45,702 bases of DNA from assembly GCA_031430055.1 (NCBI GenBank), contig JANPAU010000094.1, positions 1-45,702 on the forward strand, written 5' to 3'. A program made the translations under genes and the position numbers. This document shows, one piece after another, positions 1-45,702 of the stretch. The notes beneath the pieces were generated by a model that did no database searches, was not told where the DNA came from, and worked only from the letters and a program-made list of their open reading frames with translations. Every line of letters starts with the position of its first letter. Within the stretch, counting starts at the first letter, position 1. Origin of the DNA: Akkermansiaceae bacterium (GTDB taxonomy: Bacteria; Verrucomicrobiota; Verrucomicrobiia; Verrucomicrobiales; Akkermansiaceae).

Positions 1-32
1 CCTGATCGGGCGCAGAAGTTTATCCTTCACTT

Positions 33-1436
33 ATGTCACGCAAAACCAAAATCATCATCACGCTCGGGCCTGCCACTGAATCCGAAGAAATGATCGGCCG
101 CCTCATCGATGAGGGCACCAATGTTTTCCGGCTCAACATGAGCCACGCCAAGCACGAATGGGCCGCTGAGATGGCCAAACGGGTCCGCCGCCAAGCCGAA
201 GTCCGCGACGTTCACATCGCCGTGCTTTTCGACCTAACCGGCCCATCCATCCGCACCGGAGATCTGGAAAACCCCTACAATCTTCTCGAGGGCGATATCG
301 TCGAATTCCGTAAAGCGACCGCCGACGCCACGATCCCCATTTCTACCACGGTCAACTATGACGGACTCATGGGCGATGTCACCGTCGGCAACACGCTGGT
401 GGTCGACAATGGGGCGCTGCTCATGCGCATCGACGTGGTTGAAGAAGATCGGATTCTTTGTTTCGTCAAAACTCCCGGCAGCATGGGTTCGCGCCGCCAC
501 ATCAATCTTCCCGGAGTTCGCCTCAATCTTCCTGCACTAACGGAAAAGGATCACAAAGATCTCTCGCTCGCCGTCGGCTGCCGGGCCGACTACATCGCTG
601 GCTCCTTCGTCCGCGACTCCGCTCATGTTAGGGAACTGCGCGAAGCCATGAAAGCTCTCGAAGGCGAGGCGCAAATCGTTGCCAAGGTCGAGGACCAAGA
701 AGCCATCCGTAACATCGACGCCATCATCCACGAAGCCGACGTCATCATGGTTGCCCGCGGAGATCTTGGGACGGAAGTCGAGTTCGAAGAGCTCCCCATC
801 CTCCAGCGCCGCATTATCAAGCGCTGCCATGAGCTCGGCACCCGCGTCATCGTCGCCACCCAGCTCTTGGAATCGATGATCACGAATCCCACTCCTACCC
901 GTGCCGAAGTGACGGACGTGATGAATGCCGCCTATGAAGAAGCCGATTGCTTGATGCTTTCCGGTGAAACTTCGGTGGGCCGTTATCCCGAGCGCTGCGT
1001 CGAGGCGCTGGTCCGCATTTCCTCCCGCATCGAGCGCGTCGGCGGGCATGGTTTTGGGCAAAGCACCCTGCTCCGCGACGAGCGCCAAAAGACCGCCCGC
1101 GCCGCAGTCACTCTCGCGGATTCTCTACCCGACGCCCGGCTCGTTGTCCTCACCCGCCGCGGCGTACTGGCCAATCACGTGGCCATGTTGCGCCCTCGCA
1201 CCGCCGGATTCTATGCCTTCACGCCGACCGAAAGAGTCTGCCGTCAGCTCGCCCTCACCCGTGGCGTGCGTCCCTTCAAACTGCCTTTTTCCTCAAATAT
1301 CGAAGAAACGATCCAGAAGGTGAGCGAAATGTTACGCAAGGAAGATCTTGTCCGGCCAGGCACGCCCATCGTCATCGTATCTGATATTCTATCCAATCAC
1401 TTCGCCGCAAATTCGATTCTTCTCCACCACGCGTGA
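33..1436 (+). CDS. pyk: Pyruvate kinase
   Basis: N-terminal RKTKIIITLGPA, FRLNMSH, DLTGPSIRTG, IMVARGDLG, ATQLLESM, PTRAEVTDV and MLSGETSVGRYP motifs. Confidence 0.97.
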   Translation: MSRKTKIIITLGPATESEEMIGRLIDEGTNVFRLNMSHAKHEWAAEMAKRVRRQAEVRDVHIAVLFDLTGPSIRTGDLENPYNLLEGDIVEFRKATADATIPISTTVNYDGLMGDVTVGNTLVVDNGALLMRIDVVEEDRILCFVKTPGSMGSRRHINLPGVRLNLPALTEKDHKDLSLAVGCRADYIAGSFVRDSAHVRELREAMKALEGEAQIVAKVEDQEAIRNIDAIIHEADVIMVARGDLGTEVEFEELPILQRRIIKRCHELGTRVIVATQLLESMITNPTPTRAEVTDVMNAAYEEADCLMLSGETSVGRYPERCVEALVRISSRIERVGGHGFGQSTLLRDERQKTARAAVTLADSLPDARLVVLTRRGVLANHVAMLRPRTAGFYAFTPTERVCRQLALTRGVRPFKLPFSSNIEETIQKVSEMLRKEDLVRPGTPIVIVSDILSNHFAANSILLHHA

Positions 1437-1502
1437 TTCAGGCATTCCTGCCTGTTTTTCTCTTTCCTGAACCACAAACACAGACAGGAATGTCCGTGTC
1501 AC
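1433..1502. repeat. REP-like imperfect inverted repeat (CATTCCTG/CAGGAATG family)
   Basis: GTGATTCAGGCATTCCTGCCTG ... CAGACAGGAATGTCCGTGTCAC; near-identical arms at 19915-19979 and a half copy at 7829-7845. Confidence 0.7.
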
Positions 1503-1515
1503 TGCCAGACTACCC

Positions 1516-2352
1516 ATGAAACTCCTCCACGGTGATTGCCTCACCACGCTCCCCATCCTCGACGAAGCTTCCATCGATCTCGTCGTCACCTCGCCGCCCT
1601 ACAATCTCGGCATCGCCTACAAGAGTTTTAAGGACACCGCCCCACGCGAGGAATTTCTCATTTGGTGCCGTCAGTGGTCCGCTGAGGTGAAGCGTGTAAT
1701 GACCGACGACGGCTCATTTTTCCTCAATGTCGGCGCGGCTCCCGCAAATCCGCTGCTCCCTCACCAACTCATCCTCGCACTAACAGATGGCAGCGATTCC
1801 CTCTTCACCCTTCAAAACACATTCCACTGGATCAAATCCATCACCATCGAAACTCGCGCTAGCGAACAAATCAGCGCTGGCCATTTTAAACCCATTAACT
1901 CAAAGCGCTTCGTCAATGATTGCCACGAGTATATCTTCCACCTGACAAAATCCGGCAACACCGAGCTCGACCGCCGCGCGGCTGGCGTCCCCTATCAGGA
2001 CAAGTCCAACATCGCCCGCTGGGGCCACACCGGCGGCTCCGACCTCCGCTGCCGGGGAAACAATTGGTTCATCCCGTATGAGACGATCAACTCGCGCGAC
2101 AAGGACCGCCCGCATCCCGCCACGTTTCCCGTCGCCCTTGTCGAACAATGCATCCGCCTCCACGGCAAAGGCTCTGCCACCCGCTTGCTCGATCCATTTC
2201 TCGGCATCGGCACCTCCGCCATCGCCGCTCACCGGATGCAGATCGAAAACTTCACAGGCATCGAACTCGACGAACACTACCTCGCCACCGCCCGTGAGCG
2301 CCTCGCCGCCGAAATCACTCGCCTCCCTGAAGAACTGCCCTTCGGCGTTTGA
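1516..2352 (+). CDS. Site-specific DNA methyltransferase, beta-class (probably N4-cytosine), apparently orphan
   Basis: Motif IV VTSPPYN precedes HPATFP and motif I LDPFLGIGTS; GIELDEHY. Confidence 0.9.
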   Translation: MKLLHGDCLTTLPILDEASIDLVVTSPPYNLGIAYKSFKDTAPREEFLIWCRQWSAEVKRVMTDDGSFFLNVGAAPANPLLPHQLILALTDGSDSLFTLQNTFHWIKSITIETRASEQISAGHFKPINSKRFVNDCHEYIFHLTKSGNTELDRRAAGVPYQDKSNIARWGHTGGSDLRCRGNNWFIPYETINSRDKDRPHPATFPVALVEQCIRLHGKGSATRLLDPFLGIGTSAIAAHRMQIENFTGIELDEHYLATARERLAAEITRLPEELPFGV

Positions 2353-2444
2353 GCTTCACTAAAATTGGTTTCCTGACGTTTTCGCTTCAACCCCTGCGGT
2401 GAATCTTTTAGAACTCGGGAAGATTCCAAACGGAGTCAAAATCC

Positions 2445-3497
2445 ATGCACTCCGCTCTTAATCAACTGATCCGCGACGCGTTTGCCGATGCGGCGACCGA
2501 CGTCTTTTTGATCGAAGACGAACCGCCCCGCATCCGTCGGGAGGGCGAGGTGGTGATCCTTCACCCAGGGTCCATTCCAAGGGGCGCACTCGAAGAGTTT
2601 TGGAAATCCTGCGGCATCGATCCCACATCCACTCTCGAGGTGGACGTCTCCTGGCGCGTCCCCGGCGGCGGTCGCTTGCGGGTGAATCTCTATCACACCC
2701 TCGGCCGCCTCGCCGCCGTCTTGCGGCCGATCCGTAACGACATCCCGCCGCTTGCAGAGCTCGGACTGCCAGGTCCATTGCTAGAATCATGGATGCAGCG
2801 TCGTTACGGCCTCATCCTCATCACCGGTCCCACGGGATCGGGCAAATCCACGACCGTCGCCTCTTGTTTGGACTGGATTAATCAAAATTTATCCCGCCAC
2901 ATCGTCACCCTCGAAGACCCCATCGAGTTCCTCTTCACCAACGAGCGCTCCTTGTTCTCCCAGCGCGAGATTCGACAAGACTCCGCTAACTTTTCCTCAG
3001 GCCTGCGCTCGGCACTCCGCCAGAGTCCAGACGTGCTTTTCCTCGGAGAAATCCGTGACTCGGAGACTGCCATCACCGCCTTGCACGCTGCGGAAACCGG
3101 GCACTTGGTCATTTCCACCCTGCACAGCAGCAGCGTTGTCGATACGCTCGAACGCTTCTCCCATCTGATAGGCACCGAGACCTCCAGTGCGCTCAGCTTG
3201 CTCGCCTCACAGCTTGTCGGCATCCTCTCCCAGCAACTCCTCCCTCGCCTCGGCGGCGGACTCTTCCCTGCGCTCGAATACATGCAAAACGAGGCCGCTA
3301 CCCGCCGCTGGATTCTCGAGAACCGCCTCACCGAGCTCCAAGATCACCTGCTGAAATCCACCGAAGCCTCTAACTGCTCACTTCTCGAATACCTCGTCGC
3401 TTCGGTGAAACAAAACTACCTTGACCCCGACACGGCCCGCGGCGCTTGTGCCCGACCTCAGGATTTTGATCGCGCCATGCGCGGAATCTCTGGATAA
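2445..3497 (+). CDS. PilT/PilU family type IV pilus retraction ATPase
   Basis: Walker A GPTGSGKST, TLEDPIE, LRQSPDVLFLGEIRD, AETGHLVISTLH. Confidence 0.92.
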   Translation: MHSALNQLIRDAFADAATDVFLIEDEPPRIRREGEVVILHPGSIPRGALEEFWKSCGIDPTSTLEVDVSWRVPGGGRLRVNLYHTLGRLAAVLRPIRNDIPPLAELGLPGPLLESWMQRRYGLILITGPTGSGKSTTVASCLDWINQNLSRHIVTLEDPIEFLFTNERSLFSQREIRQDSANFSSGLRSALRQSPDVLFLGEIRDSETAITALHAAETGHLVISTLHSSSVVDTLERFSHLIGTETSSALSLLASQLVGILSQQLLPRLGGGLFPALEYMQNEAATRRWILENRLTELQDHLLKSTEASNCSLLEYLVASVKQNYLDPDTARGACARPQDFDRAMRGISG

Positions 3498-3509
3498 CCC
3501 AATCACGCC

Positions 3510-4598
3510 ATGGCCAGCGATATCACAGAATACCTTCGACACACCGTTGCCCTCGGCGGCTCAGACCTGCATCTCAGCGCTTGGGCTCCGGCTTGCGTCC
3601 GGGTGAACGGCTCCATTGTCCCCATCGATCAAGAGCTTCTCGACCCAGCCACCGTTAGAGACCTGATTCTCGACACACTCAGCGAGTCCCAACGCGCGAC
3701 CCTCGAAGAGGAATTGGAACTCGACTATGCCCTTCAAATCGATGGCATCGGCCGCTTTCGCGGAAATGTCCACATGGCCCGAGGTCACGCGGAGGCGTCA
3801 TTCCGCTTCATCCGGCAGGACATCCCCGAGCTCGAAACACTCGGCCACCACTCCGTCATCCATGAGTTTTGTAATTTGCGCAGCGGTCTCATCCTCGTCA
3901 CCGGCATCACCGGATCCGGGAAATCCACCACACTGGCCTCGATGGTCCGCCGCATCTCGGAGTCTCGTAATGGCGTGATCATCACCCTGGAAGACCCCAT
4001 CGAGTTCATCCATCAACACGCATCCTGTCTCATCAAACAGCGCGAAATTGGCAGCGATACCCGCAGCTTCCCCCGTGCCCTGCGTCAATCACTCCGCCAA
4101 GATCCCGACGTCATCGTCGTCTCAGAACTCCGGGATCTCGACACCATCCGCATCGCTCTAACTGCTGCGGAAACCGGTCACCTGGTGCTTGCCACCCTTC
4201 ACACCCCGGATGCCCCACAGACGATTGACCGGATTGTCGACGTCTTTCCATCCGACCAACAACAACAAGTGATCACCCAGCTTTCCGGCTCGTTAGAAGG
4301 CATCATCTGCCAGCGCCTCATCCCCCGCGCCGATGGCCAAGGCCGGGTGCTCGCCTCGGAAGTGCTCCGTCCTAGCCATGCCATCCGCAACTGCATCCGC
4401 GAGGGCAAGCTCGAACAAATCGTCGGCCTCATGGAAATCGGCCACAAGGAGGGCAACCGCACCATCGACGACAGCATCACCCATCTCTTGAATGCAAACC
4501 TCATCACTCGTGAAGAGGCCATGTTCAACGGTCGTGAGCGCAAAATTTTCGAGGAAAACCCCAAAGAACCTCGCAAGCCCAAATCAATCTGGACCTAA
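3510..4598 (+). CDS. pilT: Type IV pilus retraction ATPase PilT
   Basis: SDLHL, GITGSGKST, LRQDPDVI, AETGHLVLATLHT and AIRNCIRE (AIRNLIRE-like) motif. Confidence 0.9.
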   Translation: MASDITEYLRHTVALGGSDLHLSAWAPACVRVNGSIVPIDQELLDPATVRDLILDTLSESQRATLEEELELDYALQIDGIGRFRGNVHMARGHAEASFRFIRQDIPELETLGHHSVIHEFCNLRSGLILVTGITGSGKSTTLASMVRRISESRNGVIITLEDPIEFIHQHASCLIKQREIGSDTRSFPRALRQSLRQDPDVIVVSELRDLDTIRIALTAAETGHLVLATLHTPDAPQTIDRIVDVFPSDQQQQVITQLSGSLEGIICQRLIPRADGQGRVLASEVLRPSHAIRNCIREGKLEQIVGLMEIGHKEGNRTIDDSITHLLNANLITREEAMFNGRERKIFEENPKEPRKPKSIWT

Positions 4599-4604
4599 CT
4601 CAAT

Positions 4605-5300
4605 ATGGAATCTCCCAGCCCACGCTACATCCTCACTCGTGCCATCTTTCTCATCGCGGCCCTCTTTGCCATTCTCTCCGGCTTCAACTTCATCAAGAAG
4701 AAACAACGCCAAACCGCCATCATCGCAGAACTCAAGTCCCTCTCCAGCGACAGTTCGTTTTTCAAACAGTTCTATCCGGAAGACGCACAAAAGGCACTCG
4801 TCCGTGCCGTCGCGTTGATCGCAGAGGCCAAACAACTCGGCATCGCTCCGGAAAAAGCCATCGACCGCGGACTCGGCATCGAGGAGGTGTTTTTCAGCAC
4901 CGATACGAATCCCTACGAGCCAACCGCCCGCGAGACAATCATCCGCAACAGTCTGGGAAGCAACTACGAGAACTTCCTCAAACTCGGCTACAAGGCGGAT
5001 TTTCATACCCTCGGAGCCATGCGCGAAGGAAAATTGCCAACTCTCCCCGATGGCCCGCTTGTTGGGAAAAACCCGATAATCGTCAACCTCATCGACCCCT
5101 CAATCTCACCGGGTATCGACAAGGTCATCGCCAACCTTGAAATCCGTCCTCCCCAAACTGGGGCACACGTGCCGACGGATATCGAAATCGCCGCAGCCAA
5201 GCAACTCGCCCGCGACCTAGCGGATGCAAAGATCATCGAGGAAATTGTCCGCGACCGGATCATCACCAAACTCTCGCCGCCATCTGCGAAAGAACCCTAA
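4605..5300 (+). CDS. Hypothetical protein with a single N-terminal membrane anchor
   Basis: 231-aa ORF starting 6 nt after pilT; hydrophobic AIFLIAALFAILSGF followed by KKKQR. Confidence 0.75.
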   Translation: MESPSPRYILTRAIFLIAALFAILSGFNFIKKKQRQTAIIAELKSLSSDSSFFKQFYPEDAQKALVRAVALIAEAKQLGIAPEKAIDRGLGIEEVFFSTDTNPYEPTARETIIRNSLGSNYENFLKLGYKADFHTLGAMREGKLPTLPDGPLVGKNPIIVNLIDPSISPGIDKVIANLEIRPPQTGAHVPTDIEIAAAKQLARDLADAKIIEEIVRDRIITKLSPPSAKEP

Positions 5301-5332
5301 GCATCTGACCGAAGTTCATTCCGCTTGTCAAT

Positions 5333-6106
5333 CTAGCGGGGCCGGCGCAGGGCGAAGCCAAGGCAAGAAAACCCGACCAACAAGCTGCTGGATACTTCGG
5401 GAACGACACTGACTGTCACGTTGGTCGCGTAAGTCGGATACGCTCCACCCACTGGAAGCACCGGTGGTTTCGTTAGATATTCTGCGCCGCCCACCATGAT
5501 GGTATAGGTGCCGGCGGGCAGATTGAAAGAGCCCATAACGTAGCCATCCGCAGTACCATCGCCATTAATTCTGGAGGCGCTTCCATAGTTCGCAGAAGTG
5601 CCATCTGCCATGTTTCCCATATAGGTAAAATCACTCAGGCTGCTGATGGCGGGAGCAACCGCATCGTTGCCAATCCGCCAGTCACCAAGTGCATTGAAGG
5701 TGCCTTGGGCGATGTCCGGCGCACCAAAGAGCCCGGTCAGATAGGCGGTGCTGATCGCACTGCCATCATGATCCAGCGCGTCCGGCGCGAGGTGAGCCAG
5801 GCCGGAGTAGACTGAAAGCGCGGGAAGCAATGGATTTCCGATTCCGGAGGCTTGAGCAGAGAGGGTCACCTGCCCCGCAGTCGCCAGCGTGAAGCGGAAG
5901 GCGCGGTTGCGGTGGCTGTCGCCCAGATCAAAGTCGGTCGAGTAGGCCCAGCCGAAGGTGCTGGAAATATTGCCGGACTTGGTGGACGAGGTGGTTTGAT
6001 TTCCCGGATCGAGCGTGCCGAAATCACGGCCCGTGTAGCTTAAGTGAGCGAAGCCGATTGCCCCGCCGCCGAGTGTGAGAAACGTGATGAGAGTGATCGT
6101 TTTCAT
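5333..6106 (-). CDS. Secreted PEP-CTERM-type surface protein with His motifs
   Basis: Signal peptide; C-terminal VVPEVSSSLLVGFSCLGFALRRPR; His motifs AHLSY, DSHR and AHLAPDALDHD. Confidence 0.85.
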   Translation of the reverse strand: MKTITLITFLTLGGGAIGFAHLSYTGRDFGTLDPGNQTTSSTKSGNISSTFGWAYSTDFDLGDSHRNRAFRFTLATAGQVTLSAQASGIGNPLLPALSVYSGLAHLAPDALDHDGSAISTAYLTGLFGAPDIAQGTFNALGDWRIGNDAVAPAISSLSDFTYMGNMADGTSANYGSASRINGDGTADGYVMGSFNLPAGTYTIMVGGAEYLTKPPVLPVGGAYPTYATNVTVSVVPEVSSSLLVGFSCLGFALRRPR

Positions 6107-6148
6107 GTGGATTGTATTTTCTGATAGTTGGTGTGGAGAGACCTTGGT

Positions 6149-7057
6149 TCAAGGATTCGCCCAATCGAATGCGAGTCGGTAGAACGCCTTGCCCACAGGT
6201 GGAGAGGGGTCGGTGAAATTAAGAGTATCGGCAGTAGTGCCGGTCACGGTTCCGAGGGATTGCCAATCATTCCCGGAAAGGGTGGTGCTGCGCTGGATGG
6301 TGAAAACCACGCCGCTCTGATGATTCTTCCAGATCCCCATCTGACAGGGCCACGTCAGGGTGGGGGAGCCACTGGTGTTTTGCCCGAGAGTGGGCTGGAA
6401 GCTAGGTCCGGCTTGGAATTTGAAAATATAAGTCTGACTGGGCGTGTGCCAGGCACCACTGGGACCAGTAGTACTAAGGTCCACAAAACGAATGCCTACC
6501 AGGTAGTCACCTGGCTTGTCTGCCGTCCAGGCGCGACCATGGATGTGGCCGGACGGATCGTCGTCGATGTTATCATTACCCTCGCTGATGACAAATCGTG
6601 GATTCCCGGTGGGCTGGTTGGTGGCGAGAGAATACCCCACCACCGTGGCACCTTCGTCCCAGTAGCCAAAGTTTGCTCCCGCCGGTCCGGTGACGCTGAC
6701 GATTTCCGCCCAGATCCAGGCGCCGGTGTGGGCGTGGTCTGGGCTGGCGAGGTCATACTGCCCGTCAGACAATGCGGTGATGGAAAACGTGTCCAGCGGG
6801 TAAAGGGTGCGGACAGATTCAGATAGATTGTAGTAACCGCCGCAACGCTGGCCAACCGGACGCGGCAGAAGGTGGAAGGTGCGGTTCGACCAGTTAGTTC
6901 CGGTGAGCTGGAGTTGCTCCCCGGCATTAGCCTCACCGTTGTTGTTGGAGTCGGCAATGCCGACGGCAAAGTGATCGTGAGCCATGGATGGAATGATGGA
7001 AATGCCCAAGGCAAGCGCCACGGATTTTATCGAAAAAAACGGAATGATTGATTTCAC
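6149..7057 (-). CDS. Secreted His-motif protein (choice-of-anchor M-like) with a C-terminal FYR-type domain
   Basis: GTG start, signal peptide ending SMA-HDHF; DHAH; GHIHGRAWTADKPGDY parallels HxHxxWxFxxPGxY; ends FTDPSPPVGKAFYRL. Confidence 0.78.
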   Translation of the reverse strand: MKSIIPFFSIKSVALALGISIIPSMAHDHFAVGIADSNNNGEANAGEQLQLTGTNWSNRTFHLLPRPVGQRCGGYYNLSESVRTLYPLDTFSITALSDGQYDLASPDHAHTGAWIWAEIVSVTGPAGANFGYWDEGATVVGYSLATNQPTGNPRFVISEGNDNIDDDPSGHIHGRAWTADKPGDYLVGIRFVDLSTTGPSGAWHTPSQTYIFKFQAGPSFQPTLGQNTSGSPTLTWPCQMGIWKNHQSGVVFTIQRSTTLSGNDWQSLGTVTGTTADTLNFTDPSPPVGKAFYRLAFDWANP

Positions 7058-7111
7058 GAGAGTTGGAAGTTTGAGATTCAGATGGTCTGCAAATAGATCT
7101 TTTTGAGCGCG

Positions 7112-7780
7112 TCAGTCGGATACCGCCGGATTTGAGGGATCGACGAAGCGGTCATTCCTCGTGGCCAGTCGGGCTTGCACCTGTTGCCACGACAAGGTTT
7201 CCACATGCCCATCAGCGAAGAGATAGTTGGCTGCCACGCCATGATTTTGGACCGCGACATCGTTTTCAAATACCTCAGGCGGAATCGTGCCGCCGTAGTA
7301 GTCGGTAAAATGAAAATGGTTCACGTTCGCGTACGAAGCAGCAGCTTCAGCGAATAAGAATGTCGCCTCGGGCCGTTGGATTTTCGACAGGATCGAGAAG
7401 TCTAATTCCGGCGCGCCGGCCGGCTTCTGAGTTAGAAAATCATTGATCACATAGGTGTAAGCGCGAGACTTGTCGGAATCTTCATGGCACTTGAAGGTGA
7501 TGGTGCCCGAGGCATAGGGTTGTAGCGTTAGAATCCAGGACTTCACACCACGCGAACGTTGGTGCGATGATGCGGGCAGGGTCATGTTGTTGTCTCCCGC
7601 ATACATCATCGTCGCCATGCCGATTTGGCGCAGGTTCTGGCTGCAATTGATGGTACGACTGCGAGTAATCATGCCTTTCCCCACCGGCGCAATGATAGCC
7701 GCCATCACCGCAATGATGCTTACGACGACGAGTAATTCGACTAAGGTGAAGCCTCTGCTGGAAGGATAAGAATTTTTCAA
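7112..7780 (-). CDS. Prepilin-type N-terminal cleavage/methylation protein with H-X9-DG domain
   Basis: RG|FTLVELLVVVSIIAV, CSQNLRQIG, NHGVAANYLFADGHVE. Confidence 0.92.
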   Translation of the reverse strand: MKNSYPSSRGFTLVELLVVVSIIAVMAAIIAPVGKGMITRSRTINCSQNLRQIGMATMMYAGDNNMTLPASSHQRSRGVKSWILTLQPYASGTITFKCHEDSDKSRAYTYVINDFLTQKPAGAPELDFSILSKIQRPEATFLFAEAAASYANVNHFHFTDYYGGTIPPEVFENDVAVQNHGVAANYLFADGHVETLSWQQVQARLATRNDRFVDPSNPAVSD

Positions 7781-8053
7781 AATGTTAATGTATAGATTCG
7801 GTACGGCGACAAAGTCTGCCTAAGGAGGGTGGACATTCCTGTCCGTCTGCCAATGAAGCGCGAAAGCGAATTGCCTAAGGCGCATTCCTTTCTCCTCGCA
7901 CGTTGGCCCACGACAAGAGGGTCGTGATTCTTCAAGCTTCGTCGTGAAAAACGACGCGGCACGCAAACTCAAGGAGAGATGAAACGGCCCTACAAATCCT
8001 CACGGATTCCATCGTCCGATCTCAAATCCCAGCTTTGATCTACGGGAAGACGA

Positions 8054-8482
8054 TTAAACCACTCGCGGCGGCTGCATCGGCACGGCAAGATGGACCTGTG
8101 CATAGGTCCCGAAGTATTCTGTCACACGGAATATTAGTTCCGTGCTGTGCGGGAGTGGAACCATGACTGGAGCAGGCAAGGTGACTTCCCATTTCATCTC
8201 AGCTTTGAGCAAAGGTTTTTTCTCACTCTCGCTCTTCGACTTCTTCACCACTTTGCAGAGGTGGCATGGATGCTCTCCGTCGAAGGTTTTATCGACCGCT
8301 TCTGAGAAAGAATTCGTGCTGGAAAACTCTACCAACATATTCCCCCATGCGACCGTCTGAAGCAGCGCCAAATGCCCGCCCATGGACACGAGAAGTGTCC
8401 CGATCAGGAGATATTGGCTAGCACGTATTACCCACTGCGACATGACGGAAGCCATGGATAGATTGCCGAAGCCTGCGGTCAA
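8054..8482 (-). CDS. Small membrane protein with CxxC (DUF2946-like); start uncertain
   Basis: Hydrophobic N-terminus, GGH, FDGEHPCHLC, Pro-rich C-terminus ending QPPRVV. Confidence 0.7.
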   Translation of the reverse strand: MTAGFGNLSMASVMSQWVIRASQYLLIGTLLVSMGGHLALLQTVAWGNMLVEFSSTNSFSEAVDKTFDGEHPCHLCKVVKKSKSESEKKPLLKAEMKWEVTLPAPVMVPLPHSTELIFRVTEYFGTYAQVHLAVPMQPPRVV

Positions 8483-8539
8483 GCAGTTTTAAGAGTTTAT
8501 ATACGCTCTATTTCCGCTGATGCGATGGTGATATCGCGA

Positions 8540-9715
8540 TTACTCGGGAGTCGAAACAAGCATCACTCTTGCAAACCCGCGAGATGGTCTTGCCTGACCG
8601 GTCGGGCGCTTGCAGGTAACTTTCTCCCACACTGGGTTGAGCGAGTTCTGCGCCGCAGGGAAGTTTGTGACTTCAGTAACTATTCCGGAATCCTTCCAAT
8701 CTTCTACTGCCAAACTATTGGCGAACTGTGGGTTGTAGCTGATTGGTGCGATCTGCTCGGCTGCACGCCGCTGCGGATACTTTAGGACTTCATAAAACGT
8801 GCCGCCATCCTCAATGAGTGATATTTCCGGCAAACCCAGACCGGCAGCTACCGCTTCAGCGTTCCCATTTCGTGGATTGTATCCGAAGGCGAACTCGACG
8901 AGGTTTTTCATCCCGTCTTGGTCGGGATCTGCGTCCGGTCCGCAGATGGCCGGTTGATCGAGTTCACTGGCGGAAAAATGGGTGGTCTGCCACTGCGCGA
9001 AGGGGCCGATGGCGAATGTGACGGTAAACGGAGGACCCGATCCGGTGGGATTGCTCTGGCCAGGACCTAGGAACGCGGACGCGGCAAGCCTAATCCGATA
9101 GATTCCCGGAGATCCGAATCCCCAATTGAGATGGACGTGACCTCCGGCTACGAACAGGAAGGTGTCCGGATGGGATTGATCCGCCGTGGAGAACCAGACC
9201 GTCGGTGTTCCGAAACCGTCAGTCTGCCACATGGAAAATGCTCCCGCGTCACTTCCCGGACGAGTGACACTCAGCAAGGTGAGCTTCAACCAGGGAAGGG
9301 CGAGAGCACGGTCCTCCGCTGGCAGCCGGAGATCTGTTTCCTGGTAGGCGCCGAAGGTTCCCGTGGCCTGATTGTTGTTGAATCCCGGCCAGCACTGGTC
9401 CGGTGTCTGGATTTGTGGCGCAACCCAGAGCGGACTGCCGGGTGCCACGCCGGTGAATGCGAATTCTGGCGCTTCCGGCTGCTCTAACCGCTGCCCGCCG
9501 GTGGCTGATGGCTCGTCGTCAAGAGGAAGGCTGACCGCGTCGAACTCTTGAAAAAAGTCGCTGCCCTCCGCCACGGTTTTCGCTTCGGAGGTCCAGCCGT
9601 CTTCCGGAGTGTAGGTGAGGTGGACGTCCACGTGTTCGCGCAGAGAAACCAGCCCGGCCGGGCTTGGCAGCACGGACCCGAGCACGGTCGAGGTAAGTAT
9701 CAGTATGTATTTCAT
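8540..9715 (-). CDS. Secreted choice-of-anchor M (TIGR03769-like) domain protein with a C-terminal DPDxDG...RxFxR domain
   Basis: Signal peptide; EHVDVH, WVAPQ, WPGF, GHVHLNWGFGSPGIY; DADPDQDGMKNLVEFAFGYNP; start overlaps the upstream stop by 4 nt. Confidence 0.85.
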   Translation of the reverse strand: MKYILILTSTVLGSVLPSPAGLVSLREHVDVHLTYTPEDGWTSEAKTVAEGSDFFQEFDAVSLPLDDEPSATGGQRLEQPEAPEFAFTGVAPGSPLWVAPQIQTPDQCWPGFNNNQATGTFGAYQETDLRLPAEDRALALPWLKLTLLSVTRPGSDAGAFSMWQTDGFGTPTVWFSTADQSHPDTFLFVAGGHVHLNWGFGSPGIYRIRLAASAFLGPGQSNPTGSGPPFTVTFAIGPFAQWQTTHFSASELDQPAICGPDADPDQDGMKNLVEFAFGYNPRNGNAEAVAAGLGLPEISLIEDGGTFYEVLKYPQRRAAEQIAPISYNPQFANSLAVEDWKDSGIVTEVTNFPAAQNSLNPVWEKVTCKRPTGQARPSRGFARVMLVSTPE

Positions 9716-10434
9716 GGTAATCCTTCCACTCCCGGCGGCTTCGCGATGTTGATGCCGCTCTGGATCTTCCGCCGCACCTCGCTGGCATTCATCGCCTCGA
9801 CCCGGCCATCTACAAACAGATAGATTGATCGCCCCTTCGTTCTGGCGGTCGATCCTCCACCAAAGCGGTCGGGGGAAATGTCATTGCAGACGGAGGACCA
9901 CGAGGTCCATAGATTGGAATGGGTATGGTCGTTTCCCGGCCCGACTCCGGTGCGGTCGGAGCAGATGAAGCAGAGGATCGTGCGTGAAGGCTCGGGAATC
10001 GCGGTCAGGCGGTTCAACTGCGGACCGACCGGATTCCCAAACGGTCCCAGCTGCGGGACAAACAGATAGCTGTTGAGAATGTAGCTGCTGCCCTTCGCCT
10101 CACGCCGGGCGACCGCTTTCGGATCGGCAGGGCAAATGCGGGCTTCGTCGAAATTTCCCATGTAGCCCTGCAACGCATAAATCCACGCTCTGCCGAGACT
10201 GGCGGTGTGAGTCGTCTCGGGAAATTTGCCGCCGTTGTCGTCGGCATACATCCGGATCGCGACGCCGATGTTCCGCAGGTTCGAGCTGCTTGCTGCCTGC
10301 TTTGCGGAGGCAATCGCAGTCTTGCCGCCGATCGCGGCCAAGGTGCCGAGAGCACCCACGATCGCGATGACCACCAGCAGCTCGAGCAAAGTGAACCCTT
10401 GACGACGGTTCGTGACGGAAGATTCAAACGGCAT
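9712..10434 (-). CDS. Prepilin-type N-terminal cleavage/methylation protein (H-X9-DG-related)
   Basis: QG|FTLLELLVVIAIVG, SSNLRNIG, YLFVDGRVE; His motifs PETTH and NDHTH. Confidence 0.92.
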   Translation of the reverse strand: MPFESSVTNRRQGFTLLELLVVIAIVGALGTLAAIGGKTAIASAKQAASSSNLRNIGVAIRMYADDNGGKFPETTHTASLGRAWIYALQGYMGNFDEARICPADPKAVARREAKGSSYILNSYLFVPQLGPFGNPVGPQLNRLTAIPEPSRTILCFICSDRTGVGPGNDHTHSNLWTSWSSVCNDISPDRFGGGSTARTKGRSIYLFVDGRVEAMNASEVRRKIQSGINIAKPPGVEGLP

Positions 10435-10463
10435 GGCTTGGAAATAAGACAGTAATAATGCTC

Positions 10464-10480
10464 ATGCAAACAAAATGCAT
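10464..10480. promoter_or_regulatory. Putative Zur/Fur-family operator box 1
   Basis: ATGCA-AACAAAA-TGCAT inverted repeat in the AT-rich divergent promoter region. Confidence 0.65.
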
Positions 10481-10497
10481 CAATTGTGATTATTTAA

Positions 10498-10514
10498 TTG
10501 CAGTTTAAATGCGT
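10498..10514. promoter_or_regulatory. Putative Zur/Fur-family operator box 2
   Basis: TTGCAGTTTAAATGCGT; 15/17 identical to the reverse complement of the box at 16798-16814. Confidence 0.7.
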
Positions 10515-10549
10515 TATTGTCTTTTTGTCGCGTCATCAACCATCACTTC

Positions 10550-11257
10550 ATGAAACTAAACACATCATTCCTCCTCGTTGGATTTGCTCTAACCGCCTCC
10601 GCCTCCGCCTCCGCAGCCACACTCACTAAGGGCCATGTCGATTTCATCGGCATCGCCTATGACGGCACGAACTTTGAACCTCACAGCCATGTCGAAAGTG
10701 GCGTGGTCGATGGCGTGCCAATCGTCGATGTCGAGTTTGGTGCAGGCGACTTGATCATTCAAATTTCAGCCACCACCACCCGCGATGCCGGATCGGCTTT
10801 CGTACCGATCGGTGTCGGCGCTGGCGAAAGCTACTGGACCGCAACGGAAAGCGCGGACGAGAACATCTTGCCCTTGGTGGGATTCGGCCTTGAGGAACTC
10901 GATCCCCTCGACTGGAGTTCGAACATCACCGTCACGCTGACCGGAGCCTCAATTCCAATGGATGCGGTGTTTTCAACTTGGAAGGGCGAAGTGACACCCG
11001 TTTTCTCCTTCAGCACCTTGGACGGCCTCACTGCCGCCGATTCCGTCTCCTTGGTGCCCGGCGCACACATCGACTACAACTGGGGATTCACCAAAGTGGG
11101 AAATTACGAACTCACCTTCCTGATCGAAGGCACCCATGCGGTCGATGGTTTTAAATCCACCACTGCATCTTACGCCTTCGCGGTGATTCCTGAGCCGTCT
11201 GCCGCCTTGCTCGGTGCGTTTGGCGCACTTGGGTTGCTGCGCCGCCGTAGGAACTGA
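10550..11257 (+). CDS. PEP-CTERM protein with a choice-of-anchor M (TIGR03769-like) domain
   Basis: ATG at 10550 gives signal peptide MKLNTSFLLVGFALTASASASA; GHVD, HSH, AHIDYNWGFTKVGNY; canonical IPEPSAALLGAFGALGLLRRRRN. Confidence 0.9.
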   Translation: MKLNTSFLLVGFALTASASASAATLTKGHVDFIGIAYDGTNFEPHSHVESGVVDGVPIVDVEFGAGDLIIQISATTTRDAGSAFVPIGVGAGESYWTATESADENILPLVGFGLEELDPLDWSSNITVTLTGASIPMDAVFSTWKGEVTPVFSFSTLDGLTAADSVSLVPGAHIDYNWGFTKVGNYELTFLIEGTHAVDGFKSTTASYAFAVIPEPSAALLGAFGALGLLRRRRN

Positions 11258-11273
11258 CTGATAGAGGGAAAGG

Positions 11274-11397
11274 GTTGACTACGGATTACACGGATGAACG
11301 GACTTTAGTGAAGTGATGAAAACCGAGAAACCCACCTTCGAAGCGAGCTGGCTGTCAGTGAGAATTCTAGATTTCATCTCCGTAAATCCGTAGTTAG
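11274..11397. repeat. Intergenic inverted repeat (ACTACGGAT...ATCCGTAGT type)
   Basis: GACTACGGATTACACGGATGAA ... TTCATCTCCGTAAATCCGTAGTT; architecture similar to the repeat at 22962-23058. Confidence 0.6.
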
Positions 11398-11426
11398 ATC
11401 ATCTAAAAAGTCGCTCAACGCCAACC

Positions 11427-11458
11427 AAGCCTCGGCGGAACCCGTCGAGGCTTTTTTT
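11427..11458 (+). terminator. Rho-independent terminator
   Basis: AAGCCTCGGCGG-AAC-CCGTCGAGGCTT followed by a T run. Confidence 0.8.
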
Positions 11459-11481
11459 CACTGAAATTTCCACCAATTCCC

Positions 11482-13950
11482 ATGATTCTGAGAACCATGA
11501 AATCCTGCCTATTCGCGTTCTGGGCAGTCTTTCCCACACTCGCCGCCGCCCAGACTGCGCCGACGATTTCCAACGTGACCAATAAAACCACGCTGGAAAC
11601 CACAACCTCGGCAGCCATCGCCTTCACCATTGGCGATGCGGAAACTCTAGCTGCCGATCTCGTTGTCACGGCCACCTCCTCCGATCTCACCTTGATTCCT
11701 GCGGCGGGAATCTTGCTCAGTGGCAGTGAGTCAAGCCGCACCGTGACGCTGACACCCGCCAGCGGTCTATCAGGCAGTGCGACGATCACGCTCACCGTGA
11801 CCGATGCAGATTTGCAAACTATCACCGACTCTTTCGTGCTGACCGTGCATCCCGTTTACAGCATCCCCGGCGAGACGATTCCAGATCTCGTCATGGACGC
11901 AGACGCATCCGTCACCGTGAACTATCAGATCCCGGACGCCACATGGGTTTCCTCCGCCAGCCGCACGAATATCACGCTGCTCAAGTCCGTCGGCACATCT
12001 TCTAGCAGCGCGATTCGCCTCCAGCCGACATCCGGTGGCACCGCGCGCACGCTCCGCATCAAGCCCGACGACCGCAGCACCTCGGTCGGGTTTTACGGGA
12101 TTTCTAACGTCACTTTGGCACTCGCAGGCAGTGGCGCACCGACCCTGCCCACGTTCCTTGTCAGGGTGAATCCCCGCGCCGTGGCGGACAATAATCTCCT
12201 CGGCATCCCCGGCACCACCAGCACCTTCGACGTATTGGCAAATGACGTAATCCCGCTGCCCGGCCACGCGTTTGCCATCACCGCCGTCACCACACCTGCT
12301 CATGGGACGGTGGAAATTTCCGCCAGCGGCTCGCTCGTCCGCTACACGCCAACCGCAGGCTATCTCGGCCCGGACGCATTCGAATACACCGTTACTATCA
12401 GCTCGGCAGACGAATTCAATGGCTTCACCTTCACCGGCATCGGCTACGTCACGGTGGGAAATTACATCGTCGTCGATTCACCGACCGCCGCGCAACACAC
12501 CGACATTGGCCTGAATTACACCAACGGCGTCTGGACCCAAAACATCGAGTCAGATGCCGCTGTCTCAGGTTCGGTGGAGAGCGGAACTTTTTCCCCGACG
12601 ATTTTGGACTCGGACGAAGGTGTCCTTTTCCTTGACCCATCCACCAAGGAATCCCGGCCTGCGGACAGCATTTACGACTTCATCGGCATCCCCGCCGGGG
12701 CCCACATGTGGCGTGGCCCCAGCTCGCCCGTGGGCGACAAAATCTATCTCGGAATCGCCAGTGAGGAAACCTCGCCATCCACGCTCATCGCCTACGAGAC
12801 GGCCGATCCCCGAGCCGTCGGAACCACCCACTGGGTCGAGACCCGGCTGGTCAATTTCACCGGACCCGGCCATTTCGCCGCCTTCGATTTTACCAGTCCC
12901 CTCCGCGTCCATTTCGACACCGCGGACGGCGTGAACAGCCCCACGGATGCCGCAGTCGGAGTAAATCCCACGGATACTTTTTTCGGTTTTGCAGGCTCCC
13001 ACGCGCACATCAACTGGGTTTTCACCCAACCCGGTCGCTACGCCCTCACCTTCCGCTCGCGGGTCAATACGGCCGCTGGCTTCATCACCAGCCCGGACGT
13101 CACCTACTATTTCAACGTGGACACCATCACCAACAGTGCCCGCCTCGGGGAAAATCCACCGCTCGTCTTGGCCGATGCAGCCGCCGTGCTAGAAGACAGC
13201 GGCCCGTTCGCTATCGACGTGCTGACCAACGATTCCTCCTCACCCGATCCGCTGGAACTGCTCACCATCACCGGGAAAACCGATGGCACCCACGGCACCG
13301 TCGCCCACTCTGCTAGCGGTCTGACCTACACACCTGCGGTAAATTTCGCGGGCAGCGACAGCTTTACCTACACCGTCGCCGACGAGCACGGCGGCACCGC
13401 CACTGCCAGCGTGGCCGTCACCGTCACCGCCGTGAACGACGCGCCCATTTTCGCTGGTTACTCCATCGAGACTCCGCGCAACCAAGCCGTCACCCTTGCC
13501 ATCGCCACTCTACTCGCAGCCACCAGCGACCCAGAAAACGACACGGTCACCCTCACCGCCTTCGCGCCCGTTAGCACCGCGAGCGGCACGGTCACCTCGG
13601 ATGCAAGCAGCCTCTTCTATCAGCCACCCACCGACTTCACGGGAGCAGACACGTTCACCGTCACCTTCAGCGATTCCCAAGGTGCTCAAACCGTCGCAAG
13701 CATCCAGATCGGGGTCATCGCACCTTCGCCGCCCTCCTTCACTGGCCTTGAAATTCTGCCCAACGCCGCCGCCCGGATTTCCTACACCGGCGTGCCCGGC
13801 AGAAGTTATCGTATCGAGCGCTCACTAACTCTTGCCGATGATTGGACGCCCGTCGGTGCCACCCTCGCAGACGAGTCAGGAAACCTCATTTTCCTCGATC
13901 CCGAAGCCCCAGCGGACCGCGCATTTTATCGCTGCATCGCGCTTCCGTGA
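11482..13950 (+). CDS. Large secreted protein: cadherin/Big_9-like repeats, choice-of-anchor M domain and C-terminal FYR-type domain
   Basis: Signal peptide; DVLAND...YTP...GxDxFxY repeats, VNDAP; QHTDIG and GSHAHINWVFTQPGRY; ends YRIERS...W...FLDP...RAFYR. Confidence 0.88.
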   Translation: MILRTMKSCLFAFWAVFPTLAAAQTAPTISNVTNKTTLETTTSAAIAFTIGDAETLAADLVVTATSSDLTLIPAAGILLSGSESSRTVTLTPASGLSGSATITLTVTDADLQTITDSFVLTVHPVYSIPGETIPDLVMDADASVTVNYQIPDATWVSSASRTNITLLKSVGTSSSSAIRLQPTSGGTARTLRIKPDDRSTSVGFYGISNVTLALAGSGAPTLPTFLVRVNPRAVADNNLLGIPGTTSTFDVLANDVIPLPGHAFAITAVTTPAHGTVEISASGSLVRYTPTAGYLGPDAFEYTVTISSADEFNGFTFTGIGYVTVGNYIVVDSPTAAQHTDIGLNYTNGVWTQNIESDAAVSGSVESGTFSPTILDSDEGVLFLDPSTKESRPADSIYDFIGIPAGAHMWRGPSSPVGDKIYLGIASEETSPSTLIAYETADPRAVGTTHWVETRLVNFTGPGHFAAFDFTSPLRVHFDTADGVNSPTDAAVGVNPTDTFFGFAGSHAHINWVFTQPGRYALTFRSRVNTAAGFITSPDVTYYFNVDTITNSARLGENPPLVLADAAAVLEDSGPFAIDVLTNDSSSPDPLELLTITGKTDGTHGTVAHSASGLTYTPAVNFAGSDSFTYTVADEHGGTATASVAVTVTAVNDAPIFAGYSIETPRNQAVTLAIATLLAATSDPENDTVTLTAFAPVSTASGTVTSDASSLFYQPPTDFTGADTFTVTFSDSQGAQTVASIQIGVIAPSPPSFTGLEILPNAAARISYTGVPGRSYRIERSLTLADDWTPVGATLADESGNLIFLDPEAPADRAFYRCIALP

Positions 13951-14000
13951 GTTCCAGCCAAACATCCGCGCATCATCTTTTTGTAGTGCGGTACGATCAA

Positions 14001-14315
14001 TCACCTCATCACCTTCAGATTCGCAGGCCACGGATCGGGGAAAATACCGCCTTGCTGCCAGTGTTCGATTTCCTCCTCAGTGCAAAAGCAGTCCAGTAGC
14101 TCCCTACCGAAAATTTCCAAATCGCGGGCGTGGCCGATGAGAGTTAGCTCGCAGGAACGGTCGCCAAAGACCGGATGCAGGCTCGGAAGGATGAGAAGCA
14201 GCAACGGGGTGACCGCGCAGTGGATGGCACAGAGAACGGAGGCGAGCACGCCGATGCGATCCGCGTCTAGCGGACTGGCGACGGCGGTTTCAGGAAAAGT
14301 GGTGGCGGGCATCAT
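14001..14315 (-). pseudogene. Chimeric remnant: MerC-family N-terminus fused to a COG0523 (CobW_C) C-terminus
   Basis: DRIGVLASVLCAIHCAVTPLL (MerC) followed by FGDRSCELTLIG...LLDCFCTEEE...DPWP, which aligns by eye with the tail of the neighbouring GTPase. Confidence 0.72.
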
Positions 14316-14537
14316 TCAAGGAGTGCGGTGGATGGCTTCTTCCTCGGCCCGGCGGAACCATGCGATGACTTGAGTGAGGTATTCTTCGCCGTAAGTTTCG
14401 CGGAAACTCCGGGTCGAGGGGATGGAGGAATCTGCCAGCGCCAACAACCGCTCGCGGCAATAGGCGGCGGTGAGTTCGAGACCACAGCGGACGGTGATGG
14501 TGTATCGCCATTCGGTAAAATCGCTAAAGGTGTGCAT
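14316..14537 (-). CDS. Small hypothetical protein (about 73 aa)
   Basis: ATG at 14537, 4 nt after the upstream stop; MHTFSDFTEWRYTITVRCGLELT...YGEEYLTQVIAWF; stop abuts the next start. Confidence 0.75.
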   Translation of the reverse strand: MHTFSDFTEWRYTITVRCGLELTAAYCRERLLALADSSIPSTRSFRETYGEEYLTQVIAWFRRAEEEAIHRTP

Positions 14538-14541
14538 GGGA

Positions 14542-15042
14542 TCAGGGGATGAGAGATTTCCGCAAGGCGGCCACGCATTCCTGCCAGAAGGCGGCTTCCA
14601 TCGCCTCGTAGCGGACGACATCTGCGGCGATGTGAGTGGTGTGGAGGATGTTGCTTGGTTCGGCTAACAAGTCTTCATATAGCGAGCTGAGGACGTAGTG
14701 ACGGACCTCATCTGCGTCGGCGAGGATGGCGCTGGGATCTTCGCGTCGCAGTTCCGTTTCGAGGGCGCATACCACTCGCTCCAGCGCGGCAGCATCCAGC
14801 GTGAAGCCCATTCTCAGTGCGGAAACCCGGTGTTCTTCGATGATGGCCAGCAAGCGTTTCACGATCCGGCGGGTCTCACCCTTGCGGTCTTCGATTTCCT
14901 GCGGCGGCTTGACTGGCTCCAGTTCCGGCAGTGGAGAAATGCCGCCCGGCGAGATTGGCGAATGGCTGCCGATTTCGGAAATGAGCACGCGCCGCTTCGG
15001 CAGGGCTGGGATGTTAGGTTCGTCCATCGGGTTCACGACCAT
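14542..15042 (-). CDS. Hypothetical protein
   Basis: 166-aa helical-looking ORF overlapping the GTPase stop and in operon geometry. Confidence 0.7.
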   Translation of the reverse strand: MVVNPMDEPNIPALPKRRVLISEIGSHSPISPGGISPLPELEPVKPPQEIEDRKGETRRIVKRLLAIIEEHRVSALRMGFTLDAAALERVVCALETELRREDPSAILADADEVRHYVLSSLYEDLLAEPSNILHTTHIAADVVRYEAMEAAFWQECVAALRKSLIP

Positions 15043-16211
15043 TTCTGAAAGGGATCGGTCATCTGCGCCCAGCCGGAAGGCCCACGCCGGTATTCGTCAT
15101 CGGTGAGCAGTGCATCATCCAGCAGACCTTCCAAGATTTCCCGGTCCAAGCCCTGCCCGATGAGCACGATTTCCTGACGACGGTCGCCCCATGGCTCTTC
15201 CCAAGATTTTTTTAACGCTGCGAGGGAATCTTCATCGGCGGGTCGGCGATCTTCGGGGATGGCCGCCCAGAAATGTCCCGCACAACTGTTCCGGGCAATG
15301 ACTCCAGCCTGCGACCAGAACCCAGCATGGTCCGGGCGCGAGGCGAGCCAGAACACGCCCTTGGAGCGGATGACACCCGGCCATTCGCAGGAAATCAACT
15401 CGTGAAAACGAGCCGGGTGAAACGGTCGTCGTCGCTGATAGATAAAGTTAGAAATTCCATACTCTTCCGTCTCAGGTGTGTGGTGGACGAGCGAATCGAG
15501 CCAACCGGGGGATTTTTCCGCCTCCGCTTGAGAGTAGAGACCGGTGTTCAGAATCATCGCAGGAGCGACTTCGCCATGGGTAGTCTCGATGACGCGAGCC
15601 TTGGGATTGAGGGAACGGACCATGCCCGTCACTGTCGCGAGGTCGGTTGCACTCACGCAGTCCGCCTTGTTGACGATGATGATATTGGCGAACTCGATTT
15701 GATCGGTGAGCAGATCCACCAAGGTGCGCTCGTCCCCCTCCCCCACCGCTTGTTTGCGGTCTTGCAGTCGTTCAGGGCTGGCGTAGTCGCGCAAAAAATT
15801 TGGCGCATCTACCACTGTGACCATGCAGTCGATCTGGGCGAGGCTGGAGAGAGAGAAACCATTTTCATCCTCGAAGGTGAAGGTTTCCGCGACGGGCATC
15901 GGCTCGGAAACGCCGGTGGACTCGATGAGCAACGCATCGAAACGGCCCTCCTTCGCGAGGCGTGTCACCTCTAACATGAGATCCTCACGCAGCGTGCAGC
16001 AAATGCAGCCATTGGACATTTCCACCATTTTTTCCTCAGTGTGGGAAAGCGCGGCATCGCCCCGGCGGAGCGTCTCGGCATCGACGTTGACCTCGCTCAT
16101 GTCGTTGACGATCACGGCGACTTTGAGGCCCGCGCGATTGCGAAGGATATGGTTGAGGAGAGTGGTTTTCCCGGCTCCAAGGAAGCCGGAAAGGACGGTG
16201 ACAGGTAGCAT
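15033..16211 (-). CDS. COG0523/CobW-family zinc metallochaperone GTPase (ZigA/YciC-like)
   Basis: LPVTVLSGFLGAGKTT, IVNDMSE, NGCICCTLREDL, IESTG, NKAD, RSKG, WGDRRQEIVLIG; start assigned at ATG 16211. Confidence 0.95.
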   Translation of the reverse strand: MLPVTVLSGFLGAGKTTLLNHILRNRAGLKVAVIVNDMSEVNVDAETLRRGDAALSHTEEKMVEMSNGCICCTLREDLMLEVTRLAKEGRFDALLIESTGVSEPMPVAETFTFEDENGFSLSSLAQIDCMVTVVDAPNFLRDYASPERLQDRKQAVGEGDERTLVDLLTDQIEFANIIIVNKADCVSATDLATVTGMVRSLNPKARVIETTHGEVAPAMILNTGLYSQAEAEKSPGWLDSLVHHTPETEEYGISNFIYQRRRPFHPARFHELISCEWPGVIRSKGVFWLASRPDHAGFWSQAGVIARNSCAGHFWAAIPEDRRPADEDSLAALKKSWEEPWGDRRQEIVLIGQGLDREILEGLLDDALLTDDEYRRGPSGWAQMTDPFQKWS

Positions 16212-16216
16212 GATTG

Positions 16217-16780
16217 TTAGGATTTGAGTAAATCTTTCGGGCGCGGTGGGTCTCCAGCGGCAGCGAGTTCCCACCATTTCAGGGCCAACTCGGGTGGCAA
16301 CCAGGGTTTGCCCTTGGGCAGTTTTTTGAGAGTGCGCCAGCAGTCCGTCCGCCACGCCGCGCCGAGTTCGCAGACGATCCATTTTTCATAAACGACGAGC
16401 CACTCGATCAACGGGTGCGCCGCCTGCCAACGCTCGACAGCAGCACCTGGCACACCTGATTCTCGGCCCGGAATCGGGGCGCGATTTGCGTGCCATAGGT
16501 CGATGCGCCCGGTCGCCCGCGAGAAAGTGCAGCCCGGCATTTCGTCAGCGGTCACATAGGTGACCACCGCTCCGTGGAGCTCGATCAGCCCGTTTCTCCA
16601 AGCCATCGAGTAGCAGCTCGTGCCCGTAAGACCGGATGAGGGCGCACGCTCCAAGCCGAAGTGCACCAAGGCATTTCCGTCGAAATGCCGCACATCCCGG
16701 CCCCAAAAAACCATTTGCTGCGCGAGACCCCGGGCGGCGTCATTCAGAATTACTGGAATCGCAGCGCAGAGAGTTAACAT
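16217..16780 (-). CDS. Hypothetical Trp-rich protein, first gene of the COG0523 operon
   Basis: 187-aa ORF ending 5 nt before the GTPase start and directly downstream of an operator box; QQMVFWGRDV...GxSCY...IELHG. Confidence 0.75.
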   Translation of the reverse strand: MLTLCAAIPVILNDAARGLAQQMVFWGRDVRHFDGNALVHFGLERAPSSGLTGTSCYSMAWRNGLIELHGAVVTYVTADEMPGCTFSRATGRIDLWHANRAPIPGRESGVPGAAVERWQAAHPLIEWLVVYEKWIVCELGAAWRTDCWRTLKKLPKGKPWLPPELALKWWELAAAGDPPRPKDLLKS

Positions 16781-16797
16781 CCTTTAAATGTCAATTA

Positions 16798-16814
16798 ACG
16801 CATTTTAATTGCAA
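16798..16814. promoter_or_regulatory. Putative Zur/Fur-family operator box 3
   Basis: ACGCATTTTAATTGCAA (reverse complement TTGCAATTAAAATGCGT), 17 nt upstream of the operon start codon. Confidence 0.7.
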
Positions 16815-17015
16815 CAACAAATTTTAAGTATATTCACTCTTTGCGATTGCAAAGATTCGGCGATTTTTGGCTCAGGTTGCGATAGGACTATTTTTAAAAA
16901 TCCCCGAGCCTTCGTCAGCTCTACTTGGCATGTTTGGCGGGCTCGCCCTTCTTCGGCGTTGCCGTTGACTCATGATCCCACTTGAGTCCAAGGGTCTCGT
17001 GCATGAGAGTCAGCC

Positions 17016-18485
17016 ATGTCTTCAATTTTCCATGGTCACTCGGTAAATTCTGGTTGGCGCTGGGATCACTCTTATGCCCGGTTACCGGAAATTTTTTTCA
17101 AGCGAACTCATCCAGGGCCGGTCAGTTCGCCGCGCCTAGTTGTTTTCAATCGTCCTCTGGCAGTTGCCTTGGGACTGGACCTTGCCCTGCTGGAAAAATC
17201 CGGCATTTTCGCGGGCAACGAAATCCCAGAAGGTGCAGACCCCATTGCCCAAGCATACGCCGGACATCAATTCGGAAACTTTACGAGCCTAGGAGATGGT
17301 CGGGCAATTCTGCTAGGCGAGCAGATCACGCCTGACGGCAGCCGCTTCGACATTCAATTGAAAGGCTCCGGTCGAACTCCCTACTCGCGGGGTGGTGATG
17401 GTCGCGCGGCCCTTGGCCCGATGCTGCGCGAATACATCATCAGCGAAGCGATGCACGCGCTCGGCATCCCGACTACCCGTAGCCTCGCGGTAACCACGAC
17501 GGGTGACGAAGTGATCCGCAATGAAACTCTAGCAGGTGCCGTCTTGACAAGGGTCGCCGCCAGCCACATCCGCGTGGGAACCTTCCAGCACGCCGCAGCG
17601 CATGAAGATCTAGCAGCGTTACGCACATTGGCCGATCACACCCGGAAACGCCATTTCCCGGAAATCACCGATGGCGAATCGAGCGACTTTGAATTCTTCC
17701 AAAGTGTGATGGATCGCCAGGCTGAATTGATCGCGAAATGGATGCACGTCGGCTTCATCCACGGCGTGATGAATACCGACAACATGGCGCTTTCCGGCGA
17801 GACCATCGACTACGGCCCTTGTGCCTTCATGGATAATTATGATCCAGACACCGTATTCAGTTCGATTGATCGCCAGGGGCGTTATGCGTATGGCAACCAA
17901 GCCGCAATTGCTCGCTGGAATCTTGCCCGTCTTGCAGAAGCGATGTTGCCATTGCTTTCTAAGGACCGAGGGAAAGCTGTCGATCTCGCCAATGAAGCCC
18001 TTGGAAGTTTTGAAGGGAAATTTCAACATGCCTGGCTCATGGGCATGAGGGCGAAACTGGGGCTTTATACGATTGAATCCGAGGATGGCGGGCTGGTTCA
18101 AAGTCTCTTAAATTGGATGCATCAAAACCACTTGGATTTTACTAACACATTCCGTGCCTTGAGTAATGAAAGCGCGATCGCTGAACCAAGCATTATCGAT
18201 CCTGACTTCCTTGGATGGCATGAGCAGTGGAACTCCCGCCTAAGCCGCCAGCCTCAGTCATCCACGGAAGCCGTGGTTCAGATGCGGGCAAATAATCCCG
18301 CGGTGATTCCCCGCAACCACAAGGTGGAGGAGGCACTCACCGCCGCCACGCAGCATGGGGATTTCACGGTGATGGAGCGCTTGCTCGTCGCGCTGGCGAA
18401 TCCCTACGGGAATGAAGTCTCTCAGGAATACACTGCGCCACCTGCTGCTGGCTCACCCATCTATCAGACATTCTGTGGCACTTGA
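17016..18485 (+). CDS. selO: Protein adenylyltransferase SelO / YdiU
   Basis: YAGHQFG, LGDGRA, QLKGSGRTPYSR, GFIHGVMNTDNM, IDYGP; C-terminal TFCGT. Confidence 0.96.
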   Translation: MSSIFHGHSVNSGWRWDHSYARLPEIFFKRTHPGPVSSPRLVVFNRPLAVALGLDLALLEKSGIFAGNEIPEGADPIAQAYAGHQFGNFTSLGDGRAILLGEQITPDGSRFDIQLKGSGRTPYSRGGDGRAALGPMLREYIISEAMHALGIPTTRSLAVTTTGDEVIRNETLAGAVLTRVAASHIRVGTFQHAAAHEDLAALRTLADHTRKRHFPEITDGESSDFEFFQSVMDRQAELIAKWMHVGFIHGVMNTDNMALSGETIDYGPCAFMDNYDPDTVFSSIDRQGRYAYGNQAAIARWNLARLAEAMLPLLSKDRGKAVDLANEALGSFEGKFQHAWLMGMRAKLGLYTIESEDGGLVQSLLNWMHQNHLDFTNTFRALSNESAIAEPSIIDPDFLGWHEQWNSRLSRQPQSSTEAVVQMRANNPAVIPRNHKVEEALTAATQHGDFTVMERLLVALANPYGNEVSQEYTAPPAAGSPIYQTFCGT

Positions 18486-18550
18486 TTTCGCATAGACTTG
18501 CGTTCCTTTCCAACCTTGTCATTCAACGAGAATTCAGCTTCATTTGAATT

Positions 18551-18961
18551 GTGCAGAGTCCTATTACTTCCGACAAAATTACCGCATTGGAACAACGGAT
18601 GGAGGCACTTGGGATCCGAGCTGCCGATCTGCTGGAAAAGTTCGTGCGTGGCTCAGGGGCGGGCGGACAAAAAATTAACAAGACGTCGAACTGCGTGTTT
18701 CTCAAACACCTGCCGACGGGCGTTTGCATCAAGTGTCAGATGGACCGCTCCCGCGAAATGAACCGCTTCCTTGCACGCCGTGAACTTTGCGAGCAACTGG
18801 AATCGATCCGTGACGGTAAATCCGTGGCAAAAACCCAAGCGATCGAAAAAATGCGCCGCACGAACCGTCCACGGTCGCGCAACTCGAAAAACCGGAGCGT
18901 CGCAGACAAACGCAATCTCTCGCAGAAAAAGTCGATGCGCAAACCGCCATCGGGTGATTGA
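18551..18961 (+). CDS. Short class I release factor homologue (ArfB-like peptidyl-tRNA hydrolase)
   Basis: FVRGSGAGGQKINKT GGQ domain, RSREMNR, long basic C-terminal tail, no codon-recognition domain. Confidence 0.88.
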   Translation: MQSPITSDKITALEQRMEALGIRAADLLEKFVRGSGAGGQKINKTSNCVFLKHLPTGVCIKCQMDRSREMNRFLARRELCEQLESIRDGKSVAKTQAIEKMRRTNRPRSRNSKNRSVADKRNLSQKKSMRKPPSGD

Positions 18962-19036
18962 TCGGCGGAACAGAACTGGATTTGCCCATCCGTCTTCTCC
19001 ATTGACCAATTCTCTACAGCTCGCGAATCTCCGGCC

Positions 19037-19912
19037 ATGCATTCAATGACAGGATTCGGCCGGGGTTCCGCCGCGACAGACGCGTGGCAGGCCAGCGTGG
19101 AGATCAGCGCGGTCAATCGCAAGCAGGCTGAAGTGGTCTTGCAAGCGCCCCGCGAACTCAACGAACTGGATGCCCGAATCCGCAAAGCCGTGCTTGGCAC
19201 CGTTTCGCGGGGCCGTATCCAAGTATCGATCAGCATCGAACCCGCTGCCGGGGCGCTCGGCGATTTCCGGATCGATCCAGCGCTTGCTCTCGCGTTTTCC
19301 AATGCTTTTGTGGTGTTAGGAAAAACGGTGGGTTATCCCGTAGTCCCCGCTGCCGCAGACTTCCTGCGCCAACCGGGCTTGATCGCTGCGGGAAATAGTG
19401 AAATGGATGCCGAAGCTGCATGGCTTGCCGTAGAACCCGCCCTGGGCGATGCGCTGAAACAACTTGCTGCCATGCGCGAGTCTGAGGGCGGTCACCTCAA
19501 GGCCGATTTTCTCGCCCGCCTCGACCTCCTCGTGTCCTTCGCCCGGAAAATCGCCACCGAGGCCCCCGGCCGCCCCATCCGCCAGCGCGAGCTGCTAGGC
19601 AAACGTCTCCGCGATGCCGGCCTCGATCTCGATCCCACCGACGAGCGAGTGCTCAAGGAAATCGCACTCTTCGCCGATCGCTGCGACGTCAGTGAGGAAA
19701 TCACCCGGCTGGACTCTCACTTCGCAAAATTTCGCGAATATCTAGACGCCGCCGAGCCACCGGGACGGGCTTTGGACTTCCTCTGTCAGGAATTGTTTCG
19801 AGAATTCAACACCATCGGCTCGAAAGCGAATGATGCGTCGATCGCGCAAACCATCGTCGAGGCGAAGACGGAGTTGGAAAAAATCCGCGAGCAGGTGCAG
19901 AACGTGGAGTGA
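19037..19912 (+). CDS. yicC: YicC/YloC family endoribonuclease
   Basis: MHSMTGFGRG, DVSEEITRL.SH, GRALDFLCQELFREFNTIGSKA, EKIREQVQNVE. Confidence 0.95.
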   Translation: MHSMTGFGRGSAATDAWQASVEISAVNRKQAEVVLQAPRELNELDARIRKAVLGTVSRGRIQVSISIEPAAGALGDFRIDPALALAFSNAFVVLGKTVGYPVVPAAADFLRQPGLIAAGNSEMDAEAAWLAVEPALGDALKQLAAMRESEGGHLKADFLARLDLLVSFARKIATEAPGRPIRQRELLGKRLRDAGLDLDPTDERVLKEIALFADRCDVSEEITRLDSHFAKFREYLDAAEPPGRALDFLCQELFREFNTIGSKANDASIAQTIVEAKTELEKIREQVQNVE

Positions 19913-19914
19913 GC

Positions 19915-19979
19915 GTGATTCAGACATTCCTGTCTGAAATTTGATCGCAAGGAAGAACAGGCAGGAATAGCCGAATCAT
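19915..19979. repeat. REP-like inverted repeat between convergent genes
   Basis: GTGATTCAGACATTCCTGTCTG ... CAGGCAGGAATAGCCGAATCAT; same family as 1433-1502. Confidence 0.7.
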
Positions 19980-20476
19980 ATTAGATCGATTCCAGCGAGA
20001 TCTCGGTCCTCGCGGGCGGATTCCAGGTAGGATTCATCCATCTGGATTGCTTGTCGCAGATGACTGCGGGCACGCGGGCCTTCGCCGAGCGTCCAAAGGT
20101 AGCAGGCGAGATTGTAGTGGAAGACCGCCATTTCAAAAAGTGTCTTGGGTCCGCGCAGCAGTTGATTGCAAGCCGCCAGGGTATCGCCGGTCTCATGGAG
20201 GCAGTAGGCGGCCCGCAGGAAAAACTCGGGCTCATCCTCGGCCTTGATACAGAGCAGCCGCGCGGTCTCGGAAGCGGCATTCCATTGCTCGCGGTCCATT
20301 TGTGCTGCCAGTTTTAACTCCAGCGGAGCTCGTAAACGCTGGACCTCCGTGGGCAGCGCTTGGAGTTCATACAAAGCCTCGTCCGCGAGACCTAATTCCA
20401 GCCAACCCGCAGCCGCACGTAACGTTTTTGTCACCACCATTCGAGGGACGCTAGAAGAAGCAGGCGTCAGTGGCAA
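19976..20476 (-). CDS. Tetratricopeptide repeat protein (start uncertain)
   Basis: AAGWLELGLADEAL, AYCLHE, HYNLACY...A...LRQAI...AREDRDL TPR end pattern. Confidence 0.85.
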   Translation of the reverse strand: MPLTPASSSVPRMVVTKTLRAAAGWLELGLADEALYELQALPTEVQRLRAPLELKLAAQMDREQWNAASETARLLCIKAEDEPEFFLRAAYCLHETGDTLAACNQLLRGPKTLFEMAVFHYNLACYLWTLGEGPRARSHLRQAIQMDESYLESAREDRDLAGIDLI

Positions 20477-20862
20477 TCATTCAGCCACTAAAAATCGCGG
20501 GTTTGCTCGTTCGCTAAGGCTGGATTTGCCTGCAAGGCCTCTTATTCCAAGAAAAAGAGGCTTGCCGGATTTCATCCTCGGGCATATTAAATCTCGTCAG
20601 ACGGATTTTGTGTGCTCGGATGAATGAATTTCTCCCTCACTTCAAGATGACGATCTCCGGCACCCGCCGCTCAATGTTTTCACTGGAACGATACGATTTG
20701 AACTCCCCAACCGATCTCTTGGATCGGCTCCGACTTGCTGTCTCTGATCTATGATCCGGCGCTCGTTCCATCGTTCCGCACCCTTCTTCGCACCGAATTC
20801 GTGCGGCGGCATAGTCCGTCCGTGCAGCGGCGTGTCGCACCCACTCACTGGAGGACAAAACC

Positions 20863-21573
20863 ATCGCTAAGCCACAAAGAGATCCAAATAGGGGTCGTTA
20901 CCGCGACATGACGCGGATCAACGACCGAATCCGTGCCCCGAAAGTCCGCGTCGTCATGGCGTCAGGCGAGCAACTCGGCGTCATGAACTCCCGCGACGCA
21001 CTCGCAAAAGCGCAATCACTCGGACTCGACCTTGTCGAAATCGCCGGCCAAGTGGACCCACCAGTCTGCAAGATCGTCGATTACGGGAAATACAAGTATG
21101 AGCAGGCGAAGCTGAAAAAGCAAAAGTCGAAGAGCGCCACCCGCATGAAGGAAGTAAAATTCCGCGTCGGCACTGGCCAGCACGACTACAACATCAAGCT
21201 GGGCCGCGCCGAAGGATTCCTTGAGGGAAATCACAAGTGCCGCTTCGTCCTTCAGTTCCGGGGGCGTGAAAATGCGCACAAAGATTTAGGCTTCGTGGTC
21301 CTCAATCGGATCGTAGAAGATCTGAAGACGATGGCTCAGGTGGACCAACCACCACGTCTCAACGGACGCGCCGTCGCCATGATTCTTTCGCCACTTCCGG
21401 CTCACCAGCGGAAGCGCAAGTTCCACCTCTTCCATGGTGAACTGATGGAAGAAGACGATTTCGAAACTGACGAAGCCAACGACGAAGAGATCCCCGATGA
21501 CGACTTCGTGCCAGATGAAGTTCCTGAAGAAGCTCCGGCCTCGCAGGAAACTGAAGAAGCTCCCAAGGCTTGA
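20863..21573 (+). CDS. infC: Translation initiation factor IF-3 (probable ATC start at 20863; first ATG at 20908)
   Basis: RINDRIRAPKVRVV, LDLVEIA...PPVCKIVDYGKYKY, KEVKFR, FRGRE; GGAGG Shine-Dalgarno 8 nt before an in-frame ATC. Confidence 0.95.
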   Translation: MAKPQRDPNRGRYRDMTRINDRIRAPKVRVVMASGEQLGVMNSRDALAKAQSLGLDLVEIAGQVDPPVCKIVDYGKYKYEQAKLKKQKSKSATRMKEVKFRVGTGQHDYNIKLGRAEGFLEGNHKCRFVLQFRGRENAHKDLGFVVLNRIVEDLKTMAQVDQPPRLNGRAVAMILSPLPAHQRKRKFHLFHGELMEEDDFETDEANDEEIPDDDFVPDEVPEEAPASQETEEAPKA

Positions 21574-21582
21574 TTTTCATCG

Positions 21583-21614
21583 GGCCGTGGCGGCGATTTC
21601 TAATCGCCACGGCC
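21583..21614 (+). terminator. GC-rich hairpin after infC
   Basis: GGCCGTG(GCG)GCGATT-TCT-AATCGCCACGGCC; no clear U tract. Confidence 0.45.
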
Positions 21615-21660
21615 TGAAGTAACCCTTGGCATGGCGGTTGGAAACCACCGCCACGAATTC

Positions 21661-22320
21661 ATGCTCTATCTTTTCGACATTGATGGCACGCTGGTCGACA
21701 CTGGCGGTGCGGGAATGGCAGCGCTGAACGAAGCGACCTGTGAGATTTTCGGCCACGAAGGTCCGGCGCTCGATCTAGCAGGCAGCACGGATCTGGGAAT
21801 CGTCGCAAACATTCACCATCACTTCCAGGTGGAGCCCACTCGCGAGCGTTTCGACGCCTACTTGGAAGTCTATCTGGGGCGGCTGGACTGGAATCTCGCT
21901 CACGGCGGATATCCCGGGCGAGTTTATGATGGAGTCACCGAACTCCTCGTCACCCTCATTGCGCAATCCGACTCGACCGTCGGACTCCTCACCGGCAATG
22001 CCGCCGGCGGTGCGGCAGCGAAGATGCGGCACTTCGGCCTCGCAGATCATTTCCCCTTCGGGGCCTACGGTTGCGACCATGCCGACCGCAATCGACTCGG
22101 CCCCATCGCCCTCAAGCGAGCCTCCGCCCACGCGGGAAAATCATTCAGCCCAAGCGAGACCTGGGTCATCGGCGACACCCCGAAGGACATCGCCTGCGCC
22201 CACGCGATTGGCGCCCGCTGCCTAGCAGTCGCCACTGGGAGTTTTTCCGCCGCCCAGCTCAGAGCCCATGGTGCCGATCAAGTCGTCGAGACCTTGGTCC
22301 ATGAGATCGCTTGGGTTTGA
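21661..22320 (+). CDS. HAD-family hydrolase (phosphoglycolate phosphatase-like)
   Basis: Motif I FDIDGTL, LLTGN, VIGDTPKDIACA; alternative start at 21631. Confidence 0.92.
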   Translation: MLYLFDIDGTLVDTGGAGMAALNEATCEIFGHEGPALDLAGSTDLGIVANIHHHFQVEPTRERFDAYLEVYLGRLDWNLAHGGYPGRVYDGVTELLVTLIAQSDSTVGLLTGNAAGGAAAKMRHFGLADHFPFGAYGCDHADRNRLGPIALKRASAHAGKSFSPSETWVIGDTPKDIACAHAIGARCLAVATGSFSAAQLRAHGADQVVETLVHEIAWV

Positions 22321-22324
22321 GGCA

Positions 22325-22346
22325 AATTGCGGATAATTCCGCAATT
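22325..22346. promoter_or_regulatory. Palindromic operator candidate upstream of the HiPIP gene
   Basis: AATTGCGGA-TAAT-TCCGCAATT, a perfect 9-bp inverted repeat. Confidence 0.45.
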
Positions 22347-22413
22347 CTCAGCGTGCATTTTTCCTGAAATGTCCTAACTATTTGTGTCGTTTCATTAAAA
22401 CAGAACAAACACC

Positions 22414-22749
22414 ATGAACACCCGCCGTAATTTCCTGAGTAAACTCGCCGTCTCCGCTGCCATGCCTGTCATCCTGTGTGGCCACGCTTTCGGTCAAGCA
22501 CCGCCACCGGTAAAACTTGAAGAGAGCGATCCAGTAGCTACCGCCCTCGGCTACAAAGAAGACACCACCAAGGTGGATGCCGCCAAGTATCCTCTCCACA
22601 AGGCGGAGCAACGGTGTGACAACTGCGCACTCTATCAAGGAAAGCCCGGCGAAGCCAGCGGCCCTTGCACTGCTTTTGGAGGTAAGCTGGTCACCGCCGC
22701 CGGTTGGTGCTCGGTCTGGGTGAAAAAGCCTGAGCCAGTGAAACCGTAA
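22414..22749 (+). CDS. High-potential iron-sulfur protein (HiPIP), Tat-exported
   Basis: TRRNFL Tat motif; DPVATALGY, CDNCALY, C..F.GKLV...GWCSVW with four Cys ligands. Confidence 0.93.
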   Translation: MNTRRNFLSKLAVSAAMPVILCGHAFGQAPPPVKLEESDPVATALGYKEDTTKVDAAKYPLHKAEQRCDNCALYQGKPGEASGPCTAFGGKLVTAAGWCSVWVKKPEPVKP

Positions 22750-22777
22750 GCCAGCCGAGACGGCCTTTTTTACTTTC

Positions 22778-22814
22778 AGCCTCCTTCCGCCGATCAGGCG
22801 GAGGGAGGCTTTTT
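22778..22814 (+). terminator. Rho-independent terminator
   Basis: AGCCTCCTTCCGCC-GATCA-GGCGGAGGGAGGCT followed by TTTT. Confidence 0.85.
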
Positions 22815-22938
22815 AGTATAGTGCTGCGGATGAGGATTTGTGGAAATACTCATGGCGGGAAAGTGGCTGGCGCGTCTCGCGCCAGACCGTTGCGGAGGCG
22901 TCTCGCCTCGCGCATTCTGACTCTGGGCGGGACGGCCC

Positions 22939-23095
22939 AATACTGTCACTTTAAGAATTTTTAACCGCAGATGAACACAGATGGACGCAGATGAAGAACA
23001 CGGATAACGATTGGATTTTCTCTCTGTCCATTTGCGTCCATCCTGTTCATCTGCGGTTCGATTTTCTGATTCTTTTGAACTAAGCTGACAGTATT
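22939..23095. mobile_element. MITE-like element (157 bp) with an internal hairpin repeat
   Basis: Terminal inverted repeats AATACTGTCA/TGACAGTATT; internal AACCGCAGATGAACA...TGTTCATCTGCGGTT. Confidence 0.65.
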
Positions 23096-23132
23096 AGGCG
23101 GGACGCCCGGACAACGAACTGGAGCGAGACGC

Positions 23133-23649
23133 CAGTTGTGTTCGGCACGCGATTAGTTTCCCGTGGAATTTCTAACGATACTGCCAATTTGGTTGCCTTG
23201 CCGTCCTCGCTGCAAAGGTTCGCCTAACGAAGAGGCCGTTTTCGCCTTATCTTCTGTACACGGCTCCGCGACGCGACGCTTGTGCGTCGCATTCCGCCCA
23301 ATTCCCTCAGTTCCGCTTTTTCGCGGGGCCGAGTGCTGCTGCCAGCTCTTCGTCGGTGGCCCAACCCATCATCCAGAACCTCAGCCTTTCCATCATGCGC
23401 TTGGTGGGGAGTTTCCCGCCGCGCCGCGAGAGCAGCAGCGCGGCGTTCAGCGTGCAATAGACCTGGGTTGCCACGCTGTCCTCGCTCTCCGCCAGCCAGT
23501 GGCGGTAGGGCAGGAGGCATTTGAGCCGCCGGAAAAACAGCTCGGTGGTCCAGCGCTGTTTGTAGATCTCGCAAAGTCCTCGCATCGTGTCCACAACGGG
23601 ATTGAGCAGGATGAAGAGAATCATGGAGATGCGATGCCGAACAGAACTG
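23133..23649 (-). mobile_element. Internally deleted IS4-family element (517 bp)
   Basis: TIRs CAGTTGTGTTCGGCA / TGCCGAACAGAACTG (14/15); 9-bp flanking direct repeat GCGAGACGC/GCGTGACGC; transposase C-terminal remnant YKQRWTTELFFRRLK at about 23307-23580. Confidence 0.85.
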
Positions 23650-23757
23650 GCGTGACGCATCAGCCACGTTTCCACAAATCATGACGCGCGGTAGTATCGA
23701 ATCTCTTCTACGGAGTTTCCCGTCGCATTTTTTGCGATTTCCCTTAGTCTCCCTTAT

Positions 23758-25098
23758 ATGGACCCTGTCCCGACAAAAACCCATCGCGACTATTGGCTCA
23801 CGAAAGCCAACCAAGTCGCTCGCCAAGTGAACTTCGCCTGGTGGCTGGAAACCCTAGCCACGCCGCTACTCATCGCAGCAGTCGTCGGGGCTACCGGATT
23901 GCTCATCATGAGACGCGAGCTTTTAAATCTCGAACCCTGGATTCTCGCGACGTGTGTCGGCGGCGCACTTTTCCTGCTGGCGCTTTCCTGCTGGGCATGG
24001 GCAACGAGAAAATTCGAACAACCTGAGCAATCGTTAGTAAGAATCGAGGCTGCCATGCGCTTAAAAAACCAGCTCTCCGCCGCTAGCGCAGGCGTCGCTC
24101 CGTGGCCCGCCCCCGTGGCGCGAATCGATGCAGGGTTGACGTGGCAGTGGCCGCGCCTGCTCGTTCCACCGCTTGGTGCTTTGTTATTGTTAGCCGCGGG
24201 AATCTGGATCCCCATGACGCCGCGAAGTCTCAACTCACCCGGAACCCACGAGCAACCTCAAGCGTGGAAACAACTCAGCACCGAGTTCGACCAACTCACC
24301 AAAGAAGAAGTCGTCGATGAAAAATACCTCGAAGAAACGCGCAAGAAACTCGACGAGCTCAAGTCCCAAGAAGAAGAACAATGGTTCAGTCATTCATCGC
24401 TCGAAGCCACCGATTCCTTGAAGAAATCTCACCGCGCCGAAGGCGAGCGCGTCGAGAGGGATCTCGGGCGAGCTGAAAAGGCCCTCGCCAATCTCGAAAA
24501 AAACGCCGGTTCCACCAACCAAGCCGAGAAGAACCGGATGATGGAAGAATTCGATCAAGCGCTCCAAGGTCTACAAAACGGCGCCATGAAACCCAATTCC
24601 AAACTGCTCGAACAAATGAAACAGCTCGACCTCAAAAACTTTTCCAAGCTCTCCCCCGAGCAAATGCAACAGCTCCGCGAGAATTTAAAAAAGAACGCAG
24701 ACGCCATGAAAAATGGCCAATGCAAGAGCGAGGGCCAAGACTGGTCCGACGAATTGCTTGCCGGAGACGGCGAGGGAGAAGGCGAGGGAAATGAAAATGG
24801 CGAAGGCCCAGGACAAGGTGGAGTCACACGCGGTCCCGGTCACGATCCAAAACTGCTAGGCGCAGAAAAAGACCGCGTGGAAACCGGCGCCCTCACCGGC
24901 CTCGAAGCCAAGGACCTTTCCCAAGCGACACCTGGCGACTTGCTCGAACTTCAAGACGGCGAGCACGAGGTGGACAAGTCCGCCTCCACCGCTTCGCAAG
25001 GCGGTGTCACCGACGCCACCGGCAAAGGCGGCGATCGCGTCTGGCGGGATTCGCTCGATCCTGCGGAACAACGGACACTGAAGCGATTTTTTGAGTAG
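23758..25098 (+). CDS. Hypothetical membrane protein with coiled coil and a Gly/Glu-rich tail
   Basis: Three hydrophobic segments, a long Q/E/K-rich helical region, GxGxGGVTRGPG, and ends LKRFFE. Confidence 0.8.
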   Translation: MDPVPTKTHRDYWLTKANQVARQVNFAWWLETLATPLLIAAVVGATGLLIMRRELLNLEPWILATCVGGALFLLALSCWAWATRKFEQPEQSLVRIEAAMRLKNQLSAASAGVAPWPAPVARIDAGLTWQWPRLLVPPLGALLLLAAGIWIPMTPRSLNSPGTHEQPQAWKQLSTEFDQLTKEEVVDEKYLEETRKKLDELKSQEEEQWFSHSSLEATDSLKKSHRAEGERVERDLGRAEKALANLEKNAGSTNQAEKNRMMEEFDQALQGLQNGAMKPNSKLLEQMKQLDLKNFSKLSPEQMQQLRENLKKNADAMKNGQCKSEGQDWSDELLAGDGEGEGEGNENGEGPGQGGVTRGPGHDPKLLGAEKDRVETGALTGLEAKDLSQATPGDLLELQDGEHEVDKSASTASQGGVTDATGKGGDRVWRDSLDPAEQRTLKRFFE

Positions 25099-25293
25099 TC
25101 CTGGAAGCGTCTGGAACGGGGATGATGCATTGGGTCGAAGCTCCAAAGAACTCCTTCCTCGGAGGTGTGCAAACTCGGATCGAGAGGATAGACTTTGGAT
25201 TACGCAGTAGCACAATCCACGGGCGAATTGCTTCTGGAGTCTTCGGCATTGGTCTTGCCGCCGGGGCGATGACTGTCAAAGCTGAATTAAGAT

Positions 25294-26373
25294 TTGACGG
25301 CGATTCGAAATTCCCAGTTGGACGGATGGCGAGCCTTTGCGGTGCTGGGGGTGATGTGGCTGCACTGGGCGCCGGCAGAATGGCGCGGGCACTTCCCCTT
25401 TGAGATTGGGCTATTCTTTTTTCTAACACTGACCGGTTTTCTGATCACCCGCATCCTATTGCGCGAACGGGCGGCTTGCGAGATAGGCGAAGGGAAATGG
25501 CGCATCAAGGCCTACCTGCATTTTCAAAAGCGGCGGATGTTACGAATCCTGATTCCGTGTTACGCCGCGATGATCTTCGCAATCCTTGTCGGTGCCCCAG
25601 ACATTCGAGCGCATTGGTCGGCCTACTTCGGGCATGGGTCGAATTTCCACATGGCGTTCATGGAGGGCTGGCCGTCTGGGACGGCGCACTACTGGACACT
25701 CGCGCTCCAGGTTCAGTTCTATCTGATGTGGCCGCTGGTGGTATTCCTCACGCCACGGCGAATGCTCGCGGGAGTGTTTGGTTTTTGCATCGCACTGGCT
25801 CCCTTATCGCGGATGATTTTGGCGCGGTGGTTTCCTGAAATCCATCACAGTCAGGCGATCACTCCCACGGCGCTGGATTACTTTGGCGTCGGTGCATTGC
25901 TCGCGCTCGCGCTGGAGCGGGGGATGCAAGCGGGAGACGCGCGGTTGAAACGGGGTGCCTGGCTCGCGTTCGGCGGTTATGCGGTGCTCTATGTTTTCAC
26001 CGAGCTGAAACAACCGGTCGATGGTTTCTGCTACATCCAGCAAACGCTCGTCTCGGTGGTTTTCGCCGGGCTGATATCCGCGACCTTGGCGGGCTTCGGC
26101 GGTTGGCTTGGAAAAATTCTCGATCACCCAGCGGTCCAACATGTCGGACACTTAAGCTTCGGACTCTATCTGTTTCATACCCCGGTTCCACTATTCCTTG
26201 GCTGGATATTACCGTGGCTGTGGTTTCCATTTTTCACAGGGCCTTGGCTCTTGGTTCGACTCGGAGCCTTCGCGCTCACCTCTTGGGGAATTGCCTATCT
26301 ATGCTGGAGATACTTGGAAAAACTACCGCTTCAGACTAACAAGCATGGCTCTTCAAGCGCTCCAAATCGATAA
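25294..26373 (+). CDS. Acyltransferase family 3 (OafA-like) membrane O-acyltransferase
   Basis: LDGWRAFAVLGVMWLH, FFLTLTGFLIT, HYWTLALQVQFYLMWP, SFGLYLFH, WRYLEK. Confidence 0.92.
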   Translation: MTAIRNSQLDGWRAFAVLGVMWLHWAPAEWRGHFPFEIGLFFFLTLTGFLITRILLRERAACEIGEGKWRIKAYLHFQKRRMLRILIPCYAAMIFAILVGAPDIRAHWSAYFGHGSNFHMAFMEGWPSGTAHYWTLALQVQFYLMWPLVVFLTPRRMLAGVFGFCIALAPLSRMILARWFPEIHHSQAITPTALDYFGVGALLALALERGMQAGDARLKRGAWLAFGGYAVLYVFTELKQPVDGFCYIQQTLVSVVFAGLISATLAGFGGWLGKILDHPAVQHVGHLSFGLYLFHTPVPLFLGWILPWLWFPFFTGPWLLVRLGAFALTSWGIAYLCWRYLEKLPLQTNKHGSSSAPNR

Positions 26374-26450
26374 ACTCCAACGCCGCTTCCAGTGGCACAA
26401 CGTAAAGTGAGATCGCTCTTCTACATTGCTGTGTGGCGCAGATGCTTCAT

Positions 26451-28361
26451 TCAAGCGCTCGCAGCTTCGCGGATCGCTTCGAGCTCTTCCCAGCGAGTGT
26501 AAAGCTTGGCGACCTTGGCTTTGTCAGCGTCCAGCTTTGCGACGAGTTCGGGGATCTCGGCAAAGCGCTTGGCTTGGAAATCTGGATCGTGCAACAGCGC
26601 TTCGAGTCCCTCGGCTTCTTGCTCGATGGCGAGGATGGCGGTCTCCATGCCTTCGAGTTCATTCTTTTCGTTGAACGTGAGCTTACGGCCCTTTTTCGCG
26701 GCAGGTGCGGTGGAAGCTGCCTTTTGTCGAGCGGCAGCGTCACGTGCGGCGGCTTGTGCTTGGATTCGTTGGGCGGCTTCACGAGCTTGGCGCTTTTCAA
26801 GATAATAGGAATAATTTCCTGCCTGCACGGCGATGCCGTCGTCTTCGAAGGCGATGATCTGATCGCAAATCCGGTCGAGGAAATATCGATCATGGGAAAC
26901 AACGATCACGGAGCCGTCGAATACCGCGAGCGCTTCTTCGAGCATCCGCAGCGAGGGTAGATCGAGGTCGTTAGTCGGCTCGTCGAGCACGATGACGTTA
27001 CCACCGTTTTTCAGAACTTTGGCTAACATGAGCCGCGCGCGTTCACCACCGGATAGAAGATCGACGCGCTCGTTGATGCGTTTATCATCGAAGAGAAAGC
27101 GCCGGAGGTAGTTGCGTGCGCCGAGCGATTGGTTGCCGAACATCAACTTTTCGTTGCCATCAGAAATTTCATCGAGCAACGAGCCGGTGCCGTCGAGCTG
27201 CATCCGTGTCTGGTCGATGTAGTTCACCTTCACGCGTTTACCGGTGACGGCGGTCCCTTCGGTCGGCTCGATCTGACCGAGGCAGAGCTTGAGTAGCGTG
27301 GTTTTTCCCACGCCGTTTCGTCCAACGATGCCGGTACACTGGCCGGGGCGCAGGCTGAGAGTTAGATTCCGGAATAACCAGCGCGGCGACTTCTCGGAGC
27401 CTACATTCACGCCCGCGCCTTCCAGCTCGACGACGATGTTTCCCAAGTCTGGGGGCGGCGGGATGAGCAGGTCCATTTCCCGCTCTTCGGGCGGTGCCTC
27501 CATGCCTTCGATTTCGTAAAACTTGTCCAAGCGAGTGCGCTGCTTGGTGCCGCGGGCTTTGACGCCGGAGCGGACCCACTCAAGTTCTTCTCGCAGAAAT
27601 CGCTGGCGGCGGCGCTCGGTCTGACCGGCGATTTGCTGGCGGATAGCTTTGGATTCCAAGAAGGCCGTGTAGTTTCCCGGATGGGAAAACGCGCGGCCTT
27701 GATCAATCTCGATGATCCGGGTGGCGATGACATCGAGGAAGTAGCGATCGTGAGTGACGAAGATGACCGCGCCGGGAAAGTTTTTGAGGTATTCCTCTAA
27801 CCAACGGATGGATTCGGCGTCGAGATGGTTCGTCGGCTCGTCGAGAAGGAGTAAATCCGGCTGGCAGGCGAGGGCGCGGCAGAGCGCGACCCGGCGTTTT
27901 TCTCCGCCGGAGAGTGGGCCGACCATTGCATCGAGCGGCGGCGTGCCGAGCGCGGTTGATGCGGCTTTGATGCGGGCGTCGAGATTCCAACCGTCGGCGT
28001 GATCGATGAGGTGGAGCAGGTCGTTGAGTTCGGTATCACTGCCTTCGCCATTTTCGTAGCGGCGGATGGCTTCGACGATGTCGGCTGCGCCGAGGGCGAT
28101 ATTTTCCTGCACGGTGAGCTCGGAATTCAGTTCAAATTCTTGGGGCAGGTAGCCGACACGGAGCGCCCGGCGGAGGGAAATTTCCCCGGAGTCTGCCATT
28201 TGCTCGCCGGTGAGGATTTTGAGCAGCGAGGTTTTCCCACAGCCATTGCGGCCGACCATACCGGTTTTTTCTCCGGCGGAGACGGCAAGGGTGACGCCAT
28301 CCAGCAGCGTTTGGTAACCGTAGGTCAGGCGAATTTCGTTGGCAGAGAGGAGAGCGGACAT
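26451..28361 (-). CDS. ABC-F family ATPase (Uup-like)
   Basis: Two ABC domains (GRNGCGKT/LSGGE/LDEPTNHLD and GRNGVGKT/LSGGE/LDEPTNDLD), no transmembrane segments, C-terminal coiled coil ending RWEELE. Confidence 0.95.
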   Translation of the reverse strand: MSALLSANEIRLTYGYQTLLDGVTLAVSAGEKTGMVGRNGCGKTSLLKILTGEQMADSGEISLRRALRVGYLPQEFELNSELTVQENIALGAADIVEAIRRYENGEGSDTELNDLLHLIDHADGWNLDARIKAASTALGTPPLDAMVGPLSGGEKRRVALCRALACQPDLLLLDEPTNHLDAESIRWLEEYLKNFPGAVIFVTHDRYFLDVIATRIIEIDQGRAFSHPGNYTAFLESKAIRQQIAGQTERRRQRFLREELEWVRSGVKARGTKQRTRLDKFYEIEGMEAPPEEREMDLLIPPPPDLGNIVVELEGAGVNVGSEKSPRWLFRNLTLSLRPGQCTGIVGRNGVGKTTLLKLCLGQIEPTEGTAVTGKRVKVNYIDQTRMQLDGTGSLLDEISDGNEKLMFGNQSLGARNYLRRFLFDDKRINERVDLLSGGERARLMLAKVLKNGGNVIVLDEPTNDLDLPSLRMLEEALAVFDGSVIVVSHDRYFLDRICDQIIAFEDDGIAVQAGNYSYYLEKRQAREAAQRIQAQAAARDAAARQKAASTAPAAKKGRKLTFNEKNELEGMETAILAIEQEAEGLEALLHDPDFQAKRFAEIPELVAKLDADKAKVAKLYTRWEELEAIREAASA

Positions 28362-28538
28362 GAAGCGGCGCGGATGTGCCCTATCTTTCGGCAAACGTCC
28401 ATCCCAGATCCAGTTCTCGGCTCAGCAACGCCGCTTCGCCTTTGAAATCGAAGAAACCGCCGAAACCGCCCAGTCCACGGTCGTCGTAAATTTTCCGAGT
28501 TGCTCTCTTGGTAGTGAGGTTCTCAAGATGCTCTGCAG

Positions 28539-29840
28539 ATGTCGCAATTGCCCGCATGGCTGGAACGTTACCGAAAGCTACCGAGGCGGGTATGGCTCTT
28601 CGCATGGGGGCAATTTTTGATCAATCTCATCATCACCGCGCAGTTTCTGATGCTCAATTTGTTTCTCAAAGACAAAGGGCTGAGCGATCCTGAAATTGCG
28701 GCACTCACCTCGCAGCGATTCGTCGCGACGTTCTTTCTCGCGCTGCCTGCCGGACTTTGGTTACGGGGGCGTCCGCTCCGCACTCCGCTGCTGATTGGAT
28801 CGATTTTATTTCCGCTAACAGCTCTGATTTCCTTGGAAACTGTCCGTCTCGGGCTGATGACCGCGGCTTCCACTTGCTTCCTTGCGATGGGATTCGCCGG
28901 CTTGCTACTCAACATTGCCAGCTTACCCATGGCTTTGCGACTGGCCCCGCCAAAGCACTCAAGTGAGACTCTGAGTTTGCTATTCGCCACTTGGGCCGCA
29001 GCGAGTATCTGCGCCGGTGTTCTTTCTAGCATTTTGCAGAGCATCGGCCACTTCAGCATCGGTAGTCTTCACGGGTTGTTCGATGAACATTCGACCCTTT
29101 TACTGCTCACCCTAGCAGGTTTCGGAGCGCCATTCCTTTACGCCCGCCTTCCTGATCCCGTGCCAGAAAAACGAGCGACAGGACACTGGCTGCATGTGCG
29201 GCGGGACGATTGGCCGGTCCTGATGCGAGCTCTTTTACCCACTCTCTGCATCGCCACTGGCGCAGGGTTGAGCATCCAGTTTCTTAATCTATTTTTCAGC
29301 AGTGTCTTCAACATGAGCTCCGCCGCATACTCATTTTACGGCTCAATCAGCAATGTTCTGGTTCTATTCGCCGGATTGATTGTGCCAGAAGTGAAGCGTC
29401 GGTTTGGCTGGCGCGGAGTCATTCTCGGAGTGCAATGCATGGCCGTGATTCTGTTAGTTGTAATGGGACTGACTGAGCTGTGGAAGACCGCCACCTGGGC
29501 ACTGCCACTCGCGATTGCTTGCTTCATCGTCCGTCAACCGCTCATGAGCATGGCGGGTCCGGCTACCAGTGAGCTAACCATGAACTACGTGGGCAAGAAT
29601 AACCGTGAATTGATCAGTGCCTGCAACGGCGCAATCTGGAGCGGCGCTTGGTGGCTGGCGGCCCGGACTTTTGAGATTCTTCGTGCTCACCACCTTCCTT
29701 ACTGGCAGGTTTTTCTTACCACTGCTGTACTCTATCTGGTCGGGACGGTCTCTTATAACGGACTCATCCGCACGGTAGAACGCAAGAAATCAGAGGATCA
29801 GACTTCCGCCACGACACGAGAGATTGAAACCATTTCCTAA
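28539..29840 (+). CDS. MFS transporter
   Basis: About 12 hydrophobic segments in two halves; loop motif KRRFGWR. Confidence 0.85.
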   Translation: MSQLPAWLERYRKLPRRVWLFAWGQFLINLIITAQFLMLNLFLKDKGLSDPEIAALTSQRFVATFFLALPAGLWLRGRPLRTPLLIGSILFPLTALISLETVRLGLMTAASTCFLAMGFAGLLLNIASLPMALRLAPPKHSSETLSLLFATWAAASICAGVLSSILQSIGHFSIGSLHGLFDEHSTLLLLTLAGFGAPFLYARLPDPVPEKRATGHWLHVRRDDWPVLMRALLPTLCIATGAGLSIQFLNLFFSSVFNMSSAAYSFYGSISNVLVLFAGLIVPEVKRRFGWRGVILGVQCMAVILLVVMGLTELWKTATWALPLAIACFIVRQPLMSMAGPATSELTMNYVGKNNRELISACNGAIWSGAWWLAARTFEILRAHHLPYWQVFLTTAVLYLVGTVSYNGLIRTVERKKSEDQTSATTREIETIS

Positions 29841-29862
29841 CATATAAAGCGATTCTGGATGT

Positions 29863-30471
29863 TCACAACGCGCGGCGACCTTGCATGGCCCGCAGCAGCG
29901 TGAGTCCGTCCGCATGTTCGAGGCCACCACCGGCTGGCAAGCCTTGGGCGATGCGGGTGAGCTTGCAATTCCGATCGCGCAGTAACTCGGCGAGGTAGTT
30001 CGCCGTGGCTTCCCCTTCCACATCCGAACCGAGCGCGAGAATGACTTCGATTTCTCCTGCCGCGGCCTCGATCCGCCGGATGAGTGGTGGGATGCGCAGG
30101 TCATCTGGCGAGACTCGGTCGAGCGGAGACAGCTTGCCGCCGAGGCAATGGTAACGACCCCGGAATGCACCAGAGCGTTCGAGAGGAAGGACATCGGTGG
30201 CTTGCTCGACGACACAGAGTATCCGCTCATCGCGGGTGGAATCATCGCAAACATCGCAGCCTGTTTCTGTGGCGAAAAATCCACACACCGGGCATGGCCG
30301 AATCACGTCTTTTGCAACTAACAAGGAATTTGCAAGCGATGCAGGATTGGCTTTCGAGCTTTGCAAAATCCACACGGCGATGCGCTCAGCGCTGCGAGGG
30401 CCGACACCGGGCAGGCGCTTGAGTTCACCGATGAGGACTTTGACCGGTTCAGGGAAATCAACGTGTTTCAT
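29863..30471 (-). CDS. recR: Recombination mediator RecR
   Basis: LPGVGPRSAERIA HhH, CxxC...CxxC zinc finger, Toprim CVVE, VEGEATA, RIAQGLPAGG; start assigned at ATG 30471. Confidence 0.97.
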   Translation of the reverse strand: MKHVDFPEPVKVLIGELKRLPGVGPRSAERIAVWILQSSKANPASLANSLLVAKDVIRPCPVCGFFATETGCDVCDDSTRDERILCVVEQATDVLPLERSGAFRGRYHCLGGKLSPLDRVSPDDLRIPPLIRRIEAAAGEIEVILALGSDVEGEATANYLAELLRDRNCKLTRIAQGLPAGGGLEHADGLTLLRAMQGRRAL

Positions 30472-30925
30472 GAAAGCTTTTGAAATTTTTGATCGCCTCA
30501 TCACAAGGCATCCGGTGCTTGCTTGCGTAAACCAGGGCACAAATACCGGACCACAGTGTGGCGATGAATGGCGCACCGATGTCGGGCGCATGGGCCGCGA
30601 GGCTGAGAACGGGTGCCCAAGCGGCGACTAACACTACCGAAGTAATCCACAAAACGATGCGCCGCCACGTCCCCGCGACGCTCAGCATCGCAAACGACAA
30701 GCCAAAGGCGAAAGCGAGCGTTGCTAACCACACCGACCACTCCGGCAGGGATTTAGGAAATTCATCCGCGTTGCCCCGGGAGACGAGATGGGAAATGACC
30801 AAATTTATTCGATCGAGGATGCCAAGCGCGCTCAAGCCAACGGCTAGCAGAATCGAAAGCGCGCCAATCGCAGCCACTGGCACCAGCACATGGCCGACCG
30901 GATGTGGATGTGAGCGATTTTTCAA
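30458..30925 (-). CDS. Hypothetical membrane protein
   Basis: Four hydrophobic segments; overlaps both neighbours in operon fashion. Confidence 0.75.
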   Translation of the reverse strand: MKNRSHPHPVGHVLVPVAAIGALSILLAVGLSALGILDRINLVISHLVSRGNADEFPKSLPEWSVWLATLAFAFGLSFAMLSVAGTWRRIVLWITSVVLVAAWAPVLSLAAHAPDIGAPFIATLWSGICALVYASKHRMPCDEAIKNFKSFHETR

Positions 30926-31749
30926 AATCCCTTTTTTCTCGTGAAGCTTTCCTCATACGGCGGCTCAGCGGCGATGACGCGCTCGACAACTAACACCGGC
31001 TGAATCAGACCCTCTTCCAAGGGAAATCGCATGGTGCCGGAGACTTTTACCCAGTCATTTTCCCGAAACTCAGGAGGCGTTTTGCCGAACTCCAGCACGA
31101 TGGGAATTGCCCGGCTGTCCGCCGCACAACAAGTGATGAAGAGGCGGTAAAGCCGCTTGCGAGTGCCATTCGGATTGCGGACTTTTTCATCCATCCAGCG
31201 GCCCTCGGTTTCCACCTTGAGACCATCGAGCAGGTTCTGCATTTCCCGGTCGCCCGAGGAGAAGAACAATTCCATCAGACTGAACTCGAGAAATCCATCA
31301 CCAGTCTTGCGGTGACTTTTCTCAATTTCCGCGCGTGTCAAAGCTGGGATACTCGCGGAAAGAAACGGGGCATTCATCTCAGCGGGTGCATCATAGAGTC
31401 CTTTTCTGCCGAGTGCCGCAGCGGAGTATTCATCCTTGGTCCAAGCGACAGAAAGCGCCACTGGCACCATCATCAACAAGAAAGCTGTCACCGGGTGCAT
31501 GTCGCCGCTCTCATGATCGTGCGGGTCGTCATCGCTGCTATGATCATGGCCGCATTCCGCTTTTTGGCCCGCGGTGAGAAGATTGAACAGACCTAACACG
31601 GCAAGACCCAAGCCACCAGCGAAGGCAATCGGCCGGAAGTCTGGCACGAGGTATTGATTGATCCGGCCGCTACTATAAAAATAGAGCAGCACCGCGCTCC
31701 AACAAAGAATCGCGATCGAGAAAAGGATGCGTCGGGCTTGCGGATTCAT
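30922..31749 (-). CDS. TIGR03943/DUF1980-family putative permease partner subunit
   Basis: SGRINQYL, His-rich CGHDHSSDDDPHDH, RLFITCCAADS, WVKVSG. Confidence 0.88.
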   Translation of the reverse strand: MNPQARRILFSIAILCWSAVLLYFYSSGRINQYLVPDFRPIAFAGGLGLAVLGLFNLLTAGQKAECGHDHSSDDDPHDHESGDMHPVTAFLLMMVPVALSVAWTKDEYSAAALGRKGLYDAPAEMNAPFLSASIPALTRAEIEKSHRKTGDGFLEFSLMELFFSSGDREMQNLLDGLKVETEGRWMDEKVRNPNGTRKRLYRLFITCCAADSRAIPIVLEFGKTPPEFRENDWVKVSGTMRFPLEEGLIQPVLVVERVIAAEPPYEESFTRKKGF

Positions 31750-32720
31750 TTCGCTTCAAAGAGAAGATGTTGCCAGAAAATGGAGATGCCGCCGATGGCA
31801 AAAAACAACCCGATGGCGAGCAGGAAGATGAAGCGCTTGCGTAAGACTGTCTGATAGAGAAAGAGTAATTTCACGTCCATCATCGGGCCGAAGGTGAGGA
31901 AGGCGAGCTTCGCGGCCCATGAGAATTTATCCAAGGTCGCTGCGATGAAAGCGTCCGAAGTGCTACAAAGACTCAGCACAAATGCGAGGGCCATCAGCGC
32001 GGCTGGCGCGGCAGTAGGACTGTGCGCTAAACTGTCGAGCCAGTTGGCCCCCGGTGCGATGCCGGTATTGAAGAGGGCAGTGATGGTGACGCCGATGGAG
32101 AAATAGACTGCGACATCGACGAAGTCTTTCATCGCAGAGCGCAAGGCCGCGACGAGGCGATTGTCGGGCGTTGGCTCGTGATGGTGGTCGTGGCCGCAGC
32201 AGGAATGATCGTGATCGTCATGGTGGTGATGCTTATTCGCCACGCTGTCTTTTTCCAAGCTCTCCACGAGCTTCGGCTTCAACACCGAGGAGAGCGACAA
32301 TTTCGAAACAATGATTCCCACTGCGACGGCAATGAGGAAACCGAGCAGCAGCCGCGAGCTCGTCATCATCATCGCGCCTTGGCCTTGGAAGGCTTTCCAC
32401 GTGCTCAGCGCGGTGATGGGATTCACGATGGGAGCTGCTAACATGTAGGTAAGTCCACAGGACACCGGCAGACCCTTCTTCACCAAGCGGCGGATCACCG
32501 GCACCACCGCACACTCACAAACCGGGAATACCGCACCCATCAAACCCGCCGTGAGAATGGCTAGAAATTTATTCTTCGGGAGAAACCGATCCATCGTGCC
32601 CGCCGGCAGGTAAATGTCGATGAACCCACTGATCAGTGTCCCAAGCAGAATAAACGGCACTCCCTCGAAAAGGATGCTCAAGAACGCGAGCGCAAAGTCC
32701 TGCTGAGAATCGGGCGACAT
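31746..32720 (-). CDS. UPF0718/DUF318-family permease with a His-rich loop
   Basis: EGVPFILLG, FPVCECAVVPV, APIVNP, HHHHDDHDHSCCGHDHHH, LSLCSTSDAFIA, FGPMMDVK. Confidence 0.92.
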   Translation of the reverse strand: MSPDSQQDFALAFLSILFEGVPFILLGTLISGFIDIYLPAGTMDRFLPKNKFLAILTAGLMGAVFPVCECAVVPVIRRLVKKGLPVSCGLTYMLAAPIVNPITALSTWKAFQGQGAMMMTSSRLLLGFLIAVAVGIIVSKLSLSSVLKPKLVESLEKDSVANKHHHHDDHDHSCCGHDHHHEPTPDNRLVAALRSAMKDFVDVAVYFSIGVTITALFNTGIAPGANWLDSLAHSPTAAPAALMALAFVLSLCSTSDAFIAATLDKFSWAAKLAFLTFGPMMDVKLLFLYQTVLRKRFIFLLAIGLFFAIGGISIFWQHLLFEAK

Positions 32721-32793
32721 CAGGAGTGAGGAAACGCTGACCGGGCAGTTCTGTCAATCGGCAGTCGAAACCTCAATTGGCAAGTGACCCAGA

Positions 32794-34653
32794 TCAATGT
32801 GCCGGTCCTTGTTGCTCCTGAATGTATTCCTGCTTGAGACCCAGTGCTTCGGGAGCGTGTAGCACGAGCATTTTCATCCGGATGTCCGCTGGGACTGTCC
32901 GGCGGGTGGCGAGGGAGACGACGATCATGAGCCCGATGGCGAGGGGAACCGCCCATAGCGCGGGCTGTTCAGCAAGGATGCGGAGCAGCGGGTGACCGAT
33001 CCAGAAAGCGTTGAGGGCATCCGGCTCCCAGGCTTTATTACCAACCAGAGCGGCAGCTTTGGCGGTCTTGGCGAGGATGTCGCTGATGCTCGTAAGCGAG
33101 ACACAGATCAAGGCGAGCAATCCACCGGTAAGCATCCCCGTGGCAGCTCCCTTCATGGTCATGCCACGCCACCAGACGCTCATGAAAAGCAGCGGGAAAT
33201 AACTGGCGGCGGCGATGGCGAAAGCCTGACCCACCATGAAGTTGATGTCGAGTTGCTCGACTTGGGAACCCAACAAGACTGAAACGCCACCCACCAAGAT
33301 GGCGCACCATTTGAACATTCTCATGCGATCTTCCGGTGTCGATTGTGGGCGGAGCATCCGGCCATAAACGTCGTGAGCCAGCGCACTCGTCATCGAAACT
33401 AGCAGTCCCGAGAACGTACTCATGAACGCAGCGAAGGCGCCCGCGCAAGTGATACCGCTAAGAATAGATCCCAGCACGCCATACTTCGCACGGATCAAAG
33501 TGGGAAGTTCGAGCACCACCTTGTCAGTCCCTTTGGACCCGGTCGCGGAATAGAGTTCTGGTAAAAAATTACGTCCCAGCACCCCGAAAATCGGCGGAAA
33601 TAGATAGAACACGCCGATCAAAATCATCACCCACATCGTGGTCTTCTTCGCCGCGACTCCATCAGGATTGGTATAAAATCGCACGAGAATATGCGGTAGC
33701 CCGGCTGTTCCGCAGACGATGGCGACGATCAGCGAAAAAGTGTAGAGCAAGGACAAAGGGCGAGCTTCCTCTGGAGACAGACCCGCCGCTTTGGCGGCTT
33801 TGGTAGTGAGTGGGCCGAATGGCGAGATCCATGCCTCGTCCTTGGGGGCTCCTACTGGCAACGCCACGCGCTCAGACCTCACAGAATCGACCGTCTGAAC
33901 GATCGCCGGCGGTGAACTTCCCGCTGCAGTTTCATGGTTCAAAGATAGATTTTTCCCGTAACCGCCGAAGACTGCGACTAGGACGAAAACCGGCGCCGAG
34001 ATCGCGAACATTTTGATCCAATACTGCACTGCCTGCACCAGAGTGATCCCCTTCATTCCACCCATCGCGACATTGAGCGTGATCACCGCGCCGACAATCA
34101 ATACTCCTGCCCAGTATGGAAACCCTTTAAGTGCATTGCCATCCACACTGTGAGGCGCAAGGAACTCAAGCCAACCACCCCGTAAATCGACTCCCTGAAA
34201 AATAAAAGCCAGCGTCGTCCCCGCGCCCTTCATCTGCGGCATCGTATAGAAAAACCCAATGAATAGGACGAAACAAACGGCGATCTTGCGGAAAACCGGC
34301 GAGTCATAACGCCCTTCTGCAAAGTCCGGAATCGTATAAGCCCCGAAGCGGCGCAGCGGTCCGGCGATGAACAATAACAGAAACAAATAGCCGCAAGCAT
34401 AACAGACCGGATACCACAGCGCGTCATAGCCCGACAACATCACCATCCCTGCGACTCCCATGAAGCTGGCCGCACTGAGATACTCGCCAGAAATCGCAGA
34501 GGCATTCCACCCGACCGAAACCGAGCGTCCGGCGACGAAAAAGTCAGATGCGGATTTGGAAGTCTTGGCCGAACGAAAGCCCATCCAAATAGTAATGGCG
34601 ACCGTGATGGAGGAAAAACCTAAGATCCAAGGATCGATTTGTGAGAAGTCCAT
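32794..34653 (-). CDS. actP: Cation/acetate symporter (SSS family)
   Basis: DFFVAGR, AISGEYLSAASFMG, LRRFGAYTIPDF, GTAGLPHILVRFYTNPDG. Confidence 0.9.
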   Translation of the reverse strand: MDFSQIDPWILGFSSITVAITIWMGFRSAKTSKSASDFFVAGRSVSVGWNASAISGEYLSAASFMGVAGMVMLSGYDALWYPVCYACGYLFLLLFIAGPLRRFGAYTIPDFAEGRYDSPVFRKIAVCFVLFIGFFYTMPQMKGAGTTLAFIFQGVDLRGGWLEFLAPHSVDGNALKGFPYWAGVLIVGAVITLNVAMGGMKGITLVQAVQYWIKMFAISAPVFVLVAVFGGYGKNLSLNHETAAGSSPPAIVQTVDSVRSERVALPVGAPKDEAWISPFGPLTTKAAKAAGLSPEEARPLSLLYTFSLIVAIVCGTAGLPHILVRFYTNPDGVAAKKTTMWVMILIGVFYLFPPIFGVLGRNFLPELYSATGSKGTDKVVLELPTLIRAKYGVLGSILSGITCAGAFAAFMSTFSGLLVSMTSALAHDVYGRMLRPQSTPEDRMRMFKWCAILVGGVSVLLGSQVEQLDINFMVGQAFAIAAASYFPLLFMSVWWRGMTMKGAATGMLTGGLLALICVSLTSISDILAKTAKAAALVGNKAWEPDALNAFWIGHPLLRILAEQPALWAVPLAIGLMIVVSLATRRTVPADIRMKMLVLHAPEALGLKQEYIQEQQGPAH

Positions 34654-34664
34654 GAGTGTGAAAA

Positions 34665-34985
34665 TTAGGATTGGCGCTTATTGCCCTCCGCAGCATGGCG
34701 GACTTCGTCATCTTCCAAAGCCATCGAGCGTGTGATGAACACACGGGCGATGATCCAGACGTAGGGGAAAAACAAAACCCCCAGCATCAGCCAGCTCAGG
34801 GTGAATCCCCCGACACGCTGCGCCATGAACTCGGGCGCGAAATAGTTCAAAAGCGGCATCCCGAACAACAAAACCAAAAATGCCGCCGCACAGGAGATCG
34901 AGAGCTTGAGCTGGCGGCGCATGAGTTCATGGAGAAATTTCTCGCTGTGAATGAACTCGGATTCTTTCGGCGGTGTTTGTGGCAT
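34665..34985 (-). CDS. DUF485 (YjcH-like) small membrane partner of ActP
   Basis: Two transmembrane segments; immediately upstream of actP; HSEKFLHELMRRQ. Confidence 0.88.
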   Translation of the reverse strand: MPQTPPKESEFIHSEKFLHELMRRQLKLSISCAAAFLVLLFGMPLLNYFAPEFMAQRVGGFTLSWLMLGVLFFPYVWIIARVFITRSMALEDDEVRHAAEGNKRQS

Positions 34986-35197
34986 CGGAGATCGGGGATT
35001 CAGAAAGGTTGAGAACTAGAACCCGAGCGCAAGGCGTCAAGAACCATTTCCCGCCCGCAGCGCTTGAGGGAACACTCGAAGTTCTAAACCTTTTCGAGAT
35101 CGTTAAGTGAGTTCTGTGAGAACAGCAGCGTAAACTCAATGAGAAGCGGCAAGGGCATCACGGCTACCACGGAGGCACTGAAAATAGGCGCATGCTG

Positions 35198-38100
35198 TCA
35201 GGGCTGCTTGACTCGGATACGGAGGAAGCGGGAACCGGGCACGACGAGCAGGCGGCGGGTGACGGTCTCGGTGAGTCCATCGGGATTGGCGACACTTTCT
35301 TCGTTGCCGACCCATGCGGTGGCAGCGGTGGCCCAGCCAGCGAGTCCTTGGGAGACTTCTACGTCATACTCCAAGCCGTGGGCTCCAAGCAGGCGGCGAT
35401 AGCGGAGGACGAGGTGAGGCGCGCCATTGAAGACCTCAATGCGGCCAGCGGGCAGGCCGTCGAAGCGGGCGAGGAATGGGTCCATGCCGAAAGCATATTC
35501 AAGGAGGTTTTCCACTCCATCGAGATCGGGATCGCCAGTTAATCCGCCGAGGGTGTTGCCTTGGATTTCCGCCAGTGAAAATCGCAGTGCCTGCCAGCGC
35601 TCGAAGCCGCCGCCGGAGGGGATGCTGATGCCGTTAGAAATGCTGCCCGTGGCGAGACCGGTGGTTAGGGCGTGGCCCTCGGGGATGGTGAAGGTGGAAA
35701 CAATCTGGCCGGTCGTGCGGTCGCGTTGCTCGAAGCGGCGAACGCCGGCGGGAAGCTGATTCGGGATGAGGGTGCCCCAGCGTCCGCTCTGGTTGGCGAC
35801 TTCGGATTGATAAAAAGGGGCGTAACTGGAATCGGTGGCGGCACCGGTAGTCTCGACCGGGGTGGCGGCGAGCGGCGGCGTCAGCCCGTTAGCGTCGGCG
35901 TAGAGGACCATGAAGTTCCGCGCGGTAGCAGTGGTGTTACCGTGGAGGGCGGAGCCTTGCGTAGCACCCGTGCCGAAGGCGAGCACTTCGGCGGATGGGG
36001 TGGTGGTGAGGAAATGGTAGGCAACGTCGCCGCCGTTGCCGTCGTTGAGCAGCAGTCGCGGCCGCACGGTGTTGCCGGGAGTGAAGCGGATGTTGCCGGT
36101 GGGTTCGATGACGAACCAGCCGGTGTGGCTGCCGTCGGCACCCGTGGTGAATTCGCCGTGGCGGACGTTAAGATCGGCGGGCAGGAAGCGCGGTGATTCC
36201 TTGGTGCGGATGAAGACCCCGGTATTCCCGGTGGCGAAGATCATATTGCCAGCGCCTTCGGTTTCGGGGGTGTCGTCGTCGGTGACGATCTGGTTGGCAT
36301 AGCGGTAGGTGGCGGAGGGTAGCAGGCCGTCGATCCGCAACAAGCTGGCGTGGGGGACCCGCAGGTTATTTTCCGGATAGGCACCTTGGATATAGGATGG
36401 GATGACCAGCCCGGCGAGTCCGGCGACGCGGGTCGCGAAGGGGAAAGTGGCAGCGGGAAGACCTGCCGTGGTGGCGGTGAGGGTGTAGAGGCCGATGGTT
36501 GGGAAAACTAGATTGTCGAAAGTGACCATGCCATTGACCGCGTTGCGAGTCAGGGTGCCGCCAAGCATTCCGGGCTGGCCGGCGATGGCGACGGTGACTG
36601 CTCCGCTGAAGGTCTCTGCGATGACCGCATTACGGCCGCGAGCGTGGACGATGACCGGCGAGGTGATCGAGCCAGCTTGGGCGGTGGCGGGTGCCACGGC
36701 GATCGCGAGTGACTCGGCGACCACTGGGCCGGCAGTGACCTGGATTTCATCGAGGCGGAGCTGAGGGCGAGAGCCGCTCGTGCCGCTCCGGAAATAGTAT
36801 TTCCAGCGCAGCTCGACCAGCGGCTGGTTGTCGGCGGCGGCGGGCAGTGAGACCGGGCCGAGTTCGGTGGAGTGGCCAGCGGTGGCGTTGCGGAGGTATT
36901 CCACGGGGGCCCCTCCGGCACCGGGAACATCGAGGAAAGCGGTGGCGTTGCCGATGCGGTATTGCAGGCGGATGCCACAGTCGCGGGTGTTCGGCAAGAC
37001 GGTGCCGCCAGTCCAGCGGACACGGATGTCCTGGGTGCCGCGGGTATCCAGCGCGAGTACGGCAGCGCCGACGAAGCCGGCACCGGGGGTGGCCTGGGGG
37101 CTACCGGTGTTGATAAAGCCGATGCCGGATAGGCCAAGGCCATTGATACGACTGTTGGTTGTGAGATTAAAGGGAAGCGTCCAGGGAGAATCCATCGGCG
37201 TGGAGAGAGCTGGGTCGAGTAGGTCGGTCTGGAAAAAGCGCATGCTCGGTGGGGCGGTGCCGGCGGATTCGGCGGCATTCCACAGCGTCATGGCGTAAGG
37301 GCCTGCGGTGGCGAGTGGGTGGGTGACTTGGAAATCTGCGGCGGTGAGGGCGCTCCAGGTGCTGCCGGAGAGCAGGCGGGCTTTGACGGTGATATTGCCG
37401 TTGAGGACGATCGACGGGACTGAGGTTTGGTTCAGCGAGAGGTCAAGCCGCAGGTCGTTGCTGATGGCTGAAATCTGGTGGATTTCCACGGCGATGACGT
37501 TATTGCCAGTGACCAGGAGGTTGGTCGGAATGGTGAAGTTATCGACGATGAGCTTGTCGTTTCCGCCGATGGTGGTGGAGGCCAGCGTGGTGTAGTCGAT
37601 GGTGCCGGAAGGCATGTTCGAGCGGACGACCTCGGTGCCGTTGAGGTAGATGACCGCGCCGTCATCGCGCGCCAGTCCAAGGGTCAGGCCGGTGACGGTG
37701 GCGGGGTTGGCGACGTTGAAGGACTTGCGGAAATAGGTGGTCGGATATTTAGCCGAAGCAGAGGGGCCGAAGCTGATGTTCGCGGTTTCACCGGTGGTGC
37801 CGTAGCCGAGTGGCGCGTTGCCGGACGCCCAGAGGCTGTCGTCGTAAGCGGGGGAAAACCAGTTGGCGGCGGGCAGTGAGCCGATGTCTCGGAAGCGCCA
37901 ACTGGAGCCGAAGGGGATGAAGGTGGAGGAGGTGGCGACGGCGGTCAGGGCCGCAGGGGAGATATTTCCGCCAGCGAGGCGGGGGTCTGAGCCGTCGAGC
38001 GTGTAGTAAATGGTGCCGGCGCTGGCGCTGAAGCTGAGGCTGTGCCCCTTCGGCACACTGCCGCCGTGTTGACCGAAGACTGGGGCGTCGATGGAGGGAT

Positions 38101-41100
38101 AAAAGGCGCGGTTGCGCAGCATCGTGAAGAGATTCGAGGTGCGCAGTGGAAAGAGTCCGGTGCGAATGGTTTGGGCGGCGCTTTCCCAGTTAGTCGGGGT
38201 GCGGAAGCCCCAGCGGGCGCACTCGGCGATCAGGCTATTCTGCACTTCCTTCATGCGGGCGTTGAGACGGGCGAGGTTTCGGTTAGGGGTGAGTGCGCCA
38301 TTGTTGAAAAAGTGACGGTGGATGCGGTCGGCGAGCAGGATTTTGAAATCGGGATGGCCTTCGGTGACGAGCGCCCCGAACAGTCCGCCGGGGCCGCTGT
38401 TGGCGGTGCGATCGAGCGTCAGCGCGGAGGTGCGGAGGAAACCGTCGGCATCGGCCAGCCAGAACTTGAAGCCGCTGCCGGGATTGATCGGCCCAGCGCA
38501 GCGGAATTCGCCTTCGCTATCGCCGTAAAACCAGACCAGCATGAAGTCGATGAGGTGAGTGACATCGAGCTGGCTTTTGACCGCAACGTAGGAATTCCGG
38601 TTGGCGCGGACGGTCTCCCACGGTGCACGGTGCACGGGGTCTGGGGTACCGTTGACGAAGTCATCGCCGGAGTTGTCGTTGCCGCGGACGACCATGTAGT
38701 CGCTGTCCGACCCGCCGAGGTAGCCGGCGAGGGAGTCGTCATCAAGTCGTTCGTGGGCGTTGTATTGACCCCAGTAGGTGCCGTTGACGTAAACATGGAC
38801 GAATCGGCCATGGGGGTTGAGGCTGCCCATTTCGAGCATGGTGTCCTCAGCAAAGCGGTTAGCCATGTAGAAGCCGCGATCCACCATGTCGTGGTTACCG
38901 GCGGTCAGGTCGAGGGTGTCGATTTTATCAAGCGCGACCATTCCCCTATCGAAGCCGCGAAATAAGGGGGAATCGAGCTTACCCGCTCCATATTCGGAAC
39001 GGAAGTTCACGCGATAGCTCTTCTTGGCGAAGTTGGTATACGAGCCGCCGAAGCGGGTGAGTCCGGCATTGACCTGAAGCGGCGTTGAGCCGTCGGGTAG
39101 CATCACTTCGATCGAGGCGGGGCGCTCGTTGTAGTTGTCAGGTAGGACGGGAACGCTGAGACAGATGGTGGGGATTTGGGTCAGGCTGTCGCGGAGTCGG
39201 GTGGCGAGGGAGCCTTGGGTGTAGGTGGCATTCATGAGTGGCGAGCTCATCACGCTGTCGCGAAAGACAAAGGTGTGGGTCTCCGATGGCGGAGCATGGT
39301 AGCCGCTGCGGCGGACGGCGGCGCGCACGCTCAGGCTGCCGCTGACTGCGATGGGGCCGGTGTATGGGATGGCGGGTTCTGAGCCATCGAGCGAGTAGAG
39401 TAACTCCGCAGCGGGATCGGGTTGGCTGAGGGTTAGCGAGAAGGCGCTATCGCGGAAACCGCGACTGTGGCTGAAGACCGGCGCTTGCAGCCAACCGGAG
39501 AGCGGGGTGGTGAGGTTGTAGTCGCGTGGCGTGGGAGAGAGGAAGCCAAGCGTGCCGTCGATGGCGCGGCCGTAGGCGAGGTCGTCACACTGGGCGGGGT
39601 AGTTGAGGATGGAATCGAGGATGCTCCCGTTTGGCGCGGCGAGGACCACAGATTCGCTGCTGGAGGAGAGGCTAAAGCTCGCGTGGAGGTTGCCGGCGGG
39701 ATCGAGCGAAGTTGCATTACCCGAAGCGAAGACGATGAGGTGGCCGTGGGCGGGAATGACGCTGCCAGCAGGGAACAACCACTTGAGCGGAGTGGCCGCC
39801 GTGTCACTGAGGCCGTAGCCGTTGAGATCGATCGCTGTGGCATTGGGGTTGTGGAGTTCGATCCAGTCCGGGTTTTGGCCGTAGCCATCGTCGAGCGAAG
39901 AGCTGTTAGATGCGGTAAATTCGCTGATCCGTAGCGGCAGGAGTTGACCATTGACTACTACAGTGACCGCGCGGATGACCGATCCGCCGTGGTTTTTCCC
40001 GACAAGCACGTATTCCGTGGTGACAGCGGGCGAGACGACTTGCGAGCCGCTGCCCTGAGTGTCGACCGAAGCGCCGACTGAACCGAAGCCGGGATAGAGC
40101 GAAAGTTCGCGAAGGTCCTGCTCCTGCCAAGTGAGGGTGGATGATTGGCCCGCAGTGATCTGTGAGGGGATGGCCGAGAGGCCGATGATGCCGCTCTCGG
40201 TTAAGGGGAGGCCGAAGGCCTGGACTTCGCGCAGGCGGAGCCACCACTCGACGTCACCGGAGGAGGAGGTGCGCTCCTTGTTTTCGAGGCCGATCCTGAC
40301 GTAGCGGGCGGCGACCGGACCGGGCAGGGCAATGTCGAAAGTGGCGGAGGTGCCGCTGAGGTGCTGGGAGAAAACCGAGTTGTGATTTTCATCAAAAAGT
40401 CGGACGGTCGCATGAGTCATCCGGCGCTGGTGATCGCCGCTGTCGAAGGCGACTACGCGGATGCTGTGAAGCGCGCGCAATTGGCCGAGGTCAGTCTCCC
40501 AGTAGCCATCGACGGTAAGGGAAGTGGTCTCGGTGAAGGTGGCGTGGTTGCCGTCATTGGCGAGCGAGGGGGAGGGTAATCCATCATGCAGACGCACCAT
40601 GTAAGCGGGGGTGCCGAGGGCGTAGTTGGTGCCGGTGAGAATCGTGACGCCCGCGAGCGAGATGACGCGGTCGCCGTAGCCGTTGAGGGCGCCGTTTTCG
40701 AGACCGACGCGGAGGTAGCGGGCATCGGCAGTGCCGGGAGGAATGTCGAAGCCCCAAGTGCCGCCAGCCCCGGGATGGGAGACGGTGGTGGTGGCGAGAG
40801 TGTTCGAGTTGCCGTCGAGCAGGCGCACTGTGAGGCCAGCAAGGCGTAGGGAAAACGCGGAGTCCGGCGCGACCAGCTCGACCCGGCGGACAGGGCGGGC
40901 ACGGTCGAGGGTCAGCAGCCAATGACTGTTCATGAGGTTCTGGGTCTCACTAACGGTCGAGGCGTTACTATCGATCGCGAAAGCGGCGGTGTTGCTGCCA
41001 GTGGTGGAGGACTGGGAGGCCGTGGCGCCGGTGGCAAGGCTGAGCGGGCCAACTGCGGGTGAGGGATCGCCAAGGACCCGCCAGTCAGCGAGGGCGATGC

Positions 41101-42604
41101 GGTTGTCGCCGAGACCATTGGTCTGGCCGGCGGGGAGATCGAGGCGGAGCAAGCGGGCATCGATACCGGGCGGCAGGAAGACCACAAAGGTGCCGCCGGG
41201 TTCAACCGATGTGATGATGGTTTCGTAGAGCAATTGGTCGCGCAACCCATAGACACGGAGACGGGTGCCATTAAGGATGCCTGCGTAGGCGGCACCAGTA
41301 GGGGCGACGAGGTCGATACGGCTGGCGTGGACGTAGCGGTTGAGTTCGAGTTCCAGGAAGGAGCCGGGGGTGTTGGCGGTTGCGACGAAGGTTGCGGGAT
41401 TGTTGTCGATGACTTGCGGCGCGGCGGTCGCGATTGAGGGTAAATCGAGCGGCAGATGGGGCGGCATGGTCGCCGGATCGGCGGTGTCGAAGGTCCAGGT
41501 GCGGGTCGAACTGCGGCCTGCTTGGTCAGTGGCCTCGGCGCGGACGGTATAATAACGGTTGGATTGAAACACGGTGGACGAGGTGACAGTCCGGCTTGTT
41601 GGACTGCCGCTAATGCTCAAGGTGGAGCTGATGTTCACTCCATTGAGGAAAAGCTGGATGTCACCCTCGGCGAGGGTATTTGGGGCGACGGTGCCGACAG
41701 TGAAACCGAGGCCGCCGTTGACGGGTTGGAAGGTGCTGCCGCTGGCCGGCGTGAGGGAACTGAATGACGGCACCCGGTCGGGCGGGGCGACGACGAGAGC
41801 GAGGGGATCGGTGCCTGCGGCGAGGGCGGTGATGTGGGCGGGTTCGAGGGCAGTGGTGAAAATTGCAAAATCATCGACCTTGCCCTTCATCGGGCTGAAC
41901 GGAGAGTTGAGCGGTTGGCCGAAGAGGACTTCAGTCCAGTCGCCAGTGAGCGCAGCGACTCCGGTGCTTTGGGAGGCGACGAGCTGACCGTTGATCCAGA
42001 GTTCCTTAGTCGCCCCGCTTTTGATCAGAGCGATGTGATTCCACTGCTGCCAGTTGAGGCCGGGCACCGAGCTGCTGGCGAGGGTTAGCCGCTGGGCCGG
42101 GCTCTCACAGCAGCCGGAGTGGTCGAAGTAAACAGTCTCGTCGCCCCAAGGAACGTGAGCTTGCAAGCCGCGGTTGCCGGAGGCGGCAGAACGGAACCAG
42201 ACGGTCGAGGAATTGGCGATCGCGCTGTCCCAGCGTTGCCAGAAAACGACGCTAAGTTGGTCGCCGGAGAGGTTGCGGTTGTTGAGCAGTGCCAAGAAAG
42301 CGGCGTCGGTGATGCGGGCGGAGCTGCCGCCGGCGGTGCCGAAATTCATCGCGCGGTCGCCAGCCAAGCCGCTGCGCCCGGCGGCGTCCGCGCTGTAAGC
42401 GGTGTTACCTTCGAAAAGGATGGGGCTATTGGTGAGGAGGTCGGCGGACTGGGTGGGCGACGCGGTGCTGTCGAAATCCCAGATGCCGAGGGCGTCGGCG
42501 GGATCAATCGCTGAGAAGGTCTCACCCGGCAACCGGGCGATCGCTGCGAGGACAAGTAGGAAGCTGACTAGAGTTTTGCGGACCGATGAATGGGGAAATT
42601 TCAC
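35198..42604 (-). CDS. Giant secreted multidomain protein: LamG, discoidin/F5-8-like repeats, lamin-tail domain, CotH-like kinase and C-terminal putative sorting domain
   Basis: QWNHIA...WINGQ...GKVDDFAIF (LamG); three lectin-like repeats; ISEFTASN...DWIELHN (LTD); YSLDGSEP/YTLDGSDP; KKSYRVNF...VYVNGTYWGQYNAHER (CotH). GTG 42604 gives a signal peptide; the ORF track extends to TTG 42661. Confidence 0.88.
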   Translation of the reverse strand: MKFPHSSVRKTLVSFLLVLAAIARLPGETFSAIDPADALGIWDFDSTASPTQSADLLTNSPILFEGNTAYSADAAGRSGLAGDRAMNFGTAGGSSARITDAAFLALLNNRNLSGDQLSVVFWQRWDSAIANSSTVWFRSAASGNRGLQAHVPWGDETVYFDHSGCCESPAQRLTLASSSVPGLNWQQWNHIALIKSGATKELWINGQLVASQSTGVAALTGDWTEVLFGQPLNSPFSPMKGKVDDFAIFTTALEPAHITALAAGTDPLALVVAPPDRVPSFSSLTPASGSTFQPVNGGLGFTVGTVAPNTLAEGDIQLFLNGVNISSTLSISGSPTSRTVTSSTVFQSNRYYTVRAEATDQAGRSSTRTWTFDTADPATMPPHLPLDLPSIATAAPQVIDNNPATFVATANTPGSFLELELNRYVHASRIDLVAPTGAAYAGILNGTRLRVYGLRDQLLYETIITSVEPGGTFVVFLPPGIDARLLRLDLPAGQTNGLGDNRIALADWRVLGDPSPAVGPLSLATGATASQSSTTGSNTAAFAIDSNASTVSETQNLMNSHWLLTLDRARPVRRVELVAPDSAFSLRLAGLTVRLLDGNSNTLATTTVSHPGAGGTWGFDIPPGTADARYLRVGLENGALNGYGDRVISLAGVTILTGTNYALGTPAYMVRLHDGLPSPSLANDGNHATFTETTSLTVDGYWETDLGQLRALHSIRVVAFDSGDHQRRMTHATVRLFDENHNSVFSQHLSGTSATFDIALPGPVAARYVRIGLENKERTSSSGDVEWWLRLREVQAFGLPLTESGIIGLSAIPSQITAGQSSTLTWQEQDLRELSLYPGFGSVGASVDTQGSGSQVVSPAVTTEYVLVGKNHGGSVIRAVTVVVNGQLLPLRISEFTASNSSSLDDGYGQNPDWIELHNPNATAIDLNGYGLSDTAATPLKWLFPAGSVIPAHGHLIVFASGNATSLDPAGNLHASFSLSSSSESVVLAAPNGSILDSILNYPAQCDDLAYGRAIDGTLGFLSPTPRDYNLTTPLSGWLQAPVFSHSRGFRDSAFSLTLSQPDPAAELLYSLDGSEPAIPYTGPIAVSGSLSVRAAVRRSGYHAPPSETHTFVFRDSVMSSPLMNATYTQGSLATRLRDSLTQIPTICLSVPVLPDNYNERPASIEVMLPDGSTPLQVNAGLTRFGGSYTNFAKKSYRVNFRSEYGAGKLDSPLFRGFDRGMVALDKIDTLDLTAGNHDMVDRGFYMANRFAEDTMLEMGSLNPHGRFVHVYVNGTYWGQYNAHERLDDDSLAGYLGGSDSDYMVVRGNDNSGDDFVNGTPDPVHRAPWETVRANRNSYVAVKSQLDVTHLIDFMLVWFYGDSEGEFRCAGPINPGSGFKFWLADADGFLRTSALTLDRTANSGPGGLFGALVTEGHPDFKILLADRIHRHFFNNGALTPNRNLARLNARMKEVQNSLIAECARWGFRTPTNWESAAQTIRTGLFPLRTSNLFTMLRNRAFYPSIDAPVFGQHGGSVPKGHSLSFSASAGTIYYTLDGSDPRLAGGNISPAALTAVATSSTFIPFGSSWRFRDIGSLPAANWFSPAYDDSLWASGNAPLGYGTTGETANISFGPSASAKYPTTYFRKSFNVANPATVTGLTLGLARDDGAVIYLNGTEVVRSNMPSGTIDYTTLASTTIGGNDKLIVDNFTIPTNLLVTGNNVIAVEIHQISAISNDLRLDLSLNQTSVPSIVLNGNITVKARLLSGSTWSALTAADFQVTHPLATAGPYAMTLWNAAESAGTAPPSMRFFQTDLLDPALSTPMDSPWTLPFNLTTNSRINGLGLSGIGFINTGSPQATPGAGFVGAAVLALDTRGTQDIRVRWTGGTVLPNTRDCGIRLQYRIGNATAFLDVPGAGGAPVEYLRNATAGHSTELGPVSLPAAADNQPLVELRWKYYFRSGTSGSRPQLRLDEIQVTAGPVVAESLAIAVAPATAQAGSITSPVIVHARGRNAVIAETFSGAVTVAIAGQPGMLGGTLTRNAVNGMVTFDNLVFPTIGLYTLTATTAGLPAATFPFATRVAGLAGLVIPSYIQGAYPENNLRVPHASLLRIDGLLPSATYRYANQIVTDDDTPETEGAGNMIFATGNTGVFIRTKESPRFLPADLNVRHGEFTTGADGSHTGWFVIEPTGNIRFTPGNTVRPRLLLNDGNGGDVAYHFLTTTPSAEVLAFGTGATQGSALHGNTTATARNFMVLYADANGLTPPLAATPVETTGAATDSSYAPFYQSEVANQSGRWGTLIPNQLPAGVRRFEQRDRTTGQIVSTFTIPEGHALTTGLATGSISNGISIPSGGGFERWQALRFSLAEIQGNTLGGLTGDPDLDGVENLLEYAFGMDPFLARFDGLPAGRIEVFNGAPHLVLRYRRLLGAHGLEYDVEVSQGLAGWATAATAWVGNEESVANPDGLTETVTRRLLVVPGSRFLRIRVKQP

Positions 42605-42779
42605 GTATGCGGAGGGGGCGGGGGTTTGAGAACGCGGCAGAGTCTGATGTTGAATCGTCAAAAAAAGAAAAACGAGAGGCGCGCAGAACGCGACTGGGCG
42701 GAATAATGGGTAATGAAATAATTTCGTCCGCTAGTGGAAAATAAACAGTATTCGTTAAGTTGCCAAGGAGGGATATCTG

Positions 42780-43562
42780 TTAAGTGGGAAGGATTTGCAG
42801 CAGCCCAGTGGCTGGACGCAGCGGGAAGATCTTCACATCCACCGGCGCGGCGACGAGCATGGAAGGCGGTGGTTCTGCGGGTTCGGGAAATCCATTGAGC
42901 CGCAGTGGCTCGGTGGACCAGCGGGTGCAGTTGGTTTGGGCGATCTGATAGGGCGTGTGGTGGACGCGACCGCAGAAGAGATCACCCGCAGGGTTTGAAG
43001 AAAATAGGAGGTAGCGTTCGACGAGAAACCATTCGAGCGATCCCAGTTCGGCGGGACGGGTCGCCGATGGAGTTTCATATTCAAACGCGGCCTCCTGCGC
43101 GCCGGAGGATTTTCTCCGGCTTTGATACTGGATGCTAACTCCAGATTTCACGCTGCCCATCGCAGCATGTTCGTAAGGCAAATGAAATCCGCGGCGGGCG
43201 ATTTCCACGGCGATGGGTTGGTTACAATCTAGCGAGAAAAACCAAACACCGGGATTCCCCTGTGCGTCATGCACGTAGGTGCGGACGTTCAGCTCGTGAA
43301 ACCACGAGAGCCATGGCACCGGCGGCAGACAGGTGGGGCGGACGCGTTCCATGAAAAAGGGAACCACACCGAGCCAAGCATTTCCCTCATAAGTATCGAC
43401 ATACAAACCTGAGGGCAGGCGTTCTTGGATGAGTGCGGGATGGATAGGCCAGTGCAGAAATAACAGCCCAGCCCAGCGCTGACGCATGACAGGAAAGCCG
43501 GGTGGGCGCTCGGTTGCGGCGAGGCGCCGCTCCAATGAAGGTAGCATGGCGGAGAGTGGCAC
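42780..43562 (-). CDS. YqjF / DUF2071 family protein
   Basis: MRQRWAGLLFLHW, WLGVVPF, ELNVRTYV, GVWFFSLD, FLVERY; true start possibly a downstream ATG. Confidence 0.92.
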   Translation of the reverse strand: MPLSAMLPSLERRLAATERPPGFPVMRQRWAGLLFLHWPIHPALIQERLPSGLYVDTYEGNAWLGVVPFFMERVRPTCLPPVPWLSWFHELNVRTYVHDAQGNPGVWFFSLDCNQPIAVEIARRGFHLPYEHAAMGSVKSGVSIQYQSRRKSSGAQEAAFEYETPSATRPAELGSLEWFLVERYLLFSSNPAGDLFCGRVHHTPYQIAQTNCTRWSTEPLRLNGFPEPAEPPPSMLVAAPVDVKIFPLRPATGLLQILPT

Positions 43563-43581
43563 GGATTTCCTACCGCGCAGG

Positions 43582-44223
43582 CTATTTCACCAGCTGGCCT
43601 TCGAGCATTTTCCAGACGTTTTCCGCGATGATTTGCTGGCCCTCGGCGGTGGGATGGATGCGGTCGGGCTGGTTAAGCTTTTCGTCGCCACCCACTCCGG
43701 CGAGCAGGTAATCCACCAGCACCACTTTTTTCTCCCCGGCGACTTCCGGGAATACCGCTTTGAACTCGGCCGTAAAGGCGATCCCCAAATTCTCCGGCAT
43801 CTGCATGCCCGCCACGATCACCTTGATTGTAGGATTCTTCACACGGGCCTTGTCGATGATGGCCGCGAGATTTTTCGAAATCTGGGCGGGAGAAATCCCG
43901 CGCAGCCCGTCATTTCCGCCGAGCGCGACGACCAACACGTCCGCGCCCTCACTGCCGAGCGCCCAGTCGATCCGGCGCAATCCACCGGAAGTCGTATCTC
44001 CGCTGACACCAGCATTTTTCACCGTGTAGGGAAGTGAGGCGGCATCGATCTTCTTCTGTAACAGCGCGGGATACGCCTGCCCAGGGTCCAGCCCGTAGCC
44101 GGCGGTGATGCTGTCGCCAAGGATCAGTATGCGCTTTTTTCCGGCGTTTGCATTCCCCGCGTCTTGGGCGAATAGTGCGCCGCCTGTCAAAAGCACGAGG
44201 CCTAACTTCAGTAAATTTCGCAT
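43582..44223 (-). CDS. tesA: SGNH/GDSL arylesterase/thioesterase
   Basis: Signal peptide, GDSITAGYG, NAGVSGDTT, LGGNDGLRG, DRIHP; ATG at 44223. Confidence 0.93.
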   Translation of the reverse strand: MRNLLKLGLVLLTGGALFAQDAGNANAGKKRILILGDSITAGYGLDPGQAYPALLQKKIDAASLPYTVKNAGVSGDTTSGGLRRIDWALGSEGADVLVVALGGNDGLRGISPAQISKNLAAIIDKARVKNPTIKVIVAGMQMPENLGIAFTAEFKAVFPEVAGEKKVVLVDYLLAGVGGDEKLNQPDRIHPTAEGQQIIAENVWKMLEGQLVK

Positions 44224-44971
44224 GCCCGCCAACCTAGAACCATCGCCGGAAGCTGTCAAACGACCCATCCTCGAAATCATCGGGTTGAAAAAAACCCACC
44301 GCACCGCCAGCCATGAACTGACGGTGCTCCACAGCGTGAACCTGAGCCTCCTGGCGGGCGACACCTGCGCGATCATCGGCCCGTCCGGCAGCGGAAAAAC
44401 CACCCTGCTAGGTCTCTGCGCCGGACTGGACGACGCGACGGACGGCTCGGTAAAACTCGACGGCCAGGCGCTCGAATCCCTCAGCCAGGACCAGCGCGCC
44501 GCTCTTCGAAATAGGCTGGTGGGCTTCGTTTTCCAGAGTTTCCAACTCATCCCCACGCTCACCGCCATCGAAAACGTGCTCGTCCCGCTCGAACTTCGCG
44601 GCGAGACCCGCCGGGAAAAGGACGCCGCCGAGCTACTCGCACAAGTCGGCCTAGGCGACCGCCTCGACCACTATCCGCTCCAGCTCTCCGGCGGCGAGCA
44701 GCAGCGCGTCGCCCTCGCCCGGGCCTTCATCCACCGCCCGAAAATCCTCTTCGCCGACGAGCCGACCGGCAACCTCGACGCCGAGACCAGCGGCCCGATC
44801 GTGGAAATGCTCTTCCGCCTCAACCGCGAGGCCGGCACCGCGCTGGTGCTCGTCACCCACGATCCCGCCCTCGCCGCCAAGGCCCGGCGGGTCGTGAAAA
44901 TGAGCGGGGGAACCATCATCGCGGAGGAGGAGCGTCCTTCCGTTTCTCCAACCGCTTCACTTGCTCGATAG
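44222..44971 (+). CDS. ABC transporter ATP-binding protein (YbbA/LolD-like)
   Basis: GPSGSGKTT, VFQSFQL, LSGGEQQRVALARA, ADEPTGNLD, VTHD; divergent from tesA. Confidence 0.92.
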   Translation: MPANLEPSPEAVKRPILEIIGLKKTHRTASHELTVLHSVNLSLLAGDTCAIIGPSGSGKTTLLGLCAGLDDATDGSVKLDGQALESLSQDQRAALRNRLVGFVFQSFQLIPTLTAIENVLVPLELRGETRREKDAAELLAQVGLGDRLDHYPLQLSGGEQQRVALARAFIHRPKILFADEPTGNLDAETSGPIVEMLFRLNREAGTALVLVTHDPALAAKARRVVKMSGGTIIAEEERPSVSPTASLAR

Positions 44972-45034
44972 CAAGGCGTAGACGCCGACGGCGATGGGGT
45001 TGGCTTTGGGACCACGGCGGATTTTTGCACGGGG

Positions 45035-45397
45035 TCAGTTGCGGCGGGCGGTGATGGTGGCGAAGGCGAGGCGGTAGTTGAACGGGTTCATGGCGTCGTG
45101 GCCGTCCTTGAAGGTCGATTGCCAGAGGTTTTTACGATGGCGTCTCCAATGGCAGAAAATACCCACGGCACTGCGGCGAAGGACGCCTAACACAAGGATG
45201 GCATTGCGGTTGCGCACGCGGCTGGCATCTCCGCCGCCTTGATTGGGATGGATTTGTATCGGCCTTGGAATACATGACTTCGCCTCAACCGCCGCCGGTT
45301 CCAGCCCTGACTGAAACTCCCAAGAAGCAGTTTCATCCCCACGGGCTATCAAGTGGTAAACCGCCCCCGGATGCTGGTATCGAATCACGCGAGGCAT
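45035..45397 (-). pseudogene. Degenerate transposase remnants (Y1/REP-associated tyrosine transposase N-terminus and an ISAs1-like C-terminus)
   Basis: MPRVIRYQHPGAVYHLIARGD typical of Y1/RAYT starts, with no HUH motif following; DASRVRNRNAILVLGVLRR resembles ISAs1 C-termini. Confidence 0.6.
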
Positions 45398-45702
45398 AGC
45401 TGATGAAGAATAGAATGCTCACTTTGGACAAGTAATTTGTTGAAATGCGTTACCTGACCCTATTTACGCTATTTTCCGACCTTCAGCGCCATGCAAGCAG
45501 TCTGCCTACCTACCAATCGAGTCGTATCCATGCCAAGCACGGTGTGTTTAGCTTACGCGCTGGGAGATCCCAGCCCGCAGCAGCCCGTTCAACGAGCAAC
45601 GCTGCGAACACAAAACGCATACCATTTTTCTGAGGCTTCGAAGCTCCGTTAAGAGCACGTCAAACGTCGCTCCGGGCTTGTTCAACTAAGGGCATAGACG
45701 AA

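Follow-up and report, generated by a model that had tools for sequence, protein, structure and literature searches.

Background

The ZnuE/ZnuF/ZnuG and CmrA/CmrA2 proteins of Corynebacterium diphtheriae are repressed by Zur, and the His residues of ZnuE are required for growth at low zinc. The part of that report available to us does not demonstrate the motif as a zinc site, since His-to-Ala mutants still bound (PMC12445094). In Anabaena PCC 7120, ZepA (All3515) is a Zur-repressed PEP-CTERM exoprotein that serves in zinc uptake, and its gene neighbours include COG0523, a TonB receptor and Fur; hand-off to a TonB receptor was proposed, and the accessible part of the article leaves pilins unmentioned (PMC10957091). 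According to further sources available in part, CruR of Bordetella pertussis (Bp2923, DUF2946/PF11162) carries a CxxC motif 45 residues before RAPP (PMC9426467), PilA1 of Synechocystis is linked to iron acquisition (PMC4144903), and both the MUL2 pili of Akkermansiaceae (PMC13174399) and the dextran-binding fibres of Planctomycetes (PMC5394234), two examples from the PVC group, are linked to nutrient acquisition.

The locus described here, from an Akkermansiaceae bacterium, combines relatives of several of these proteins with a type IV prepilin-like protein, pil1. In our estimate, pil1 has an even chance of being an outer-membrane route for zinc.

Results

Organization of the island

The window, a stretch of 45,702 nucleotides, had been read in a first-pass annotation as containing a leftward run of six genes, a divergent pair and a convergent COG0523 operon, and all three units were recovered (Table 1). 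Leaving the leader aside, 6 of 7 exported proteins have the histidine motifs (HxH/HxD) said to be carried by most of them; the exception is the PEP-CTERM protein encoded at 5333. The island is indeed devoid of TonB receptor and ZnuABC genes. Elsewhere in the genome (3.36 Mb, 81% complete) there are five TonB receptors and two ZnuA-family genes; a search of this partial genome for a ZIP transporter gave no match. The start of M1 overlaps the stop of pil1. The hairpin in front of BigM may lower expression of this gene. A sigma-70 scan stayed at chance level (7 found vs 5.2). ZigA scores 601.5 bits with NF038288 (NCBIfam, cut-off 600). The u187 gene recurs in 16 of 58 M-domain loci of relatives; for its product and the PEP-CTERM protein, atlas searches gave only leads below 0.9.

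Pairing of pilin with M-domain genes recurs at 24 of 25 family loci and 10 of 11 phylum loci. The wider prediction of a conserved triple with COG0523 failed, as ZigA lies within ~10 kb of 1-2 of the 25 pilin loci. There are pilT/pilU genes at 2445-4598 of the window. Their linkage to the cassette is not conserved: they accompany none of 58 family loci, many of which end at contig ends, and 1 of 11 phylum loci. PilT itself is present in 47/47 genomes of the pilin and receptor types together. The genome also has 4 secretin, 9 T2SSE-family, 1 prepilin peptidase and 1 exosortase matches, all unlinked to the island.

Table 1. Features of the island, with positions in the window
Feature	Position	Strand	Remarks
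PEP-CTERM-type protein	5333-6106	-	invariant A20-H21 at predicted mature N-terminus; D63-x-H65
M-like secreted protein	6149-7057	-	H27-x-H29 directly after signal peptide; H171-x-H173
pil2, pil1-paralogous prepilin-like	7112-7780	-	H73, H155-F-H157, H180 (H-X9-DG); without PFG loop
CruR-like leader ORF (CxxC protein)	8054-8482	-	hydrophobic N-terminus, HPCHLC, C-terminal QPPR; likely ATG 8455
M1, signal peptide + choice-of-anchor M domain + verrucomicrobial C-terminal domain	8540-9715	-	NF038134 79 bits
pil1, type IV prepilin-like (DUF1559/H-X9-DG-like)	9712-10434	-	cleavage between G13 and F14, E+5, His76, D169-H170-T-H172-S, conserved P131-F132-G133 loop
Fur/Zur-type operator A, TGCAAACAAAATGCA	10465-10479		between divergent units
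Fur/Zur-type operator B, TGCAGTTTAAATGCG	10499-10513		
PEP-M, M domain (H40-x-D42 ... H184-x-D186) + PEP-CTERM	10517-11257	+	NF038134 64.6 bits; likely ATG 10550
Intrinsic-terminator-like hairpin	11427-11453	+	directly 5´ of BigM
BigM, 822 aa, Big_9/cadherin-like repeats + M domain + C-terminal domain	11482-13950	+	NF038134 72 bits
MerC-like remnant	14001-14315	-	only ~35 residues match the MerC-like proteins (224 aa) at related loci
Two small ORFs in the zigA operon, without family assignment	14542-15042 and 14316-14621	-	
ZigA-type COG0523 zinc metallochaperone GTPase	15033-16211	-	likely ATG 16211; ORF list: 16382
u187, 187-aa cytoplasmic protein	16217-16780	-	
Fur/Zur-type operator C	16799-16813		5´ of u187-zigA operon; best-scoring genome site

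The predicted operator and its regulon

Boxes are present at all three claimed sites (consensus about TGCAA-N5-TTGCA), and the idea of a zinc-starvation operator gained strength. By itself, the pattern TGCA-N7-TGCR occurs no more often than chance predicts (4 matches in the window vs 3.97 expected; 191 in the genome); the box has support from the matrix and cross-genome tests only. A 23-bp matrix built from 51 sites of relatives only gives the three window sites the highest scores in 3.36 Mb (27.2, 22.8 and 22.8), the maxima in five shuffled genomes being 16.8-21.6. In 29 of 30 genomes the box also stands 5´ of the znuA orthologue with the His loop, at similar distance, and it appears in 0/30 downstream windows and 0/212 rpoB control windows. 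A second PF01297 gene is without box (score 3.6). Matrix scores of at least 16 are found at 20/20 receptor-type and 24/26 pilin-type M loci of relatives, but these sites in part served for training, which makes the counts non-independent.

Three related loci contain a Fur gene that has a box itself, and six contain ZepA-family genes, two of which were scored with NF040463 (231 and 200 bits). Zur models score the locus-linked Fur protein no better than Fur/PerR models do. A Fur paralogue encoded on contig C440, which shares 40% identity with the locus-linked Fur gene, would be the best candidate for the repressor. A palindrome reported 5´ of zepA in Luteolibacter yonseiensis, in a source available in part (PMC10957091), may be the same box. 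We have little doubt that this is a zinc-starvation island.

Exclusion of pilin and receptor

Among 201 genomes searched, 51 have M-domain genes; 25 of these carry the DHTHS pilin, 23 a ZnuD-like TonB receptor, none both and 3 neither. In the 150 M-negative genomes the receptor orthologue was found 0 times and the pilin once, at a contig end. This assembly and all 26 pilin genomes are without the receptor orthologue, though 3 of the 26 possess a ZnuD-like paralogue (380-422 bits). The best NCBIfam match of the receptor is ZnuD (NF038289; 244 bits, far below the cut-off of 950), and its loci share operator and M-domain neighbours with the pilin loci. A phylum sample of 401 genomes gave 13 with the pilin, 39 with the ZnuD-like receptor and an overlap of 0, ~1.3 being expected by chance. 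In general, TonB receptors are fewer in pilin genomes (median 4 vs 7). One genome (G193) has another TonB receptor beside its PEP-M gene.

On an RpoB tree (FastTree; G000, G088, G097, G089 and G180 excluded for lack of an rpoB match) there are six changes between pilin and receptor states, four of them forced by starred branches. Both states are mixed inside two genera (g7: 5 vs 6, p 0.002), with 0/48 genomes having both. An independent-pairs test on this tree proved tautological and was disregarded. On the PEP-M gene tree, a single change separates pilin and receptor loci (support 58). As far as these trees go, the pilin and receptor units are two old cassettes that swap for each other. The independent events therefore number 4-6, not 48, and a Fisher p of 1.5e-11 overstates the case.

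The pilin and the M-domain proteins

In type IV pilins, a G/F cleavage site and Glu+5 go with processing and assembly; homologues of pil1 retain them in 111 and 119 of 120 cases, respectively. With its basic leader and hydrophobic helix (residues 16-66 of the model), pil1 matches TIGR02532 (29-29.7 bits, cut-off 16.3) and PF07963. It stays under the PF07596 cut-off (18.9 vs 23.3 bits), and R-X-DG replaces the His of H-X9-DG (R190 in 119/120). His76, His170 and His172 are invariant in 120/120 homologues, while 1 of 42 other DG-motif prepilins has this triad; the control set came from a contig scan with generic pilin patterns that covered 1/64 parts. The family counts 1243 clusters (E 1e-40). 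When the pil1 model was compared with solved structures, pilins ranked first but matched weakly (Z 5.7 and 5.6, rmsd 5.0 and 3.8, the best aligning 148 residues). ComP is a DNA-receptor minor pilin, a type IV pilin-type uptake module, and PDB 5hz7, which we take to be ComP, is among the matches. Foldseek gave no match for the pilin fold at E <0.001.

M1, PEP-M and BigM are all above the NF038134 cut-off of 55 bits. HxD and HxH stand ~150 residues apart in M1 (H28-x-D30, H193-x-H195) and in BigM (H339-x-D, H507-x-H), an extended surface protein; PEP-M differs in having HxD at both ends of the domain. H28, H193 and H195 are kept in 25, 26 and 26 of 26 M1 proteins. The HxD...HxH motif is shared with ZnuE/F/G, so the assignment of the His sites to that type stands, and by this analogy the surface or secreted M-domain proteins likely capture zinc there. 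That ZnuE/F/G themselves fall in NF038134 is suggested by TIGR03773/TIGR03769 matches. The M-like protein has no family match; HHalign relates it to the M1 family at 92.7%. A PDB sequence search found none for the M1 family and matched the pilin in its N-terminal helix only. Foldseek with the M1 model returned antibody light chains only (TM 0.14-0.15), so we leave the fold unnamed.

A predicted complex of pil1 and M1

Complex prediction places pil1 on the His site of M1, with a score of 0.76 vs 0.00 for the best control; the mark was reached by 116 of 157 solved pairs and 2 of 215 mismatched ones. At least 89% of contacts are shared between runs, the pLDDT of the partner is 88 or more, and the predicted interface has 107-116 contacts and a hydrophobic core. 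In the model, the Pro-Phe-Gly loop of pil1 enters the M domain, and pilin His76 and His172 lie beside His28, His193 and His195 of M1. His170 is absent from the confident contacts, and the predicted complex carries no zinc positions. Of the residues lining the pocket, G74 is kept in 26, P80 in 24 and the aromatic at 85 in 26 of 26 pilin-type M1 proteins; all three vary in receptor-type M proteins. M1 is the predicted partner of pil1. A seeming pil1-M1 fusion in G187 was rejected, the long ORF being an out-of-frame shadow.

The proposed role of the pilin in uptake thus finds support in the receptor exclusion together with the predicted docking on the partner's likely zinc site, which makes a pilus route for zinc likely. 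At some loci (L034 and L255), pil1 follows MbnH-like genes and lacks a strong box, which means that its metal need not always be zinc.

A probable second module

The first-pass annotation saw one system under one operator. The box is real for the first module; the last four leftward genes are without it. Their unit (CxxC protein, pil2, M-like protein, PEP-CTERM protein) stands alone without a box in three relatives. Given this and the CruR-like leader, the four genes are likely a second, differently regulated module, probably copper-linked.

The leader is followed by a gap of 274 bp before pil2. From CxxC to tail it spans 59 residues here and 59-68 in 30 homologues, with fixed spacing within subclades, and the gaps behind the homologues measure 106-552 bp (29 loci with a downstream ORF). 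Downstream of the 30 leaders, classed by N-terminal sequence and by Pfam on representatives, are 9 TonB receptors, 6 MbnH-like proteins, 4 pilins, 4 PEP-CTERM and 3 porin-like proteins. One leader clade heads pil2 in seven loci and a TonB receptor in four, a second pilin-or-receptor exchange. A PF11162 (DUF2946) search matched 0/7 leaders at E up to 1. RNA of the gap before pil2 folds slightly better than shuffles (z -1.7), and no clear C-rich Rho site was seen in it. pil2 passes PF07596 (26.6 vs 23.3 bits), reaches the TIGR04294 cut-off of 19 bits and has His residues invariant in 119-120 of 120 homologues; its family counts 537 clusters (E 1e-10). With NF040463 (ZepA, cut-off 75), none of 17 window proteins was matched at E 0.01, so the PEP-CTERM protein is not of the ZepA family.

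Discussion

We hypothesize, with chances that we regard as balanced, that a dedicated His-bearing pilin takes over the outer-membrane step that the ZnuD-like TonB receptor likely performs in sister genomes. Low zinc would release operators A-C and znuA from a predicted Fur/Zur-type repressor. PEP-M, BigM and M1 would be exported and, by analogy with ZnuE/F/G, bind zinc. Prepilin peptidase would process pil1, and the general machinery of the cell would presumably add it to a type IV filament as a minor component. Its Pro-Phe-Gly loop would then insert into the M domain and bring the pilin histidines to those of M1. Retraction might draw in zinc or zinc-loaded M1, followed by hand-over to ZnuABC and ZigA. 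The four distal genes would make up another module on the same plan, probably for copper, with the CruR-like stalling leader as gate.

Alternatively, pil1 might be an adaptor of display or export that carries M1 out via a type IV filament or type II secretion, with zinc entering by porins and no retraction, which we consider rather unlikely. The large predicted interface with its hydrophobic core would suit such an adaptor, as would the lack of a motor gene linked to the cassette and the existence of His-rich beta-barrel-like genes with a box (C271; cluster 14 in five loci; L091), the C271 box scoring 15.3, within shuffle range. The invariant His triad and the exclusion with an importer are left unexplained by it. 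Moreover, M1-type C-terminal domains and PEP-CTERM anchors also occur in receptor-type loci without any pilin, so export needs no pilin.

It is less probable still that pil1, anchored in the inner membrane and never part of a filament, takes over zinc from periplasmic M1 and delivers it to ZnuABC. ZnuE, which this would resemble, is a membrane-anchored M-type protein required for uptake, according to a report available in part (PMC12445094), and the weak structural match of pil1 to solved pilins agrees with such a relay. However, the retained G/F site and Glu+5 point to processing and assembly, and an inner-membrane step is no substitute for an outer-membrane receptor.

That pilin and receptor are not functionally equivalent at all, their exclusion reflecting history and genome economy and the pilin serving adhesion or surface metal buffering, seems very improbable to us. 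The single change on the PEP-M tree and the fewer TonB receptors of pilin genomes are in line with it, and so is the dampening rather than promoting effect of ZnuF and ZnuG on uptake, as given in the accessible part of the source (PMC12445094). Against it stand 0/48 genomes with both despite mixing inside two genera, and the recurrence of the same exchange behind an unrelated leader. Hardly credible is an operator and first module for Mn, Co or Ni: the box resembles the alphaproteobacterial Mur/Fur site (TGCA-N7-TGCA), PF01297 includes Mn/Fe binders and the locus-linked Fur protein fits Zur models no better, but a His-rich loop is present in the binding protein whose gene has the box, the second PF01297 gene is without box, and the ZigA, ZepA and ZnuD-like neighbours all indicate zinc.

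To our knowledge, the outer-membrane routes for scarce metals are TonB receptors and porins; if our proposal is true, a pilin replacing the ZnuD-like receptor represents a third one. DUF1559/H-X9-DG pilins are, as far as we know, a large and functionally uncharacterised family of Verrucomicrobia and Planctomycetes, and one branch of them would acquire its first concrete job, partner and interface. Two parallel versions, one for zinc under Zur control and one for copper under leader control, would suggest that these PVC pilins are general substrate-specific import adaptors. We propose tentatively, and with somewhat less than even confidence, that Verrucomicrobia use type IV filaments to import trace metals across the outer membrane: a minor pilin specific for the metal would dock on its cognate metal-binding surface protein and be retracted, as a drop-in for TonB receptors. 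A candidate verrucomicrobial Zur box is now defined, and residue-level targets can be named (His76, His170, His172 and Phe132 of pil1; Phe85 of M1).

Comparison with known systems

ZnuE/F/G and the M proteins have in common the domain with HxD and HxH ~150 aa apart, export, several anchoring modes and control of the Zur type, predicted in our case; according to the part of the report available, the Corynebacterium system differs in its monoderm host, in genes beside znuABC and in having no pilin (PMC12445094). A ZepA query found none in this genome. Like CruR, the leader is a short ORF that has an export signal, a CxxC motif and, at a fixed spacing from it, a proline motif at the C-terminus; a long gap comes next, and leaders of this type are followed by TonB receptor or MbnH-like genes. 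It is unlike CruR, as described in a partly available source, in having no PF11162, a spacing of 59 residues instead of 45 and QPPR instead of RAPP, and in heading a pilin (PMC9426467).

The Sulfolobus bindosome, known to us from part of its description, resembles our proposal in that processing and assembly of the type IV pilin type present a substrate-binding module for uptake (PMC3047682). The bindosome and ComP differ in that they handle sugars or DNA and no metal, have dedicated Bas/Com assembly genes, and have no separate partner protein and no exchange with a TonB receptor. PilA1, the MUL2 pili and the dextran fibres are, in the accessible parts of their reports, major pilins of electron transfer or attachment, none of them a metal-regulated minor pilin with a His site and a cognate metal-binding partner. 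In the open-access literature, neither a metal route based on pilins nor the combination of such pilins with M domains was found described. What is new here is the proposed pilin route only; both the regulon and the domain that binds zinc belong to known kinds.

Gene content and operator of the island

All the genes that the first-pass annotation listed for the island are present in the window: three proteins pass NF038134 (choice-of-anchor M, here M domain), two are prepilins, and the COG0523 GTPase lies over the cut-off of the ZigA model. The assembly holding the window comprises 3.36 Mb and is 81% complete; named homologues belong to Luteolibacter, Haloferula and Akkermansiaceae, one of pil1 coming from Haloferula chungangensis, which points to a verrucomicrobial host. 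Module 1 consists of the prepilin pil1, M1, PEP-M (M domain plus PEP-CTERM) and BigM, module 2 of a CxxC leader, the second prepilin pil2, an M-like protein and a PEP-CTERM-type protein.

The same annotation described one box in front of all three units of the island. The bare pattern occurs in the window no more often than chance would give (4 matches, 3.97 expected); the box itself is upheld by a matrix and by znuA. NF038134 was found in 51 of 201 genomes of the family, and flanks of about 10 kb per side were retrieved for 58 loci in 50 relatives. A 23-bp matrix was derived from 51 sites in relatives' loci (consensus CTATTGCAATTAAATTGCAATAG). The three window sites take ranks 1-3 genome-wide and exceed the maxima of five shuffled genomes. 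In the host genome, a weaker site (16.7) precedes a His-loop znuA and another (17.4) lies near a gene for a His-rich ABC ATPase, both inside the shuffle range. In 29 of 30 relatives the box is found no more than 300 bp upstream of the znuA orthologue, against none of the 30 downstream or 212 control windows. Because this test is independent, we regard the operator as real and zinc-linked.

Three M loci contain a Fur-family gene carrying its own box (closest copy in the host genome on contig C440, 40%), and six related loci contain ZepA-family genes. Zur is the inferred repressor, with zinc as the metal. Upstream of the TonB receptor genes of the host (four of five examined), no site above 4.3 was found within 2.5 kb. 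For the terms searched, the accessible part of PMC6103462 holds no verrucomicrobial Zur box.

Several further features were recorded (see table). The gene of u187, an unnamed cytoplasmic protein, occurs in 16 of 58 M loci, where it frequently has a box to itself and is followed by zigA (the COG0523 gene) or a MerC-like gene; u187 is a candidate new member of the Zur regulon. Full-length MerC-like versions (219-263 aa) come after u187 in five related loci and are possible inner-membrane metal carriers. The gene selO is also found inside two other pilin loci (L044, L082).

Coordinates of accompanying features in the window and in related sequences
Feature	Location	Strand	Remark
pilU/pilT-family pair	window 2445-4598	+	directly beside the island
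Palindrome, GGAGGGTGGACATTCCTGTCC-like	window 7800-7830		leader-pil2 gap; may resemble a verrucomicrobial repeat element
MerC-like remnant	window 14001-14315	-	about 35 residues
u187	window 16217-16780	-
selO	window 17016-18485	+	about 200 bp from operator C, divergent
Tat-signal protein	window 22414-22749	+	resembles high-potential iron-sulfur protein (by eye)
Broken IS4-type transposase-like short ORFs	window 23224-23826		judged by eye
His-rich, beta-barrel-like exported protein	host contig C271, 14190-15062		no family
His-rich, beta-barrel-like exported protein	related locus L032, 5180-6529		no family
His-rich, beta-barrel-like exported protein	related locus L091, 7039-7938		no family

Pilin and receptor cassettes

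M loci of relatives have two layouts. In the receptor layout (20 loci), a TonB receptor, whose top NCBIfam match is ZnuD (244 bits vs. a cut-off of 950), diverges from genes for PEP-M and an M protein of 550 aa. In the pilin layout, pil1 is present in 25 loci, 24 of them with M1, and mostly divergent from PEP-M. Whole-genome search of all 201 genomes located pil1 in 26 and the receptor orthologue (called at 546 bits or more; next match 422) in 23, without overlap. The 51 M genomes comprise 25 with pilin, 23 with receptor and three with neither, namely G022, which has module 2, and G091 and G116, which have short contigs. The 150 M-negative genomes contain no receptor orthologue and a single pil1, at a contig end.

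Both types occur within each of two genera. The RpoB tree (50 rows, 44 labelled) requires six changes between pilin and receptor, four of them forced by well-supported branches. Some observations limit the exclusion. The PEP-M tree splits the types by one change (support 58), so that it is entire cassettes that are exchanged, and independent events number four to six. TonB receptors are rarer in pilin genomes (median 4 vs. 7, none below 3), a ZnuD-like paralogue occurs in three of the 26 pilin genomes, and in G193 another TonB receptor adjoins PEP-M. Across a phylum sample of 401 genomes, the pilin family was found in 13 and the ZnuD-like receptor in 39, with overlap of 0 vs. only 1.3 expected. 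Ten of 11 pil1-type loci of the phylum have an adjacent M gene and seven have the box; the three closest receptor loci beyond the family likewise adjoin an M gene. Both modules of the window island also occur, differently ordered, on a Chthoniobacterales contig, and related pilin and PEP-CTERM pairs reside on planctomycete contigs.

Predicted complex of pil1 with M1

The 120 best pil1 homologues all retain His76, Asp169, His170 and His172, and 118 retain Phe132 and Gly133. The paralogous pil2 (HHalign 100%, 29% identity) shares the His triad, which is found in one of 42 other DG-motif prepilins (50 scored, eight family members set aside). The AlphaFold model of pil1 is confident (pLDDT 91); its best structural neighbours are pilins, with a weak match (Z 5.7). 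Among solved structures the M1 family has no match, and the pilin matches through its N-terminal helix only.

When pil1 38-240 was modelled with M1 22-391 in the presence of two zinc ions, the complex prediction gave 0.76 vs. 0.00 for the best control. Of 157 solved complexes 116 attain the mark for this score, as do 2 of 215 mismatched pairs; the mark applies only roughly, since the input included a ligand and our own alignments. The runs share at least 89% of contacts, with partner pLDDT of at least 88. Predicted contacts of pil1 are confined to the M domain of M1: the Pro131-Phe132-Gly133 loop packs on residues 77, 80, 85, 98, 163-165 and 197, and the interface takes in pilin His76 and His172 together with M1 His28, His193 and His195. 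Pilin-type M1 proteins conserve pocket positions 74, 80 and 85, at which receptor-type M proteins vary, a pattern not fully independent of the prediction, since the same sequence data underlie both. The complex model supports binding of pil1 to M1.

The HxD ... HxH motif is near-invariant across all four groups of M proteins compared. According to the accessible text of PMC12445094, three Zur-repressed proteins of C. diphtheriae (ZnuE, ZnuF and ZnuG) share it and all bind zinc; low-zinc growth depends on His residues of ZnuE, the motif itself not being proven there as the zinc site.

The second module

Of the 201 genomes, 116 have a member of the CxxC ORF family. Its 30 best loci retain HPCxxC, with a C-terminal PP motif 59-68 residues away; behind the leader come a gap of 106-552 bp and a gene for an exported product, which is a TonB receptor, an MbnH-like peroxidase, a porin-like or PEP-CTERM protein, or pil2. 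Pil2 itself occurs in five of the 201 genomes. The unit of leader, pil2, M-like and PEP gene stands alone in G165, G029 and G022, with no site above 14. The window leader clusters (support 99) with the leaders of G179 and G158, to which it is 71-74% identical; those two stand before a TonB receptor that has no match in the host genome. Of eight metagenome loci, three have pil2, two this receptor, and three are uninformative. The switch between pilin and receptor is thus seen twice, under regulators that are unrelated.

In the M-like and PEP proteins, an invariant His occupies or adjoins the N-terminus predicted for the mature form (cleavage judged by eye), a position typical of copper sites. 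Copper is moderately likely to be the metal of module 2. Readthrough from the zinc promoter may also transcribe this module in the host genome. In L034, L043 and L255, copies of pil1 and/or M1 follow genes for beta-propeller/di-haem peroxidase (MbnH-like) and PEP-CTERM proteins; in L043 this series opens with the CxxC leader.

A possible mechanism

We propose that island proteins would bind zinc, that pil1, assembled into a filament, would dock on M1 at the predicted His site, that retraction might drive import, and that zinc would then be handed to ZnuABC and ZigA. We consider the chances of pil1 being an import route for zinc to be evenly balanced. Genes for a secretin, PilB/PilT-family proteins, prepilin peptidase and exosortase are present in the host genome, and no motor or assembly gene accompanies the pilin cassette. 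This fits a minor pilin on a general machine and lends retraction no support. Adjacency of a pilU/pilT pair did not recur in the 58 related loci; pilT lies within 3 kb of one of 11 phylum loci (L295).

Pil1 might instead be an adaptor for display or export, which is a clearly less probable reading of the same unlinked cassette and M1 contact. That it acts as an inner-membrane relay seems rather unlikely. Improbable, too, is that the two cassettes are not equivalent. A metal other than zinc is very unlikely. The His-rich beta-barrel-like proteins, some with genes preceded by the box, are possible metal porins.

Comparison with known systems

The island is a real, conserved metal-capture unit, and its regulon and binding domain are of known kinds. 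Among pilin-type uptake devices, the bindosome (PMC3047682) and ComP come closest. In the accessible parts of the respective sources, iron is linked to a major pilin by reduction (PMC4144903), and pili of PVC bacteria are tied to glycan attachment (PMC13174399, PMC5394234). We found no description of pilin-based metal import in the open-access literature. In build and gene neighbourhood the leader family matches CruR, a copper-responsive stalling leader of Bordetella, but fails PF11162 and the 45-residue spacing of CruR (PMC9426467, in part). On the domain level, ZnuE, ZnuF and ZnuG come closest. Close to the island is also ZepA, a regulated PEP-CTERM zinc exoprotein with proposed hand-off of zinc to a TonB receptor (PMC10957091, in part). 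The pilin route, if confirmed, would represent a new means of crossing the outer membrane.
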